A stretch of DNA of 64,000 nucleotides from Clostridia bacterium (GCA_017937065.1 JAGBEI010000018.1:21105-85104), one strand, 5' to 3'; numbered from the stretch's first letter, positions 1-64,000 are shown. The notes: generated by a model from the sequence alone, not told the origin. Numbers and translations: made by a program.

Positions 1-199
1 CCCGAACCCTTAACTTCAAATCGGAGATTATTTTAAGAGTCGTCTCCACGCCGATATCCGCCATGATAAGCGCTTCCTCAAGCTCGTCGTACAGGTCGTC
101 GTTTATAACGCCGAAAGCCGACAGAACACTGTCCAGCGTGCCGCCCAGCGCGGACTTTGTCTTGGACAGTCCTTTTTTTATCTTTTCAAAAAATCCCAT
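1..199 (-). CDS. ftsY: Signal recognition particle receptor FtsY, N-terminal part (gene runs off the window start)
   Basis: Minus-strand ATG at 197-199 reads MGFFEKIKKGLSKTKSALGGTLDSVLSAFGVINDDLYDELEEALIMADIGVETTLKIISDLK, a typical FtsY N-terminus. The ATGA overlap with the smc stop and the smc-ftsY synteny fit. Confidence 0.85.
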   Translation of the reverse strand, partial: MGFFEKIKKGLSKTKSALGGTLDSVLSAFGVINDDLYDELEEALIMADIGVETTLKIISDLKLRVR

Positions 200-3100
200 C
201 AGAGTTTAAGCTGCCTTTCCATTTCATTTACATCTATCGTAAGCATTTTCGAAATTCCCTTTTCCTGCATTGTAACGCCGTACAGAACGTCCGCCTCCTC
301 CATGGTGCCGCGCCTGTGGGTGATGACTATAAACTGCGTTTTGTCGCAGAAATCGCGCAGCTTTGAGGCGAATTTATTGACGTTGACGTCGTCCAGCGCC
401 GCCTCTATCTCGTCCATCATGCAAAACGGCGTCGGGCGTATGCGCAGAATGGCAAAGTACAGCGCAATGGCGGTAAACGCCTGCTCTCCGCCGGACAGGG
501 AAACGATATTTTTTATAATCTTGCCGGGAGGCGCAACGCGGATATCAATGCCGCAGTTGAGCACGTCGTCCGGGTCGAGCAGGATAAGCTCGGCTTTGCC
601 GCCGCCGAACATCTCCGCAAAGGTTTTGCCGAACTGGACGTTCAGCCTTTCAAAGCTGTCGGTAAATATCCGCGTCATCTGAGACAGCAGCTCGCGGATT
701 ATCTTTTCAAGCTCCGTCTTTGACTTTTTAAGGTCGGTCATCTGACCGTCAAGAAAGTCAAAGCGCTCCTTAACAGCCTTGTACTCCTCAATCGCCTCGA
801 CATTTACGCTGCCCAGCGCGCGGATCGAGCTTTTGAGCTCCGAAACGCGCTTTCTTGCGGCAGGCTCGTCGCTCAGCGGCTTTGCAAGCTCGCTTGCCTC
901 GGTCACGGTCAGCTCGTATTCGGAGAGCCGTTCTATTATCCTGCCGCTTTGCTCGGATATGCCCGAAATTTTGTTTTCAAGCCGTGCTGTCTCCTGCAAA
1001 AGCCGCTCCTTGAGCGACAGCGCGTCGCGCTGCTTTGCGCGAAACTCCGTCTGCTGCGCCTCCGATTGATTGCGCTTTTCGATAAGCGCGGATATTCTGT
1101 CGCTGCCGTCCCGCTGCATTTTTTCCATAGCAAGACTGTCGCCGCTAAGGCGCTCAATCTCGTTTTTATTGTTCTCTATATTTGCACGCGCGGCGGTTAT
1201 CTGCTCGGTCTTGCTGCGCGTACTGTCGCCGTAGCCCGAAAGCTGGCTTTCAAGCTGCCCGATAACCTGCTTTAAAGCCTCGATGTCCTTGAAAATGCCC
1301 ATCTTGTCCATATCGTTTTGAGCTATCTGCGACCGGAGACTTTCAATCCGCGCATTTTCCTCCTCCGTCCTGCCCGAAAGCGACGCAAGCGCGCAGTCTG
1401 TCTCCTGTATCTTAATATCCAGCTCAGACATCTGATTATCAAGCGACGCTGCGCGCGCGCCGTCCGCCTCCAAGGCGTCCGACAGCGCTTTAAGCTCACG
1501 CTCACAGCCCGCAATAAGCTCGTTATATGACTCGGCGACGACGTTTTTGCTCTCCTGAAGGTCGTTTAACCGGTTAAGCTCGTCGTTGAGCACACGGATT
1601 TCCGAGCTTGCCCCGTCAAGGCGGGCGGCAAGCTCGTTTTTCTCCGACTCGGACTTGGCAAAGCCGCCCTCAGCGGCGCTCAGCTTTTCGCGCAGTGTCT
1701 CAATCTCCTTTTCCAGCCGCTCAATCTCAAGCGAGCGGGACAGAAGCCCCGCGCTTTTTGCAGTAGAGCCGCCCGTCATGGAGCCGCCGGGGTTTACCAC
1801 CTGCCCGTCCAGCGTTACGGTCTTGTATCTGGCGTTCATTTTGCGCGAGACGTCAATCGCGTCGTCTATTGTCTGACACACAACCGTTCTTCCCAGCAAA
1901 AACCGCGCCGCTTTTTCCCCTGCCTCGCTGTCCGTCTGCACAAGCTCGTGCGCAAGACCGATAATTCCGCTGCCGCAAAGCTCGTCCTTTGACACAGGCC
2001 GCGGATTTATCTCGGAAAGCGGCAGAAAGGTCGCGCGCCCCGCGCGGTTGTTTTTGAGTATCAGCATGGCGTTTTTTGCCGTTTTCGCGTTGTCCGTGAC
2101 AATGTTCTGCACAGCGTTTCCCAGCGCCGTTTCAACGGCGACTATGTATTTCTTATCCACGCGTATGAGCTGTGACACGGTGCCCAGCACACCCGGCAGA
2201 GTGCCGCGGCGGCTGTTTTCCAGAACCGCCCTGACGCTGCCGGCAAAGCCGTCCAGATGCTTTTCCATATCGGAGAGTATTTTAAGATTTTGCTCCCTGC
2301 CCGACAGCTCGCGCCGTGCATTGTCCAGCTCAGCTTTTTTCTCGTCAAAGCGGCGCTGCTTTATCTCCAGCATTTTGCGGTAGCCCGAAGCGGTGTTCAA
2401 AAGCGCCGTGCGCTGCTGCGTTTTATTATCAAAATCGGTCTTTAGCGCCGCCTGCTCGTCACAAAGCGCGGCAAGCGCGCCCCGCCTTGTTTCAAGCTCC
2501 CGCTCCAGCTCGCCGCGGCGCACAAGCTTTGAATTCCGCCCCGCCTCGCAGGATATTTTCTGAATATTGAGCGCGTTTTTGCTCTCCGAGAGCGACAGCC
2601 GCCGCCCGCTCAGCTCCTGTGCCTCAAGGCGCGCCGCCTCGCCGCTCCTGCTGACGCTTTCCAAATCGGCGGCAAGCGCCGCCGAGCTTTTTTCAAGCTC
2701 TGTAAGACGGGCGCTCTTTTCCTCAACCGCCTTGCCGCGCGCGTCAATCACGGCGCGCAGCTCGTTTTCCTGCTCGCCCGACTTGCGCAGCTCATTCTCG
2801 ATTTTTGAGATGTTCTCCGTCTCAAACCGTATCCCCGCCTCCAAAACCGCAATGCGGGAGGCGATTTCGCCCTTTTTCTCCTCAAAGCCCGAAAGCTGAG
2901 AGCGAACCTGCTCTATCTCTATATTTATATCGCGGTTTTTTTCAAAAACAGAGTTTATCTCGCCCTCTAAATTATCAATCTCAACCGTTATATCCTCAAG
3001 GCTGCCCTTTGATATGTTGAATTTATCCTCCAGCTCCTTTGAGCTTCGGCGGATTTTTTCAAGCTCCGATATCCAGAGCGATATTTCCAGGCGCTTTTTC

Positions 3101-3771
3101 TCGTCGTACATGACAAGATATTTTTGCGCCCTGCTGCTCTGGCTTTCCAGCGCGGGCAGGCGCTCCTTCAGCTCGCCGGCAATATCCGAAAGCCGCACAA
3201 GGTTGTCCTCGGTGGCGTTCAGCTTGCGCTGAGCCTCGTTTTTGCGGTAGCGGTATTTCGATATGCCTGCCACCTCCTCGATAATCTGGCGGCGATCCTC
3301 GCTTTTATGCGAGAGAATTTCCGCTATCCTGCCCTGACCTATAATCGAATAGCCGTCGCGCCCGATGCCCGTGTCCATAAACAGCTCATGGATATCCTTG
3401 AGCCTTGACTGGGTTTTGTTTATAAAATACTCGCTCTCGCCGCTGCGGTAGTAGCGGCGCGTGACCGTAACCTCGCCGTAATCAACGGGCAGCGCCCCGT
3501 CGCTGTTGTCAATGGTAAGGCTGACCTGGGCAAAGCCCTGGGGGCGCCTCTTGGTCGTGCCCGTAAAAATAACGTCCTCCATCTTGGAGCTGCGCAGCGT
3601 CTTGTTTGACTGCTCGCCCAGCACCCAGCGGATAGCGTCCGACACGTTGCTCTTGCCCGACCCGTTGGGGCCGACAATCGCGGTGATGCCGCTGCCGAAC
3701 TCTATTTTTATCTTGTCCGGGAAGGATTTAAAGCCCTGAAGCTCAAGACTTTTTAAAATCAAATGTTTCAC
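199..3771 (-). CDS. smc: Chromosome segregation protein SMC
   Basis: 1190 aa. N-terminal Walker A (LELQGFKSF...IVGPNGSGKSNVSDAIRWVLGEQS), long coiled coils, a hinge, and C-terminal LSGGE plus Walker B (MDEIEAALD). GTG start at 3771; a TTG at 3762 with better RBS spacing is an alternative. Confidence 0.97.
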   Translation of the reverse strand: MKHLILKSLELQGFKSFPDKIKIEFGSGITAIVGPNGSGKSNVSDAIRWVLGEQSNKTLRSSKMEDVIFTGTTKRRPQGFAQVSLTIDNSDGALPVDYGEVTVTRRYYRSGESEYFINKTQSRLKDIHELFMDTGIGRDGYSIIGQGRIAEILSHKSEDRRQIIEEVAGISKYRYRKNEAQRKLNATEDNLVRLSDIAGELKERLPALESQSSRAQKYLVMYDEKKRLEISLWISELEKIRRSSKELEDKFNISKGSLEDITVEIDNLEGEINSVFEKNRDINIEIEQVRSQLSGFEEKKGEIASRIAVLEAGIRFETENISKIENELRKSGEQENELRAVIDARGKAVEEKSARLTELEKSSAALAADLESVSRSGEAARLEAQELSGRRLSLSESKNALNIQKISCEAGRNSKLVRRGELERELETRRGALAALCDEQAALKTDFDNKTQQRTALLNTASGYRKMLEIKQRRFDEKKAELDNARRELSGREQNLKILSDMEKHLDGFAGSVRAVLENSRRGTLPGVLGTVSQLIRVDKKYIVAVETALGNAVQNIVTDNAKTAKNAMLILKNNRAGRATFLPLSEINPRPVSKDELCGSGIIGLAHELVQTDSEAGEKAARFLLGRTVVCQTIDDAIDVSRKMNARYKTVTLDGQVVNPGGSMTGGSTAKSAGLLSRSLEIERLEKEIETLREKLSAAEGGFAKSESEKNELAARLDGASSEIRVLNDELNRLNDLQESKNVVAESYNELIAGCERELKALSDALEADGARAASLDNQMSELDIKIQETDCALASLSGRTEEENARIESLRSQIAQNDMDKMGIFKDIEALKQVIGQLESQLSGYGDSTRSKTEQITAARANIENNKNEIERLSGDSLAMEKMQRDGSDRISALIEKRNQSEAQQTEFRAKQRDALSLKERLLQETARLENKISGISEQSGRIIERLSEYELTVTEASELAKPLSDEPAARKRVSELKSSIRALGSVNVEAIEEYKAVKERFDFLDGQMTDLKKSKTELEKIIRELLSQMTRIFTDSFERLNVQFGKTFAEMFGGGKAELILLDPDDVLNCGIDIRVAPPGKIIKNIVSLSGGEQAFTAIALYFAILRIRPTPFCMMDEIEAALDDVNVNKFASKLRDFCDKTQFIVITHRRGTMEEADVLYGVTMQEKGISKMLTIDVNEMERQLKL

Positions 3772-3832
3772 ATCCTAACAGTTTATACGAAAGCGGTTAA
3801 AGCTCTCTTGCCGTTTTTACATTATATCCGAT

Positions 3833-4825
3833 TTACGCCTTGTTTTCAACTTCTTTTTCTATATATGCGCAAAGCAGTCCGACAGCCGCGCGGATATCGC
3901 TCTTGGAGGCTGTTTCCGAGACGGTATGAACATTGCGCACCGCAACGCTGACTCCGCCGACAAGCGCGCCCCTGCCGCCCGTCTGCACGGCGCCGATATC
4001 GGTGCCGCCCGCCGTCAGCACATCGCGCTGGAACGGAATGTCATGCTCGCGCGCCGCGCTCTCCAGCGCTTCCACAACGCTTGCCGAGCAGATTGCAGAT
4101 GCGTCGCGGATTTTTATTGCCGCGCCGCCGTGCAGCCGGCAGCCGTAGCTGTCGCAGCCGGGAGTATCGGCGGCAACCGTCACGTCAACCGCTATCGCAA
4201 CGTCGGGGTTGATGTCAAAGCCGGACACCTTGGCGCCCCTGAGCCCTACCTCCTCCTGGGAGGTAAACACAAAATACACCTCGTTATCGGTGACGGGCAT
4301 TTTCTTCAGCGTCTCCATCAGGATATAGCAGCCCAGCCTGTCGTCCAGCGCCTTTGACACGATTACGCTGTCGCTTTCAAAGGTGTCCGCGTCAAACCTT
4401 GCCGTCATTCCGATATCTATTTTTGAGACCGCCTCGTCAAAGGACGACGCGCCGATATCAATATAGCAGTCCTGCATTTTGGAGTCGTTTTTCTCGCACA
4501 CAAACACGCCGCGCACGCCGTTTTCAAACGTGACATGGCAGTTTCTGAAATTCTGCGGCGACACGCCGCCCACAGCAGCCGCGCGCACAAAGCCCTTTTC
4601 GTCGATAAAGGTGCTGACAAGCCCGATTTCATCGGTATGCGCCATTAGCATGATACGCTTTTTGCCGCCGCGCTTAACGGCGACAAGATTTCCCAAAACG
4701 TCGGTATACACCTTATCGGCATAGGGAATTATCTGCGATTTTATATACTCGCAGACGTTTTTTTCATTGCCGGAAACACCGTTTACCGACACAAGTTTTC
4801 TTATCTCATCAATCATATCAGGCAC
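3833..4825 (-). CDS. M42 family metallopeptidase (TET/FrvX/YsdC-type aminopeptidase), paralogue 1
   Basis: 330 aa. N-terminal VSGNE motif, HTDEIG, ALDDRLGC, SQEEVGLRGA and RNVHT are all M42 hallmarks. Confidence 0.88.
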   Translation of the reverse strand: MPDMIDEIRKLVSVNGVSGNEKNVCEYIKSQIIPYADKVYTDVLGNLVAVKRGGKKRIMLMAHTDEIGLVSTFIDEKGFVRAAAVGGVSPQNFRNCHVTFENGVRGVFVCEKNDSKMQDCYIDIGASSFDEAVSKIDIGMTARFDADTFESDSVIVSKALDDRLGCYILMETLKKMPVTDNEVYFVFTSQEEVGLRGAKVSGFDINPDVAIAVDVTVAADTPGCDSYGCRLHGGAAIKIRDASAICSASVVEALESAAREHDIPFQRDVLTAGGTDIGAVQTGGRGALVGGVSVAVRNVHTVSETASKSDIRAAVGLLCAYIEKEVENKA

Positions 4826-4827
4826 TC

Positions 4828-5847
4828 CTATACATTCAGCATTTTATTAAGCACGGCATACACCAGCCGCTCGGTATCGTCAATATCGGCAAGAGACGCA
4901 ACGCCCGTCACGGTATGAAGATACCGCACAGCGACGCTGACTGCCAGCGCCGACGCGCCCGACGCCGTGCGCTGGATACGCCCCGAATCGTTGCCGCCAG
5001 CCACCGCCTGCTTCATCTGGTACCGTATTCCACGCTCCCTTGCGGCCTCACAGGCAAGTTTTATAAAATCGCGGTCGTATATCGTGCTGCCGTCCATAAA
5101 CGATATGACAGGCCCCGCGCCTACGCGGCAGACGCTCGTCTTATCCTTATTGTCCGAAATATCCGCGGCGGTGGTTCCCTCCACCACTATCGAGTAGTCC
5201 GGCTTTATCTCAAAGGCGGCGCAGCCCGCGCCGATGCAGCCTATCTCCTCCATGACGGTAAAGGCAAAGTAGGTGTCAAACGGCAAATCCTTTTTTATGA
5301 GGTTTGTCAGTATCTGACAGCCTGCGCGGTCGTCCAGCGCCTTGGCGCGCACAAGCCCGTCACCGAACTCCGCATAGTCCGAGCGGAAGCCGATAACGTC
5401 GCCCGGCTGCACGTATTGAAGCGCATCCTCCTTATCGCGCGCGCCGATGTCTATATACAGCTCATCGGTCTTTTTGACGGAGTCTTTTTCCGATTTTTTC
5501 ATAAGGTGAGGCGCCGCCTGACCGATGACGCCGGGGATTTTTCGCCGCCCGATGGCAACATGCTTTCCGCACAGCGTGCGCGGGTCAATGCCTCCCACTG
5601 TATCAAAGCGGATATACCCGTCCTCCGTCACGCTTGTCAGTATCATGCCCACCTCGTCCATATGCGCCGAAATCATAACGGTTGCGGGCGGCTCATACCT
5701 GCCTTTTTTAAACGCGATTATATTTCCCAGCTTATCGACCTTTGTCTTGGCGTACGGGGATATCTCATTGAGTATTGCACGGCGGACGTCCCCCTCGCTG
5801 CCTGAGGTGCCGAAAAGTGAGGTATAATAGCTGAGCAGCTTATTCAA
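4828..5847 (-). CDS. M42 family metallopeptidase, paralogue 2
   Basis: 339 aa with SGSEGDV, HMDEVG, ALDDRAGC, VMEEIGCIGA and RYLHT. It lies 2 nt from paralogue 1. Confidence 0.88.
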   Translation of the reverse strand: MNKLLSYYTSLFGTSGSEGDVRRAILNEISPYAKTKVDKLGNIIAFKKGRYEPPATVMISAHMDEVGMILTSVTEDGYIRFDTVGGIDPRTLCGKHVAIGRRKIPGVIGQAAPHLMKKSEKDSVKKTDELYIDIGARDKEDALQYVQPGDVIGFRSDYAEFGDGLVRAKALDDRAGCQILTNLIKKDLPFDTYFAFTVMEEIGCIGAGCAAFEIKPDYSIVVEGTTAADISDNKDKTSVCRVGAGPVISFMDGSTIYDRDFIKLACEAARERGIRYQMKQAVAGGNDSGRIQRTASGASALAVSVAVRYLHTVTGVASLADIDDTERLVYAVLNKMLNV

Positions 5848-6877
5848 TGCGGTTTCCTCCTCTGTATTCTACATAGCCCAGTATCAGGCGCACTGTATTT
5901 TCCATATCGGAAAGCGAGACTATCTCGCCCGCCGAATGCATATACCGCAGCGGTATTGACAAAAGGGCGCAGGGCACGCCGTCGCGCGCGCACGTGACGT
6001 TATCCGCGTCGGTGCCCGTTTTCCCGCTCATAACCTCCGTCTGATAGGGTATTGCATGGGAGCGCGCAACGCCTATAACCGCCTCGGTCATATGCGTATC
6101 CAGTATCGGGCTTATTCCGACAGCGCAGCCGCCGCCAAGCTCCCTGCCCTTTGATTTATCGGTATAGGGGGACACGGCAAAGGTCGTATCCAGAATGAGC
6201 GCCTCATCGGGCGCAATTTCAAACGCCGCGGTGTGCGCGCCGTAGCCGCCAAACTCCTCCGCCGCAGAAAACACCATATACACATCATAGCGCGGGCGCA
6301 CGCTGCACAGCATTGCAAGCACCTGGACAAGCACGGCGCAGGAGGCGCGGTTGTCAAAGCTCTTGCCGAGCACAAGCCTGTTCTGAAGGTCGGTGCAGAC
6401 AGAGCGCAGCGCGATAAAATCGCCCGCTCTTACAAGCTCCTTTACCGTCTTTTCGTCATAGCCGACATCAATTACCATGTCCTTTGACTTTATTGTCTTT
6501 TCGCTGTCCGCGTCCTTCAGAAGATGGGGCGGGAGCGTGGCGACAACACCGTGGAGAGGGCGGGACGCCAGCACCGTCACGGCACTTGCGGGCAGAATTT
6601 TGTCATCAATACCCGCATGGTTTGCAAAATGTATAAACCCGCGCTCGTCAATGCCCGTTACGACAAGCCCCACCTCGTCGGCGTGGGCGTCCAGCATGAT
6701 TTTCTCAGCGCCGGGGATTTTACTGTATTTTACGGCAATAAGGTTGCCCGCGCGGTCACGGTAAAGCTTATCCGCCATGGGGCGCACAAGCCGCTCAAGG
6801 CTGACAAGCAGCTCCTCCCTGCCGCTGGGGGCATATTCCGAGCACAGCTCGAAAAGATAATTTTTCAGATTTTCCAA
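5840..6877 (-). CDS. M42 family metallopeptidase, paralogue 3
   Basis: 345 aa with PSGREE, HADEVG, SFDNRASC, AAEEFGGYGA and RYMHS. It overlaps paralogue 2 by 8 nt. Confidence 0.86.
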   Translation of the reverse strand: MENLKNYLFELCSEYAPSGREELLVSLERLVRPMADKLYRDRAGNLIAVKYSKIPGAEKIMLDAHADEVGLVVTGIDERGFIHFANHAGIDDKILPASAVTVLASRPLHGVVATLPPHLLKDADSEKTIKSKDMVIDVGYDEKTVKELVRAGDFIALRSVCTDLQNRLVLGKSFDNRASCAVLVQVLAMLCSVRPRYDVYMVFSAAEEFGGYGAHTAAFEIAPDEALILDTTFAVSPYTDKSKGRELGGGCAVGISPILDTHMTEAVIGVARSHAIPYQTEVMSGKTGTDADNVTCARDGVPCALLSIPLRYMHSAGEIVSLSDMENTVRLILGYVEYRGGNRIE

Positions 6878-6892
6878 TTCGGCTCACCCCTC

Positions 6893-8281
6893 TCAAAGCG
6901 CCCGCACGACAGACACAAACCTGTCGCCGCGAACCTCGAAATTTTTAAATTTATCAAAGCTGGCGCACGCAGGCGACAGCAAAACGCAGTCGCCGCCGAC
7001 GGCGGCACCCGCCGCCGCGCGCACCGCGCCGTCAAAATCGTCCGTGACGGTTATCGGCAGCCCTCGGGCGTCATAGCCCTTTGCCGACTCCACGGCGGAT
7101 TTTATAGCTTGCGCCGTGTCGCCCGTCAGAAACAGAGCCTTCACATGCTCAAGTATTTCCCCTGCCAGCCTGTCAAACGGCAGGTGCTTGTCATAGCCGC
7201 CCGCGATAAGTATCACCTTTGTATCAAACGAGCGCAGGGTGGCTATCGTGCGCGTCGGCGACGAGCCGATAGAGTCATTGTAGAATTTAACGCCGTCCTT
7301 TTCCCGCACGAATTCTATCCTGTGGCGCACGCCGCTGAAATTGCGCGCGACATACACAATATCGTCTGCGCTGCAAAGCCCGCGCACAGCAAGCGCCGCC
7401 GCCATATAGTTTTCGACGTTGTGGTCGCCGCGGAGCAGAATGTCTGAGCGTGACATCAGCCTTTCGTGCCTGCCGTTTTCAACCGTGTACACGGCGCCGT
7501 CCTTAAAGTAGGCGCCGTCACAGCCCGGGTCGCCCTTAAACGAGAATTTGAGCACGCTGCCCCGCGCGCGGGCGGCAAAGCCGTCTGTAATCTCATTGTC
7601 GGCGTTTACAATCAGCACGCCGTCCTGCGGCTGGTGCGTGAAAATATTTGTTTTAGCCTCGATATATTCCTCCATGGACTTGTGAACGTCAAGGTGGTTG
7701 GGAGACAGATTTGTAACGACCGCAACGTCGGCGCTTTTTTTCATGGTATGAAGCTGAAAGCTGGAAAGCTCAGCCACAACGATATCGGAGGGCTTGATTT
7801 TTGCCGCGCGCGGCAGCAGCGGACTGCCGATGTTCCCGCCCAGATGCACGGTATAGCCCGCGCGCCTTAGCATTTCGTAAATAAGGCTTGTTGTGGTGGT
7901 CTTGCCGTCCGAGCCTGTCACCGCGATTATTTTACAGGGACAGCACTCGAAAAACAGCTCCATCTCGCTTGTTATGGTCGCGCCCGCCCTTGCGGCGGCA
8001 AGCAGTGCGGGGTTGTCAAAGCGCATACCGGGCGTTTTTATGATAATGTCCCCCGAAAGACCGTCAAGATAGTTTTCGCCGCACACAAGCTTTACACCGT
8101 GCGCGCGCAGCTCATGCGCAATGTCGCCCAGGCTCTCCTCGCTGTTTTTATCAAAAGCCGTCACCCGGGCGCCAGCCTTTGCAAGCATGGAAATCACAGG
8201 CGTGTTGGAAATACCGACGCCGACGACGGATACATTTTTATTTTTAACACTGTCCAAAAATTCAGCGACCGAGCAAGACAT
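6893..8281 (-). CDS. murD: UDP-N-acetylmuramoyl-L-alanine--D-glutamate ligase
   Basis: 462 aa. N-terminal Rossmann fold (VSVVGVGISN), Mur ligase P-loop (VTGSDGKTTT), and MurD-like length and C-terminal domain. Confidence 0.93.
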   Translation of the reverse strand: MSCSVAEFLDSVKNKNVSVVGVGISNTPVISMLAKAGARVTAFDKNSEESLGDIAHELRAHGVKLVCGENYLDGLSGDIIIKTPGMRFDNPALLAAARAGATITSEMELFFECCPCKIIAVTGSDGKTTTTSLIYEMLRRAGYTVHLGGNIGSPLLPRAAKIKPSDIVVAELSSFQLHTMKKSADVAVVTNLSPNHLDVHKSMEEYIEAKTNIFTHQPQDGVLIVNADNEITDGFAARARGSVLKFSFKGDPGCDGAYFKDGAVYTVENGRHERLMSRSDILLRGDHNVENYMAAALAVRGLCSADDIVYVARNFSGVRHRIEFVREKDGVKFYNDSIGSSPTRTIATLRSFDTKVILIAGGYDKHLPFDRLAGEILEHVKALFLTGDTAQAIKSAVESAKGYDARGLPITVTDDFDGAVRAAAGAAVGGDCVLLSPACASFDKFKNFEVRGDRFVSVVRAL

Positions 8282-8328
8282 TATCCGCTACCTCCGAAAA
8301 GTAAAAATTTACATGTGCCTATTAGTTT

Positions 8329-8357
8329 ATTATATATTATATATATCCAATTATCAA
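8329..8357 (-). promoter_or_regulatory. Putative sigma-A promoter for murD (TTGATA-17 nt-TATAAT)
   Basis: On the minus strand, -35 TTGATA is at 8352-8357 and -10 TATAAT at 8329-8334, with a 17-nt spacer. A GGAGGT RBS precedes the murD ATG. Confidence 0.5.
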
Positions 8358-8373
8358 GAAATTTAAAAAAGAT

Positions 8374-8402
8374 TTGCATTTTTTCACATCAGATGATAAA
8401 AT
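8374..8402 (+). promoter_or_regulatory. Putative extended -10 promoter for rnpB (TTGCAT-17 nt-TGaTAAAAT)
   Basis: -35 TTGCAT at 8374-8379 and TGa plus TAAAAT at 8394-8402. The predicted transcription start falls about where the RNase P RNA P1 stem begins. Confidence 0.55.
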
Positions 8403-8410
8403 ACACGGGT

Positions 8411-8753
8411 AACGAGTAAATCGGGCAATCGCCGTGCATTTTTCGTGCATGGAGGAAAGTCCGAGCATCACAGAACAGGATAATGGATAACGTCCACCGG
8501 GGGTGACCCCAGGGAGAGTGCAACAGAGATATACCGCCCGCGCTTTCGCGGGTAAGGGTGGAAAGGCGAGGTAAGAGCTCACCGACCGGTATGGTGACAT
8601 ACCGGTCCTGTAAACCCTATCCGATGCAACACCGACAAAGGCGATGGGCTGTTCGTCCGCTTGAGCCTTGACGGGTGGCTTGAGAGATATGGCAACATAT
8701 TCTCCAGACAGATGATTGCCCTCGACAGAACTCGGCTTACAGATTTACTCGTT
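8411..8753 (+). ncRNA. rnpB: RNase P RNA (bacterial M1 RNA)
   Basis: Universally conserved GGAGGAAAGUCCGAGC at 8451-8466 and ACAGAACUCGGCUUAC at 8725-8740. A P1 stem pairs CGAGUAAAUC (8413-8422) with GAUUUACUCG (8742-8751). Length is about 340 nt. End coordinates are approximate. Confidence 0.92.
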
Positions 8754-8819
8754 ACACCTCATTTTCGGCGCACATGGCTAATATAATTATTTATACAGAC
8801 ATTGTAAGGAGACGCCGTT

Positions 8820-9698
8820 ATGATAAAATTCAAAAGCAGAGCACTTATAAACGCGGTACTTATCGCGGCGCTTATCGCCGCGGCAGCAGCGTGCACGGTG
8901 CTTTTTATTTTTTTCAGGGGACAGGTGGCGGAGCTTTCCGACAAGCTTGCAAAATCACAGGCGTACAGCGCAAAGGTGGAAAGCGAGCTTGACAAGCTCA
9001 GGGAGAGCTATGATTCGCTGAAGGACGAATACGCAAAGCTTGAGCAGACCAAAGCCGAGGAGAAAAACGCAAAGGTGGTATACCTGACCTTTGACGACGG
9101 CCCCTCCGAAAACACGGTGAAAATACTCGATATTTTAGAGCAGTATAACGTAAAGGCAACCTTTTTCATTATCGGCAAGGAGGGCGGGGGCGCCGCGGAG
9201 ATATACCGCAGAATAATAAGCGACGGACATGCGGCGGGCAATCATACATATTCGCATGAATACAATGAAATCTACGCCTCGGAGGACAGGTTCTGGGAGG
9301 AGTACCGCAAAAACGACGAGACCTTTTTCGAGCTGACGGGCAGACATCTTGAGATAATGCGCTTTCCGGGCGGGTCAAACAACACGGTAAGCGAACGATA
9401 TTGCCGCGGCATCATGAAAAGGCTGACAAAAACCGCGCAGCAGCAAGACATCATATACTTTGACTGGAACGTGTCAAGTCTTGACGCCGTAAAGGAGCGC
9501 CAGGATAAAAACGTAATAATAAATTCCGTGCTGTCAGGGGTTAAGGACAAAAAAACGTCCATCATACTCATGCACGACAACAAGACGAAAACGACGACGG
9601 TAGAGGCGCTGCCGACCATTATTGAGGAGCTGAAAAGGCAGGGGTGCATTTTTAAAACGCTGAACAAGGATACGGAGCCCATTCAGTTTTTAAAATGA
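8820..9698 (+). CDS. Polysaccharide deacetylase family protein (NodB homology), membrane-anchored with a coiled-coil linker
   Basis: 292 aa. It has an N-terminal TM helix, the NodB motifs YLTFDDGPS and HTYSHE, and an AAGGAG RBS upstream. Confidence 0.88.
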   Translation: MIKFKSRALINAVLIAALIAAAAACTVLFIFFRGQVAELSDKLAKSQAYSAKVESELDKLRESYDSLKDEYAKLEQTKAEEKNAKVVYLTFDDGPSENTVKILDILEQYNVKATFFIIGKEGGGAAEIYRRIISDGHAAGNHTYSHEYNEIYASEDRFWEEYRKNDETFFELTGRHLEIMRFPGGSNNTVSERYCRGIMKRLTKTAQQQDIIYFDWNVSSLDAVKERQDKNVIINSVLSGVKDKKTSIILMHDNKTKTTTVEALPTIIEELKRQGCIFKTLNKDTEPIQFLK

Positions 9699-10040
9699 CA
9701 GCCAAAGCCTTGTGCAGAATAACAGCCAATCTCGTGTAAAATGACAGCCAAAGCCTTGCGCAAAATGACAGCCAAAACCTTGTGCAAAACGGCAGTCAGT
9801 CTCGTGTAAAATGACAGCCAAGTCTCGTGCAGAATAACAGTCAATCTCGTGTAAAATGACAGCCAAGTCTCGTGTAAAATGACAGCCAAGTCTCGTGCAG
9901 AATAACAGCCAATCTCGTGTAAAATGACAGCCAAGCCTTGTGCTAAACGGCAGTCAATCTCGTGCAAAATGACAGCCAAAGCCTCATGTAAAATAGCAGT
10001 CAATGCCTTGCGCAAAACGGCAGTCAATGCCTTGCGCCGA
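9692..10040. repeat. Degenerate tandem repeat array, 15 copies, period 22-24 nt (consensus about AAAATGACAGCCAAGYCTYGTGY)
   Basis: The core ACAG(C/T)CA or GCAGTCA recurs at 9698, 9722, 9744, 9768, 9792, 9814, 9837, 9859, 9882, 9905, 9927, 9950, 9972, 9996 and 10020. The array starts over the deacetylase stop codon and ends just before the ftsZ terminator. Confidence 0.9.
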
Positions 10041-10056
10041 GGCGCTTTTTTTGCAC

Positions 10057-10087
10057 ACAAAAAGCGCGCACTCAAGCAAGTGCGCGC
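10057..10087 (-). terminator. Rho-independent terminator downstream of ftsZ
   Basis: On the minus strand, GCGCGCAC-loop(8)-GUGCGCGC (10064-10087) is followed by UUUUU (10059-10063). Confidence 0.7.
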
Positions 10088-10099
10088 AAAAGAGCAATA

Positions 10100-11200
10100 T
10101 TAATCGTCGTAATCCGACTTATTTTTAAAGAAGCTGAGCAGCCCCAGGGATAAATCCTCGTCGTCACCGTCATCGGTATCCTGCGCGGCAGTCTCCTGCT
10201 CCGTTTTTTCCTCCGCCGCGGCGGGAGCAGCCGTGTTTTTATCGCCGTCAAAGCCCGTGGCAATAACGGTAACAATCATTTCATCCTCAAGGTCGTTGTT
10301 AAACGCCGCACCCCAGATAATGTTCGCGTCGGGATGAATGGACTCCGTTATCTTCTGCGCCGCGATATCAACCTCGTCAAGACCTATGTCGGGCGAGCCG
10401 GTAATATTGATTATGACGCCTGTGGCGCCGTCGATTGTCGTTTCAAGCAGCGGGCTGGATATTGCCATCTGTGCTGCCGCCTCCGCCTTGTCCTTGCCGG
10501 AGGCGCGGCCGACGCCCATATGCGCATTGCCCGCGTCCTTCATGATTTTATGTACGTCCGCAAAGTCAAGATTTACTATACCCGGAATGAGAATGAGGTC
10601 GGAAATACTCTGAACGCCCTGACGCAGAACGTCGTCGGCAATCTGGAATGCATTGAGCAGAGTTATTCTCTCGGCAGAGGCAAATTTCAGCTTTTCGTTG
10701 GGAATAACAATAAGGCTGTCCACATTCTGCCTGAGCTTTGCAATGCCCTCCTCCGCAACGCGCATCTTCTGCCTGCCCTCAAAGTTGAAGGGCTTTGTGA
10801 CAATGGCAACGGTCAGTATACCCAAATCCTTGGCAATCTGTGCAATAACGGGAGCAGAGCCTGTCCCCGTGCCGCCGCCCATGCCTGCCGCAATAAACAC
10901 CATATCGGTGCCGCGCAGAATCTCTTCAATTTCCTCGCGGCTCTCCATCGCGCTGTCCTCTCCGATTTTCGGGTCGGAGCCGGCGCCCTGACCCTTTGTC
11001 AGCTTGGCGCCTATCTGTATTTTTTTGTCAGCTCTTGATATATCGACAACGGGACGGTCGGTATTGACGGCGATAAATTCCACGCCCTTTGTCCCGTTTG
11101 CAATCATTCTGTTCACGGCGTTGCAGCCGCCGCCGCCCGTGCCGATGACTTTTATATTAACAACACCCTCGGTGCTCTCAGCAAGTTCAAATCCCGCCAT
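10100..11200 (-). CDS. ftsZ: Cell division protein FtsZ
   Basis: 366 aa. Tubulin signature GGGTGTG (FIAAGMGGGTGTGSAP), N-terminal VIGTGGGGCNAVNRM, and an acidic C-terminal tail. Confidence 0.98.
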   Translation of the reverse strand: MAGFELAESTEGVVNIKVIGTGGGGCNAVNRMIANGTKGVEFIAVNTDRPVVDISRADKKIQIGAKLTKGQGAGSDPKIGEDSAMESREEIEEILRGTDMVFIAAGMGGGTGTGSAPVIAQIAKDLGILTVAIVTKPFNFEGRQKMRVAEEGIAKLRQNVDSLIVIPNEKLKFASAERITLLNAFQIADDVLRQGVQSISDLILIPGIVNLDFADVHKIMKDAGNAHMGVGRASGKDKAEAAAQMAISSPLLETTIDGATGVIINITGSPDIGLDEVDIAAQKITESIHPDANIIWGAAFNNDLEDEMIVTVIATGFDGDKNTAAPAAAEEKTEQETAAQDTDDGDDEDLSLGLLSFFKNKSDYDD

Positions 11201-11239
11201 TTTTCCGTCTCCTTACATCCGTAATTAACTATTAATATT

Positions 11240-11268
11240 ATTTTATGTTATTTAATATAGATTTGCAA
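11240..11268 (-). promoter_or_regulatory. Putative sigma-A promoter immediately upstream of ftsZ (TTGCAA-17 nt-TAAAAT)
   Basis: On the minus strand, -35 is at 11263-11268 and -10 at 11240-11245, inside the AT-rich 99-nt ftsQ-ftsZ gap. A TAAGGAGA RBS follows. Confidence 0.45.
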
Positions 11269-11299
11269 GGACTTTTTTGAAAAAAACAATATTTTCTTC

Positions 11300-12169
11300 T
11301 CAGTTTACAGTTTCTTCATCATTTTCCGCCGGCTGTTCGTCATTTTCCTCTGTTTCTTTGCCACTTTCTTCCGTTTTTTCCTGCCCGTCCTGCGCGTCAA
11401 CAGAGCGGTAATACGCGCGCACACCGGAGGACACGTCTATTTCGGCGTGCTCCTTTGACTGATTATCGTCAATCACGTGGCGGACAAGCCTTAGCTTTTC
11501 GTCAATGCGGTCTATGCCACCAAGCATGACCTTTACTCTGCCCTCGTAGACAAAGCCGAGCTCGTAAATGCTTTCGGCTGTTATTTCACTGACGTTTTCC
11601 GTCCCGAAATTGGCTTTCATAGACTGCGTCAGACGCAAGACGGTCTTATCGCTGCCGTCCTCTGCCGCCAGCACCTCGCCCGGCTGCACGCTGTCCGGAG
11701 CAAAGCCCTTGATTTCGGGGATACCCTCCTGAGGCTGAGAGGTTATTTCAAGCACCTTGAGGTTTTCGTCCGTTATGTAATAGCTTCCGCCCGTATACAC
11801 GCATGCAAAGGGCTGCGATTCCGTCACCGCAATCTTTATTGCAGACGGCAGCTCACGGCGAATGCTCACCTCTAAGAGATAGGGCAGCTGTTTTTTCAGA
11901 TTTTCGATTATTTTAAACTTGTTCAGACGGAACATATTCTGCCCCGTCTGAAGCCCCGACGCCGCGATTATCTCCTCTGTGCCGTAGCGGGCATTGCCCT
12001 CCACCTCAAACTCGGTTATGTTGAAAAATACGGTCAGGGACAGCACGGTAATCACCACCACCATAAAAACGGTGAGCAGTGTGTAAAACATCAGCTTTCT
12101 GCGTTTTTTCCTGCGCTTCTTCTTTGAATAATAGCGTGAAACGGAAGTATTGTCCGATTGGTTTTCCAT
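11300..12169 (-). CDS. ftsQ: Cell division protein FtsQ/DivIB (POTRA domain)
   Basis: 289 aa. A basic N-terminus (KKKRRKKRRK) is followed by a single TM helix and a POTRA-like segment (ITEFEVEGNARYGTEEIIAASGLQTGQNMF). Its dcw position between murA and ftsZ fits. The C-terminal tail is acidic. Confidence 0.82.
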   Translation of the reverse strand: MENQSDNTSVSRYYSKKKRRKKRRKLMFYTLLTVFMVVVITVLSLTVFFNITEFEVEGNARYGTEEIIAASGLQTGQNMFRLNKFKIIENLKKQLPYLLEVSIRRELPSAIKIAVTESQPFACVYTGGSYYITDENLKVLEITSQPQEGIPEIKGFAPDSVQPGEVLAAEDGSDKTVLRLTQSMKANFGTENVSEITAESIYELGFVYEGRVKVMLGGIDRIDEKLRLVRHVIDDNQSKEHAEIDVSSGVRAYYRSVDAQDGQEKTEESGKETEENDEQPAENDEETVN

Positions 12170-12195
12170 GTTGTCATATCCTTTCGTTTTTCAGC

Positions 12196-13455
12196 TCAGT
12201 CCTTCAGCTTTACTATATTTCCTCCCAGACCTCTCAGCTTGGTTTCAAAATTATTGTAGCCGCGCTCTATATGCGATATGTTTTTGATAACGCTCTCGCC
12301 GCGTGCGGACATCGCCGCAATGACAAGCGCCGCGCCCGAGCGCAGATCCCCCGCGAAAACACGCGCGCCGTAAAGCCGCTCGGTACCGTGGACATAAGCC
12401 GTCCTGCCCGACACGGTGATATCCGCGCCCATCTTTATAAACTCGTAGCTGACCCGCAGCCTGTCGTCAAACACGCCCTCATGTATCTCGGTGGTACCCG
12501 CCGCGCACAGCAGCATCGCCATGATAAGAGACTGCGCGTCGGTCGGAAAGCCGGGATAGGGCGACGTCTCGACCTTTCCGGGCGACAGAATGAACTGTCC
12601 GCCGCGGGAGGCTGTAATGCTGTCGTGCTTGCGGCATACCGAGCCGCCCGAATTGACTATGAGGTCGGTGACCGCCGTAAGATGGGAGGGGCACACGCCC
12701 GACACCGTTATCTCACCGTCGGTCGCTATCGCCGCGGCAAGATAGGTCGCCGCCTCTATGCGGTCCCCGATGATATTATAATCCACGCCGTGCAGTTTTT
12801 CAACACCCTCGATGATTATAATTCCGCTGCCCGCGCCCCGGATATTGCCGCCCATAGCGTTTATGAAGTTCTGCAAATCCTCTATTTCGGGCTCGCGCGC
12901 GGCATTGGTTACCGTTACGGTGCCGCTGCCGCGGCAGGCGGCAAGCATGATATTCTCGGTGGCGCCCACGCTGGGATAGCGCAAAAATATGTCCGCTCCG
13001 TGCGGACAGCCCGAGCATTTAACCTCCATGCCCGTATCGGACACCGAAAGCCCCATTTTCGCAAATGCCGAAAGGTGCAGGTCGATAGGTCTGCTGCCCA
13101 GCTCGCACCCGCCCGGACGGCACTGCTCCGCCTGATGAAACCTGCCTGCGGCAGCGCCCAGAAACAGCGCTGCCGAGCGCATTTTCCCCACCAGGTCGCA
13201 GGGTATGCCGCAAAAGCGGGCATTTTCGGAATTTACGCGGATTTGTCCGTCGGCAAAAGACGTTTCACAGCCGAAAAGGTTCAGAATTTCAAGTGTATAT
13301 TGGACATCTGTTATCCGCGGACAGTTAGAGAGCGTTATAATGCCCCCGTCGCACAGCAGACAGGCGCACAGTATCGGCAAAACCGAGTTCTTGGCGCCGT
13401 CCACCCTGACGTGCCCGACAAGCGGCCGTCCGCCGCTTATTATGTATTCAGACAT
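12196..13455 (-). CDS. murA: UDP-N-acetylglucosamine 1-carboxyvinyltransferase
   Basis: MSEYIISGGRPLVGHVRVDGAKNSVLPIL is a typical MurA N-terminus. The ATG at 13455 follows GGGAGG by 6 nt. The track ORF start at 13488 has no RBS. Confidence 0.93.
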   Translation of the reverse strand: MSEYIISGGRPLVGHVRVDGAKNSVLPILCACLLCDGGIITLSNCPRITDVQYTLEILNLFGCETSFADGQIRVNSENARFCGIPCDLVGKMRSAALFLGAAAGRFHQAEQCRPGGCELGSRPIDLHLSAFAKMGLSVSDTGMEVKCSGCPHGADIFLRYPSVGATENIMLAACRGSGTVTVTNAAREPEIEDLQNFINAMGGNIRGAGSGIIIIEGVEKLHGVDYNIIGDRIEAATYLAAAIATDGEITVSGVCPSHLTAVTDLIVNSGGSVCRKHDSITASRGGQFILSPGKVETSPYPGFPTDAQSLIMAMLLCAAGTTEIHEGVFDDRLRVSYEFIKMGADITVSGRTAYVHGTERLYGARVFAGDLRSGAALVIAAMSARGESVIKNISHIERGYNNFETKLRGLGGNIVKLKD

Positions 13456-13509
13456 AAGAAACCTCCCGATAAGATTACAGTTCATCATATGTCTTAACGG
13501 GAGGTCGGG

Positions 13510-14622
13510 TTACTTTTTCATAAGGTCGTACATACCGCGGTAAATAACCTCTGCCGCGCGAAGCTGCGCCATTTTGCGCGCATTGTCGCCCAGGCGCTTT
13601 GCAAGCGCGGGGTCGTTTTTAATGCTCAGCGCCATGGAATACAGCTTGTCGGGCGTCGCGTCCTTTTCCTCCAATATAAGCGCCGCGCCCTGACTTACAA
13701 GCGACATTGCATTGTGATACTGATGATTGTGCGTGACATTGGGCGACGGAATCAGTATGGACGGCTTGCCCTGCGCCATGATTTCGCCGAGCGTTATGGC
13801 GCCCGCGCGGGAAATCACAAGGTCGCACGCGGCAAGCCGCAGCGGCATGTCATAGATATATTCCTCAACGAAAATTTCCGATTTGTCACGAATATCCACA
13901 CCGCGCTTTTTAAGCTCGTCAGGCATCCATTTATACCCGAACGAGCCTGTGGCGTGAGTATGTAGAAAATCGTGATTTTTTTTATTTTCGGCTATAAAAT
14001 CCAAAAACAGCTTATTTATTTCCCTTGCGCCCAGCGAGCCGGCAAACGAGAGAAGGTAAAATGCGTCCTGCGGAATTTTCAGCTTTTCACGCGCGCTTTT
14101 TTTATCGCAGAACAAGAACGCCTCGTCCAGCGGATTGCCCGAAAGCACGATGTTTTTTGACTTTTCAAAGTATTTGCGCGAGCTCTCAAAGCTGATAAAA
14201 ACGCAGTCGGCAAAGCGGGACAGAAACCTGCTTGTAACTCCGGGATAGGCGTTTTGCTCGTGGATACAGGTCTTAACGCCCAAAAGATGCGCCGCATACA
14301 CCGCGGGAGCGCTGACATATCCGCCCGTTCCCACCACCATATCCGCCTTGAAGCTGCGGATTATTTTTTTGCAGTCCGAAACGGATTTCAAAAACATTTG
14401 CAGAGTTTTTATATTTTTCGGACTGAACGAGCGGCGCAGCCCCTCCACCTTGATAAATTCAATGTCAAAGCCCGAATTTTTAACAAGCTTTTCCTCAAGC
14501 GAGTCACGGTTGCCGATAAACAGGATACGGCTTGACGGATTTTTTGCCCGCACGGTCTTGGCGACTGTCAGAGCGGGATTTATATGCCCTGCGGTGCCGC
14601 CGCCTGCCAAGATTATATTCAT
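13510..14622 (-). CDS. murG: Undecaprenyldiphospho-muramoylpentapeptide beta-N-acetylglucosaminyltransferase
   Basis: 370 aa with the MurG motifs MNIILAGGGTAGHINPAL, GTGGYVS and ISRAGA..GE. Confidence 0.95.
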   Translation of the reverse strand: MNIILAGGGTAGHINPALTVAKTVRAKNPSSRILFIGNRDSLEEKLVKNSGFDIEFIKVEGLRRSFSPKNIKTLQMFLKSVSDCKKIIRSFKADMVVGTGGYVSAPAVYAAHLLGVKTCIHEQNAYPGVTSRFLSRFADCVFISFESSRKYFEKSKNIVLSGNPLDEAFLFCDKKSAREKLKIPQDAFYLLSFAGSLGAREINKLFLDFIAENKKNHDFLHTHATGSFGYKWMPDELKKRGVDIRDKSEIFVEEYIYDMPLRLAACDLVISRAGAITLGEIMAQGKPSILIPSPNVTHNHQYHNAMSLVSQGAALILEEKDATPDKLYSMALSIKNDPALAKRLGDNARKMAQLRAAEVIYRGMYDLMKK

Positions 14623-14630
14623 ACCATCAC

Positions 14631-15953
14631 CTACGATTTATCAATATAGCTGAAGCGCGAAACGGAGAGCACGACGCCCATCTCGAACAGCAGCAGCATG
14701 AGCGACGTGCCGCCGTAGCTGAAAAACGGAAGCGTGATGCCGGTTGAGGGCAGTGCGTTTGTAACAACCGCGATATTGAGAATCGTCTGCACCGCGACAC
14801 GCCCTATTATGCCGACAACTATCAGCGAGCCGAACTTATCCCGCGCGTTGAGCGCGATATAAAAACCGCGCCATATAAGCATGACAAACAGTAATATTAA
14901 AAGCAGCGCGCCGACAAAGCCGAGCTCCTCGGCAACAATGGAAAATATATAGTCGTTTTGAGATTCGGGCAGATACAAGTGCTTTTGGCGGGACTGCCCC
15001 AGTCCCAGCCCCATCAGCCCGCCCGAACCGATAGCGTAAAGCGACTGAACAATCTGGTATCCCGCATCACCCGTATCGGAAAACGGGTCGAGCCAGATTT
15101 TTATACGCCCCGTCATATAGTCGGTGAACAGTATAAGCACCGTAAAGCCTGCGCCCGCCGCGCCCAGCGCCATAGCGAAATAGCGCAGCTGAACGCCGCC
15201 GACAAACATCATGATAGCGCCGACCGCCATTATAACGATAGCGCCCGAAAGGTGAGTCTCGATAGCGACAAGGAAAACGACGGTGCCCAGCATGATAAGC
15301 AGCGGCAGTACGCCTACCTTGAATTTATTCATGTTTTTATAGTTTGCGGAGATATAGGAGGCAAAGCTTATGACTATTGCGAACTTTCCTATCTCGGAGG
15401 GCTGGAAGCGCACGCCGAAATCAAGCCAGCGGCGCGCGTCGCCTACCGCCTTGCCGATGCCCGGAATCAAAACGAGAATGAGCAAAACGACCGAGACGCA
15501 CAGAAGCGGGAAGGCATATTTGCGCAGGCGGTGATAGTCGAAAAACGCCACGCCGAACATGACGGCTATTCCCGCAACGGCAAAAAGCAGCTGCTTTTTG
15601 ATATAGAAATAGCTGTCGCCCTCCTCGTAATAGCCGTAAACATAGCTTGCCGAGGCAACCATTATAAGCCCGAAGGCGGTGAGCACCAGCACCAGTATCA
15701 AAAACGGAATGTCTATTCTGCCGATGCTGCCCGACCTTGCGCCGCCCCTTGCGCCTTTGCGGCGCACACCTTCAGGCGGCGTCAGTGCGCCAAAGCGTCT
15801 GTCTGCAGCAGCACCCGCGCCGTTTGCGGCGGACGCGCCAAAGCGCCTGTCTGCGGCAGCACCCGCGCCGTTTGCGGCGGACGCGCCGGAAAAGCTGCGC
15901 CCGCGCGGCAGCTGTGCCCTTTCACTTGATTTTTTACGTTTAATTCCTGCCAT
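14631..15953 (-). CDS. ftsW: FtsW/SpoVE (SEDS family) peptidoglycan glycosyltransferase with an N-terminal Ala/Gly/Arg-rich extension
   Basis: 440 aa, polytopic, with the SEDS motifs PSEIGKF, LPESQNDYIFS and LPFFSYGGTS. The first 85 aa or so are low complexity and contain a 16-aa tandem duplication. Confidence 0.9.
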   Translation of the reverse strand: MAGIKRKKSSERAQLPRGRSFSGASAANGAGAAADRRFGASAANGAGAAADRRFGALTPPEGVRRKGARGGARSGSIGRIDIPFLILVLVLTAFGLIMVASASYVYGYYEEGDSYFYIKKQLLFAVAGIAVMFGVAFFDYHRLRKYAFPLLCVSVVLLILVLIPGIGKAVGDARRWLDFGVRFQPSEIGKFAIVISFASYISANYKNMNKFKVGVLPLLIMLGTVVFLVAIETHLSGAIVIMAVGAIMMFVGGVQLRYFAMALGAAGAGFTVLILFTDYMTGRIKIWLDPFSDTGDAGYQIVQSLYAIGSGGLMGLGLGQSRQKHLYLPESQNDYIFSIVAEELGFVGALLLILLFVMLIWRGFYIALNARDKFGSLIVVGIIGRVAVQTILNIAVVTNALPSTGITLPFFSYGGTSLMLLLFEMGVVLSVSRFSYIDKS

Positions 15954-15981
15954 ACTACCTCAAGTCAATTCGGATACTCGG

Positions 15982-16992
15982 TTAAATGAAATACAAAGCC
16001 TGATAAATAATTCCCCACAGCGCGGCGATACAGGCAAGCGCCGAAACCGCCGTAAACACGGCGACAATCGTTACCTCTTTCCAGCCGCACATCTCAAAAT
16101 GATGATGAATGGGAGTCATCTTGAAAATCCGCTTGCCGTGGGTCAGCTTGAAATAAGTCACCTGAAGCACGACAGACAATCCCTCTATCAAATATACTAT
16201 GCCGCCGACCAGTATAAAATACGGCATATCGTAGGACATTGCAAGAGCTGCGACAAGTCCGCCTAAAAACAGCGAGCCCGTGTCGCCCATAAAGACCTTT
16301 GCGGGGTGAAAATTATAAATCAGAAACGCGAACAGTCCGCCGACGGTGCTTGCCGCAAGCACCGCAAGACCCTCGTTGCCCTTGCCCGCCGCATTGAACA
16401 CAAGCGCGACAAATATAAACGCCGCGGCATAGGGCAGCGTCACGCTTGCCGCAAGTCCGTCCAGCCCGTCGGTCAGGTTGACCGAATTTACAAAAAAGAA
16501 CAAAAACGGAATAATCAGAATAAAATAAAAATACGAAAGGTGCAGGCTGACATTGAAAAACGGAATATACACATCGGTTGTGACATAGCCCGAAAAGTAC
16601 ATTGCCGCCACATAAAGCGTTATGGCGCCCGCAAGCATTATCGTCTTCTGACGGACGTTGAGACCCTTGTTTTGCTTGTGGGTAAACTTTGTAAAGTCGT
16701 CAATAAAGCCGATTGCACCGCAAATCAGTATAAAAAGCATCGCGTAGAGCAGGCGGTAGTCACCCGAAAAAAGGCTGCGCGCCCCCAAAATAAGCGTAAC
16801 CGCGCAAATCGGAATTATAAAGATAATTCCGCCGGCAGACGGCGTGCCCTGCTTTGACTTGTGCCACGACGGACCTATTTCCAAAATACTCTGCCCGAAT
16901 TTCAGGCGGCGAAGCCACGGAAGCACCAAAGGACCTATCACCGCGCCGAGCAGAAAGGTCAGCAGCATTGACATTATTATAACAGTATTCAT
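15982..16992 (-). CDS. mraY: Phospho-N-acetylmuramoyl-pentapeptide transferase
   Basis: 336 aa, polytopic, with NLTDGLDGLA, MGDTGSLFLGG and PIHHHFE. Confidence 0.96.
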   Translation of the reverse strand: MNTVIIMSMLLTFLLGAVIGPLVLPWLRRLKFGQSILEIGPSWHKSKQGTPSAGGIIFIIPICAVTLILGARSLFSGDYRLLYAMLFILICGAIGFIDDFTKFTHKQNKGLNVRQKTIMLAGAITLYVAAMYFSGYVTTDVYIPFFNVSLHLSYFYFILIIPFLFFFVNSVNLTDGLDGLAASVTLPYAAAFIFVALVFNAAGKGNEGLAVLAASTVGGLFAFLIYNFHPAKVFMGDTGSLFLGGLVAALAMSYDMPYFILVGGIVYLIEGLSVVLQVTYFKLTHGKRIFKMTPIHHHFEMCGWKEVTIVAVFTAVSALACIAALWGIIYQALYFI

Positions 16993-18323
16993 TTAGCCCA
17001 CTCCCCTCTGAAGTCGTTTAAAAGACCCGCCACGTTCATGCTCTGCGAGCCCTTGAACAGTATATTGTCGCCCGTTTTTACGTTTTGCATCAGAATTTTC
17101 AGCGCCTGCGCGTTATCGGCACAGTGAAAGCGGGGAACGCCGTCAAGGGCGTCATAAAGATGCCGCATTTGACTGCCGATGCAGATTACAAGCCCCACCC
17201 TCAGACTGCGGATATCGTCCGCAAGCGAGCTGTGCGCCGCCTTTGAATACTCTCCCAGCTCCAGCATATCGGCAAGCACCAGCACCTTTCTGCCGTCATA
17301 GCCGCGCATGACCTCCATTGCCGCCCTCACGGACGCGGGCGAGGCGTTATACGTGTCGTCAAAAATGCGCAGACCGCGGAACAGATAAATATTCTGACGC
17401 TGACCGTCCCCCTCAAAGGACTCAATGCCGCGTATCAGCTTTTCGGCATCGCATCCGAGTGCGAAGCCCACGGCGGCAGCAGCCAGCGCGTTATAAATAT
17501 TGTGCCTGCCCGCAACGCTCAGCGTCACGCGGTGTTTTTTCCCCAAAACAAGCATGTCAAAGCTATTATCGACAATATTCAGGGCGCGTATATCACAGTT
17601 TTCGTTTTCAATGCCGAAACGCAGGATTTTTTTTTCCGTCTTTAAGGCTTGCAGCATATCGTCGTCGCCGTTCAAAACGGCGGTGCCGCCGTCGGGCAGC
17701 GCGTCGATTATCTCGCTTTTTGCCTTCAGGATATTCTCCCGCGAGCCCAAAAGCTCTATATGCGATATTCCGATGTTGGTGATAACGGCAATATCGGGGC
17801 GGGCTATCGAGCACAGATATTCGATTTCATGGAAGCCGCGCATACCCATTTCGAGAATAACCGCATCGTCGGACGCCTCTGCGCCAAGGGCGCTGAGCGG
17901 CAGACCCAGCTCGTTGTTGCGGTTGCCCTTTGAAAAATGCACGCTCATACATTCGTTAAGCGCGGCGGCGATAAAGTTTTTTGTCGTCGTCTTGCCCACG
18001 CTGCCCGTCACCGCCACTATTTTTGCGGGAATACTTTCAAGGTGCAGTGCCGCGACATCGCCGACTGCACGGATAACGTCGCCGACAATTATATACGGGC
18101 GGCGCACGTTTTCGGGCGCCCTGTCCGTAAGATACGCAATGTTGTCCGTACTGTCAAGGTCTTTTATAAAATCAAAGCCGTCGGCGCGCGCGCCCTTGAT
18201 TGCGGCGAAAATACATCCGCTTTTAACATTGCGCGAATCGGTTTCAAGACCGTGCACGGTCATGTCCGCGCCGTGCAGCGTGCCGCCGGTACGCCCGGCA
18301 ATTTGTTTCAAAGTCAGTTTCAT
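16989..18323 (-). CDS. murF: UDP-N-acetylmuramoyl-tripeptide--D-alanyl-D-alanine ligase
   Basis: 444 aa. Mur ligase P-loop VTGSVGKTTTK; DDTYNASP is typical of MurF. There is a 4-nt overlap with mraY. Confidence 0.93.
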   Translation of the reverse strand: MKLTLKQIAGRTGGTLHGADMTVHGLETDSRNVKSGCIFAAIKGARADGFDFIKDLDSTDNIAYLTDRAPENVRRPYIIVGDVIRAVGDVAALHLESIPAKIVAVTGSVGKTTTKNFIAAALNECMSVHFSKGNRNNELGLPLSALGAEASDDAVILEMGMRGFHEIEYLCSIARPDIAVITNIGISHIELLGSRENILKAKSEIIDALPDGGTAVLNGDDDMLQALKTEKKILRFGIENENCDIRALNIVDNSFDMLVLGKKHRVTLSVAGRHNIYNALAAAAVGFALGCDAEKLIRGIESFEGDGQRQNIYLFRGLRIFDDTYNASPASVRAAMEVMRGYDGRKVLVLADMLELGEYSKAAHSSLADDIRSLRVGLVICIGSQMRHLYDALDGVPRFHCADNAQALKILMQNVKTGDNILFKGSQSMNVAGLLNDFRGEWAK

Positions 18324-19768
18324 TTATCAAGCTCTTCCATTATCTCAAGGGCAATTTTTTCTTCGTCAAAGTCAATCCTGCCCGTATTTAAAATCTGATA
18401 TTTCTCGTGGCCCTTTCCCGCAAGCAGTACAATGTCGCCGGGGCGCGCCGCGCCGATTGCGTGCCGTATCGCCTCGCGGCGGTTTTCAATAACTGTAAAG
18501 GGCGTGCGGCATTTTTTAACGCCGGGCAGAATTTCGTTTATAATATCAATCGGCGTCTCCGAGCGCGGATTGTCGGAGGTCACGATTACATAATCGGAAA
18601 GCCTTGCCGCGGTCTGCCCCATTACGGGGCGCTTTGTTCTGTCGCGGTCGCCGCCGCAGCCGAAAAGCGTTATCACCCTGCCGTCTGCCATTTCCCGCGC
18701 GGCGGACAGGATATTTTTTAGCCCGTCTGGCGTGTGCGCGTAGTCTATCATGACGGTATACGGGCGGCTGCCGCTTATAATCTGCGCCCTGCCCGGCACC
18801 GATGCAAGAGACGCCGCCGCAGGCAGAACCTCCCCGAAATCGAGTCCGAGCGCGCACACGGCGCCGATTGCAGCCAGCGCGTTAGAGACGGTAAACGTAC
18901 CGACGGAGGATACCGAAACCCTGCCTATCCCGCCTCGCGTTACGGCAAGAAAGCTGACCCCCGACGGCTTTTGCTTTATATCCTTTGCGACAAAGTCGGC
19001 AGAGTTGTACACCGCGGAATAGGTGAATTTCCTGCACGTGACGCTCCCGGCAAACTGCCGTCCCGTCTCGTCGTCGATATTTATAACCGCCGACCCTGCG
19101 CTCTCAAAAAGCTTATACTTTGCCATGCGGTAGTTTTCCATTGTTTTATGATAATCGAGATGGTCCTGCGTAAGGTTGGTAAACACCGCCGTGTCAAAGG
19201 TTATGCCGCAGACGCGCTTTTGCACAATCGAATGCGACGACACCTCCATAACGCAGTACTCAACCCCGGCGCTTACCATCTGCGACAGCAGACTGCAAAG
19301 CTCGTACGGCTCCGGCGTGGTGGCGCCCGACGGCAGCGTTTTGTCGCCTATCATGTTTGCCACGGTACCGATAAGACCTGTTTTTTTGCCCAGATTGTCA
19401 AGAATGTTTTTAATGTAATAAACGGTTGACGTCTTGCCGTTGGTGCCCGTTACGCCGACAAATTTCATTTTGCGCTCGGGATGCCCAAACCACGCGCTTG
19501 AAAGCTCAAACATGGCGCGGCGGGTATCGGGCACCGTTATGTGCGGCAGCGTGCTGTCCGTCTGCCGCTCGCAGACTATTGCCGCCGCGCCCTTTTGCTG
19601 CGCGGACAGCGCATAGTCATGCCCGTCAGCGGCGCCGCCTGTCAGACACACAAACAGGCAGCCGCCCGTAACACGGCGCGAGTCGTACACAATATCCGTT
19701 ATTTCGATGTCGGCATACGCTTTATCATACTGTGCTTCAAGCTCCGACAGCAGATCTGACAGTCTCAT
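18320..19768 (-). CDS. murE: UDP-N-acetylmuramoyl-L-alanyl-D-glutamate--2,6-diaminopimelate ligase
   Basis: 482 aa. P-loop VTGTNGKTST. The DNPR motif (TSDNPRSE) indicates a meso-DAP-adding enzyme. Confidence 0.93.
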   Translation of the reverse strand: MRLSDLLSELEAQYDKAYADIEITDIVYDSRRVTGGCLFVCLTGGAADGHDYALSAQQKGAAAIVCERQTDSTLPHITVPDTRRAMFELSSAWFGHPERKMKFVGVTGTNGKTSTVYYIKNILDNLGKKTGLIGTVANMIGDKTLPSGATTPEPYELCSLLSQMVSAGVEYCVMEVSSHSIVQKRVCGITFDTAVFTNLTQDHLDYHKTMENYRMAKYKLFESAGSAVINIDDETGRQFAGSVTCRKFTYSAVYNSADFVAKDIKQKPSGVSFLAVTRGGIGRVSVSSVGTFTVSNALAAIGAVCALGLDFGEVLPAAASLASVPGRAQIISGSRPYTVMIDYAHTPDGLKNILSAAREMADGRVITLFGCGGDRDRTKRPVMGQTAARLSDYVIVTSDNPRSETPIDIINEILPGVKKCRTPFTVIENRREAIRHAIGAARPGDIVLLAGKGHEKYQILNTGRIDFDEEKIALEIMEELDK

Positions 19769-19822
19769 AATTCCTCCGTTAATATCTGTTTGAAGCGGCG
19801 CGGACCTTTGCCGCCGCTCAGT

Positions 19823-22135
19823 TTAGTTGGATACGTCGTTGTAGTTTTTGTAATATGCGGTAATGACGGTGCCTGCCTCCACAACGGTGCCCGCCGCGGG
19901 CTCCTGCGCCGTGATAAGGGCTGTGCTCTTTGTGCTCTCGTTTCCGACGGCACGCAGGTTAAGCCCGTAGTTTGTAATCATTTTCTGCGCGCCCGCAACG
20001 CTCATCTGGGTTATGTCGGGCACGGTCACGGTGGCGGACGGCTCCCTGCCGTTTGTATACAAAACGACGGTGCCTGTGCGCGGAATAGGCGTGCCGCTCT
20101 TGGGCATCTGGTACTCAACGGTACCCTCGCCGCCCACGATTTTATACGAAAGTCCGCTTTCCTTTACTGCGGCGACCGCATCGTCGGTCGAAAGACCGGA
20201 TACGGCGGGAACGGCGGTGTCAAGGCTGTCAAGCTCCTCGTCTGTATACTTGGGGGTTATCTCAAGATAGGGCAGTACGTCGGACAGGATTTTGCCCGCC
20301 GTCGGCGCGGCGGTAAGACCGCCGAAATACTCCGAGCCGCTCGGCTCGTCAAGCATGACAAGAATGGCAATCTGCGGGTCGTCTGCCGGCGCAAAGCCGA
20401 TAAACGACGCGATATACTCCTCCTCGCCCGTCGAGCTCTCGGTTGCCAGCTTTTCCGATGTACCCGTTTTGCCCGCAACGCGGTAGCCCTTGACATACGC
20501 GTTTTTGCCCGAACCCGTTTTGACCGCGTCCGCCAAAAGCGCACACATCTTTTCCGACGTCTCCTTGGAGATTACCTGGCGCTTTACGCCGCTCTCTATA
20601 CTCTTGACAACGGTGGTCTTGCCGTTTTCATCGGTAGAGGTTATCTCCTTTACAACGTGCGGCGTCACAAGCGTGCCGCCGTTGGCAACCGCCGCGACGG
20701 CGGTCAGCATCTGAATGGGCGTGACCTTAAAGCGCTGTCCGAAAGACGCCGTTGCAAGCTCCACCTCGTTAAAGCTCGAATCGCTGTGGAAAATGCCGGT
20801 TGCCTCGCCCGCAAGGTCTATGCCCGTTTTTTCGGTGAGACCGAAGTTTTTAAAATAGCTTTTGAATGTAGTATTGCCTATCCGCGCGCCTATCATCATA
20901 AAGGCGGGGTTGCAGGAATTGTTTATTGTCTGCGGAAAGTTCTGCGAGCCGTGACCGCCGTGCTTCCAGCAGCTTATGCGGCGGTTGCCCACCACAAAAT
21001 AGCCGGGGCAGTAAAACGAATCGCTGTCGCTCACAAGATTTTCCTCCACCGCCATTGACGCCGTAAGTATCTTGAAGGTGGAGCCGGGCTCATAGGTATC
21101 GACTATGAGCTTGTTTCTGCGCATGAGGTTTGTAAGCTCGGTTTTCTTTTCGTCGAGTGTCTTTTCCGTTTCGCTTTGCGTATCGTCTGCGTTTTCGCCG
21201 TCCGCCGCGGTTTGCTCCGCTTTGTCCGTATCGGATGCCGTACTGCCCGACGGGCTTTCAAAAAGCTCAAGCTCCGAAAGCAGCAGCTTGTCGGTTATCT
21301 GCTGATAGTTGTTGAGGTCGTAGTCGGGCTTTGAGGTGATGCCCAAAAGCCCGCCCGTTTTAACGTCCATAATCATGGCGGCGGCGCCGTTTAAGCACTT
21401 GAAGTCCTCGCGCGCCTGCTCGATGTGCTTTTCAAGGTAATACTGCACCGTTGAGTCTATCGTGAGCCTGATATCGTTTCCGTCCTTGGCGGGCACATAG
21501 GTCTCATATTCGACGGGAAGCTCGCTGCCCGCATTGTTTTTCGCGGTTATAAGCTTTCCGTTTGTGCCCTGAAGATAGCTGTTGTACATAAGCTCGATAC
21601 CGTCAAGCCCCACGTTGTCGGTGCCCGTAAAGCCGATAATGTGCGACGCCAGATTGTTATACGGATAGTAGCGCTTGGTATCGTCTATAAGGTGTATGCC
21701 CGTCGCCTTGCTCTCGGATATGTAGTCGCGCACCTTGTCGGCAACGTCGCTTTCAATCTTGCGCTTTACTATCTCGTAATAGTTGTTTTTCTGCGTCTTG
21801 GCATACACCGTGTCGTAATCGACGCCCAAAATCTCGGAGAGATTTTTTGCCACGTCGTGCGCGTCCTCGTCGTCAATGTTTTTGGGGGATATATATACGG
21901 TTTTGACGTCGGACGACACGGCAAGCTCGACGCCGTTGCAGTCGGTGATGCTGCCGCGCTTTGCGTTTATCGTCGTATTCATTGTCTGCTGAGCTATTGC
22001 CCTGGACTGATAAACGTCATAATTTATTATCTGATAATAGACGAGAAAGCCGATTATTACACACACGGCGGCAAAAAGCACTGCCATAAGCGCCAGGGCT
22101 CTGTTTTTCATTTTCTTGGTGGGTGTCTTTGCCAT
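19823..22135 (-). CDS. Class B penicillin-binding protein (FtsI/PBP2B/SpoVD type) with two C-terminal PASTA domains
   Basis: 770 aa. It has an N-terminal TM helix, a PBP dimerisation region, the transpeptidase motifs STFK, SCN and KTGT, and two PASTA-like repeats at the C-terminus. Confidence 0.93.
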   Translation of the reverse strand: MAKTPTKKMKNRALALMAVLFAAVCVIIGFLVYYQIINYDVYQSRAIAQQTMNTTINAKRGSITDCNGVELAVSSDVKTVYISPKNIDDEDAHDVAKNLSEILGVDYDTVYAKTQKNNYYEIVKRKIESDVADKVRDYISESKATGIHLIDDTKRYYPYNNLASHIIGFTGTDNVGLDGIELMYNSYLQGTNGKLITAKNNAGSELPVEYETYVPAKDGNDIRLTIDSTVQYYLEKHIEQAREDFKCLNGAAAMIMDVKTGGLLGITSKPDYDLNNYQQITDKLLLSELELFESPSGSTASDTDKAEQTAADGENADDTQSETEKTLDEKKTELTNLMRRNKLIVDTYEPGSTFKILTASMAVEENLVSDSDSFYCPGYFVVGNRRISCWKHGGHGSQNFPQTINNSCNPAFMMIGARIGNTTFKSYFKNFGLTEKTGIDLAGEATGIFHSDSSFNEVELATASFGQRFKVTPIQMLTAVAAVANGGTLVTPHVVKEITSTDENGKTTVVKSIESGVKRQVISKETSEKMCALLADAVKTGSGKNAYVKGYRVAGKTGTSEKLATESSTGEEEYIASFIGFAPADDPQIAILVMLDEPSGSEYFGGLTAAPTAGKILSDVLPYLEITPKYTDEELDSLDTAVPAVSGLSTDDAVAAVKESGLSYKIVGGEGTVEYQMPKSGTPIPRTGTVVLYTNGREPSATVTVPDITQMSVAGAQKMITNYGLNLRAVGNESTKSTALITAQEPAAGTVVEAGTVITAYYKNYNDVSN

Positions 22136-22235
22136 GGTTTTCTCCGTCTTTCTTAAAATTTGTCAAAATTAAAACAAGAGCGGGCAAGTAATCTGTTAAA
22201 AAAGAACCTCCCGCTCTAATAATATTTATTACACG

Positions 22236-22628
22236 TCAGTTCAAATATTCATAAAGAATATTGAAGCTGCTCACAACTCCGTCCAAAAACGACTTTTTTT
22301 CCTTTTCGGGCGCAATCTCAACCGTATCGCTGTCAGCGAGATTTACAGTATGAATACGAAAGGCTTCCAGCTTGACCATGCCCAGCTGTTCCGTAGCGAT
22401 CTGCTCAATGCTGGCAAGCGAGTTTTTGCGGTCAATCTCAACGCACAGCACCGAATTGCGGGCGTTCAGCTCGTCCAGCTCCTTCTTTTTGCCGGCAGAG
22501 CTTAAGGTGAGCTCGTTGAGCGAGATGTAACCGTTAAGCACAAATGCCGCGAGCAGAACGCAGACTGCCGACACACAGAATGTGAACGGAGATAAATATT
22601 TTCTTTTGGTAGTCTTTGTTTTTTTCAT
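22236..22628 (-). CDS. ftsL: Cell division protein FtsL-like (bitopic, coiled coil)
   Basis: 130 aa with a single TM helix followed by a coiled-coil segment. It sits in the canonical position between rsmH and the PBP gene. The call rests on position and architecture only. Confidence 0.7.
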   Translation of the reverse strand: MKKTKTTKRKYLSPFTFCVSAVCVLLAAFVLNGYISLNELTLSSAGKKKELDELNARNSVLCVEIDRKNSLASIEQIATEQLGMVKLEAFRIHTVNLADSDTVEIAPEKEKKSFLDGVVSSFNILYEYLN

Positions 22629-22647
22629 GTTCCCCTTATTTCCCCTT

Positions 22648-23586
22648 TTAGATTTTTTCCGCCACTCTCAGCTTTGCGGGCTTTGAGCGGTTGTTTTCAC
22701 TCAGTTCCTTTTCGTCCGCCGTCACGGGCTTGTGCGTTATCAGCTTCATTGTCGCCTTTCTGCCGCAAACGCAGACGGGAATGTTTTTATTGCAGACGCA
22801 GCCCGTTGCCATGTCCTTTAACGTATTTTTTACTATTCTGTCCTCCAGCGAATGAAAGGTCATCACCGCAAGTCTGCCGCCCGGCTCTAAAAGCCCCGCC
22901 GCGTCGCGTATCGCCTGCTCCAAAATTTTGAGCTCGCCGTTCACCTCAATGCGCAGCGCCTGATAGGTGCGCTTGGACGGGTGCTTTTCACCGTAGCGCT
23001 CAGAGGGAGGAAACGCGCGCTTTATGATATCGTTGAGCTGAAACGTCGTTTCAATCGGCGCCTTTTCCCGCGCGCGGCAGATTTGATAAGCTATTTTGTC
23101 GGCGCGGCGCTCCTCGCCGTATTCATATAAAATCCTTGCAAGCTCACGCTGAGAACAGCCGTTTACTATATCCCTTGCGCTGACGCTGTCCTCCCGCGAC
23201 ATGCGCATATCAAGCGGCGCGTCAAAGCGATAGGAAAAGCCGCGCTGCGCGTTGTCAAGCTGGTAGCTTGAAACGCCCAGGTCAAACAGCACGCCGCTTA
23301 CCCTGTCGGCGCCCGACTGCAAAACGGCGGTTTTTATATCCTTAAAGTTTGCATGCACAAGCCGCACCGAGGATTTATACCTTTCAAGCCGCTGTGACGC
23401 CGCGCGTATCGCGTCCGCGTCGCGGTCTATTCCGATAAGCAAGCCGCCCTCAAGCCGCTTTGCTATCTCCTCGCTGTGCCCGCCGCCGCCCAGCGTACAG
23501 TCAACATACACACCGTCCGGCTTGATATTCAAAGCGTCCGTACAGCGATCACGCATAACGCTGTAATGAGAAAATTCCGTACCCAT
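22648..23586 (-). CDS. rsmH: 16S rRNA (cytosine1402-N4)-methyltransferase
   Basis: 312 aa with HYSVM, YVDCTLGGGGHS and DLGVSSYQLD, the MraW/RsmH signature. Confidence 0.96.
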   Translation of the reverse strand: MGTEFSHYSVMRDRCTDALNIKPDGVYVDCTLGGGGHSEEIAKRLEGGLLIGIDRDADAIRAASQRLERYKSSVRLVHANFKDIKTAVLQSGADRVSGVLFDLGVSSYQLDNAQRGFSYRFDAPLDMRMSREDSVSARDIVNGCSQRELARILYEYGEERRADKIAYQICRAREKAPIETTFQLNDIIKRAFPPSERYGEKHPSKRTYQALRIEVNGELKILEQAIRDAAGLLEPGGRLAVMTFHSLEDRIVKNTLKDMATGCVCNKNIPVCVCGRKATMKLITHKPVTADEKELSENNRSKPAKLRVAEKI

Positions 23587-24005
23587 TATAAGATAAGCTC
23601 GTCCATACAGGCGACGATTGAATCGCTGTCAAGCATATTCTGAGAAGCCTCCCAGCGCTCCGGCGTCCAAATCTCTATCATATCGCCGTTTCCCACTAAA
23701 ACGACCTCGTTTTCAACGCCGATTTTCTGCCGAAGCTGCTGCGGAATCTGCATTCTGCCCTGCTTGTCCGTCGCAACCTCATGCATACTGCCCAGAAAAA
23801 AGCGCTTTATCCAGCGAACCTTTGAAGGCGGCGCGCTGTCAAACCTTGAAAGAAACTTCTCCCACTCGGTCTGCGACATCACCATCAGCGTGTCGTCGTA
23901 GCCCGCGGTAATAACAAACTCCAGCCCGAGCTCCTTTTTGAATTTTGCGGGCATTACCACCCTGCCCTTTTCATCAACGGTATGCGTATATGTTCCCCCG
24001 AGCAC
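23586..24005 (-). CDS. mraZ: Transcriptional regulator MraZ
   Basis: 139 aa. Duplicated SpoVT-AbrB halves (VDEKGRVVMPAKFKKEL and TDKQGRMQIPQQLRQKI), a GTG start preceded by AAAGGTGGTGA, and first position in the dcw cluster. Confidence 0.95.
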   Translation of the reverse strand: MLGGTYTHTVDEKGRVVMPAKFKKELGLEFVITAGYDDTLMVMSQTEWEKFLSRFDSAPPSKVRWIKRFFLGSMHEVATDKQGRMQIPQQLRQKIGVENEVVLVGNGDMIEIWTPERWEASQNMLDSDSIVACMDELIL

Positions 24006-24045
24006 AGTTTGTCACCACCTTTCTTTAAATCATGGCATTGTCATG

Positions 24046-24073
24046 CCACTTTGACACCACTTTGCCACCACTT
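24046..24073 (-). promoter_or_regulatory. Three direct AAGTGG repeats at 11-nt phasing: putative MraZ operator
   Basis: The minus strand reads AAGTGGTGGCA AAGTGGTGTCA AAGTGGCATGA immediately downstream of the -10 element. This resembles the phased direct-repeat MraZ boxes described in other bacteria. Confidence 0.6.
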
Positions 24074-24080
24074 CTATTTA

Positions 24081-24109
24081 ATTATAGGCATTTGAAAACG
24101 GTTTGTCAA
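24081..24109 (-). promoter_or_regulatory. Consensus sigma-A promoter of the dcw cluster (TTGACA-17 nt-TATAAT)
   Basis: On the minus strand, -35 TTGACA is at 24104-24109 and -10 TATAAT at 24081-24086, with an exact 17-nt spacer. It lies about 75 nt upstream of the mraZ start. Confidence 0.7.
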
Positions 24110-24243
24110 CAAGTTTGCGGATATTTAATAATAAAAATTGCCGCCAATTTTCTCCAAAAAACCGGCAACCGCCGCGGTTTGGACGAAAGCCGCCGTGAAA
24201 TGGACAAAAAGTTACAACTTAAAGAAAAAAAGCGGTGCAATCA

Positions 24244-24272
24244 TTTACAATTTTCCTGTTTGAAAATATACT
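24244..24272 (+). promoter_or_regulatory. Putative promoter of the GRE operon (TTTACA-17 nt-TATACT)
   Basis: -35 at 24244-24249 and -10 at 24267-24272, about 25 nt upstream of the ATG at 24298. Confidence 0.45.
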
Positions 24273-24297
24273 CATTCTGAAAGGCGGTGTCAGACCG

Positions 24298-26280
24298 ATG
24301 AAAGAGATATATGATTTTATAACACAGAAAAAGCACCTGAAATACAGGCGCTGCCTGGACATTAATTTAGCGGAGGAATTTTGCGGGCAAAAGCTTTGCG
24401 CCAAGGAGAGAGTAACCCGCAGGTTTGAGCTGATGTGCAGAGAGGAACTCCCCGTAATACTTCCGGGTGAAAAAATATGTTTTACCCGCACTGTGGGAAA
24501 TCTGCCCGACGTATACACAAAGGCGGAACGCGATGAGATGAAAAGAGGCGCCAGAATGCCGGAGGGCGGCGCGATATCAAACCTCACGCCCGACTACGCA
24601 AGGATAATGACGACGGGCTTTGACGCGCTGAGGGACACGCTTGACAGCTACGGACAGCGGGAAATCGACGCAATTTTATATCTTGTGTCAAAATACCGCG
24701 ATGAGGCTTTAAAGCAGCAAAACACCGAGCTTGCGGAAATTCTTGAGCGTGTTCCGCGGCAGAGTCCGCGCACCTTCCGCGAGGCACTCCAGTTTTTCAG
24801 AATAATACACTTTGCCTGTATTCTGGACGGCTGCCACCATGTGACACTGGGCAGGTTTGACAAGTATATGTACCCCTACTATAAGGCGGATATTAATTAC
24901 GGAAAGCTGACGGAGGATAAGGCATATGACCTCATACGCGAGTTTTTCCTGTCATTCAACAAGGATTCGGATATATATTCGTGCGTACAGCTGGGCGACA
25001 ACGGGCAGAGCATGGTGCTGGGCGGCAGCGACGGAAACGGCGGCGAGATTTTCAACGAGCTGACGGTGCTTGCGCTGCGCGCCTCACGCGAGAACATGCT
25101 GATTGACCCGAAAATCAACCTGCGGGTATCGTCCAAAACCCCGCTCGAAGTATTTATAAAAGGCACCGAGCTTACGCGCGCGGGGCTGGGCTTTCCGCAG
25201 TATTCAAACGACGATATCGTAATCCCCGCCCTTACCGAAATGGGCTACGACAGGGCGGACGCCGAGGATTACGTCGTCGCCGCCTGCTGGGAATTCATAA
25301 TCCCCGGTCACGGCGCCGACATTCCGAATATCGCCGTCATGCCGTTTGCCGACGTCATAAATACAGTACTCCACCGTGATTTGAAAAGCTGCACGGATTT
25401 TGAGCAGTTCAAGGAATGCGTCAAAAAGGAAATCGGGAATATCGCGGATACGATAGACAACCGGCTAAAACGCATAAAGTATCTGCCGTCGCCGTTCATG
25501 AGCGCCATGCTCGGAGAAGGGGACGTGTCGGAGGGCGGAAAATACAACAACTTCGGTATTCACGGCGCAGGCATTGCGACTGCCGCCGATTCGCTGACGG
25601 CAATTAAAAAATATGTATTTGACGAAAAATCCGTGACGGCGGATGAGCTTATTAACGCTGTGGACAATGATTTTGAGGGCAGCGGCGAGCTGCTGCACAG
25701 GCTGCGCTACGAAACCCCCAAGCTGGGGCAAAACGACAGCGAGGCGGACGACATGGCGGTATTTTTACTGAATTCGTTTGCAAAAGCGCTGTCGGGGAGA
25801 GTAAACTCACGCGGCGGTATTTACCGCGCAGGCACGGGCACCGCTATGGAATATCTGTCCGTCAAAAATATCCCCGCCTCCCCCGACGGCAGACGGCGGG
25901 GCGAGCCGCTGGGGACAAATTACTCGCCGAGTCTTTTTGCGAAAATAAACGGCCCCATGTCCGTTATACGGTCATTTACAAAGCCCGACCTCAAAAAGAC
26001 CTGCAACGGCGGACCGCTGACCCTGGAATTTCACGCGGGGATATTTGACAGCGAAGATGCTGTCAGAAAAACGGCGGAGCTTGTAAAATCATACATAGAC
26101 ATGGGCGGACATCAGCTGCAGCTCAACGCGGTAAATGTAAAGGCACTGAAAGAGGCGCAGAAAAATCCGCAGGACTACAAAAACCTCATTGTGAGAATAT
26201 GGGGCTGGAGCGCATATTTCACAGAGCTTGACAAACCGTACCAGGATCATGTAATATCAAGGCAGGAATACACGGTATGA
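24298..26280 (+). CDS. Glycyl radical enzyme, PFL2/dehydratase-like, compact (660 aa), substrate unknown
   Basis: The C-terminal glycine loop is LIVRIWGWSAYFTEL (Gly codon 26203-26205). The Cys loop AACWEF has a C-x-E arrangement (Cys 25285-25287, Glu 25291-25293). A GRE activase follows directly. The start is taken as ATG 24298 (MKEIYDF), downstream of AAAGGCGG; the track ORF begins at 24235. Confidence 0.88.
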   Translation: MKEIYDFITQKKHLKYRRCLDINLAEEFCGQKLCAKERVTRRFELMCREELPVILPGEKICFTRTVGNLPDVYTKAERDEMKRGARMPEGGAISNLTPDYARIMTTGFDALRDTLDSYGQREIDAILYLVSKYRDEALKQQNTELAEILERVPRQSPRTFREALQFFRIIHFACILDGCHHVTLGRFDKYMYPYYKADINYGKLTEDKAYDLIREFFLSFNKDSDIYSCVQLGDNGQSMVLGGSDGNGGEIFNELTVLALRASRENMLIDPKINLRVSSKTPLEVFIKGTELTRAGLGFPQYSNDDIVIPALTEMGYDRADAEDYVVAACWEFIIPGHGADIPNIAVMPFADVINTVLHRDLKSCTDFEQFKECVKKEIGNIADTIDNRLKRIKYLPSPFMSAMLGEGDVSEGGKYNNFGIHGAGIATAADSLTAIKKYVFDEKSVTADELINAVDNDFEGSGELLHRLRYETPKLGQNDSEADDMAVFLLNSFAKALSGRVNSRGGIYRAGTGTAMEYLSVKNIPASPDGRRRGEPLGTNYSPSLFAKINGPMSVIRSFTKPDLKKTCNGGPLTLEFHAGIFDSEDAVRKTAELVKSYIDMGGHQLQLNAVNVKALKEAQKNPQDYKNLIVRIWGWSAYFTELDKPYQDHVISRQEYTV

Positions 26281-27098
26281 CATACGGGACTGTATTCGAT
26301 ATACGCGAGTTTACGGTGCATGACGGCCCCGGTGCGAGAGTTACGGTGTTTTTAAAGGGCTGTCCCCTGCGCTGCCGCTGGTGCCACAACCCCGAGGGAC
26401 TGCCGCCCGCGCCCCAGCTCATGATACGTGAAAGCGCCTGCACCCGCTGCGGTGCGTGCAGGGTGAAATGCTCTCACAGCGAATGCCAGCCGTTTTCACG
26501 GTGCCTGCACGCCTGTCCGTCGGGACTGATTACGCTGTGCGGAGAGCGGTTTTCATCAGACGAGCTTGCAAAAAGGCTTTCAGGCTACGCTCCGTTTTTA
26601 AAAAACGGCGGCGTAACCTTTTCGGGCGGCGAGCCGCTGATGCAGCATGAATTTCTGAGCGAGCTTTTAACAAAAACCCGCCCTCTCCACCGCGCGATAG
26701 AGACAAGCGGCTATGCGCCGCAACGCATTTTCAGAGAGATTGCGGGGCTGTGCGACCTTGTGATAATGGATTTAAAGCTTGCCGACAGGGAGCAGCACAA
26801 AAAATACACGGGCGTATACAACGATGTCATACTGAAAAACCTGCAATATCTTCAGCAAAGCGGCAGGGAGCACATCATACGCATACCGCTGATACCCGAA
26901 ATCACCGACACAAAACAGAACCTGCTCGCCGCGGCAGAGCTTGCGGGCGACTCGCAGGTGGAGCTTTTGAGATACAACAGGGCGGCGGGCGCAAAATACG
27001 AAACGGTGGGGAAAAAATACACACTTGACGGACTTTCGGCACAGGGAGAGCAGGCTCTCCCCGATATTTCAATATTCAGAAAGGCTAAAATACTATGA
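26277..27098 (+). CDS. Glycyl-radical enzyme activating protein (radical SAM)
   Basis: 273 aa. It has the FTVHDGPGAR motif, the radical SAM cluster CPLRCRWCHN, a ferredoxin-like CTRCGACRVKC insert, and GGEPL. There is an ATGA overlap with the GRE stop. Confidence 0.93.
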   Translation: MTYGTVFDIREFTVHDGPGARVTVFLKGCPLRCRWCHNPEGLPPAPQLMIRESACTRCGACRVKCSHSECQPFSRCLHACPSGLITLCGERFSSDELAKRLSGYAPFLKNGGVTFSGGEPLMQHEFLSELLTKTRPLHRAIETSGYAPQRIFREIAGLCDLVIMDLKLADREQHKKYTGVYNDVILKNLQYLQQSGREHIIRIPLIPEITDTKQNLLAAAELAGDSQVELLRYNRAAGAKYETVGKKYTLDGLSAQGEQALPDISIFRKAKIL

Positions 27099-29113
27099 AC
27101 GCAATGAAAATACACTCCGCGTTTGCGACCACTGAAAAGGGCAGAGAGCAAATCACGCCCGAGCTCATACAGACCGAAAAAGGCGGGCTTACCGCCGTGC
27201 GGCTGAAGTTTGAAAGCGAGCTGCCGCTTGACAAATTCAGCGGCATAGAGCTGCTGCTTGAGCCGTGCAGGGCAGACGGCTTTACCGCAATTTACCGCCA
27301 CAGTGAATTCTGGTGCAGACCGGCGTTCTGCCAAAGCGCGCAGCAAATTCCGCCAGACACGCAGTGCCTTTTGTGGCAGGGCGGCTGCCTGCTGCCCGTG
27401 TGCGGCGACAAATATCTGTGCATGGTATCGGGAACGCCGGACGGATATATAAAGCTGACGCTGAACACCTTCTGCTCAGGCATCAGGGAGTGCGACACGA
27501 CGGCATTCGTTTTGGGCGAGGGCGAAAACGTGCATGCTCTTATCGCCGACTGCGCCCGGCTTGCGCTTGAGGTGATGGATTCCGACACGCCGCTGCGGGA
27601 AAGCAGGCGCTATCCCGAAATTTTCGAATATCTGGGCTGGTGCAGCTGGGATGCGTTTCATATTGAGGTATCGGAGCAGAAGCTATTGCAAAAGTGCGAC
27701 GAGTTCAGCGAAAAAAACATCCCCGTCAGATGGGCGATAATAGACGACATGTGGGCGGACACGCCGGGAATTGAACAAGCGGCGGGCAAGGAGCGGGGCG
27801 AAATGATGCGCATTATGCACTCCTGCCGTCTGAGCTCGTTCAAAGCCGACAAAACGCGCTTTCCCGACGGATTGGACGGGTGTATAGAAAAGCTGCACGC
27901 GCGCGGGCTTTACGTCGGAATGTGGCACCCGACAACGGGATACTGGAGCGGGATTGCGGAAGACGGACAAATCGCACGCGACATGCCGCAGGCGCTTATA
28001 AAAACACACAGATACAGCGCAAAGCGCGCCGAATACAGCGAAAGCGAGCAGCTCGTTCACGCGCCCGACTACGAGAGTGCAAGGACGTTTTACGAGAGCT
28101 TTCACGCATATCTCAAGGACTGCGGCGCGGATTTTATAAAGGTGGACAACCAGAGCTTCACACATTCGTTCTATCACGATGTAATGCCCGTAGGGCAGGC
28201 GGCTGAAAATCTGCACCGCGCCGTTGACGGCTCGGCGGAAAAATTCTTTGACGGAGCGCTGATAAACTGCATGGGCACGTCGGCGGAAAACATGTGGCAC
28301 CGCCCGCAAAGCTGCGTGTCAAGGTGCAGCGACGACTTCCTGCCGGAAAACCGCGACTGGTTTACAAAGCACATTCTGCAATGCTCGTTCAACAGCATGG
28401 TACAGGGCGTGTTTCACGTCTGCGACTGGGACATGTGGTGGACGGACGACACGCAGGCGGTGAAAAACTCGGTTCTGCGCGCCGTCAGCGGCGGGCCGAT
28501 ATACGTCAGCGACACTTTGGGGCGCAGCAGGCGGGAGATACTCATGCCGCTTTGTCTTGAGGACGGCAGAATACTCAGGTGCGACAAGCCTGCCGTGCCG
28601 CTTTTAAAATGCGTATTTCAAAACCCCGAAAGCTGCAAGGCGCCGTTTATGCTTCAAAGCACGGCGAACGGCTGCGCGTATGTCGCGGCGTTTAACCTTG
28701 ACGGTGAAAATGCCGCCGTATGCTCGGATTTTTCGCCGCGGGACATTGACGGGCTCTGCGGCGACAGCTTTGTACTGTACGAATATTTCACAAACAGCGC
28801 AACGACCGTGAAAGCGGATGAGAAAATCACGGTCGCGCTTGCAGACCGCGACGAATTCAGACTGTACGCGCTGATACCCGAAAAGGAAATCACGTTTTTG
28901 GGGCTTTGCGGCAAGATGATTGCAGCAAAAACACTGTCGGATATCACCCCGGACAGCGCGGTGAGCGCGCAGGGCGGAGAGCTCATGTTTTTCAGTCAAA
29001 AGGAAGTGACGGCGGTTTACTCTGACGGCAAGCCCGCAGAATTTACAAAAGACGGGGCGCTGTACAAAGCAAGCGCCGGTCGCGGCAAAATAACGGTATG
29101 CACAGAGGAATAA
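27095..29113 (+). CDS. Sip1/raffinose-synthase family protein (GH36-clan alpha-glycosidase/transglycosidase-like)
   Basis: 672 aa. The motifs GWCSWDAF, IIDDMW, FIKVDNQ, CDWDMWW and SGGPIYVSD match the hallmark blocks of plant raffinose synthase and seed imbibition proteins. There is an ATGA overlap with the activase stop. Confidence 0.75.
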   Translation: MNAMKIHSAFATTEKGREQITPELIQTEKGGLTAVRLKFESELPLDKFSGIELLLEPCRADGFTAIYRHSEFWCRPAFCQSAQQIPPDTQCLLWQGGCLLPVCGDKYLCMVSGTPDGYIKLTLNTFCSGIRECDTTAFVLGEGENVHALIADCARLALEVMDSDTPLRESRRYPEIFEYLGWCSWDAFHIEVSEQKLLQKCDEFSEKNIPVRWAIIDDMWADTPGIEQAAGKERGEMMRIMHSCRLSSFKADKTRFPDGLDGCIEKLHARGLYVGMWHPTTGYWSGIAEDGQIARDMPQALIKTHRYSAKRAEYSESEQLVHAPDYESARTFYESFHAYLKDCGADFIKVDNQSFTHSFYHDVMPVGQAAENLHRAVDGSAEKFFDGALINCMGTSAENMWHRPQSCVSRCSDDFLPENRDWFTKHILQCSFNSMVQGVFHVCDWDMWWTDDTQAVKNSVLRAVSGGPIYVSDTLGRSRREILMPLCLEDGRILRCDKPAVPLLKCVFQNPESCKAPFMLQSTANGCAYVAAFNLDGENAAVCSDFSPRDIDGLCGDSFVLYEYFTNSATTVKADEKITVALADRDEFRLYALIPEKEITFLGLCGKMIAAKTLSDITPDSAVSAQGGELMFFSQKEVTAVYSDGKPAEFTKDGALYKASAGRGKITVCTEE

Positions 29114-29116
29114 GGC

Positions 29117-29716
29117 ATGAACGAAATCATAAAGCACTACGACCTGTTAATCGCAGAAGACAACGACCCGGTTCATGACCCAGCGCCGCTGCGCGCGTAC
29201 ATGAACAAGTGGGACGGCGCGGCTTTCATAAACGCACTGGGGCTGACGCATGACAAAAGCGTGCTGGAAATAGGAGTCGGCACGGGCAGGCTGGCGCTCA
29301 GATGCGCGCCGATGTGCAAGAACCTTACCGGCATTGACTTTTCACCCGAAACGGCACGCCGCGCAAGGCAAAACCTTGCGCACTGCAAAAATGTGAAAAT
29401 CATCTGCGCCGATTTTTACAAATATGAATTTCAAGACCGGTACGACATTATTTACAGCTCGCTGACCTTTCTGCATTTTCAGGACAAAAAGACCGCCGTA
29501 AATAAAATTGCCCGGCTGTTGAAGCCGGGCGGAAAAGCGGTTTTGTCCCTTGACAAATCGCAGAAAAAAGAATTGGACACGGGTACGCGCAAAATACCCC
29601 TCTATCCCGATAACCCTGATGAAATAACCGAGCTTTTGCGGGAGTCGGGGCTTGAAATCACACTTAAAACACAGACAGAATACGCATATATCTTAGCGGC
29701 AGACTGCCCCGTATAA
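29117..29716 (+). CDS. Class I SAM-dependent methyltransferase (small-molecule type)
   Basis: 199 aa. Motif I is VLEIGVGTGRLA, followed by GIDFSPE and LLKPGG. It starts 3 nt after the upstream stop, and GAGGAA serves as the RBS. Confidence 0.85.
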   Translation: MNEIIKHYDLLIAEDNDPVHDPAPLRAYMNKWDGAAFINALGLTHDKSVLEIGVGTGRLALRCAPMCKNLTGIDFSPETARRARQNLAHCKNVKIICADFYKYEFQDRYDIIYSSLTFLHFQDKKTAVNKIARLLKPGGKAVLSLDKSQKKELDTGTRKIPLYPDNPDEITELLRESGLEITLKTQTEYAYILAADCPV

Positions 29717-29742
29717 ACAATACGGGGCAGCCGTTTCATTTT
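29704..29742 (+). terminator. Putative terminator of the GRE operon
   Basis: The hairpin CTGCCCCGTA-loop(7)-TACGGGGCAG spans the stop codon and is followed by CCGTTTCATTTT. Confidence 0.55.
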
Positions 29743-29751
29743 CGGCAGGTT

Positions 29752-30747
29752 TCAGCTGCCGTCATAGCTATCTTTTATCTTTTGTATGTATTCGATAAAC
29801 TCGTCCTTTACATCGCGCGGCGCCTGTATTTTGATTTTGTCGCCCAGACCGCAAAGCCACGCGAAAAACTGCGGACTCACCTGCACGGAGGCGGTAAAGG
29901 TGAAGGTGTCCTCCCCCGGAACCGTCATAATATCCCTCCCGAAGCGGTCGATAACCGCGCCCGCAAGCCGATTGTCGCAGCACAGGGTCACATTCCGCTC
30001 TCTCCCGCCGAACATGCCGAATACCTTTTTGGTATACTGCGCCGCGTCAAAGTCTGAAAAGCCGCCGGGCAGCTTTCTTGACCGCCCTGTACAGCGGATA
30101 TCCTGCATTTTATCCACACGGTAATGCTTGATTTTGTTTTCGCTTGCGTCAAACGCTATGAGGTAGTAGTTTTCATCGTCCCAGCTGAGCGCAAGCGGAC
30201 TCACCGTATACAAAGCTCCGCCGCGGCGCAGCGCCTTTGTGCGGCGCGGCGTCCACTCAAAGTAGTGAAAGCTGATGGCGCGGTTTGCGACAATGCCTTC
30301 GTTCACGGCGTCTACGTTATAGTAAATTGTTTCGTTCATCGTTTTTATGCGCCCGCGGACAAACACCTGACCGTGCAGTCCGCGCGCCTCATTGACGCTT
30401 GCAAGCGACTCTAACTTTTTAATAAGCTCATCAGTCTTTTTTTCGGTGATGAATTTGGAGGACTGGACGGCGTCCACAAGCAGCTTGAGCTCAGGCAGCT
30501 CAAACTCGCGGGACATCAGTCTGTACTCGCTGTGTCCGCCCGCGCGCACCGTCTCGATATCGGCTCCGTAAACGTCGCGCAGCAGCGCGATATCCTCATA
30601 CACCGATTTGCGCTCGGCGGCTATATCAAGGGCGGCAAGCCTTTCTATTATCTGCCGCATGGATATGCCGTGGCTGAAATCGGTTTCGCGCTTTAAGATG
30701 TCATAGAGATAAAGTATTTTCAGCTTCTGATTGCGGGATTTGGACAT
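29752..30747 (-). CDS. WYL domain-containing transcriptional regulator (N-terminal wHTH)
   Basis: An N-terminal HTH segment (LKILYLYDILKRETDFSHGISMRQIIERL) and a WYL-domain core (YTVSPLALSWDDENYYLIAFDASENKIKHYRVDKM). The start is taken as ATG 30747, downstream of AAAGGTGGG. Confidence 0.85.
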   Translation of the reverse strand: MSKSRNQKLKILYLYDILKRETDFSHGISMRQIIERLAALDIAAERKSVYEDIALLRDVYGADIETVRAGGHSEYRLMSREFELPELKLLVDAVQSSKFITEKKTDELIKKLESLASVNEARGLHGQVFVRGRIKTMNETIYYNVDAVNEGIVANRAISFHYFEWTPRRTKALRRGGALYTVSPLALSWDDENYYLIAFDASENKIKHYRVDKMQDIRCTGRSRKLPGGFSDFDAAQYTKKVFGMFGGRERNVTLCCDNRLAGAVIDRFGRDIMTVPGEDTFTFTASVQVSPQFFAWLCGLGDKIKIQAPRDVKDEFIEYIQKIKDSYDGS

Positions 30748-30826
30748 ACAAGCCCACCTTTTTGTCATTTTAAACAAATTTTACAATTAAAATTGCCGCA
30801 AGTCAACATAAAATCATAAATAGATA

Positions 30827-30855
30827 TTGAATTTATATAATGCGTATGATATAAT
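30827..30855 (+). promoter_or_regulatory. Putative sigma-A promoter for the CNNM gene pair (TTGAAT-17 nt-TATAAT)
   Basis: -35 at 30827-30832 and -10 at 30850-30855. A GGAG RBS lies before the ATG at 30892. Confidence 0.5.
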
Positions 30856-30891
30856 AACGATTAATTTACCCGAATTGGAGATGATTTTTTA

Positions 30892-31920
30892 ATGGACGAC
30901 GGTCCTGTGCGATTATTTGCGTTTGTTATTTTGTTTTCACTGAGCGCGTATTTTTCCGGCTCGGAAATCTCGCTTGCATCGGTAAATAAAATCCGAATTG
31001 CAAATCATGCCGAAAACGGAGACAAGGCTGCCCGCCGCGTTTTATACCTGCTTGACAACTTTGACAAGGCGCTGTCCACGCTGCTTATAGGAAACAATAT
31101 CGTAAATACGGCGATTGCCACGCTATCAACGGTTGTTACATACGACATATTCAAAAATGCCGCGGCGGTTCCCGATTTTGCGGTGCCGCTGTGTACTCTT
31201 GTCACAACGGTTGCCGTATTCTTTTTAGGCGAGATGATACCGAAATGCTTTGCCAAGGCATGCAACGAGAAATTTGCCAAGGCAATTTCGCGTTCGCTTA
31301 TCTTTCTGATGAAGGCTTTAACGCCGGTGAGCTTTATTTTCTCTGCTCTCAGCCGTCTTGCAAGCAAGCCGTTTCGCCGCCGTGCAACTCAGACGCCGAC
31401 GGTTACCGAGGACGAGCTTTACGACATTATTGAGACCTACGTTGAGGAAAACGACATCGACAGCGACACGGGCGAGATGGTGCAAAACGCCATCGAATTT
31501 TCCCGTTCAAGCGCAAAGGACGTTATGACCGCGTGGGAAAACGTCGTCTGCATCAGTGCGGATACGCCTGCCGACGATGCGGCGCGGTTTATCCGCAGCT
31601 GCGGTCACTCGCGGCTGCCCGTCACGGACGAATTCGGAGACGTTGTGGGAACGCTCAGTATACGCAGGTTCCTCAAGCGGTATATAAAGCAGCAGGGCAA
31701 TACCTCGGTAAAAGAGGTTATGAGCCCGCCGGAATTTATTCCCGTTTCAACTCCCGTGGACGACCTGCTGGGCGCACTCTCGCAAAAGCGCACGCACCTT
31801 GCATACATTAAATCGGACAATAAGGTACTGGGCATTATCACCGTCGAGGACATTCTCGAAGAGCTTGTAGGCGAAATCTACGATGAAGAGGATGCGATTG
31901 GGGGTGACAGAGCTGTTTAA
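30892..31920 (+). CDS. CNNM/DUF21 transmembrane domain plus CBS-pair protein (hemolysin/CorC family), lacking the CorC_HlyC C-terminal domain
   Basis: 342 aa. The DUF21 N-terminus has SGSEISLAS and GEMIPK. A CBS pair follows (VMTAWENV...HSRLPV; VEDILEELVGEI). The protein ends right after the CBS pair. Confidence 0.85.
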   Translation: MDDGPVRLFAFVILFSLSAYFSGSEISLASVNKIRIANHAENGDKAARRVLYLLDNFDKALSTLLIGNNIVNTAIATLSTVVTYDIFKNAAAVPDFAVPLCTLVTTVAVFFLGEMIPKCFAKACNEKFAKAISRSLIFLMKALTPVSFIFSALSRLASKPFRRRATQTPTVTEDELYDIIETYVEENDIDSDTGEMVQNAIEFSRSSAKDVMTAWENVVCISADTPADDAARFIRSCGHSRLPVTDEFGDVVGTLSIRRFLKRYIKQQGNTSVKEVMSPPEFIPVSTPVDDLLGALSQKRTHLAYIKSDNKVLGIITVEDILEELVGEIYDEEDAIGGDRAV

Positions 31921-33178
31921 CTATATTGTTATTATCATATTGGTTATTCTGTCGGCATTCTTCTCCGCGTCCGAAATCTCGTTTGCCTCGGCAAACGAGA
32001 TAAGACTCAGGCAGAGAGCCGAAAAGAGCAATAAAACGCCGCACAAGCTGGCATATAAAATCTATACGCGCTATGAGAGCGTGCTCGCCTCTATTCTTAT
32101 CGGCAACAACCTTGTCAACATCGCGTCCTCGTCGGTAGCAACGGTTATTGTCATAGACCTGCTGGGCGAAAGCCGCGCATGGGTCGCAACAGCTGCAATG
32201 ACCGTTATCCTGCTTATCTTCGGCGAAATTATGCCCAAGGTGGTCGCAAAGTCAGTGCCTGATGAGGCGGCGGCTTTCTTTGCTGTTCCGCTTTACGTAT
32301 TTACCGTTATCACAAAGCCGTTTGTGTTTGTGACAGACGGGGTTTTAAGGCTTGTATCAAAGCTGTGGAAAAATCAGGTGGACGATACGCCGGCCGTTAC
32401 GGACGACGAGCTGGAAAGCATAATAGATACCGTCGAGGACGAGGGCGTTATCGACGGGGAAAAGTGCGAACTGATACAGAGCGTATTTGATTTCGAGGAC
32501 GTTCAGGCGTATGAAATAATCACGCCGCGCGTAGACATGCTCGCAATAGACGCAAACAGCACGCGCGAGGAAATGCTTGAAAAAATACTGAATTGCAGCT
32601 TTTCACGTATTCCGGTATACAGAGATACCGTTGATAATATAATCGGTATTCTGCATGTAAACCGTGTACTGAAGGAGCTGTCGGAAAATGCGGACTGCGA
32701 CCTTCTCGGCTCGCTGATGCCGGCTGTGTTTGTATACAAGACCATGCCGCTGGACGACGTGCTTGCCCAAATGCGGCGGCAAAACGTGCATATGACCGTT
32801 GTCACCGACGAATACGGCGGAGTGATGGGTATTCTCACAATGGAGGACGTTCTGGAGCAGCTTGTGGGCGATATCTGGGACGAGAGCGACATAATCGAGC
32901 CCGAAATTACAGAGCTTGCCGACGGCAGCTTTGAGGTGGACGGCGACATGCGCATTGAGGATTTGTTTGACGAGCTGAATTTCAGCGACAAGGAGTTTGA
33001 CGACGACAATGCGACAGTCGGCGGGTTTGTCGTGGAGCTTTTAGAGCACTACGCCCGCAAAAACGACGTCGCTTACTATAAAAACATCGCCTTTACGGTC
33101 ACAAAGACCAAAAAGCACAGGGTGTCTAAAATACATGTCGAGCTGCTGCCAGAGCAGCAGGAGGACGAAGACGACTGA
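31883..33178 (+). CDS. CNNM/DUF21-CBS-CorC_HlyC family protein (putative Mg2+/Co2+ efflux or hemolysin-like)
   Basis: 431 aa with SASEISFAS, GEIMPK, a CBS pair (MEDVLEQLVGDIWDE) and a C-terminal CorC_HlyC-like domain (DGDMRIEDLFDELN). The start is uncertain: ATG 31883, ATG 31892, or GTG at 31904. Confidence 0.85.
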   Translation: MKRMRLGVTELFNYIVIIILVILSAFFSASEISFASANEIRLRQRAEKSNKTPHKLAYKIYTRYESVLASILIGNNLVNIASSSVATVIVIDLLGESRAWVATAAMTVILLIFGEIMPKVVAKSVPDEAAAFFAVPLYVFTVITKPFVFVTDGVLRLVSKLWKNQVDDTPAVTDDELESIIDTVEDEGVIDGEKCELIQSVFDFEDVQAYEIITPRVDMLAIDANSTREEMLEKILNCSFSRIPVYRDTVDNIIGILHVNRVLKELSENADCDLLGSLMPAVFVYKTMPLDDVLAQMRRQNVHMTVVTDEYGGVMGILTMEDVLEQLVGDIWDESDIIEPEITELADGSFEVDGDMRIEDLFDELNFSDKEFDDDNATVGGFVVELLEHYARKNDVAYYKNIAFTVTKTKKHRVSKIHVELLPEQQEDEDD

Positions 33179-33184
33179 TAACTG

Positions 33185-33222
33185 AAAAAGAGCGCCGTAC
33201 AAAATGTACGGCGCTTTTATTG
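33185..33222. terminator. Bidirectional terminator between convergent genes
   Basis: The hairpin AGCGCCGTAC-AAAAT-GTACGGCGCT is flanked by an A-run upstream and a T-run downstream. Confidence 0.7.
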
Positions 33223-33230
33223 CTGCATAT

Positions 33231-34643
33231 TTACTTGTTTGAATCAAACCAGCTGCCTGAATAATATTTACCCGTTTCAAGCTCGGTCTCATACCTGTAT
33301 TTCATAAGCTCGCTCACTGTCACAAGCTGATACCCGTTTTCTATGAGCCACGGCACAAGCTCTTTAACAGCGTCCGCCGTCGATTCATAAAGCGAGTGCA
33401 TCAGAATAACGTCTCCGTCAAGGTCGCCCTCGTTTTTAACCGATGCAACGACCTTGTCCTTATCGCGGTATTTCCAGTCCTCTGTATCAACAGACCAGCC
33501 TATCAGATACTCGTCGCAGTTCTCGCGCAGCTTTGAGCCGACCGCGCCGTACGGAGGGCGCAGCATAGTCGGCTTACAGCCGAGCACCTCCTCGAATTTC
33601 GCGTCCGTCTTTTCTATCTCCTCTTTAATTCTCTCCACAGACGCTGTCTGAAGATTTTTGTGCGTGTAGGAATGACTGCCGATTTCACAGCCAAGCTCCG
33701 CCGCGCGCTTCATCGCCTCCGGTGCGTTGGGTATTACATTTCCGACCTCAAAGAAGGTCGCAACACTGTCATACGCCTCAAGCGTATCCAAAATTTCATT
33801 TGTATACTTTCTGTTAGGGCCGTCGTCAAAGGTCAGCGCGACAAGTTTTTTGGTGATGTCCACGGTACGCACGCTGTTGTCCTCGGGGACATTTTGCTTT
33901 ATGCTTTCGGGCAATGCGTAGCGAACCCTGACATAAGGCACATCGGCGCGCAGCTCGCCCGCGGATTCCGGCGCCACTGTGCCGCCGGCATATATAACGC
34001 TTATTCCGCTTTCGGTAAAGAGCAGCTGATAATCACGGCTTTCATTCAGCTTTTCCTTATCTATTGCAGTCCCGTACTGCTCGTTTGCCAAAAGTATTTC
34101 CTTTGCATTTATCATGGTAAGCCGCTGCAAAACGTCGTCAATCTGCAACAGACCGTTTTTATCGAAATTGAATGTCCTGACAGCACTGCTCTGTACGCCG
34201 CCCAGCATCTGTGAATACAAGATTTCCACTCCTGTTATATCGTCTGACGCCTTATACGATTTATAGCTCACAAGCAGCTTGTCCTGCTCTGTTTGGGCGC
34301 GCAGTCTGAATTCGTTTTTCAGAGTATCGTAATACTCGGAAATCGCGGTGTCGGCGTCCACCGCGCTCACCTTGGGCTTTGACACCGCAACAGAGCCCTT
34401 CTCGTTATATTCGTAAATCTTTTCCGACTTAAGTGCCGCCTGAGCCCCCTCGTAATCGGAAAACCATTGGTCGGCTTCGGCTTTAAACACACTCTCCGGC
34501 TTCGGAGCACAGGCTGAAAGCGACGACAAAACAATAACCGCCGCGCACAAGCCCGATAAAATTTTCAAAAACCTTGCATTAATGTCACTCATCTCCCAAA
34601 ATAATATTTTATTCATTATAACATGACAATTAATACAATACAA
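33231..34643 (-). CDS. Polysaccharide deacetylase family lipoprotein with a large N-terminal domain
   Basis: There is a lipobox-like LSSLSAC after the signal sequence. The C-terminal NodB domain has LTFDDGPN and HSYTH. The true start is probably internal (M10 or M18 of the track ORF). Confidence 0.85.
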   Translation of the reverse strand: MYCINCHVIMNKILFWEMSDINARFLKILSGLCAAVIVLSSLSACAPKPESVFKAEADQWFSDYEGAQAALKSEKIYEYNEKGSVAVSKPKVSAVDADTAISEYYDTLKNEFRLRAQTEQDKLLVSYKSYKASDDITGVEILYSQMLGGVQSSAVRTFNFDKNGLLQIDDVLQRLTMINAKEILLANEQYGTAIDKEKLNESRDYQLLFTESGISVIYAGGTVAPESAGELRADVPYVRVRYALPESIKQNVPEDNSVRTVDITKKLVALTFDDGPNRKYTNEILDTLEAYDSVATFFEVGNVIPNAPEAMKRAAELGCEIGSHSYTHKNLQTASVERIKEEIEKTDAKFEEVLGCKPTMLRPPYGAVGSKLRENCDEYLIGWSVDTEDWKYRDKDKVVASVKNEGDLDGDVILMHSLYESTADAVKELVPWLIENGYQLVTVSELMKYRYETELETGKYYSGSWFDSNK

Positions 34644-34671
34644 GAATTTGACATAAAATTAATGATTTGTA

Positions 34672-34706
34672 AGAAAAAAGCCCCCGAACCAACAGATTCG
34701 GAGGCT
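34672..34706 (-). terminator. Rho-independent terminator downstream of the htrA-like gene
   Basis: On the minus strand, GCCUCCGAA-loop-UUCGGGGGC is followed by UUUUUUC. Confidence 0.65.
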
Positions 34707-34720
34707 TTTAAATATGAGCT

Positions 34721-36457
34721 TTAATCTCCCGACGACTCGGAAAGAGTTATTTTGATTTCAATGGTTCTTGTATTCCTGAAAACCGAAAGCGTAATTGTAT
34801 CGCCGGGGCTGTGATTGTTTTTCTGCTCGTCAAGCTCTGCCATATTGGTGACGGTAACACCGTCTACGGCAGTGATGATATCGCCTTTTTTAAGTCCCTT
34901 GCCGTACGCGTCGCTCTCAGGGTCTACATACTGCACATAAACACCCTGCGGAATATTGTACATCTGCGCATAGGTCGCGTCAAGGTCGCTGCCCTGAATT
35001 CCTATATACGGTCTGTCCTTTATATAACCGTACTGAATAAGCTCCTCGATGATATCGGTAGCGCCCGTTATCGGAATTGCAAAGCCTATTCCCTCATAGC
35101 CGCTTGTCACTATTTTGGAGGAGGTAATGCCGATAACCTGACCGTAAGCGTTTACAAGCGGGCCGCCGGAGTTACCGGGGTTGATGGACGCATCGGTCTG
35201 GATAAGGGTCATGTATACGTTTTCAATCGCAATGCGGCGGTTAAGCGCGGACACGATACCCGATGTTACGGTGCCTGCCAGCTCCAGACCGTAAGGATTG
35301 CCTATGGCGACTACCGTCTCGCCGACAACAAGCTTGTCGCTGTCTCCGAATTCAGCGGGCTGAAGACCCGTTTTATTGATTTTGAGCACGGCAAGATCCG
35401 TTCTCGTATCCGAGCCGATAAGCTCGGCGGTATACTCCGTCTCGTCGGTGAGCACGACCTTTATGCTCGCAGCGTCGGCAACCACATGCGCGTTTGTGGC
35501 AATATAGCCGTCCTCGCTTAAAATTATTCCCGTGCCGGAGCCCTGACCTATCTGGGAGCCGTTTGTAACGGTAACGATAATACCCACAACAGAATCCTTG
35601 ACTTTGTCGTAAATCTGCGGGACACTGAGTGCGTCTGTTGTCGGCTGCTGCGTTTCAAGAGACGGCAGATTTACGTTGGAATTATCCGAATTATCCGTAT
35701 TGTCCGAATTGCTGTTGGTATTGTCGGACACATCACGGTCATTGTCCGCCACGGCTTTGTCGCTTGTTCTGAAGGCGGAAAACATAACGATAACAGCCAG
35801 CAGAAGAACAAAGGCAACGCATGACACACCGATTAAGGCAATCATCGCACCGCTGAGCTTTTTCTTTTGTTTTGCGGGCTTCTGTGTGCCGGTATAGCCG
35901 GTATATCCCGTATATCCCGTATAGCCCGTATAAGGATTCGGATTTTGCCAGGTGTACTCCCCGCTCTCCGAAACCTGCGGTCCGGTATAGCCGGCGCCTT
36001 GCGAAGTGTTGTCATCACGGGAAAAGCCTGTATTTTCCTGTGCGCCGTCGGCGGAGGTTGAATACGCGGCAGTGCTTGAGCCGTCGGCAGAGTCTGAATA
36101 CGCGGCGGTGCTTGCGCCGTCGGCAAAGTCTGAATACGCGGCGGAGTTTGAGCCGTCGGCAGAGGTTGAATACTCGGCGGAGTTTGAGCCGTCGGCAGAG
36201 GTTGAATACTCGGCGGAGGTTTCAAATTCCTGAGTATTGCCGTTTTCATTTACCGGTTTTGAGTCAAAGGTATTTTCAACGGTAAACTGAGTAGTGTCTG
36301 CATCGCTTGCCTGCGCGCCGCCGTCAAAATCGGGCTGCCTGCCGCCTTCATCGGGCTGATGCGCCTTTACCTCTTCAAACTCGGGTTCGGGAATTACGGG
36401 CTCCTTGCCGTCATTCTCATTTGTCGGATTGTTCTCGTTTTCTTTGTACTGATCCAT
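34721..36457 (-). CDS. HtrA/DegP-family serine protease (trypsin-like plus PDZ) with a long repetitive N-terminal region
   Basis: 578 aa. The catalytic region has TNAHV, the D of the triad, and GNSGGPL. The C-terminal PDZ has GLKKGDIITAVDG. A TM helix follows about 200 aa of low-complexity sequence. Confidence 0.9.
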   Translation of the reverse strand: MDQYKENENNPTNENDGKEPVIPEPEFEEVKAHQPDEGGRQPDFDGGAQASDADTTQFTVENTFDSKPVNENGNTQEFETSAEYSTSADGSNSAEYSTSADGSNSAAYSDFADGASTAAYSDSADGSSTAAYSTSADGAQENTGFSRDDNTSQGAGYTGPQVSESGEYTWQNPNPYTGYTGYTGYTGYTGTQKPAKQKKKLSGAMIALIGVSCVAFVLLLAVIVMFSAFRTSDKAVADNDRDVSDNTNSNSDNTDNSDNSNVNLPSLETQQPTTDALSVPQIYDKVKDSVVGIIVTVTNGSQIGQGSGTGIILSEDGYIATNAHVVADAASIKVVLTDETEYTAELIGSDTRTDLAVLKINKTGLQPAEFGDSDKLVVGETVVAIGNPYGLELAGTVTSGIVSALNRRIAIENVYMTLIQTDASINPGNSGGPLVNAYGQVIGITSSKIVTSGYEGIGFAIPITGATDIIEELIQYGYIKDRPYIGIQGSDLDATYAQMYNIPQGVYVQYVDPESDAYGKGLKKGDIITAVDGVTVTNMAELDEQKNNHSPGDTITLSVFRNTRTIEIKITLSESSGD

Positions 36458-36468
36458 TGTAATAACTC

Positions 36469-37893
36469 CTAATCTTTATAAAGCGGCAGTGAAAACATAA
36501 ACTGTGCAAACTCGCCCTCCTTAGAGGTGAGAATGATGTCCTCTCCGTGCTCTTTAATTATATTTTTGACAAGATACAGTCCTATACCCGTACCTTTTTT
36601 ATTTATACTGCGGCTTTTGTCCGCTTTATAAAACCGCTCGAATATATGCGCCGCGTCCTCTTTGGAAATTCCGCAGCCGGTATTTCTGATAGTTATTTTT
36701 GCCTTTTCGCCGTCAATTTCTATTGTGCAGCGTATCTCGCCGCCGACAGGCGTAAACTTGACGGCATTGTCCAGAAGATTATAAATCACCCGATAAATGG
36801 CGTCCTCGTCGCCGTTTACAATAACCGCCTCGTCCTCGGGAATGCCGACATTCAGCGTTATCTGACCCTGATTTATTTTGTCCTCAAAGGCAAACAGCGC
36901 CTTGCCCGCGGTTTTTACTATATCAAACGGCTTTTTGACATATGTCATCTGCCCCGACTGAATCCGCGCGACGTCCAGAAAAGACGAAACCATGCGAGAA
37001 ACGCGGCGCGCCTCCTCCGAAACTATCGTCAGATATTTATTGTAAAGCTCGGGCGGAATAGTACCGTCCAGCATACCGTCCACAAACCCGGAGATGGTGG
37101 TAAGCGGCGTGCGCAGCTCGTGCGACACGTCCGTCACAAACGAGCGGCGAACCTGCTCTAAGTTATCCATACCGTCCGCCATCGCATTGAAGGCAATGGC
37201 AAGCGGCGCATACTCGTTTGCATGGTCAACGTCAATGCGCTTGGAAAAATCGCCGTGCGCGTAGCTGTGAGCGGCGGCGCTCATATCATACAGCGGGCGC
37301 ATCATGCGCTTTGTCAGAAAGTAAATGAAAACAAACGCCGCGGCAAGCACCGTAACGCCGCAGAAAATAAACACAAACAGCGTTGCCGTGACAGTGGACG
37401 CCACGTTCATCTCGGACGTTGTGACAAACACCGCGCCGCCTATTTTGTTATCGTTCATTATTACGGGCACCCCGACCGTGTAGCCGACCGACGGTCTGCC
37501 CGTCGCAAACGACCTTCTTGCGTGGTAGGTGTTGCCCGACATGATGTTAGACAGCACCGCATTGGACGGCAGACTGCTGTCAGCGCCCGTAACGTCAACC
37601 GTCGATATTGCCAGCGTACCGGAGCTGTTGTATATCAGAACCTCGCTGCGCGTCGTCTCCTTGACGGCGGAAATGGAAGCGTCGAATATATTGCCCGCAA
37701 TTATATAGTAGTTTTTAGGCATATCAGCAACGGTGCCGGCAATTTTATTCGCCGCACGCTCCATACTGTCTATCTGGGTGTTGAAGGTGCGCACGCCGAT
37801 GACAACGCTTGCAACAAATCCGAGCACCGCAACGGTGATAAACACGATTATTGCGCACACCCTGTAATATCTTAAAAATATTCTCTTATGCAT
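36469..37893 (-). CDS. Sensor histidine kinase (two TM helices, HAMP, HisKA, HATPase_c)
   Basis: 474 aa. H-box SHELRTPL, N-box LLDNAVKFT, and G-boxes RNTGCGI and GTGIGL. Confidence 0.92.
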   Translation of the reverse strand: MHKRIFLRYYRVCAIIVFITVAVLGFVASVVIGVRTFNTQIDSMERAANKIAGTVADMPKNYYIIAGNIFDASISAVKETTRSEVLIYNSSGTLAISTVDVTGADSSLPSNAVLSNIMSGNTYHARRSFATGRPSVGYTVGVPVIMNDNKIGGAVFVTTSEMNVASTVTATLFVFIFCGVTVLAAAFVFIYFLTKRMMRPLYDMSAAAHSYAHGDFSKRIDVDHANEYAPLAIAFNAMADGMDNLEQVRRSFVTDVSHELRTPLTTISGFVDGMLDGTIPPELYNKYLTIVSEEARRVSRMVSSFLDVARIQSGQMTYVKKPFDIVKTAGKALFAFEDKINQGQITLNVGIPEDEAVIVNGDEDAIYRVIYNLLDNAVKFTPVGGEIRCTIEIDGEKAKITIRNTGCGISKEDAAHIFERFYKADKSRSINKKGTGIGLYLVKNIIKEHGEDIILTSKEGEFAQFMFSLPLYKD

Positions 37894-37895
37894 AA

Positions 37896-38588
37896 TCAGC
37901 GCGTTTCGAACTTATATCCTACACCCCAAACGGTTTTGATACTCCATTTTTCCGAAACTCCCTCCAGCTTCTCACGTATTCTCTTTATATGAACGTCAAC
38001 CGTTCTCGAATCGCCGAAATACTTAAAGCCCCAAATCTCGTCCAGCAGCTGGTCGCGCGTAAACACGCGGTTGGGATTTTTGGCAAGATGGTACAAAAGC
38101 TCGATTTCCTTGGGCGGCGCGTCGATATCCCTGCCGTTTACGCGCAGCTTATAGTTTGTCAGTGAGACGTAGAGGTTTTCATACTCGACCTCCTGCGTAT
38201 CCGCCGCGGCAGGCTCTGCGCCCGCGTCCTTGGTGCGCCTGATTACGCTTTTAATTCTTGCTACAAGCTCCTTTGTGTCAAACGGCTTTGTGACGTAGTC
38301 GTCTGCGCCCAGCTCAAGACCCAAAACCTTGTCAAACGTCTCGCCCTTGGCGGACAGCATGATTATCGGCAGGTTTGAGGTCTTTCGTATCTCGCGGCAG
38401 ACCTCCCAGCCGTCCTTGCCGGGCAGCATGATATCCAAAAGCACAAGGTCAAACCCGCCCTGTCCGAATTTGTCAAGCGCCTGTATGCCGTCGGCGGCAC
38501 ACTCGACCTCAAAGCCCTCCTTCACAAGATACAGACTCAAAAGGTCACAAATATTTTTCTCGTCGTCAACAACCAAAATCCTGCTCAT
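37896..38588 (-). CDS. OmpR/PhoB-family response regulator
   Basis: 230 aa. The receiver domain has ILVVDDE, LLDIMLPG and SAKG. The winged-helix output has the C-terminal VWGVGYKF. Confidence 0.94.
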   Translation of the reverse strand: MSRILVVDDEKNICDLLSLYLVKEGFEVECAADGIQALDKFGQGGFDLVLLDIMLPGKDGWEVCREIRKTSNLPIIMLSAKGETFDKVLGLELGADDYVTKPFDTKELVARIKSVIRRTKDAGAEPAAADTQEVEYENLYVSLTNYKLRVNGRDIDAPPKEIELLYHLAKNPNRVFTRDQLLDEIWGFKYFGDSRTVDVHIKRIREKLEGVSEKWSIKTVWGVGYKFETR

Positions 38589-38686
38589 AATTTTGCCTCC
38601 TGTTCTTTATTTTCTCTCAATTACACTAACAGTATAACAGCTTATACAAAAAATGGTTTAATAAAATGTAAACAAACTTTCTACTT

Positions 38687-39313
38687 TTATTTAAAACTGT
38701 CAAAACCGCTCGATATTTCTCGTATTTCTATATTTCCGCGCAAAAGATTTACAATATTTCGCTCGATGCCCTCGCGCTCGGAGCTCGGCACGGAAATTGT
38801 AAGCTCCACCTTTTGATTAAAGGTACACGACACCCTGTTGTAAACGGTATTTTCAAGATAGCGGTCGACTGTCGAATAGCCGCCGTATTCAAACAGCAGC
38901 AGCAGCGTCACGCTCTCCAGGCGCACGGCAAAGCCCGATTCGCTAATCGCCTCGGACACACCGCGGCTGTAAGCGCGGATAAGCCCGCCCCCGCCCAGCA
39001 GCACCCCGCCGAAGTAGCGGGTGACAACGGCGCAGATATTGTATACGTTCTCCTTTTTCATGACCTCCAGCATCGGCATACCTGCCGTGCCCGCAGGCTC
39101 GCCGTCGTCCGAGAACCGCTCGACGCGCGGGTACCACAGACGGTAAGCCGTGCAGTTATGCGTCGCGTCGGGATATTTTCTCTTTATCCTCTCGATAAAC
39201 GCCTTTGCGTCCTCCTCCCGCCTGACGGCGGTTATACTTGTGATAAACCTGCTCTTTTTTTCCGTAAACTGAGCTGCAACACTGTGTGCCGGCTCTTTAT
39301 ATCCTGAATCCAT
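38687..39313 (-). CDS. yigZ: YigZ/IMPACT family protein (UPF0029)
   Basis: 208 aa with EKKSRFI, ATHNCTAYR, DDGEPAGTAG and VTRYFGG, all characteristic of this family. Confidence 0.85.
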   Translation of the reverse strand: MDSGYKEPAHSVAAQFTEKKSRFITSITAVRREEDAKAFIERIKRKYPDATHNCTAYRLWYPRVERFSDDGEPAGTAGMPMLEVMKKENVYNICAVVTRYFGGVLLGGGGLIRAYSRGVSEAISESGFAVRLESVTLLLLFEYGGYSTVDRYLENTVYNRVSCTFNQKVELTISVPSSEREGIERNIVNLLRGNIEIREISSGFDSFK

Positions 39314-39432
39314 CTGAATTTCCTCTCAAAATTTATATACATATAGTATTATATTTCTGAAGATTTTTCAAGAAAAAAGAGCGCATATATTAATAATTTG
39401 ACTTGTACCGCGGTAAAATATTAAAAAAAGTG

Positions 39433-39461
39433 TTTACAAAAATATATTTTTGATGTATAAT
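39433..39461 (+). promoter_or_regulatory. Putative sigma-A promoter for rpsO-pnp (TTTACA-17 nt-TATAAT)
   Basis: -35 at 39433-39438 and -10 at 39456-39461. This leaves a leader of about 90 nt before rpsO. Confidence 0.55.
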
Positions 39462-39553
39462 ACCTGAGATGTTTAACTATGCTTTGAGCTTTGCGCATCA
39501 CCTGCGGGCTCGCAGTATAGCCGGACAAATCTTCAGAAAGGTGATACAGTTAA

Positions 39554-39820
39554 ATGATTAAAAAGGAAATCAAAACCTCTGTAATCGAGCAGAACAGGCT
39601 TCATGAAACCGACACGGGCTCACCCGAAGTGCAGATTGCCATTCTGACAGCGAGAATAAACGAGCTGACAGAGCACCTCAAGGCAAACCCCAACGACCAT
39701 CATTCAAGACGCGGTCTGCTCAAAATGGTAGGAAACAGACGCAACCTGCTCAACTACCTTACAAAGAAGGATATCAACAGATATCGTGCGATTATTGAGA
39801 AACTCAATATCAGAAAGTAA
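39554..39820 (+). CDS. rpsO: 30S ribosomal protein S15
   Basis: 88 aa with [19 protein letters not shown]...[18 protein letters not shown], the S15 signature. Confidence 0.98.
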
Positions 39821-39826
39821 TCGATT

Positions 39827-39865
39827 ATAGGCGGAATTTGTATAAATTTCGCCTATATCCATTTT
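39827..39865 (+). terminator. Stem-loop after rpsO (partial terminator or processing hairpin before pnp)
   Basis: A 13-bp stem, ATAGGCGGAATTT/AAATTTCGCCTAT, with loop GTAT and one G-U pair. The U tract is weak, so read-through into pnp is likely. Confidence 0.5.
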
Positions 39866-40002
39866 ACAAAACAAATATTAACGGCAGCGGCGGCGGTTTA
39901 GCAGTCAAATGCACATCTGCGGGCATTGCGCAAGGCTTTTGCAGGCGTGTATTTAAGTGTTAAACAGCGGTCCTGCCCGAAAAATTTCAGGAGGTACTTT
40001 AA

Positions 40003-42120
40003 ATGTACGAAAATCACAGAATATTCGAAACGGAAATTGCAGGCCGCAAGCTTGTTGTCGAAACGGGCAAGTATGCACAGCTTGCAAACGGCTCGGCACT
40101 GGTGCGCTACGGCGACACAGTCGTGCTGGCAACCGCCACGGCGTCCCAAAAGCCGCGCGACGGCATTGACTTTTTCCCGCTCTCGGTCGACTTTGAGGAA
40201 AGGCTGTACTCGGTCGGCAAAATCCCCGGCAGCTTTCTGCGCCGCGAGGGCAGACCGAGCGAAAAGGCAATTCTCTGCTCGCGCGTTATCGACCGTTCAA
40301 TCCGCCCGCTCTTCCCCAAGGACATGAGAAACGACGTCAACGTAAACATTACGGTGCTTGCCGTTGACCAGGACAACATTCCCGAAATTGTCGGCATGAT
40401 AGGCGCGTCTATCGCGCTTTCCATCTCGGATATCCCGTTTAACGGGCCGATAAGCGGCGTGTCGGTAGGCTGCGTGGACGGCAAAATCGTGTTCAATCCC
40501 ACGGCTTTGCAGCGCGAGAGCTCGCAGATGGCGGTCACCGTCGCGTCCACCGCGCAGAAGGTCACCATGATTGAGGCGGGCGCAAACGAGGTTGACGATG
40601 ACGTTATGTACAACGGTATCATGAAGGGTCATGAGGAAAACCAAAAAATCGTCGCGTTTATTGACAGCATCGTCTCGGAGGTCGGAAGAGAAAAATTCAC
40701 GTTCGAGTCCTGCGATGTTGACCATGCGCTGTTTGACAGCATAAAGGAATTTGCGATAGATGATATGAAGTCGGCGCTTGACTCAAACGACAAGGCGCAA
40801 AGAGACGCCGACATCGCAAAGGTTTACGAAAAGGTTCACGCCCGGTTTGACGCAGAAAACGAAGAACGTCTGCCCATGATAGACGAGTGTCTTTACAAGC
40901 TGCAAAAATATATAGTTCGCACATGGCTGTCCGAAGAGGGCAAGCGCGTGGACGGGCGCGGCATCGACGACCTGCGCCCGCTTCACGCGGAGGTAGGGCT
41001 TCTGCCCAAGGTACACGGCTGCGGTCTCTTTGCCCGCGGCAAGACGCAGGTGCTCACCGTTGCCACGCTCGGCATGATATCGGAGGAGCAGATTTTGGAC
41101 GGGCTTGACGACGTCGAGACAAAAAGATACATGCATCACTACAACATGCCCGGCTTTACCGTCGGCGACGCAAAGCCGTCAAGAAGCCCCGGCAGACGCG
41201 AAATCGGTCACGGTGCGCTGGCAGAGCGCGCGCTGGAGCCGGTAATTCCGTCGGTTGAGGAATTCCCCTACACAATCCGTCTTGTATCGGACGTGCTCAC
41301 CTCAAACGGCTCCACATCGCAGGGCTCCATCTGCGGCTCCACACTTGCGCTTATGGACGCGGGCGTGCCGATTAAGGCGCCTGTTGCGGGCATTTCCTGC
41401 GGTCTTATCACGCGCGACGACGGCAGCTTTATGACAATGGTGGACATTCAGGGCATCGAGGACTTTTTCGGCGACATGGACTTCAAGGTTGCCGGAACCA
41501 AAAAGGGCATCACCGCAATACAAATGGACATCAAGGTCGACGGTCTGACAGGCCCCATTATAAAGGAAGCAATAGAGAAGACCAGAAAAGCAAGATACTA
41601 CATTATAGACGAGGTAATGCTCAAGGCAATCGAAAAGCCGCGCGAGGACGTAAAGGACTGGGCGCCCAAGGTCATCACCTATAAAATTCACCCCGATAAA
41701 ATACGCGAGGTAATCGGAACGGGCGGCAAGGTAATTCAGAAAATCGTCGCGGATACCGGCGCGAAAATCGACATAGAGGACGACGGCTCGGTATTCATAG
41801 CAGCCACCGAGAAATCCGCTGCCGACAAGGCGCTGGAAATCATCAAGGGCATCGTTTTCGAGCCGGAGGTGGGCGCAATTTACAGAGGCCGCGTTGTAAA
41901 GCTCATGCAGTTTGGCGCATTCGTCGAATTTGCGCCCGGCAAGGAGGGGCTTGTCCACATCTCCAAGCTGGACACAAAGCGCGTGGAAAAGGTAGAGGAT
42001 CTGCTCTCCGAGGGTGACGAAATCTACGTTAAGTTTATGGAAATCGACGACAAGGGCAGATATAACCTGTCGCGCAAGGACGCGCTGCTGGATATGCAAA
42101 ACGGCGCTGTTGTAAACTGA
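40003..42120 (+). CDS. pnp: Polyribonucleotide nucleotidyltransferase (PNPase)
   Basis: 705 aa with two RNase PH domains, KH ([16 protein letters not shown]) and S1 ([15 protein letters not shown]). Confidence 0.98.
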
Positions 42121-42147
42121 TTTCAAGCTGTAAAAAAATAATACTTT

Positions 42148-42178
42148 CGGTACGGTTTTGACCGTACCGTTTGCTTTT
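42148..42178 (+). terminator. Rho-independent terminator after pnp
   Basis: CGGTACGGT-TTTG-ACCGTACCG is followed by TTTGCTTTT. Confidence 0.75.
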
Positions 42179-42220
42179 GACGGCTTTTCAGACCGTACAT
42201 GTAAATTTTTCCGCATAAAC

Positions 42221-42249
42221 TTTACATTTTTCGAGCAAAGTTGTATAAT
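42221..42249 (+). promoter_or_regulatory. Putative sigma-A promoter for the LtaS-like genes (TTTACA-17 nt-TATAAT)
   Basis: -35 at 42221-42226 and -10 at 42244-42249. A GGAGGTGA RBS lies 10 nt before the TTG start at 42278. Confidence 0.55.
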
Positions 42250-42277
42250 GCTAAAATACGGAGGTGATTATTTCTAA

Positions 42278-44134
42278 TTGAAAATCTATAATACCCTGAA
42301 AAATAAAATATTTGACAGGCTGTGGTTTAAAATCACCTGCTTTTGCAGTATGCCGCTGTTTATATTTATGTGTATTCTCTATCTCGAATACATGAACTAC
42401 CGCTCGGTAAGACGTGTTTTTGAGCTTTGGGACAAGCATCCCGACTCGCTGATTTTGGCTTTTATCGTAACGGCGATGATATCCGTCATTTTGCTGCTGC
42501 TTGCAAGGCGGCTTTGGATTTACGCAACCGTTATGGGCGCAGCCACGCTGATAATCGGGATAATAAACTGCGTAAAGCTGGCGGTAAACGGAGATTATTT
42601 TTTCCCGTGGGATATATCAATGGCAAAAAATATGGGGCAGCTCATCAGCTTTGCCCGCTTTGACCTGCCGCCATATCTGTGGCTGTTTATACCTGCGTTT
42701 GTAATCGCATGCGTGCTCTACGCGCTGTCGGGCGCCGAAATTCCCGTGCACTGGTATTGCAGAGTTCCGCTTGCAGCCGCGGTTTTTGCGGTGTTTGCCG
42801 TTTATTACAGCGAGCCGAAGGTAACGGAAACGCTGCTGAATAAATTCAATATGTCGTTTAACGACAGTGTCCTGCAGGCGTCCAACTACACTGCCAACGG
42901 GTTTGTGGACGCCTTTGCGATAAACTGCATGGCAATGAATGTATCCGAGCCGGAGGGGTACAGTCAGCAGAAAATCGAAAGCTATCTTGAGGATTACGAG
43001 GGTCTCATACCGAGCGGACCTGTACGGTACAACAGCCCCGATGTCATCGTTATTCTGTCCGAAGCGTTTTTTGACATAACGACCCTGAAGGGCACCACCT
43101 TTTCGCAGGAGCCGCTGTCCAATTTCAAGACAATAGCCGCGCGCGAAAACGCCTACGCGGGCAACCTCATAACCTCGGCGCTGGGCGGAGGAACAGTGAG
43201 AACCGAGTTTGAGATACTGACAGGGCTTACCGTCGATTATCTGGTAAACGGCACAAGTCCGTATCTGTATGTCAAGGACAATATGGAAACCTATGTGTCA
43301 AATTACAAGGACCAGGGCTATTATACAAAAGCCATTCACACCTACAACGGCGACTTTTACATGCGAAACGATGCGTATCCCAAGCTCGGCTTTGACGAGT
43401 TTGTCTCGGAGGACGAGCTGAAGCTGCGCGATAACGCTAATTGGCGGCGCTCATATCTCACCGACGACACACTGATAGACGAGGTTATCGACACTCTCGA
43501 AACGCATCAGGACAAGCCCAATTTCATCTTCGGCATAACGATGGAAAATCACCAGAGCTACGGCAAAACCGCCCCCGAGGATATTGTAATCGAGGTGAAA
43601 AACGACAGGCTGGACAGCGACGTTCTCGACTCGGTTGTAACCTATACGCAGGGCGCGTATTTTGCCGACGCGGCGCTGCGCCGGCTTGTGGATTACATCG
43701 ACAGCCGCGAAAAGGACACGATAATTCTGTTTTTCGGCGACCACCTGCCCACTTTAGGCTCCAATCAGGCTGCCTTTAATCAGGCGGGGAATGTCGACAT
43801 CTCGGACGGCTATTCATTTGAAGAAAAAATGTATCTTTACAGCACCCCGTTTCTGTTCTATGCCAACTACGATATCGACTACGCTTTAATGCACATCGCG
43901 GACAACAACATCTCCACCTACTACATGCTGTCGCTGCTTGCGGAAATGACAGGCACGAAAATGACGCCGTACATGCTTTATCTTCGGGATAATTTTGAAT
44001 TTTTGCCGTATTATAATGTCAGGCTGAGTTACCCGTACCTTAAAAACGAACAGGCTGACTTTATTAACTCAATGAGGCTTATAACCTATGACAGGGTTGC
44101 GGGCAAGCGGTATTCGGTAAGCGGGCAGCCCTGA
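42278..44134 (+). CDS. LTA synthase family protein (polytopic N-terminus plus extracellular sulfatase/alkaline-phosphatase-superfamily domain), paralogue 1
   Basis: 618 aa. Five predicted N-terminal TM helices precede a sulfatase-type domain (VIVILSEAFFD, FGGGTVRTEFE, FGDHLP). The start codon is TTG. Confidence 0.82.
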   Translation: MKIYNTLKNKIFDRLWFKITCFCSMPLFIFMCILYLEYMNYRSVRRVFELWDKHPDSLILAFIVTAMISVILLLLARRLWIYATVMGAATLIIGIINCVKLAVNGDYFFPWDISMAKNMGQLISFARFDLPPYLWLFIPAFVIACVLYALSGAEIPVHWYCRVPLAAAVFAVFAVYYSEPKVTETLLNKFNMSFNDSVLQASNYTANGFVDAFAINCMAMNVSEPEGYSQQKIESYLEDYEGLIPSGPVRYNSPDVIVILSEAFFDITTLKGTTFSQEPLSNFKTIAARENAYAGNLITSALGGGTVRTEFEILTGLTVDYLVNGTSPYLYVKDNMETYVSNYKDQGYYTKAIHTYNGDFYMRNDAYPKLGFDEFVSEDELKLRDNANWRRSYLTDDTLIDEVIDTLETHQDKPNFIFGITMENHQSYGKTAPEDIVIEVKNDRLDSDVLDSVVTYTQGAYFADAALRRLVDYIDSREKDTIILFFGDHLPTLGSNQAAFNQAGNVDISDGYSFEEKMYLYSTPFLFYANYDIDYALMHIADNNISTYYMLSLLAEMTGTKMTPYMLYLRDNFEFLPYYNVRLSYPYLKNEQADFINSMRLITYDRVAGKRYSVSGQP

Positions 44135-44304
44135 CGCCGGTACTGAAGCGAGGAGGCAGAGATACCCTGAAAATCAAAGAATTTTTCAAAAATAAAATTA
44201 TCGGCAAAGCCTGGCTGAAAATCCTGAGCTTTTGCAGCGTTCCGTTTTTTATTTTCATCTGCCTGTTTGAGGCGGAGTATCTTAATTACCGAACGACGGA
44301 AGCG

Positions 44305-46023
44305 ATGTTTTACAGGTGGGACCGTAACCCGCTGTCGCCTGTTTTCGCATTTATCGTTTTCGCGCTCATATCCGCAGTGTTACTTCTGCTTACAAGAAAG
44401 CTCTGGATTTACGGCGTATGCTTTGGTGCGCTGACAGTTATCGCCGGACTGGTGAACTGTATCAAGGTCGCTGCAAACGGCGACAACTTTACGCCGTGGG
44501 ACATTACGATGGCGGGAAAGCTCGGCAGTCTTGTGGGCTTTGCCAAAATAGACCTGCCGGAATTTACATTTGCGGGCATTGCGGCAATCGCGGTATTTAT
44601 CGTTATATTCGCGCTTTCAAAGGCACAGATACCCGTTCGGTGGTATATCCGCGTGCCGTGCGCCGCCGCGGTTTTTGCCGTATTTGTCATTTGCTACAAC
44701 ATGCCCGAGCTTACCGAAAAGATATTCCGTAAATTCGAAATGTCGTTTGAGGACAGTATTCTTCAGTCCACAAATTACAGCACCAACGGATTTGTAAGCG
44801 CTTTTACCATAAACTGCTTTTCCCTAAAGGTAGTGGAGCCGGGCGGGTACAGCGAGGCGAAAATCTCCGAGTATCTTGACGCTTATATTAAAGACGATAC
44901 CGCCGAAAACGGCGCTGTACAAAAGTCCGACAGCCCGGATATTATAGTATTGATGTCGGAGGCGTTTTTTGACGTAAGAACACTGAACGCAACGGAGTTT
45001 TCGGAAAATCCGCTGAAAAACTTTGACAGGATGTGCCAAAGTCAGAACGCATATTCGGGCAAGATGTACACAACGGCATTCGGCGGAGGAACCATCAGAA
45101 CCGAATTTGAAACGGTGACGGGACTCACGCTTGATTATCTTGCCAACGGAACAAGCCCCTATCTGTATATCACGCAGGACACCGAGACTTATGTCTCCGT
45201 CCTGAAAAAGCAGGGATATACAACAACGGGTATTCATCCGTATGACGGCTCGTTTTATATGCGGGAGGACGCATATCCGTATCTTGGCTTTGACAGCTTT
45301 ATAACCGAAGACGAGCTGCGCGACAAGGAGTACGCGACGCGCAGGCGCGGATTTCTGACAGACGATACACTCACAAATTCCATAATCGAAACGCTTGAAC
45401 AAAACAGCTCTTCTCCCAACTTCATCTATGCAATATCAATGGAAAATCACGGGTCATATGACAAGTCAGACCCTGACGAGCTTGTAATTGACGTGAAAAA
45501 CGACAGCTTAAGCGAGGATATGCTTGACAGGGTGACAACCTATACCCACGGTGTATATCTTACGGATTTGGCGCTTGGGAAGCTAATCGATTATATCGAC
45601 AATCGGGACAAGGAAACTATACTGCTGTTTTTCGGCGATCACCTGCCCACGCTGGGCGCAAGCTATGCGGCATATACACAGGCGGGAAATATAGACCTGT
45701 CCGACGGGCTAAGCTACGAAGAAAACAAATTTTTATACAGCACGCTGTTTGTCTACTATGCAAACTATAACGTCGATTACAGTATATTCGGCGGGTACCA
45801 TGATATCTCCTGCTATTATCTTTTGTCCTTTATGGCAAAAATCGCAGGCACTCAGACGACACCGTATATGGAGTATCTGCTTGACAATTTCAGGCATCTG
45901 CCGTTTTACAACAAACGGCTCGGTGCAGAGCTTGACAATACGGGTGCGGAATTTATGAATTCCATGCGGCTTATAACCTACGACAGAATTAAAGGCAAAA
46001 GATACTCAGTCACGGATAAATAA
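44305..46023 (+). CDS. LTA synthase family protein, paralogue 2 (the first canonical start is given; the conserved N-terminus extends upstream to about 44167)
   Basis: 572 aa from ATG 44305, with IIVLMSEAFFD, FGGGTIRTEFE and FGDHLP. The in-frame upstream 46 codons align with the paralogue 1 N-terminus but contain no ATG, GTG or TTG. Confidence 0.8.
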   Translation: MFYRWDRNPLSPVFAFIVFALISAVLLLLTRKLWIYGVCFGALTVIAGLVNCIKVAANGDNFTPWDITMAGKLGSLVGFAKIDLPEFTFAGIAAIAVFIVIFALSKAQIPVRWYIRVPCAAAVFAVFVICYNMPELTEKIFRKFEMSFEDSILQSTNYSTNGFVSAFTINCFSLKVVEPGGYSEAKISEYLDAYIKDDTAENGAVQKSDSPDIIVLMSEAFFDVRTLNATEFSENPLKNFDRMCQSQNAYSGKMYTTAFGGGTIRTEFETVTGLTLDYLANGTSPYLYITQDTETYVSVLKKQGYTTTGIHPYDGSFYMREDAYPYLGFDSFITEDELRDKEYATRRRGFLTDDTLTNSIIETLEQNSSSPNFIYAISMENHGSYDKSDPDELVIDVKNDSLSEDMLDRVTTYTHGVYLTDLALGKLIDYIDNRDKETILLFFGDHLPTLGASYAAYTQAGNIDLSDGLSYEENKFLYSTLFVYYANYNVDYSIFGGYHDISCYYLLSFMAKIAGTQTTPYMEYLLDNFRHLPFYNKRLGAELDNTGAEFMNSMRLITYDRIKGKRYSVTDK

Positions 46024-46025
46024 TA

Positions 46026-46060
46026 AAAAAGCTGTCATTTTAAATGACAGCTTTTATTTT
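46026..46060. terminator. Bidirectional terminator between the LtaS-like and gerQ-like genes
   Basis: A perfect palindromic hairpin, AAAGCTGTCATTT/AAATGACAGCTTT, is flanked by an A-run and a T-run. Confidence 0.7.
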
Positions 46061-46063
46061 GAG

Positions 46064-46507
46064 TTATACTCTTTTGAGAGTTGTTCTTGCAATCTGCTGA
46101 CCGCTGCTGTTGCTGCCGTTCACGGGAAGGAAGGTTACAAACTCTATCGCATAGAGGTTGCACACAACATAGGTGTCACTGCGGCTTTCATACAGAACAA
46201 TATAGCTCACGCCGACAAGGTACAAAACGCCTTCCTTTCGCACTATATTTGAAGAACCGACAAGAAAATCGACAATAACGCGGTTGCCTACATTATCGGC
46301 AAGTATCTGCTGAAGCGAGCCCTGATAGCCCCCGCCGATAGCCTCGTTTAAGTTATCCTGTTCCGCCGTCAGTCTGCCGCTGGGGCTTGTGCCCGGCTGC
46401 GGCTGCGGCATACCGCTGTTAAGACTGCCCGTTCCGTTAAGGCTGCCCGTTCCGTTCATACCCTCATTCAGCGGCAGGCGCTGAGAATGCATATCCTGTT
46501 CTGCCAT
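46064..46507 (-). CDS. gerQ: GerQ-like spore coat protein
   Basis: 147 aa. The N-terminus is Q/P/G-rich. The C-terminal block (NRVIVDFLVGSSNIVRKEGVLYLVGVSYIVLYESRSDTYVVCNLYAIEFVTF) resembles the GerQ/YwdL family. It is adjacent to a CwlJ/SleB-type hydrolase. Confidence 0.65.
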   Translation of the reverse strand: MAEQDMHSQRLPLNEGMNGTGSLNGTGSLNSGMPQPQPGTSPSGRLTAEQDNLNEAIGGGYQGSLQQILADNVGNRVIVDFLVGSSNIVRKEGVLYLVGVSYIVLYESRSDTYVVCNLYAIEFVTFLPVNGSNSSGQQIARTTLKRV

Positions 46508-46519
46508 AAAATTGTCCTC

Positions 46520-46957
46520 CTAAGTATAAAAGTATAAGTCTGTCGGATTGTAAAAACAATGCTGGCCGATAGTCGAGAAGAAGTATCCGACCTCAGACGG
46601 AAAAAACTGCCGGCACCCTGCCGAATACGGATTATAAAACCAAAGCGCCTGACCGAAGCCTGTCACACGCTGACCCGAAATTACCATATCGGCGATATCA
46701 AAATGCACCTGAGTCGGGTTCATATTATAAATATTCTGCGGATTGTAACGCCCGTTTTCCGTCTCGCTTGCACAGACAAACTGACCGGGCTGCATGATTA
46801 TTTTTCGGATGCTGCCCTGACCTACGCGGTTATATTCCCCCGCAGATACATGCACCCTGTTCATCACCACCCCGCCGACCGCCATCATTCCGTCAAACCC
46901 CTCACCGCCCGCCTCACATTGTATAAGTCTTGCCAGCAGTTCCCTGTCACTGTACAT
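46520..46957 (-). CDS. cwlJ: Cell wall hydrolase, CwlJ/SleB family (Hydrolase_2)
   Basis: 145 aa with LLARLIQCEAGGEGFDGMMAVGGVVMNRV and QPGQF, typical of spore cortex-lytic CwlJ/SleB catalytic domains. Confidence 0.85.
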   Translation of the reverse strand: MYSDRELLARLIQCEAGGEGFDGMMAVGGVVMNRVHVSAGEYNRVGQGSIRKIIMQPGQFVCASETENGRYNPQNIYNMNPTQVHFDIADMVISGQRVTGFGQALWFYNPYSAGCRQFFPSEVGYFFSTIGQHCFYNPTDLYFYT

Positions 46958-47051
46958 CTAACCACCTCTCGGAAAATTATATGCTATTTTATAGGTAAAA
47001 ATGACAAAGCCCCATGCAATGCAGCGTGATATTCTTAACGGAATTTTTATG

Positions 47052-47086
47052 AAAGAAACCGTCAACGATTTGTTGACGGTTTCTTT
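47052..47086 (-). terminator. Terminator downstream of the R-M pair
   Basis: The hairpin GAAACCGTCAAC-loop-GTTGACGGTTTC is followed on the minus strand by TTTCATAAAAA. Confidence 0.6.
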
Positions 47087-47163
47087 ACTATATAAAAGAG
47101 GGTTTGGCTTATGCCAAACTGCATTTGTAAATACAAAAGTGCGGATAATGCTTCATTTCAATC

Positions 47164-47907
47164 TTACTCGCCGCTATTAAACTTTATCAGAGTATTCCAA
47201 TCTATTGAACCATCTTCCCTGCAATACTTGATGGTAAATTCTCTTATCATACGATTTTGGGCTTTACTGTAAGCTTCCTCAAATTCCTTGACATATTCAT
47301 CCGGTCGGGTTCCCATAAACTCAATGATTTTTGTATAGAAATCCGCATCACCTGTAAGCCATTCCCAAAAATCCTTGCCGGCTAATTCAAGATAAAATTT
47401 CTCTTTGCCTGCCTTGGTCTTCTTTTTACCGTAACCATATCCAACGACCGGAAGATATGCTTTACGAGCCTGTTGTGCTCGTTTCTGTGCGGATTGGAAA
47501 TTCTGTTCCTGTCGTTTTCTGCTGTCAGCATTAAAAACAGATGTACCGCTTTTTACAGCGATACTGTAAATAGTGTTATTTTTATCAACCGTAATGTCAA
47601 CACCTTCTGTTACTGCCTTTTGACCGCCGGAAACAACTACTGCAATAGGTTCAAAAAAGCAGTTGCCGAAAACCGTTTCCTCGCTTGATGATATGTAAGC
47701 AGCAAGAATTCCATCCACAATCTGTCCGGCACTATTTATACCTTTTGCTCGGTAAAGATAAGGGTTTTTCCTTTTAAGAATTTTGTCAACATCAATGTTG
47801 TCAAGTGTTCTGGTAAGTGCGGTATAGAAATCTGTCAAAGCAGTACCGACCGCCTCAAAAACCGCTTTTTCATCATAGCTTATATTTAATGGTTCTATGT
47901 TTAACAT
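47164..47907 (-). CDS. Putative type II restriction endonuclease (partner of the adjacent C5-methyltransferase)
   Basis: 247 aa. It overlaps the 3' end of the methyltransferase gene by 7 nt and shares its low GC. A plausible PD-(D/E)xK-like core is GVDITVDK...YSIAVKSG. The family assignment was not verified. Confidence 0.6.
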   Translation of the reverse strand: MLNIEPLNISYDEKAVFEAVGTALTDFYTALTRTLDNIDVDKILKRKNPYLYRAKGINSAGQIVDGILAAYISSSEETVFGNCFFEPIAVVVSGGQKAVTEGVDITVDKNNTIYSIAVKSGTSVFNADSRKRQEQNFQSAQKRAQQARKAYLPVVGYGYGKKKTKAGKEKFYLELAGKDFWEWLTGDADFYTKIIEFMGTRPDEYVKEFEEAYSKAQNRMIREFTIKYCREDGSIDWNTLIKFNSGE

Positions 47908-49037
47908 TTGTCTGTTCCTCCAACACGGATGGCATTTTGAATTCTATCGTGAATGCCTGTTCCCCTAATTCGTTTGACAACGATTTCTTGTTCACCTTTT
48001 GCAACCGCAACCAATGTTTCACCGATTGCTCTTGCCAAACCAACCGGCACGGCATTGCCTATCTGTCTGTATTTATCAACCGTTGTTCCAATAAATCTCC
48101 AATCATCCGGAAACTGCTGAATACGTGCATATTCAGCCACGCTCAAAGGTCTGTCTTGGGTCGGATGACACATCATTGTTGCTTTTTGAACGGGACTTGT
48201 AACCACCGTAGGACTCGGCTGTGAATAAGATAAGCGGCGATAAAATCCAACTTTTCCGCCGCCGGAGGAATAAGCACCACCCATTGCATCCGGCAAAATA
48301 TCATGTGGCAGGCTTTTCCAGTTCCCGCCTTCAGGAACCATTTTCAAATACTGCAGTCTGCTATCGCTGAATGCAGCACATTCACCATCTGCAAATTCAA
48401 GGTCTTTTATCGCATCGCCAAGAGTAACCCAACGATACTTAGGATTTTGATGTATGCGAAAATGAGTGGGAGCAGGCAGAAAAATGTCCTCGTTATCTCT
48501 GCTGCCTATCATAACAAATCTTTCACGGAACTGCGGGACACCATAATTGACCGCATCCAAAACACCAAAAACGGTTTTGTAATTCAGTTTACAAAATTCA
48601 TTCAGAATAACATCCAACACCTTGGTGCCGGTATTGTTGCCGTTCTCATCCTTCAATGCGGAACTCATTAACCCCTTAACATTTTCCATAACAAAGAACC
48701 GTGGGCGAATTTCATCAATCATACGCATAAATTCTTTGAACAAACTACCCCTTGGGTCATTGATGCCTAATCGCTTACCGGCAGTAGAAAACGGTTGACA
48801 CGGAGGACCGCCGCAAATCAGAAACGGCTCGCCCGTTTTCATATTTACCTGTTCCAAAATTGACGCGGCGGATATATTGCGAATATCACCGGCAACACCC
48901 TTATATCCGTTTGCACACATAGTCCGGATACAGGAATTGTCAAAATCTTGACCTATTTGTATATCAATTCCTGCCTGCATTAAGCCCAAGTCAAGACCCA
49001 TTGCACCGGAAAATAAGGATATCGATCTCAATTCCAT
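47901..49037 (-). CDS. DNA (cytosine-5)-methyltransferase
   Basis: 378 aa. Motif I is LFSGAMGLDLG, motif IV GGPPCQPFS, motif VI ENVKGL, motif VIII QFRERF and motif X GNAVPV. Confidence 0.96.
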   Translation of the reverse strand: MELRSISLFSGAMGLDLGLMQAGIDIQIGQDFDNSCIRTMCANGYKGVAGDIRNISAASILEQVNMKTGEPFLICGGPPCQPFSTAGKRLGINDPRGSLFKEFMRMIDEIRPRFFVMENVKGLMSSALKDENGNNTGTKVLDVILNEFCKLNYKTVFGVLDAVNYGVPQFRERFVMIGSRDNEDIFLPAPTHFRIHQNPKYRWVTLGDAIKDLEFADGECAAFSDSRLQYLKMVPEGGNWKSLPHDILPDAMGGAYSSGGGKVGFYRRLSYSQPSPTVVTSPVQKATMMCHPTQDRPLSVAEYARIQQFPDDWRFIGTTVDKYRQIGNAVPVGLARAIGETLVAVAKGEQEIVVKRIRGTGIHDRIQNAIRVGGTDKC

Positions 49038-49062
49038 ATATACCTCTTAAATCTTTTTTATA

Positions 49063-49091
49063 ATTATATCATAATACTGATGTCTATTCAA
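49063..49091 (-). promoter_or_regulatory. Putative promoter of the R-M operon (TTGAAT-17 nt-TATAAT)
   Basis: On the minus strand, -35 is at 49086-49091 and -10 at 49063-49068. An AAGAGG RBS precedes the ATG at 49037. Confidence 0.5.
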
Positions 49092-49151
49092 GAATTTTGA
49101 GTATTTTAACTGTTTCAACAGTGTTATATAAAATAGCACTATAATTATCTC

Positions 49152-49189
49152 AATAAAAATACAGAAGGCTACTTTTCGTAGCCTTCTGT
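49152..49189 (-). terminator. Rho-independent terminator after the SLH protein gene
   Basis: On the minus strand, CAGAAGGCUAC-loop-GUAGCCUUCUG is followed by UAUUUUUAUU. Confidence 0.7.
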
Positions 49190-49267
49190 CTAATCTCCGT
49201 TAAGAGCATTACGTTATTTTGACGGGACTTTTTAATATACTTTTAAAGTTAAAGGAAACAGGTTATA

Positions 49268-49933
49268 TCAGGATACTTTCTCGCCGGCATCCGCTTCCTG
49301 ATGAGGACGGAGCAGCTTTATAAGATTTGTATTATACACAATCTGTGCAAATTCGGCGCGCGTAGTCTCTCCCTTGGGGTCAAACGTGTTGTCATCTCTG
49401 CCGTTGACTATCCCGCCGCGCTGCATGCGCAGCACCGCTTCCTTTGCCCATTTTCCGATTTTGTCCTCGTCGGCAAAGCGCTCAACCTCGGTATTGCGCG
49501 TTGACAGACCGCAGAAATCAAAGAAATTGGAAAGCATAACGCAAATCTGCTCACGGGACATATATTCGTCGGGATTAAACTCCGTATCGGTCATACCGTG
49601 GATAATCCCGTTTTGCTTTGCCCATGCAACATGCACGCCGTAGTATCTTTTCATATCCACATCGGTAAACGGTGCGTCCTTGAACGCGCTTGTATCCGCG
49701 CCGTAAGTGCGGGACAGAATAGTCACCGCCATGCCGCGGGTAAGATTGTCACGCGGAGCAAAGGTTTTATCCGCAACACCCGTCATGACACTGTTTGTAC
49801 TGACATAGTTTACAGCCTCGTAAAACCACTCCGACGGCGAAACGTCCGTATACTCCGTGCTCTGCGCCTGCACGGGCAGAGCGGAAATCAGCAGCACTGC
49901 CGCCAGCAAAACGCCGATAAGCTTTTTCTTCAT
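49268..49933 (-). CDS. Secreted protein consisting of three S-layer homology (SLH) repeats
   Basis: A signal peptide (MKKKLIGVLLAAVLLISALPVQA) is followed by three SLH-like repeats (WFYEAVNYV..., YYGVHVAWAKQNGI..., WAKEAVLRMQRGGIV...). The start is taken as ATG 49933, downstream of AAAGGATG. Confidence 0.85.
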   Translation of the reverse strand: MKKKLIGVLLAAVLLISALPVQAQSTEYTDVSPSEWFYEAVNYVSTNSVMTGVADKTFAPRDNLTRGMAVTILSRTYGADTSAFKDAPFTDVDMKRYYGVHVAWAKQNGIIHGMTDTEFNPDEYMSREQICVMLSNFFDFCGLSTRNTEVERFADEDKIGKWAKEAVLRMQRGGIVNGRDDNTFDPKGETTRAEFAQIVYNTNLIKLLRPHQEADAGEKVS

Positions 49934-50045
49934 AATATAACATCCTTTGCATATTGAAAAATAGGATGTGCGCAAAAATGCGCGCATATAAATTTCGCAT
50001 TAATTTATTATAAAGTATACTATGAAAAAATGCGATTGTCAAATC

Positions 50046-52454
50046 TTATATTTTCCTGAGCTTCCAAATACGCTCGGCGTATTCCGACACCGCGCGGTCG
50101 GAGGAGAAAACGCCCGCTTTGGCGATGTTGACAAGGGACATTTTGTTCCATATATCCCGATTGCCGTAGGTTTTATCCGCACGCAGCTGCGCATCCTTAT
50201 AGCTTTCAAAGTCCGCCAGCGTCATATACGGGTCGGAGTCCTTGAGATAGTGGACAATGCTGTCAAAGTTCTTGCCGCCAAGCCCGCCGTCCGACACGAA
50301 TTTCAGTATATCGCAAAGCTGAGAATTTGAGTTTAACACATCTGAGGGACGGTAGGAGGCGCGGCGTGCATTGACCTCGTCGGTGTGCATACCGAACAGG
50401 AAGATGTTGTCGTCTCCCACCTGCTCGTGTATCTCGACGTTGGCGCCGTCCAGCGTGCCTATGGTTATCGCGCCGTTTATCATAAACTTCATATTGCCCG
50501 TGCCGGACGCTTCCTTGCCTGCAAGCGAAATCTGCTCGGACAGCTCTGCCGCCGGCATCATGATTTCCGCAAGCGAAACACGGTAATCGGGCAAAAATAC
50601 CGCCTTTAAAAATCCGTTTGTCTGCGTATCGCTGTTTACAGTATCCGCAACGGCGCAGATAAAGCGTATAATCTCCTTTGCCATAACATAGCCTGAGGAC
50701 GCCTTCGCGCCGAAAATAAAGGTATGTGGGGTTATGCTTATCTCGTTGCTTTTGAGCTTTCTGTAAAGGTAAAGTATATACAGCGCGCAGAGGAGCTGCC
50801 GCTTATACTCGTGCAGGCGCTTTGCCTGGATATCGAAAATCGAGTCGGGCGACACCGATATACCGCAGCTTTTGCCGATATATCCCGCCAGCCTGCGCTT
50901 GTTTTCAAGCTTGATTTCGGACAGGCGGTTTAACACGCTGTTATCGTCCTTGAACTGCAAAAACTTTTCAAGCTGCATTGAGTCCTTTATAAATCCGTCG
51001 CCTATCGTCTCGCACAGAAGCTCTGTCAGCTTCGGGTTGGACTGGCAAAGCCAGCGGCGGTGCACTATTCCGTTGGTGACGTTTGTCAGCCTGCCGGGGA
51101 AAATATCATTGTAATCCCGAAAGAGGTCGTTTTTCAGTATCTCGCTGTGAAGCGCCGAAACGCCGTTCACACAAAAGCTGCACGCCACGCAGAGGTTTGC
51201 CATTTTGACCATGCCGCGGGATATAATCGCAATATTGTCAATACACGCGCGCTTTTCGGGGTGGTTTACATACACATCCTCGCAGAAGCGGCGGTTTATC
51301 TCCTTGACAATGGAATAAATGCGCGGAAGTATCGACTTGAACATCGCAACGCTCCACTGCTCCAGCGCCTCGCTCATGACTGTGTGATTGGTATACGCAA
51401 GCGTCTTTGTGCAGATGCTCCAGGCGCCGTCCCACGAATAGCCGTGCTCATCCATCAAAATGCGCATAAGCTCGGGAATAGACAGCGCCGGATGGGTATC
51501 ATTGATATGAATTACGACCTTTTCGGCAAGATTGTCAAGCGTATCATACTGCGCAAGGTGCTCTTTGACGATATTTTTCAGTGAAGCGCTCACAAAGAAA
51601 TACTGCTGGCGAAGACGCAGGCGCTTGCCTGTATCGTGGTCGTCTGCCGGATACAGAACCTTTGATATCGCTTCGCTCTGAGCCTCGTTTTCCACGCTTT
51701 TGAGATATTCGCCGCGCGAGAAAAGCGACATATCGAAATTGTCAAGGCTTTTGGCGCCCCATATACGCAGCTTATTGACTATGTCTCCGTTTCCCGAAAT
51801 GAGTATATCATACGGCACGGCAAGCACGCGGGTGTAGTCCTTGTGCACCGTTTTAAGCCCGTTGTCGCTCCAGTTCTCCTCCACATACCCGTCAAAGTAG
51901 ACCTCCTCGCTCTCGTCGGGGCGCGGGACAAGCCAGGCGCCGCCCAGCTCCAGCCAGTTGTCGGGATACTCCACCTGCCAGCCGTCCATAATAACCTGCT
52001 TGAATATCCCGAATTCATAGCGTATCGAAAAGCCCGTTGCGGGATAGTTAAGCCCTGTCAGCGAATCAAGATAGCAGGAGGCAAGACGGCCCAGACCGCC
52101 GTTGCCGAGCCCCGCGTCAGGCTCCATATCGTACAGTCTTTCAAGGTCGCCGCCCAGCTCTGAAAGCGCGTCACGCATCTGCGCCTCTATTCCGAGATTG
52201 TAAAGGTTGTTTTTCAGCGAGCGTCCGATTAAAAACTCCATCGACATGTAATAAACCTTTTTGGCGTTTTGCTCCTTCTCCCGCTGTGCGCTCTGCGCGC
52301 GTTTTTTCTGAAGAATACCGCGCGTAATGCCGACTGCCGCCTCGTAAAGCTGGCGGTCGGTCGCCTCCTCTGCCGACACGGCAAAGCGCTCTGTCAGCTC
52401 GTCGATTATCTGCTGTTTGAAATCCAAATTTTTTCTCTCCTTTACAAGTAACAC
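50046..52454 (-). CDS. glgP: Glycogen/maltodextrin phosphorylase (GT35)
   Basis: 802 aa. The PLP-lysine region is EASGTGNMKFMINGA, with LGNGGLGRLA. The track start is GTG at 52454; a TTG at 52427 follows AAGGAG and may be the real start. Confidence 0.96.
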   Translation of the reverse strand: MLLVKERKNLDFKQQIIDELTERFAVSAEEATDRQLYEAAVGITRGILQKKRAQSAQREKEQNAKKVYYMSMEFLIGRSLKNNLYNLGIEAQMRDALSELGGDLERLYDMEPDAGLGNGGLGRLASCYLDSLTGLNYPATGFSIRYEFGIFKQVIMDGWQVEYPDNWLELGGAWLVPRPDESEEVYFDGYVEENWSDNGLKTVHKDYTRVLAVPYDILISGNGDIVNKLRIWGAKSLDNFDMSLFSRGEYLKSVENEAQSEAISKVLYPADDHDTGKRLRLRQQYFFVSASLKNIVKEHLAQYDTLDNLAEKVVIHINDTHPALSIPELMRILMDEHGYSWDGAWSICTKTLAYTNHTVMSEALEQWSVAMFKSILPRIYSIVKEINRRFCEDVYVNHPEKRACIDNIAIISRGMVKMANLCVACSFCVNGVSALHSEILKNDLFRDYNDIFPGRLTNVTNGIVHRRWLCQSNPKLTELLCETIGDGFIKDSMQLEKFLQFKDDNSVLNRLSEIKLENKRRLAGYIGKSCGISVSPDSIFDIQAKRLHEYKRQLLCALYILYLYRKLKSNEISITPHTFIFGAKASSGYVMAKEIIRFICAVADTVNSDTQTNGFLKAVFLPDYRVSLAEIMMPAAELSEQISLAGKEASGTGNMKFMINGAITIGTLDGANVEIHEQVGDDNIFLFGMHTDEVNARRASYRPSDVLNSNSQLCDILKFVSDGGLGGKNFDSIVHYLKDSDPYMTLADFESYKDAQLRADKTYGNRDIWNKMSLVNIAKAGVFSSDRAVSEYAERIWKLRKI

Positions 52455-52488
52455 GTGTCAGACCGCAAGGTCTGCTTCTGATATCATT

Positions 52489-53907
52489 TTATATTATTGA
52501 CTGATACAGCTGCTCGTATAACCCTGCCGATTTATTCCATCCGTAGTCGCCCGACATAGCGTTCTTCTTAACCGCCGAAAACTGTTTTTTATCGCGGTAC
52601 AGCTCTGTCGCGCGCCAAATTGCATTTGCCATATCATTGTCGTCAAACTGCTCGAAATTTATACCGTTGCCCTCTCCCGTCTGCGGATTGAACGGAAAGA
52701 CGGTATCGGCAAGCCCGCCCGTTTTGCGCACTATCGGAACCGTGCCGTAGCGCATTGAAATGAGCTGCGCCAGACCGCACGGCTCATACTCGGACGGCAT
52801 CAAAAAGAAATCGGCACCGGCATAGATTTTTCTTGCAAGCACACTGTCAAAGCCTATTACGGCGCGCATTTTATCCTGATGCGCCGCCGCCGTGTCGGAC
52901 AGCCACCTCTCGTAGCCGTAATCGCCGCTGCCCAAAACGACAAACTGAATATCAAGCGTCATCAGCCATTCAAGACGGCGGCACACGATGTCCATTCCCT
53001 TTTGGTGGGTAAGGCGGGTAACCATTCCTATCAGCGGCACATCGTTTCTCTTTTGAAGCCTTAGCTCCTCCTGAAGCGCAAACTTATTGTGATATTTGAG
53101 GTTTCTGGTAGCTACCGAGTAATTGACCTTCAGTGCGCTGTCGGTCTGCGGGTTGTAGCTCTCGGTGTCAATGCCGTTGACAATGCCCGACAGCTTAAAC
53201 TGCCGCGCGCGCAGTATGTGCTCCAGTCCGAACGCATAGCGCTCGTTTAGAATTTCGCCCGCATAGGTGGGAGATACGGTATTGACGCGGTCGGAGCACT
53301 CAATCGCGCCCTTGACAAGATTGATACAGTCGCCGTAGTACAAAAGCGGCAGCTTATCCTCGGGCAGACCGAACACGTTGCCTAAAATATACGCGTCGAA
53401 CTTGCCCTGAAATTCAATGTTGTGTATTGTAAAAAGCGTCTTTATCATTCCGTAGCCCGGTCTTGAACGGTACTGGCAGTCAAGCAGCACGGGGATTATC
53501 GCCGTGTGCCAGTCGTTGCAGTGAAGTATGTCGGGAAAGAAATCTATAACCGGTAAAATTTCCAAAACGGCGCGCGAGAAAAACGCCACCCGCTCGCCGT
53601 CGTCAAACTCGCCGTAGACGTTGGGGCGGTTAAAATAGAACTCGTTATCTATAAGATAGTATGTCAAATCCTGCGCCTTATACTCAAAAATACCGCAATA
53701 CTGCTTGCGCCAGGAGTTGTTTATATAAAAGTGCGTAATATACCTGCATTTTTCGCGCATGGCGCCGATTGCGGAATACATCGGTATCACAACGCGGATA
53801 TCATGCCCCATCGCCCGCAGCGCCTGCGGCAGAGCGCCCGCAACATCGCCGAGCCCGCCGACCTTTATAAACGGCGCCGCCTCACCCGCAGCATAAAGTA
53901 TTTTCAT
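52489..53907 (-). CDS. glgA: Glycogen synthase (ADP-glucose type, GT5)
   Basis: The N-terminal MKILYAAGEAAPFIKVGGLGDV contains the KxGGL motif. The ATG at 53907 follows GGGAGG by 6 nt. The track ORF has an unsupported 28-aa extension. Confidence 0.95.
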   Translation of the reverse strand: MKILYAAGEAAPFIKVGGLGDVAGALPQALRAMGHDIRVVIPMYSAIGAMREKCRYITHFYINNSWRKQYCGIFEYKAQDLTYYLIDNEFYFNRPNVYGEFDDGERVAFFSRAVLEILPVIDFFPDILHCNDWHTAIIPVLLDCQYRSRPGYGMIKTLFTIHNIEFQGKFDAYILGNVFGLPEDKLPLLYYGDCINLVKGAIECSDRVNTVSPTYAGEILNERYAFGLEHILRARQFKLSGIVNGIDTESYNPQTDSALKVNYSVATRNLKYHNKFALQEELRLQKRNDVPLIGMVTRLTHQKGMDIVCRRLEWLMTLDIQFVVLGSGDYGYERWLSDTAAAHQDKMRAVIGFDSVLARKIYAGADFFLMPSEYEPCGLAQLISMRYGTVPIVRKTGGLADTVFPFNPQTGEGNGINFEQFDDNDMANAIWRATELYRDKKQFSAVKKNAMSGDYGWNKSAGLYEQLYQSII

Positions 53908-54035
53908 TTTAAACCTCCCAAAACTTTTAAATAACGGACAAAACCCGCCGCCGTGCATTGCGGCGGCAGACTGCGCCGCCGAAAAACGCATAAGATACGC
54001 CGCCTTTAATGCGGGTACATCAGATTGCTGTTATG

Positions 54036-55151
54036 TCAAATTCTTGTGTTTTTCACAAACACGTAAGGATATTCGGGAGCGCCGCAGAGATACTTGTTCT
54101 CCGATACGTGAATATTTTTATCGAGTATGACATAATTCAAGCCGCAGCCTCTGCCCACAACCGAATTCTGCATTATTATCGAATTTTCAACCACGGCGCC
54201 CGTCTCTATCGTTACATTTCTGAATATTACGGAGTTTTTCACGGTGCCGTCTATCCTGCACCCGTCCGCTATCAGGCTGTTTTCCACGCTGGCATTGTAT
54301 TTGTAGAGCACAGGCACCGTATCCATGACGCGCGTCATAACGGGGCTGTCATGCCGAAACACCTGAGCGCGCACGTCACAGTCAAGCATTTTCATGCTGA
54401 TATCGTAATAATCCTTGACTGTATTTACAACGCCTGCAAAGTCACTGTGCTCAAAGCCCGCAATTTTGAGCGATGAGGTATTCTTGATAAGAGCATACTT
54501 TTCAAAGCTGTAATGGTCGTGTTCGTCCGCGCGGCGGATAATGTCCAAAAGCAGCCTTCTGCTCATTATATATATGCCCAGCGCCGTATTTGCGACACGC
54601 TTATCCTCCTCCACGATATACGTCATTTCATGTACCCGCTCGCCCTCAAGCTGAAGCTCCAGGTCGCCTGCCGAGCCGCTGCGCCGGGAATACACCGCCG
54701 TTATATCCGCGCCGCTTTGGATATGGAAGTCAAACACGCGCTCAAAATCAATGCTTGCGATTATATTGGAATTTGTCAATACGATATATTCCTCTTTGAG
54801 CCCCTTGATATACGGCGAAACGGAGCGCAGGGCGTCCAGCTTGCCGCGGGCTAAGAATACCTCGTTGTTATTCTCCGTTCTGTAAAACGGAGACAGAATA
54901 CGCAGACCGGAGCTGCGGTGGTCAAGGTCCCAGTACCGCCCGCCGCCGAGATGGTCTTCCAGTGAGGCGTAGTTTCGCTTTGTGACAACCGCCACGTTAT
55001 CCACGCCCGCATTGACAAGCGAGGACAGTATAAAATCCACCGTGCGGAAGCGCCCGCAGAACGGAATGGACGCAAGAGTCCTGTTTTTTGCAAGCAGATT
55101 TGTCTCTGCAATGTAAGAGTCGGAAAAAATAATACCCGCAAACAAATTCAT
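54036..55151 (-). CDS. glgD: Glucose-1-phosphate adenylyltransferase, GlgD subunit
   Basis: 371 aa. It is a GlgC paralogue lacking the canonical GGxGxRL loop, and it sits directly downstream of glgC as in the Bacillus glgBCDAP operon. Confidence 0.88.
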   Translation of the reverse strand: MNLFAGIIFSDSYIAETNLLAKNRTLASIPFCGRFRTVDFILSSLVNAGVDNVAVVTKRNYASLEDHLGGGRYWDLDHRSSGLRILSPFYRTENNNEVFLARGKLDALRSVSPYIKGLKEEYIVLTNSNIIASIDFERVFDFHIQSGADITAVYSRRSGSAGDLELQLEGERVHEMTYIVEEDKRVANTALGIYIMSRRLLLDIIRRADEHDHYSFEKYALIKNTSSLKIAGFEHSDFAGVVNTVKDYYDISMKMLDCDVRAQVFRHDSPVMTRVMDTVPVLYKYNASVENSLIADGCRIDGTVKNSVIFRNVTIETGAVVENSIIMQNSVVGRGCGLNYVILDKNIHVSENKYLCGAPEYPYVFVKNTRI

Positions 55152-55166
55152 AATCCCGTTTTCCCC

Positions 55167-56378
55167 CTATCTGCCGCTGTACGGCTCTATCATTTCATTG
55201 GGCAGCACGACCTGACCCGACCTTACGACCGCGCCCTTGCCTATGACGGCAATTCCCCATTTTGACGAGTCCTCGCAGTTTTCGGGCAGGTCGCCTATAA
55301 CTGCGCCGTCCTCTATGACAACGTCGTCGGCAATAATTGCGTACTTTATATCGGCATTTCTGCCGATTTTGGTATTTGACATTACAACGCAGGAGTTGAG
55401 AGACGCACCCTTTTCGACCTGCACGCCCGAAAACAGCACCGTATACCACAGCTTGCCGTCAATGCGGCAGTTTTCGGTCACCATGCTCTCGATTATCTGC
55501 GCGTTTTTACCTATATACTGAGGTATCATCGGGTCAAAGCGGGAATAGATTTTCCAGTCGGGGTCGGACAGGTTGAGAGGAATTTTGGGATTGAGCAAAT
55601 CCATATTAGCCTCCCAGAAGCTCTCGATAGTGCCCACGTCCTTCCAGTATCCGTCAAAGCGGTACGCCATCATCTTCTCGCCCTGCGCTATCATATCGGG
55701 CAGAATATTGGCGCCGAAGTCGTGGCTGCTTGACGTGTCCTGCTCGTCCTTGATAAGATATTTTTTCAGCTTATCCCAGGTGAAGATGTAAATTCCCATA
55801 GATGCGTTATTGCACTTGGGCTTTTGCGGCTTTTCCTCAAACTCGTAAATCCTGCCGTCCTCGTCAGTGTTCATAATGCCGAAGCGCGACGCCTCCTCAA
55901 TGGGCACGGGCAGCGCCGCGATTGTGCAAGCCGCGCCCGTTTTACGGTGATACTCAGCCATTTTGGAGTAGTCCATCTTGTAAATATGGTCGCCCGACAA
56001 AATAAGCACGTATTCGGGGTTATACTTTTCAATAAAGCGGATATTCTGATAAACCGCATTCGCCGTACCCTTATACCATTCGCCGCTGTCCGCCTTGACA
56101 TAAGGCGGCAGGATGCTTACGCCGCCGTTGAGCCGGTTTAAGTCCCAAGGAATTCCGTTTCCTATGTAGGCGTTAAGCTCCAGCGGCTGATACTGCGTCA
56201 GAACACCCACTGTATCTATGCCGGAATTTATGCAGTTGGACAGCGTAAAATCAATTATCCGATATTTTCCGCCGAACGGAATGGCGGGCTTTGCCGTGTT
56301 TTTAGTCAGAACATGCAGGCGCGAGCCCTGACCGCCCGCTAACAGCATGGCGACAATTTCCTTGTTTTTCTTGAACAT
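55167..56378 (-). CDS. glgC: Glucose-1-phosphate adenylyltransferase
   Basis: 403 aa with [19 protein letters not shown], and a C-terminal left-handed beta-helix. Confidence 0.96.
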
Positions 56379-56402
56379 TGGCAGCCTCCTTAATGATATA
56401 AC

Positions 56403-58316
56403 TTATTTTAAAGTCGTTGAGGTTCCGGGCTTTGTCTTTTTCGCCGTACACTTGTAGAGCAGCGCGCCGAAGGGCGGCAGCGTAAAGTCTGCGCTGTATT
56501 CAAGCCCGTGCATCGGCTCGGGGCACGCCGTCACAAGGCGCTTATGACGGTCGTCTCCCCCGAACTCCTCGCTGTCGCTTGACAGCAAAAGCCTGTACCT
56601 GCCGCTGTACGGCAGACCCAGCTTATAATTCTCTATGAGATACGGCGAAAAGTTAAGCAGTGTAATAACCTCATTGTCCGCAGCGTCTATGCGCCTGTAC
56701 GCATAGACGCTGTTGCGGCTGTCGTCTGCGGAAATCCAGCAAAAGCCGTCATACCCGCACTCCCGCTCGGACAAACACTTCTCTTTTCTATATAAATGAT
56801 TAAGCGCCCTGATATATTCCTTATATTTTCGGTGCGCAGGAAAGTCCAGAAGCATCCAGTCAAGACCCCTCGACTCGTCCCACTCCCGAAAATGCGCAAA
56901 CTCCGCGCCCATAAAAATCAGCTTTTTTCCGGGATGTGTATACATGTACGCCATATACGCGCGCAGGTTTGCGAATTTGTCGTCGTAATAACCGGGCATT
57001 TTCTCAATCAGCGAGCATTTGCCGTGCACCACCTCGTCGTGAGACAGCGGCAGGATAAAGTTTTCGGAAAATGCGTAGGAGGTGGAAAAGCTCATCATGT
57101 TGTGCTTTTCATGTCTGCCCTCATGAGGCGTGGACATATATTTTAAAGTATCGTTCATCCAGCCCATATTCCATTTGAAGTCAAAGCCCAGTCCTCCGTC
57201 CTCGACGGGCGCCGTTACAAGCGGCCACGCCGTGGACTCCTCCGCCACGGTGAAAATTCCGGGGCGGTCTTTGTGAACCACGGTGTTGAACAGCTTTAAA
57301 AACTCCACCGCCTCAAGGTTTCCGTTGCCGCCGAATTGGTTTTGACGCCACTGCCCGTCCTTTTTTCCGTAGTCAAGATAAAGCATGGAAGCTACGGCGT
57401 CCACCCGCAGTCCGTCGATATGGTATTTATCCAGCCAGTGGCAGGCGCTTGATATAAGAAAGGACGCGACCTCTCTTTTGGAATAGTCAAAAATGCGCGT
57501 GCCCCAGTCGGGATGCTCGCGCTTGAGCGGGTCTTCATACTCGTAAAGGCACTGACCGTCATATTCGTACAGCCCCATCTCGTCCTTGGGAAAGTGAGCG
57601 GGCACCCAGTCCATGATAACGCCTATTCCGCGGCGGTGGCAGCAGTTGACAAAGCTCATGAAATCGTGCGGCGTACCGTAGCGCGAGGTGGGCGCAAAAT
57701 ACCCCGTAACCTGATAGCCCCAGGACTTGTCATAGGGATATTCGGACAGGGGCATAAGCTCAATATGAGTATACCCCATGTCAACGACATAATCCAAAAG
57801 CCGGTCGCAAAGCATGTTGTAGGACAGCTCCTCTCCGAATTCATCGCGCATCCACGAGCCGACATGAAGCTCGTATATGTTCATGGGACTGTTCAGAATA
57901 TCAGCGGCGGCGCGTTTTCTGCGCCAAATCGTATCCGTCCACTTAAATCCGTCTATATCATACAGCTTGGAGGCGGTTGCGGGGCGGGTCTCGAAATGAT
58001 TGGCATACAAATCCGATTTATAAATAAGCCTGCCGTCATGTGTTTGAATAACATACTTGTAAGAGGTGTAAGTGTCAAGATGCATAATCGCCGACTCCCA
58101 GACCCCGTTTTCGCTTATTCTGTGCATCGGGTTTGCGCGCGCCTCCCAGCTGCAAAATTCACCCGTTAGGTATACCGCCGCCGCATGAGGAGCCCAGACG
58201 CGGAAAATCCAGCCGTACCTTGTCAGGTGCGCGCCGAGAAATTCACCCGCCTTGCTGTCTATGCTCTGCCACAGCGGTACGCTGTCATTGATTTTATCTA
58301 TTCGCATTTTTTTCAC
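56403..58316 (-). CDS. glgB: 1,4-alpha-glucan branching enzyme (GH13_9)
   Basis: 637 aa. GH13 regions are DWVPAHF, GLRVDAVASM, AEESTAW and LSHDEV. Confidence 0.96.
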   Translation of the reverse strand: MKKMRIDKINDSVPLWQSIDSKAGEFLGAHLTRYGWIFRVWAPHAAAVYLTGEFCSWEARANPMHRISENGVWESAIMHLDTYTSYKYVIQTHDGRLIYKSDLYANHFETRPATASKLYDIDGFKWTDTIWRRKRAAADILNSPMNIYELHVGSWMRDEFGEELSYNMLCDRLLDYVVDMGYTHIELMPLSEYPYDKSWGYQVTGYFAPTSRYGTPHDFMSFVNCCHRRGIGVIMDWVPAHFPKDEMGLYEYDGQCLYEYEDPLKREHPDWGTRIFDYSKREVASFLISSACHWLDKYHIDGLRVDAVASMLYLDYGKKDGQWRQNQFGGNGNLEAVEFLKLFNTVVHKDRPGIFTVAEESTAWPLVTAPVEDGGLGFDFKWNMGWMNDTLKYMSTPHEGRHEKHNMMSFSTSYAFSENFILPLSHDEVVHGKCSLIEKMPGYYDDKFANLRAYMAYMYTHPGKKLIFMGAEFAHFREWDESRGLDWMLLDFPAHRKYKEYIRALNHLYRKEKCLSERECGYDGFCWISADDSRNSVYAYRRIDAADNEVITLLNFSPYLIENYKLGLPYSGRYRLLLSSDSEEFGGDDRHKRLVTACPEPMHGLEYSADFTLPPFGALLYKCTAKKTKPGTSTTLK

Positions 58317-58471
58317 TTCTTTCCTAAAAACGCCATCAATTTTGTGATTTTTTTATTTACATCTTCTAATATTTCGATTATACTATAATTGCAAAATATG
58401 TGCAATAAAAATTTTAATAAAATTTTCCAATTTGCATAAATTTAAAACATACCCTTTAAAAAGGATAAAAT

Positions 58472-60340
58472 ATGATAAAGTTTGATTGTTATCTGAAAGA
58501 GCACAAGCTTCCGCAGGGTGCGCTGCGCAGCGGCAGCAGCGCATTTTTCCGTGTTAAAACGGCGCGCGGGCTTGAGATTGACCATATAAATATTATTGTG
58601 CGCAAGGACTCGGCAGCACATACATTTGTGCTGAGCCGCCGCGCCGGCAGCGATGCGGCGCAAACGCAGGACGGCGCAGGCGCGGCGCTTGACTCATCGG
58701 GCTACGACGTTTTTGAGGGCAATATCACCCTGCACGGCTGCGGCTTTCACCGTTACCGCTTTGAGCTTGTAAAGCAAAACGGGATAATGTATTTTGCCGG
58801 CACCAGGGACGGGCACAGCGCCGTTGTCGGCGACTGGCTGCCCGAATGGCAGATATTTGTCTACGACAGCGATTTTGAAACGCCATCCGACAGCGACGGC
58901 GCCGTGATGTATCAGATTTTTCCCGACAGGTTCTTTAAATCGCCCGGCTTTACGCCGAAAAGCGCCAAAAACGAGCGGATAATGCACCAAAGCTGGCAGG
59001 AAAAGCCCTATTGCTGCTATGATTACGCGGGCTATAAATGCAACGACTACTTCGGCGGTAACCTGCGGGGAATTGAGCAAAAGCTGCCCTATATAAAATC
59101 GCTGGGCGTCACGCACATCTATCTCAACCCGATTTTCGAGAGCGCGGAAAACCACCGCTATTCCACCTCCGACTACATGAGCGTAGACCCGTATCTCGGT
59201 GACAGCGCTGATTTTATAAGTTTATGCAGAAAGGCTGCCGAGTATGACATAAAAATAATTTTAGACGGAGTTTTTTCTCATACGGGCGACGACAGCATAT
59301 ATTTCAATAAATACGGTCACTATCCGTCAAACGGAGCGTATAACAGCAAGCAGTCGCCCTACTACGGCTGGTACAGCTTTACCGATTATCCCGACAGCTA
59401 CGACTGCTGGTGGGGGTTTAAGACGCTGCCCAATGTAAAGGAGACCGAAAGCAGCTACGCAGAATTTATCACGGGCGAAAACGGCGTGCTGCGGCACTGG
59501 ATGCGCCTGGGCGCTTCGGGCTGGCGGCTGGATGTCGCAGACGAGCTGCCCGATGAGTTTTTAGACAAGGTGCGCTGTGCGGTCAAGGCGGAAAATCCGC
59601 AGGCGCCCGTTATCGGCGAGGTGTGGGAAAACGCCGTGAAAAAATGCAGCTACGGCGCGCGCAGGCGCTTTCTTTCGGGCGCGCAGTGCGACTCTGTTAT
59701 GAATTATCCGTTTGCAAACGCCGTATGCCTGTTTATGAAAAACGGTGACGCTCAGGCATTTTACGAATCGGTGATGGAAATTGTAAACGATTATCCCGCG
59801 CCCGCGGTAAAATATCTGATGAACATGCTGTCGACGCATGACACCGCAAGGATTATCAACAGACTGGCGCTCGACAGTCTGCCGCCCAGACAGGAGCAGT
59901 CGGGGGCGCGCCTTACCGACACGCAGCGGCAAAGGGGAATCGAGCTTTTTAAAAGCGCCGCGATACTTCAGTACACGCTGCCCGGAATACCCTGTATATT
60001 CTACGGCGACGAGGCGGGGCTGGACGGGTTTGAAGACCCGTTCTGCCGCGGGACATATCCTTGGGGCAGAGAAGAAAAATCACTATTGAATTTGCATGAA
60101 AAACTTGGTATAATCAGAAGAGAAAACCGAAAGGATTTTTCGCAGGACATCGAATTTATAAAGCATGACTCAGGTGTCGTGCACTACCGCCGCGGCAGGC
60201 TTGGCATCATTGTAAATATGTCTCACGACAGTATTTACAGCGACGGGTTTGAAAACACGCTTGCCGCAAACAGGCTTGAAAACGGAGCTTTAAAGCACGG
60301 CGGTGCCGTCATTTTCAGAGCTGCGGATTTTAAGGAGTGA
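58472..60340 (+). CDS. GH13 alpha-amylase family enzyme (neopullulanase/cyclomaltodextrinase-like)
   Basis: 622 aa. Conserved regions are DGVFSHTG, GWRLDVADE, IGEVWE and LSTHDT. No signal peptide is present. Confidence 0.88.
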   Translation: MIKFDCYLKEHKLPQGALRSGSSAFFRVKTARGLEIDHINIIVRKDSAAHTFVLSRRAGSDAAQTQDGAGAALDSSGYDVFEGNITLHGCGFHRYRFELVKQNGIMYFAGTRDGHSAVVGDWLPEWQIFVYDSDFETPSDSDGAVMYQIFPDRFFKSPGFTPKSAKNERIMHQSWQEKPYCCYDYAGYKCNDYFGGNLRGIEQKLPYIKSLGVTHIYLNPIFESAENHRYSTSDYMSVDPYLGDSADFISLCRKAAEYDIKIILDGVFSHTGDDSIYFNKYGHYPSNGAYNSKQSPYYGWYSFTDYPDSYDCWWGFKTLPNVKETESSYAEFITGENGVLRHWMRLGASGWRLDVADELPDEFLDKVRCAVKAENPQAPVIGEVWENAVKKCSYGARRRFLSGAQCDSVMNYPFANAVCLFMKNGDAQAFYESVMEIVNDYPAPAVKYLMNMLSTHDTARIINRLALDSLPPRQEQSGARLTDTQRQRGIELFKSAAILQYTLPGIPCIFYGDEAGLDGFEDPFCRGTYPWGREEKSLLNLHEKLGIIRRENRKDFSQDIEFIKHDSGVVHYRRGRLGIIVNMSHDSIYSDGFENTLAANRLENGALKHGGAVIFRAADFKE

Positions 60341-60345
60341 AAACG

Positions 60346-61227
60346 ATGGAAAAAATACTTTTGATATACAACCCCAACTCCGGCAAAAAAAACATCGCCG
60401 CGCATCTTGACAAAATAACGGATATTTTCGAGTCGGCGGGCAAGCTTGTCACGCTTTACCGCATCGACGAAAAGAACAGTATGTCGACAGAGGAGCTTAT
60501 ACAAAGCGGCGTATTTGACGGGGTTGTCGTATGCGGCGGAGACGGAAGCGTCAACTCCGCGGCGGAGACGATTTTGAAAAGCGGCAGGGATATACCGCTG
60601 GGCGTTATCCCCAACGGAACCTGCAACGATTTTTCCCGCTCGCTCGGCATGCCCTCGGACATTATCAAATGCGCGCAGATTATCGCGCAGGGGAATATAA
60701 CTCGCACCGACATAGGCTTTATAAACGGCTCTGAGAATATTTTTGTAAACGAGCTGGCGGGCGGCGTTCTGGTTTCCGCCTCGTTTTCAACAGACCAGAA
60801 CATGAAAAAGATGTTCGGGCCGCTGGCGTACTACGTCACCGGCTTGGGCGAGCTTGCCAACGTAAAGCCGTTTGAGCTGAAAATAGAGACGGACAACGAA
60901 ACATATATCGAACAGGCACTGGTATTTGCAGTGCTAAACGGCACCGACATGTCCGGGTTTTCCAACGTCATCAAGGAAGCGCTGATGCAGGACGGCGAGA
61001 TGGATATACTGATATTCAAAAACTCAAACCCGCTGGAAATCACGGACACATTAATCAAGTTTGTCACAGGCGGGGACTTCCGGGAAAAAAATGTTGTCAG
61101 GATAAGAACCTCGCACTGCAGGATAAGCTGTGAGGCGGATATTTCCACAACGGTGGACGGCGAAAGAGGCCCCGGCTTTCCGCTGGAGCTGGAGATGAGG
61201 CAAAAAGCGCTCAGTATTTATCACTGA
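60346..61227 (+). CDS. Diacylglycerol kinase family lipid kinase (YegS/DagK type)
   Basis: It has LLIYNPNSGK and GGDGSVN, followed by IPNGTCNDF. The ATG at 60346 follows AAGGAG by 8 nt. The track ORF starts at 60337. Confidence 0.88.
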   Translation: MEKILLIYNPNSGKKNIAAHLDKITDIFESAGKLVTLYRIDEKNSMSTEELIQSGVFDGVVVCGGDGSVNSAAETILKSGRDIPLGVIPNGTCNDFSRSLGMPSDIIKCAQIIAQGNITRTDIGFINGSENIFVNELAGGVLVSASFSTDQNMKKMFGPLAYYVTGLGELANVKPFELKIETDNETYIEQALVFAVLNGTDMSGFSNVIKEALMQDGEMDILIFKNSNPLEITDTLIKFVTGGDFREKNVVRIRTSHCRISCEADISTTVDGERGPGFPLELEMRQKALSIYH

Positions 61228-61231
61228 TAAA

Positions 61232-61270
61232 GAAAAAACAGTGTGTGCACGGCACACACTGTTTTCTTTT
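61232..61270. terminator. Bidirectional terminator between the lipid kinase and cca genes
   Basis: The hairpin ACAGTGTGTGC-ACG-GCACACACTGT is flanked by an A-run and a T-run. Confidence 0.7.
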
Positions 61271-62561
61271 ATCTGTTCTCGTTCAAATAGCGTATTATAG
61301 CGTCGCGGTCATTTGGCAAAGCGCCGTCCATGACAAGCTCAAGCACCGTTTCAAGCGTCTGTCCGATGCGCTGACCGCTGTAACCCAGGCTTTTAAGGTC
61401 CAAGCCGTTCAAATCGAGACAAGACAATGTATACACCTCATTTTTTTCGTGAATATCGCGGATAGTATCCAAAGTTTTATCTATAATCCTGCATTTCTCG
61501 TCATTTTCCAATGCACTGAATACGGCGCGGCGCAGGGTAAGCAAATCGTGATAAAATCTGTCACCCAAATGAGAGAGCACCCGTTTAATCCCCGGTCTGT
61601 CCCGCGGCTCAACCGCAGCGCAGTACTGCATAAGCCGCCTGATATAACGGCACGATACCGATTTCAAACGCAGCGAGCGAAGAATATTTCCCGTAATACC
61701 CGTTTCCGATATATCGACAGGAGTTATTGACTTCTTTTGAATATTGACGCTGCGCGACAGAAACAGTATCAGCGCTGCCAGGCGCAGGTCGGCATTTGGA
61801 GGCAGGCGGGAAAAAGTTTTGACGGCATAGCCCCAGGTTCCCGCCGCAACAAGCTTGGGAAAATCGCTGTGCAGACTGAAAATAATATCACTGTAATCTT
61901 CGAGAATACGGGAGGCACCCGTGCCTGACAGCAGCTTTATCAGCTCCTCCGTCACGCGCTCTCTTGCGATATTTTTCAAAAGCGACGATTTTCTTATCAT
62001 CGAATAAGCCGTCACGGTTTCGATTTCAAAATTCAGCACCGAGGCAAATCTGAGACCTCTGAGAATACGAAGGGAATCCTCCTCAAACCGCGTGTCGGGG
62101 TCGCCCACTGCACGGATAAGCCTGTTGTCAATATCGTCGGCGCCGCCGAACAGGTCGATTATCCCCTCCCGCGGATTGTACGCCATGGCATTTACCGTAA
62201 AATCACGGCGTGCAAGGTCATACCTCACATCCGACACAAAGCTCACGCTGTCGGGGCGGCGGTTATCGGAATAGCTTCCGTCCGTTCTGAAAGTCGTTAT
62301 TTCATATGCCCGCCCGCCAACAAGCGCTGTGAGCGTACCGTGGGATATACCCGTTTCGACATAACGGATATTATTTTCGCGCAGAACGAGCTTATTCTGT
62401 TCGGGAGTTGCCGAAACCGCAAAATCAATATCCGACACGGGGCGGTGCAGCAGCGCGTCGCGCACGCAGCCGCCGACGGCATAGATACTGTACCCGCTGC
62501 CTTCAAACGCAGATATAAGGCGCAGCGCGCCGCTGTCAAGACTGACCGCAGCGTCCATCAT
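61269..62561 (-). CDS. cca: CCA tRNA nucleotidyltransferase (poly(A) polymerase head-domain family)
   Basis: 430 aa with YAVGGCVRDALL.....DIDF, RTDGSYSDNRRP and RDFTVNAMAY. Confidence 0.9.
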   Translation of the reverse strand: MMDAAVSLDSGALRLISAFEGSGYSIYAVGGCVRDALLHRPVSDIDFAVSATPEQNKLVLRENNIRYVETGISHGTLTALVGGRAYEITTFRTDGSYSDNRRPDSVSFVSDVRYDLARRDFTVNAMAYNPREGIIDLFGGADDIDNRLIRAVGDPDTRFEEDSLRILRGLRFASVLNFEIETVTAYSMIRKSSLLKNIARERVTEELIKLLSGTGASRILEDYSDIIFSLHSDFPKLVAAGTWGYAVKTFSRLPPNADLRLAALILFLSRSVNIQKKSITPVDISETGITGNILRSLRLKSVSCRYIRRLMQYCAAVEPRDRPGIKRVLSHLGDRFYHDLLTLRRAVFSALENDEKCRIIDKTLDTIRDIHEKNEVYTLSCLDLNGLDLKSLGYSGQRIGQTLETVLELVMDGALPNDRDAIIRYLNENR

Positions 62562-63340
62562 AGCGCAGGCTTTGATAAAAATGCACGGGTTTTTTCACTC
62601 CTCGGGGCGGAAAAAACCTGCTCGGGCGTGCCCGTCTCCTCAATCACGCCGTCCGCCATATAGATTATGCGGTCGGCGACATTCCTTGCAAAATCCATCT
62701 CATGCGTGACCACAATCATAGTGCGCCCCTGCGTTTTGAGCGATTTTATGGCGCGCAGCACCTCGCCCGTAAGCTCGGGGTCGAGCGCGCTTGTCGGCTC
62801 GTCAAAGCACAGAATTTCAGGGTTCATGGCAAGCGCGCGCGCAATCGCCACGCGCTGCTGCTGACCGCCCGACAGCTCGCACGGATAGGACTGCGCCTTT
62901 TCCGACAGCCCCACAGTCTGCAGGAGCGAGAGCGCCTCATTGCTGATTTGTCGGCGGATTTTCTTTTTTTCGGCTCCCGACGACACGCCTTTTAAGCGCA
63001 TAAGCTCGGGTGCGAGCGTGATATTTTTCAAAACATTATACTGCGGAAACAGATTAAAGGACTGAAACACCAGACCGAAGTTTAAACGGTTGGTGCGGAT
63101 TTCGGCGTCGCTGTAAAGCTTTTTCTTCTCGGCGCTGTATATCTCCCTGCCGTTTACCGTAATGGTGCCGCCGTCCGGCTGCTCAAGAAAATTTATACAG
63201 CGCAAAAGCGTTGTCTTGCCGCTGCCCGACGAGCCGATCACGGCGATAACCTCACCCTTTTCCATGTTAAAGCCGATGCCGCGCAGCACCTGAGTGTCGC
63301 CGAAGCTTTTGGTTATGTTTTTAATTTCAAGCAGTGACAT
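62558..63340 (-). CDS. Amino acid ABC transporter ATP-binding protein
   Basis: 260 aa. Walker A GSSGSGKTT, signature LSGGQQQRVAIARAL, Walker B ILCFDEPTSALD, and an H-loop VTHEM. It is GlnQ/PAAT-like. Confidence 0.94.
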   Translation of the reverse strand: MSLLEIKNITKSFGDTQVLRGIGFNMEKGEVIAVIGSSGSGKTTLLRCINFLEQPDGGTITVNGREIYSAEKKKLYSDAEIRTNRLNFGLVFQSFNLFPQYNVLKNITLAPELMRLKGVSSGAEKKKIRRQISNEALSLLQTVGLSEKAQSYPCELSGGQQQRVAIARALAMNPEILCFDEPTSALDPELTGEVLRAIKSLKTQGRTMIVVTHEMDFARNVADRIIYMADGVIEETGTPEQVFSAPRSEKTRAFLSKPAL

Positions 63341-63343
63341 AAT

Positions 63344-64000
63344 CTAACCTCTGTAATAATTCAGTTTTTTCTCGATATACCCGAACAATACCGTAAGCAG
63401 TCCGTTAAAGAGCAGGTAATATACGCCCGTAAAGAACAGCGGCCAGATGACGCCCGAGCTTTTTATAAAGTCCTGACCCGCCCAGATAATCTCATACACC
63501 AGAATAATGCGCGCAAGCGACGTGTCCTTGACAAGCGTTATAACCTCGTTGGACATGGGCGCCGTAATGCGCTTTACAACCTGCATGAGAACGACTCTGA
63601 AAAATATCTGCGGCTTTGTCATGCCCAGCACCTGACCCGCCTCGTACTGACCGCGCGGTATGCTCTCAATCCCGCCGCGGTAAATTTCGGAAAAATAGCA
63701 GGCGTAATTCAATATAAACGCGGTAAACACCGCGGCGTTTCTGCCCCAGTCGCCCGTGCCCCATATGTTATAGCCGAAAATTTTGCCGGGACCGTAAAAA
63801 ATTATAAGAAGCTGGAGCATAAGCGGAGTTCCGCGCACAACCCAGACAAGCGTTTTCACAAACCACTTGAGCGGCCTCCAGCGGCTCATTGACCCGAATG
63901 CGATAATAAGCCCCAGCGGCAGCGCGCCCAAAAGCGTAACGCAAAATATCTCAAAGGTTTTGAGAAAGCCCTCGTTCAAGGCAATTATAACTGTCTGAAA
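63344..64000 (-). CDS. Amino acid ABC transporter permease (His/Glu/Gln/Arg/opine family), probably 5'-truncated by the window end
   Basis: The family's EAA-type loop is present (EAGQVLGMTKPQIFFRVVLMQ). The frame stays open upstream of the TTG at 63979 to position 64000, so the true start may lie outside the window. Confidence 0.88.
   Translation of the reverse strand, partial: FQTVIIALNEGFLKTFEIFCVTLLGALPLGLIIAFGSMSRWRPLKWFVKTLVWVVRGTPLMLQLLIIFYGPGKIFGYNIWGTGDWGRNAAVFTAFILNYACYFSEIYRGGIESIPRGQYEAGQVLGMTKPQIFFRVVLMQVVKRITAPMSNEVITLVKDTSLARIILVYEIIWAGQDFIKSSGVIWPLFFTGVYYLLFNGLLTVLFGYIEKKLNYYRG

Follow-up and report, generated by a model that had tools for sequence, protein, structure and literature searches.

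Gene content and organization of the locus

The plus strand of the window (the whole 64,000-nucleotide stretch of Clostridia bacterium DNA analysed here, GCA_017937065.1 JAGBEI010000018.1:21105-85104) carries four open reading frames between positions 24298 and 29716, which encode a glycyl radical enzyme (GRE), a radical-SAM activase, a Sip1-like GH36 protein and a class I SAM methyltransferase. The genes and features are:

24244..24272, + strand: promoter-like site TTTACA-17 nt-TATACT, 26 nt 5' of the GRE start (consensus scan, 10/12 match)
24298..26280, + strand: compact GRE, 660 aa, C-x-E type, with PFL-like and Gly_radical domains
25279..25296, + strand: Cys loop AACWEF (aa 328) with predicted thiyl-radical Cys330 and general-base Glu332, aligned with glycerol dehydratase
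26194..26220, + strand: glycyl radical loop RIWGWSAYF (aa 633) with predicted radical Gly636, aligning with RVAGYSA of solved GREs
26277..27098, + strand: GRE-activating radical-SAM enzyme (activase, AE), 273 aa (TIGR02494, 247 bits vs cut-off 174)
27095..29113, + strand: GH36 Sip1/raffinose-synthase-type alpha-galactosidase-like protein, 672 aa (Raffinose_syn PF05691)
28139..28153, + strand: KVDNQ with K349 and predicted nucleophile D351, aligning with K381-V-D383 of AtAkalphaGal3
28322..28339, + strand: RCSDDF with R410 and predicted acid/base D414, aligning with R443-A-S-D-D447 of AtAkalphaGal3
29117..29716, + strand: class I SAM-dependent methyltransferase, 199 aa (Methyltransf_11 / Methyltransf_25)
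29704..29742, + strand: hairpin terminator (terminator scan: 11-bp stem, 7 G-C pairs, 5-nt loop, T-rich tail)

All four genes of the plus-strand unit described in the initial annotation were recovered with the identities given there: the PFL-like, Gly_radical and Raffinose_syn profiles were matched, as was TIGR02494 by the activase. The junctions behind its claim of tight coupling are likewise present. GRE and activase share an ATGA overlap at 26277-26280, activase and Sip1-like gene share another at 27095-27098, and 3 nt (TAA-GGC-ATG) separate the Sip1-like stop from the methyltransferase start. The most probable GRE start codon is ATG 24298, with GAAAGGCGG just upstream, while the GTG at 24235 is disfavoured; this start yields a 660-aa protein identical to that in public gene calls.

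The promoter proposed upstream of the GRE exists as a sequence, but 15 sites at this threshold were observed in the scanned 6.1-kb region versus 4.9 expected, and the TTTACA-17-TATACT site is therefore no proof of a promoter. The 292-bp intergenic region 5' of the GRE also contains divergent promoter-like sites on the mraZ side. The proposed terminator was found with its stem and tail; the hairpin proper spans 29704-29730 and overlaps the methyltransferase stop codon, with the T-rich tail following. It faces a convergent WYL regulator gene that ends at 29752.

The compact glycyl radical enzyme and its activase

The combination of a PFL-like barrel (PF02901, E 1e-87) and a C-terminal Gly_radical domain (PF01228, E 7e-18) with a conserved Gly loop places the first protein in the glycyl radical enzyme superfamily. 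Its single catalytic Cys lies in a C-x-E loop, the arrangement that defines the GRE 1,2-eliminase/isomerase class, with Glu as general base (PMC13450708). C330-W-E332, which does not vary among 20 family members, occupies the alignment position of C433-V-E435 in glycerol dehydratase (GD), and R633-A639 is likewise invariant in the family. The activase has the CX3CX2C motif on its N-terminal side (CPLRCRWC, aa 29-36), followed by a Cys-rich ferredoxin-like insert from aa 55, which together with the curated TIGR02494 score identifies it as a GRE-activating enzyme. Of 80 species loci, some 72 have the activase gene next to that for the GRE.

No NCBIfam equivalog cut-off was reached by the GRE, and its best matches among solved structures (GD, which is the best PDB sequence match, HypD, PflD and CutC) share just 20-25% identity with it; no characterised GRE is a close relative. 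The AF2 model (pLDDT 83) matches the fold of HypD, GD, CutC, propanediol dehydratase (PD) and PflD with a fold-match probability of 1.00 and TM-scores of 0.85-0.88 to GRE eliminases/isomerases, the highest (0.88) being that to PflD. Judged by its Gly loop, C-x-E loop, adjoining activase and model fold, the GRE is intact and of the eliminase/isomerase type, in line with the eliminase type of the initial annotation.

The known 1,2-eliminases (GD 1r8w, PD 5i2g, HypD 6vxc, CutC 5fau) have in common with the compact GRE the fold (TM 0.85-0.86), a C-x-E loop, a Gly loop at the same position and a dedicated TIGR02494-type radical-SAM activase. However, they are 787-849 aa long versus 660 aa here, a difference of ~130-190 residues that is mostly N-terminal. 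The compact GRE further differs in having a Trp between Cys and Glu and a Trp on both sides of the radical Gly, and in its genomic tie to glycosidases.

Two specific assignments were rejected by profile score, namely B12-independent glycerol/propanediol dehydratase (TIGR01774, 315 bits vs cut-off 678) and trans-4-hydroxy-L-proline dehydratase HypD (NF043068, 299 bits vs cut-off 1100). The GD residues Ser282, Tyr339 and Asp447, which handle the substrate, are replaced by His181 (invariant), Gly236 and Asn344, respectively. HypD Asp278, which binds the substrate amine, corresponds to Tyr or His180 (own register, offset by a 20-residue tag). GD His164, the proton donor (PMC13450708), is replaced by an invariant Asn95.

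The Sip1-like protein and the methyltransferase

The third protein matches PF05691 with E 2e-52 (178.5 bits vs cut-off 20) and contains all five motifs reported for it, GWCSWDAF (aa 181), IIDDMW (aa 215), KVDNQ (aa 349), DWDMWW (aa 444) and SGGPIYVSD (aa 465), in agreement with the Raffinose/Sip1 family identity first proposed. Inspection of its N-terminus by eye, without a predictor, revealed no signal-peptide-like stretch, and the protein is presumably cytoplasmic. Among solved structures the protein comes closest to Arabidopsis AtAkalphaGal3 (PDB 7exf), a plant alkaline alpha-galactosidase/Sip/raffinose-synthase GH36 enzyme. The AF2 model (pLDDT 91) has the same three-domain architecture, with TM 0.84-0.86 to 7exf/7exh across all three domains; structurally aligned, the two are 20% identical.

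The catalytic aspartates, the absence of which would have spoken against this assignment, align and are conserved: K349 and D351 as well as R410 and D414 are invariant in our alignment A3, and 7exg carries a mutation at D383, the AtAkalphaGal3 counterpart of D351. The galactose-binding Asp-Asp pair D243, D244 has its aligned equivalents in D217 and D218. The PF05691 score, KxD, RxxxD (RxxDD in both proteins) and the Asp-Asp pair thus place the protein in the GH36 Sip1/raffinose-synthase subgroup.

The -1 subsite, including its Lys/Arg, is a standard galactose site and fully conserved, whereas the +1 subsite differs from that of the plant enzymes, in which the WW box and Tyr449 bind the sucrose, raffinose or galactinol moiety. 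Where the plant WW box reads FRSK-x-WW, the bacterial family reads YRHSE-Y/F-WC; W78 is kept, but K75 is replaced by Ser70, W77 by Phe72 (Tyr in most relatives) and Y449 by Leu416. A function as raffinose or stachyose synthase was rejected on account of these changes. The sequence contains no feature that distinguishes a lyase from a hydrolase.

The fourth protein is a class I Rossmann-type methyltransferase by its domains (PF08241, E 5e-21; PF13649, E 2e-20) and reached no specific equivalog in the profile search. Among the 80 species loci it accompanies the trio solely in the window and in a 76%-identical relative, it is missing from another close relative, and homologues of 54-60% identity occur in unrelated gene contexts. 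This distribution disagrees with the pathway role suggested for it in the initial annotation, and the methyltransferase is a lineage-specific co-transcribed passenger, an add-on to the three-gene core.

Conservation and context of the GRE/Sip1 linkage

Relatives of the GRE are about 620-690 aa long. No fewer than 589 species genomes of Clostridia from gut and rumen carry one, chiefly those of bacteria living in the gut of humans, mice, poultry and ruminants. A search with its N-terminal 135 aa matched only 236 clusters (50% identity), and the matches listed with more than 600 aa all had 617-689 aa. On these grounds, and with no NCBIfam equivalog cut-off reached, the GRE belongs to a distinct compact clade.

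Linkage was examined in two samples of 80 loci, both of which comprise best-scoring matches rather than random draws, with genes in the fetched loci called by a crude longest-ORF procedure. A Sip1-like gene lies within 10 kb of the compact GRE in 16/80 species loci, for which the binomial P is 5e-18 to 8e-11 if 1-3 randomly placed Sip1-like copies per 2.5-Mb genome are assumed; it is absent within this distance from ~80% of compact-GRE loci. The linked loci are spread over the entire GRE tree and vary in gene order (Sip1-GRE-AE, GRE-AE-Sip1, or with other genes between). Conversely, a compact GRE was found at 28/80 Sip1-like loci, at 19 of the 42 with a flank of at least 8 kb, and beside 16 of 38 lineages after dereplication, i.e. 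about 42-45% of this bacterial subfamily is encoded beside a GRE. The coupling of GRE and Sip1-like protein, and with it the trio noted at the outset, is conserved across many distant genomes in both directions.

Elsewhere the partner position is filled by GH51, GH36 melibiase, GH29 or GH31, along with AraC/LacI regulators, and minimal modules such as LacI-GRE-AE-Sip1 and AraC-GRE-AE-GH51 occur. Other neighbours of compact GREs include GH127, GH42, GH78, the sugar cupin DUF4867, esterases and ABC sugar-binding proteins, and some large loci carry fucose/rhamnose genes (GH29, fucose isomerase, class II aldolase, GH78). The wider context of compact GREs is carbohydrate use. Among the annotated neighbours in compact-GRE loci there is no conserved downstream kinase, aldolase or dehydrogenase to process a product. 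In the window, the operon has neither a sugar transporter gene nor an AraC or LacI regulator beside it.

The glycosidases that replace the Sip1-like protein act on different glycones (Gal, L-Araf, L-Fuc), which makes a single shared substrate hard to name. As the Sip1-like protein is one of several glycosidase partners of the GRE clade, it is also less straightforward to propose that the aglycone simply passes to the GRE.

Proposed function and alternative explanations

On balance, we lean towards regarding the three-gene core of GRE, activase and Sip1-type GH36 as a conserved cytoplasmic carbohydrate-catabolic module in anaerobic Clostridia of gut and rumen, in which the Sip1-like protein supplies the GRE with its sugar or polyol. 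It is best read as a GRE eliminase or isomerase module of a new kind, linked to carbohydrates. By homology, the [4Fe-4S] cluster at the activase CX3CX2C motif would, with SAM, abstract a hydrogen from Gly636, and the glycyl radical would pass to Cys330 as a thiyl radical. By analogy with other C-x-E GREs, this thiyl would take an H atom from a substrate carbinol carbon while Glu332 deprotonates the hydroxyl, and the ketyl radical would expel an adjacent C-O leaving group (water or an ether/ring oxygen) to give a deoxy-carbonyl compound.

The conserved residues of the Sip1-like protein suggest a retaining enzyme, an alpha-galactosidase or transgalactosylase in which D351 is the nucleophile and D414 the acid/base. 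From the gene neighbourhoods, it may cleave an imported small alpha-galactoside and thereby supply, or clear the way to, a neutral sugar or polyol for the GRE. Candidate GRE substrates are a galacto-configured sugar (D-galactose, L-arabinose), a polyol or cyclitol aglycone (glycerol, inositols) or an anhydro-sugar; an alpha-galactoside of a polyol as the substrate is speculation. We only tentatively entertain the further possibility that compact GREs cleave a C-O bond by a radical reaction not known so far, their substrate being an unphosphorylated sugar, cyclitol or glycoside that a dedicated GH36 subfamily provides. They might dehydrate a galacto-configured aldose or an aglycone of the inositol or polyol type, or else open an ether or a glycosidic bond. 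Our literature search found no publication describing a GRE/Sip1 module.

However, we also have to consider that GRE and activase may form an autonomous small diol/polyol dehydratase that is only co-regulated or co-located with glycoside genes, which we regard as rather unlikely. Such an enzyme would be a redox valve or detoxifier with 1,2-propanediol, glycerol or a similar by-product of fermentation as its substrate, and the Sip1-like protein would be an ordinary raffinose/melibiose-type alpha-galactosidase of a separate pathway. Many loci consist of regulator, GRE and activase alone (AraC in 23/80, LacI in 10/80), the partner glycosidases vary, and GD is the closest PDB sequence. Fucose and rhamnose catabolism, the genes of which occur in some large loci, yields 1,2-propanediol. 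Against this, the substrate-handling residues of GD/PD are replaced at all four positions given above, the annotated neighbours include no genes for microcompartment shells or for aldehyde or alcohol dehydrogenases, and the share of the Sip1-like subfamily directly beside a GRE is far higher than loose co-regulation predicts.

To our knowledge, the only characterised GREs acting on carbohydrates are YbiW and PflD (8id7, 8id0). These are C-O lyases of 1,5-anhydroglucitol-6-P and 1,5-anhydromannitol-6-P (PMC13450708). They have a C-x-E loop in common with the compact GRE, at 20-24% identity, and as isomerases that cleave a sugar-ring C-O bond they lend some plausibility to a GRE that acts on the glycoside or anhydro-sugar itself, with the Sip1-like protein acting before or after it, as does the top TM-score of PflD. 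Such a GRE, which we consider improbable, might eliminate a glycosidic or ether oxygen by radical beta-elimination, as YbiW/PflD do on 1,5-anhydro-alditol phosphates, or the Sip1-like protein might, as a lyase or hydrolase, produce or use up a 1,5-anhydro- or deoxy-keto sugar. In favour of this reading, clan D, which includes the Sip1 family, also contains the GH31 alpha-glucan lyases, enzymes that make 1,5-anhydrofructose. DUF4867 counts for it too: it adjoins the GRE in 6/80 loci, and a role as ketose ring isomerase has been put forward for it (PMC11968277). Yet the E. coli enzymes use phosphorylated substrates, whereas the compact GRE has a glycoside hydrolase partner, and its annotated neighbours include no kinase/PTS genes and no conserved reductase; phosphate-binding residues were not identified. 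The -1 subsite of the Sip1-like protein is of the standard galactose type, its sequence does not tell a lyase from a hydrolase, and the argument is pure analogy.

That the GRE is a pyruvate formate-lyase in a coincidental neighbourhood, as its label in named public records would have it, is practically negligible given the single Cys of its C-W-E loop in place of the adjacent Cys-Cys pair of PFL, a TIGR01255 score of 80 bits vs the cut-off of 994, and PFL structures among its weakest matches (E 8e-21).

Implications

Reactions are known for just a few dozen GREs, and each newly solved one has revealed a new pathway of gut anaerobes, such as those from choline to TMA and of hydroxyproline, isethionate and anhydroglucitol. 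The conserved glycosidase partner narrows the substrate search for the compact GRE to compounds released from alpha-galactosides or related plant glycosides, and thereby opens its function to direct testing. A functional coupling would make this the first GRE pathway with a glycoside hydrolase attached to it and, following YbiW and PflD, the second example of radical chemistry acting on sugars. The recurrence of the GRE/Sip1 pairing in many unrelated genomes suggests that sugar breakdown includes a radical step not yet described and, if the C-O cleavage reading is true, this would be a new anaerobic route of carbohydrate catabolism, widely distributed among Clostridia of gut and rumen.

Operon structure and genomic setting

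Four consecutive genes on the + strand form the operon in the ORF listing:

24298-26280, + strand, glycyl radical enzyme (GRE), 660 aa; PFL-like E 1e-87, Gly_radical E 7e-18
26277-27098, + strand, radical-SAM activating enzyme (activase, AE), 273 aa; TIGR02494 at 247 bits (cut-off 174); CX3CX2C at residues 29-36
27095-29113, + strand, Sip1-like protein, 672 aa; Pfam Raffinose_syn E 2e-52, weak GH31 and Melibiase matches
29117-29716, + strand, methyltransferase, 199 aa; Methyltransf_11/25, no specific NCBIfam model reached

The ORF listing opens the GRE reading frame with a GTG (24235); the ATG at 24298 has GAAAGGCGG just upstream, and a start there gives the same 660-aa protein as in public gene calls. 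The operon genes are translationally coupled. The junctions read in the initial annotation are confirmed, with ATGA overlaps at 26277-26280 and 27095-27098 and TAA-GGC-ATG between the third and fourth genes, and all the motifs it cited lie where it placed them. A consensus scan returned TTTACA-17-TATACT (24244-24272, 10/12 match), which we treat only as a candidate promoter because promoter-like sites are three times commoner in this region than in shuffles, and an 11-bp G+C-rich hairpin (29704-29730) followed by a T-rich tail. No riboswitch or other known RNA was found by Rfam in or near the operon, leader included; the sole Rfam match in the window is a full-length bacterial class A RNase P RNA (8413-8755, + strand, 277 bits).

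Upstream lies the complete dcw cluster (approximately 10100-24005, - strand), transcribed away from the operon and ordered, nearest first, mraZ (ending at 24005), rsmH, an ftsL-like gene, a PBP gene, murE, murF, mraY, ftsW, murG, a murA-like gene, a POTRA protein gene and ftsZ. Downstream, the gene of a WYL/WCX-domain regulator (29752-30777, - strand) converges on the operon terminator; beyond the closest relatives (88% identity) its place beside the operon is not conserved. The slot between mraZ and the WYL regulator also houses the operon in the 76%-identical relative. Neither an AraC nor a LacI regulator adjoins the window operon, in contrast to most other clade loci, and it has no neighbouring transporter.

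The remainder of the 64 kb is core chromosome. It includes three tandem M42-family peptidase paralogues (3833-6877, - strand) between an SMC gene (199-3771) and a Mur ligase gene with a weakly matching MurD-like N-terminal domain, and a glycogen cluster (50046-58316, - strand) of phosphorylase, synthase, two ADP-glucose pyrophosphorylase subunits and branching enzyme. Two tandem paralogues of approximately 570-620 aa with a Sulfatase domain (PF00884; 42278-44134 and 44305-46023, + strand) may, at a guess, be LtaS-type lipoteichoic acid synthases.

A compact GRE of the eliminase type

The GRE reaches no NCBIfam equivalog cut-off, scoring 315 bits with TIGR01774 (PFL2/glycerol dehydratase subfamily; cut-off 678), 299 with the HypD model (1100), 246 with the CutC model (1050) and 80 with the pyruvate formate-lyase (PFL) model TIGR01255 (994). 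Its best sequence matches among solved structures are glycerol dehydratase, HypD, PflD, CutC and propanediol dehydratase, in alignments that start only at residue ~111-135. The AF2 model (pLDDT 83, pTM 0.85) superposes on all GRE eliminases and isomerases with TM scores of 0.85-0.88 (query-normalised) at 20-25% identity, and the structure comparison singles out no solved structure as near. The catalytic loop A-A-C330-W-E332-F lines up with C433-V-E435 in glycerol dehydratase, the radical loop reads R-I-W-G636-W-S-A, and both are invariant in 20 homologues. The C-x-E arrangement is the defining mark of GRE 1,2-eliminases and isomerases (2026 GRE review, PMC13450708). By its sequence, the GRE is a distinct, compact enzyme of predicted eliminase type; as the initial annotation held, it carries a C-x-E loop. 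It does not group closely with any characterised GRE (20-25% identity to solved GREs, below all equivalog cut-offs).

The N-terminal 135 residues alone matched only 236 clusters among 1.84 billion cluster representatives. Among the matches listed, all those longer than 600 aa span 617-689 aa, which indicates that the short architecture is a property of the clade and not a truncation.

Residue correspondences, drawn from HMMER alignments at ~25% identity and the predicted model, set the compact GRE apart from its nearest characterised classes. In place of His164, Ser282, Tyr339 and Asp447 of B12-independent glycerol dehydratase it has an invariant Asn95, an invariant His181, Gly236 and Asn344, and in place of HypD Asp278 a Tyr or His180. 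Membership in the glycerol/propanediol dehydratases and in HypD was rejected on this mapping and on the curated cut-offs. The invariant residues around the replaced positions, among them the Q231-G-D-N-G-Q-S238 loop (of low model confidence), are polar and uncharged, which suggests that the substrate would be neutral and hydroxyl-rich.

The Sip1-like protein

The sole strong solved relative of the Sip1-like protein is the Arabidopsis alkaline alpha-galactosidase AtAkalphaGal3 (7exf; E 4e-48, or 4e-83 with a profile), and its AF2 model (pLDDT 91) matches that enzyme with a TM of 0.84-0.86 across all three domains. In AtAkalphaGal3 the -1 subsite is formed by D243, D244, W307, K381, D383 (nucleophile), R443 and D447 (acid/base), and the +1 subsite by K75, W78, D446 and Y449 (AtAkalphaGal3 structure paper). 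The window protein keeps D217, D218, K349, D351, R410 and D414, all invariant in 22 homologues; the catalytic aspartates that its assignment to the Sip1 family in the initial annotation called for are thus present on alignment. Around the aglycone, W78 is retained as W73, while K75 is replaced by Ser70, W77 by Phe72 (Tyr in most relatives) and Y449 by Leu416. The galactose site is standard, whereas the aglycone site is unlike that of raffinose and galactinol enzymes, and the protein is credibly an alpha-galactosidase with an altered aglycone site. Its N-terminus, judged by eye, is not signal-peptide-like, so that it should act on imported small glycosides.

A beta-L-arabinopyranosidase specificity was also considered, as it would unify the Sip1-like protein with the GH51, GH127 and GH42 partners of other loci. 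Judged by work on GH27, the retained Asp-Asp pair would speak for galactose instead.

Conservation of the pairing

When GTDB genomes, one for each species, were searched with a compact-clade profile, at least 589 of them proved to carry a relative. Most are gut Clostridia (human, mouse, chicken, ruminant), either unclassified or of the Acutalibacteraceae, Oscillospiraceae and Lachnospiraceae. Among the 80 best-scoring loci (53-76% identity; genes called by a longest-ORF heuristic), the activase adjoins the GRE in about 72, and 16 have a Sip1-like gene no more than 10 kb away, a count that covers the locus flanks only and has no bearing on Sip1-like genes elsewhere in the genome. Assuming that a 2.5-Mb genome holds one to three Sip1-like copies at random positions, the binomial probability of such linkage is 5e-18 to 8e-11. 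The linked loci are spread over the whole GRE clade in at least 10 separate places of a neighbour-joining tree, and their gene orders vary (Sip1-GRE-AE-LacI; LacI-GRE-AE-Sip1; GRE-AE-DUF4867-HAD-Sip1; GH31-GH88-like-GH94-GRE-AE-Sip1).

From the glycosidase side, a metagenome scan with the subfamily motifs [CP]DWDMWW and YLGWCSWD gave 296 loci, of which the best 80 were analysed, with genes again called as longest ORFs. A compact GRE (at least 44% identity) stands beside the Sip1-like gene in 28 of the best 80, and in 19 of the 42 with at least 8 kb of flank; a twentieth locus of that 42 (L155) has only a distant GRE (24% identity). Dereplicated at 90% nucleotide identity, the set gives 16 of 38. 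The counts from both sides, the scatter over the tree and the varied gene order show a genuine pairing that is either old or recurrent and, seen from the glycosidase, unusually tight. The link between GRE, activase and Sip1-like protein, which the initial annotation had drawn from one locus, is borne out in other genomes in both directions (16/80; 16/38).

One Acetatifactor MAG (L066:6509-19453) has two side-by-side GRE/activase pairs (AE, 766-aa GRE, 679-aa GRE, AE), followed by a Sip1-like gene, an unannotated 787-aa protein and GH31; its 766-aa GRE fell among the compact GREs in BLAST clustering.

Other neighbours and the methyltransferase

Neighbours were clustered over the 80 species loci and representatives annotated with Pfam. 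AraC-type regulators, mostly divergent, are commonest (23/80), ahead of Sip1-like genes (16/80), LacI (10/80), GH36 Melibiase (8/80), DUF4867 (6/80), GH51 alpha-L-arabinofuranosidase, GH29 fucosidase and NrdD (5/80 each) and GH31 (2/80). Scattered near the GRE are GH3, GH28, GH78, GH88, GH94-like and trehalase-like enzymes, GDSL, DUF4886 and SASA esterases, HAD phosphatases and ABC solute-binding proteins. In Lachnospiraceae, one common layout runs GH78, ABC transporter, GH127, LacI, GRE, activase, GH42. The minimal unit takes two forms, LacI-GRE-AE-Sip1 (L031, L032, L086, L092) and regulator-GRE-AE-GH51 (AraC in L024, L056 and L073, LacI in L048), which are interchangeable in their Sip1 or GH51 partner. 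The theme of the neighbourhood is cytoplasmic processing of plant-glycan fragments. The remaining operon partners are mixed (HAD phosphatases, GDSL and DUF4886 esterases, epimerases, AKR, SDR, various glycosidases), the neighbours of the 80 species loci include no conserved downstream kinase, aldolase or dehydrogenase, and no conserved substrate-revealing enzyme or transporter was found, the largest family taking 4 of 97 further operon proteins.

The gap between GRE and activase holds an extra gene in some loci, a DUF4867 cupin in L091 (11993-12643) and a GDSL-type esterase in L044, L052 and L061, which suggests that these are accessory proteins of the same functional unit. DUF4867 is a metal-binding cupin with a hypothetical role in isomerising or opening sugar rings (PMC11968277); as the literature leaves its function undecided, it was dropped as a substrate clue. 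Three loci with a large multi-glycosidase order (L054, L074, L091: GH29, ~633-aa protein, Sip1, DUF4886, AraC, GH36, GRE) carry a conserved ~633-aa protein lacking a Pfam match directly upstream of the Sip1-like gene, at ~2.3-4.2 kb of each locus. In one subclade (L020, L021, L057, L059) the compact GRE and activase adjoin nrdD/nrdG of class III ribonucleotide reductase, perhaps a sign of common anaerobic regulation and not of a common function.

The methyltransferase was proposed in the initial annotation to modify or detoxify a product, a role that did not hold up, since the gene is missing in L095 (78% Sip1 identity), where GRE-AE-Sip1 is followed directly by convergent genes, and in all distant trios. 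Of the 80 species loci, that of the 76%-identical relative alone contains it. Clostridia commonly carry homologues of it at 54-60% identity, in some cases as fusions with a GNAT acetyltransferase domain; both homologue loci examined have unrelated settings, the first containing an Asp/Glu racemase and an AAA kinase and the second small ORFs. Given these neighbourhoods and the L095 arrangement, we reject it as a pathway enzyme and treat it as a co-transcribed passenger.

Possible reaction and substrates

The radical machinery is intact by sequence (Gly636, Cys330, Glu332, activase with SAM cluster), as are the retaining-glycosidase catalytic pair and galactose subsite of the Sip1-like protein. 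From family knowledge (PMC13450708), a thiyl radical would take hydrogen from a carbinol carbon, Glu332 would deprotonate the hydroxyl, the vicinal C-O group would leave as water or as an ether/ring oxygen, and return of the hydrogen would give a deoxy-carbonyl product. Judging from the gene context, the substrate would be a neutral sugar or polyol freed by the Sip1-like protein, or elsewhere by GH51, GH36 and others. We lean towards a general model in which the GRE acts on a neutral sugar or polyol supplied by the Sip1-like protein.

D-galactose and L-arabinose, which share configuration, are candidates; L-arabinose could be released by GH51, GH127 and GH42 enzymes and could also come as the aglycone from Gal-alpha-1,3-Ara. 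Cyclitols from galactinol-type galactosides and, by analogy with YbiW and PflD, anhydro-sugars are further candidates, and glycerol from galactosylglycerols is disfavoured because the glycerol dehydratase residues are lost.

There is some chance, clearly smaller, that the GRE and its activase are an autonomous diol- or polyol-dehydratase module merely co-located with glycosidase genes. The tightness of the pairing as seen from the glycosidase side speaks against it. Direct radical attack by the GRE on a glycoside or an anhydro-sugar seems to us improbable. In public records the GRE goes under 'pyruvate formate-lyase' and the Sip1-like protein under 'alpha-galactosidase', and we give the former identity almost no credence, as the GRE lacks the Cys-Cys pair and falls far under the TIGR01255 cut-off.

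The literature searched yielded nothing relevant on any association of a GRE with raffinose synthase, GH36 or alpha-galactosidase, a listing of GRE publications since 2024 gave no description of the compact clade or of the Sip1-like pairing, and the eliminase/isomerase catalogue of the 2026 review (PMC13450708) contains no such enzyme. What is new in this GRE of the C-x-E class is its compact architecture, its active-site make-up and its conserved partnership with glycoside hydrolases.
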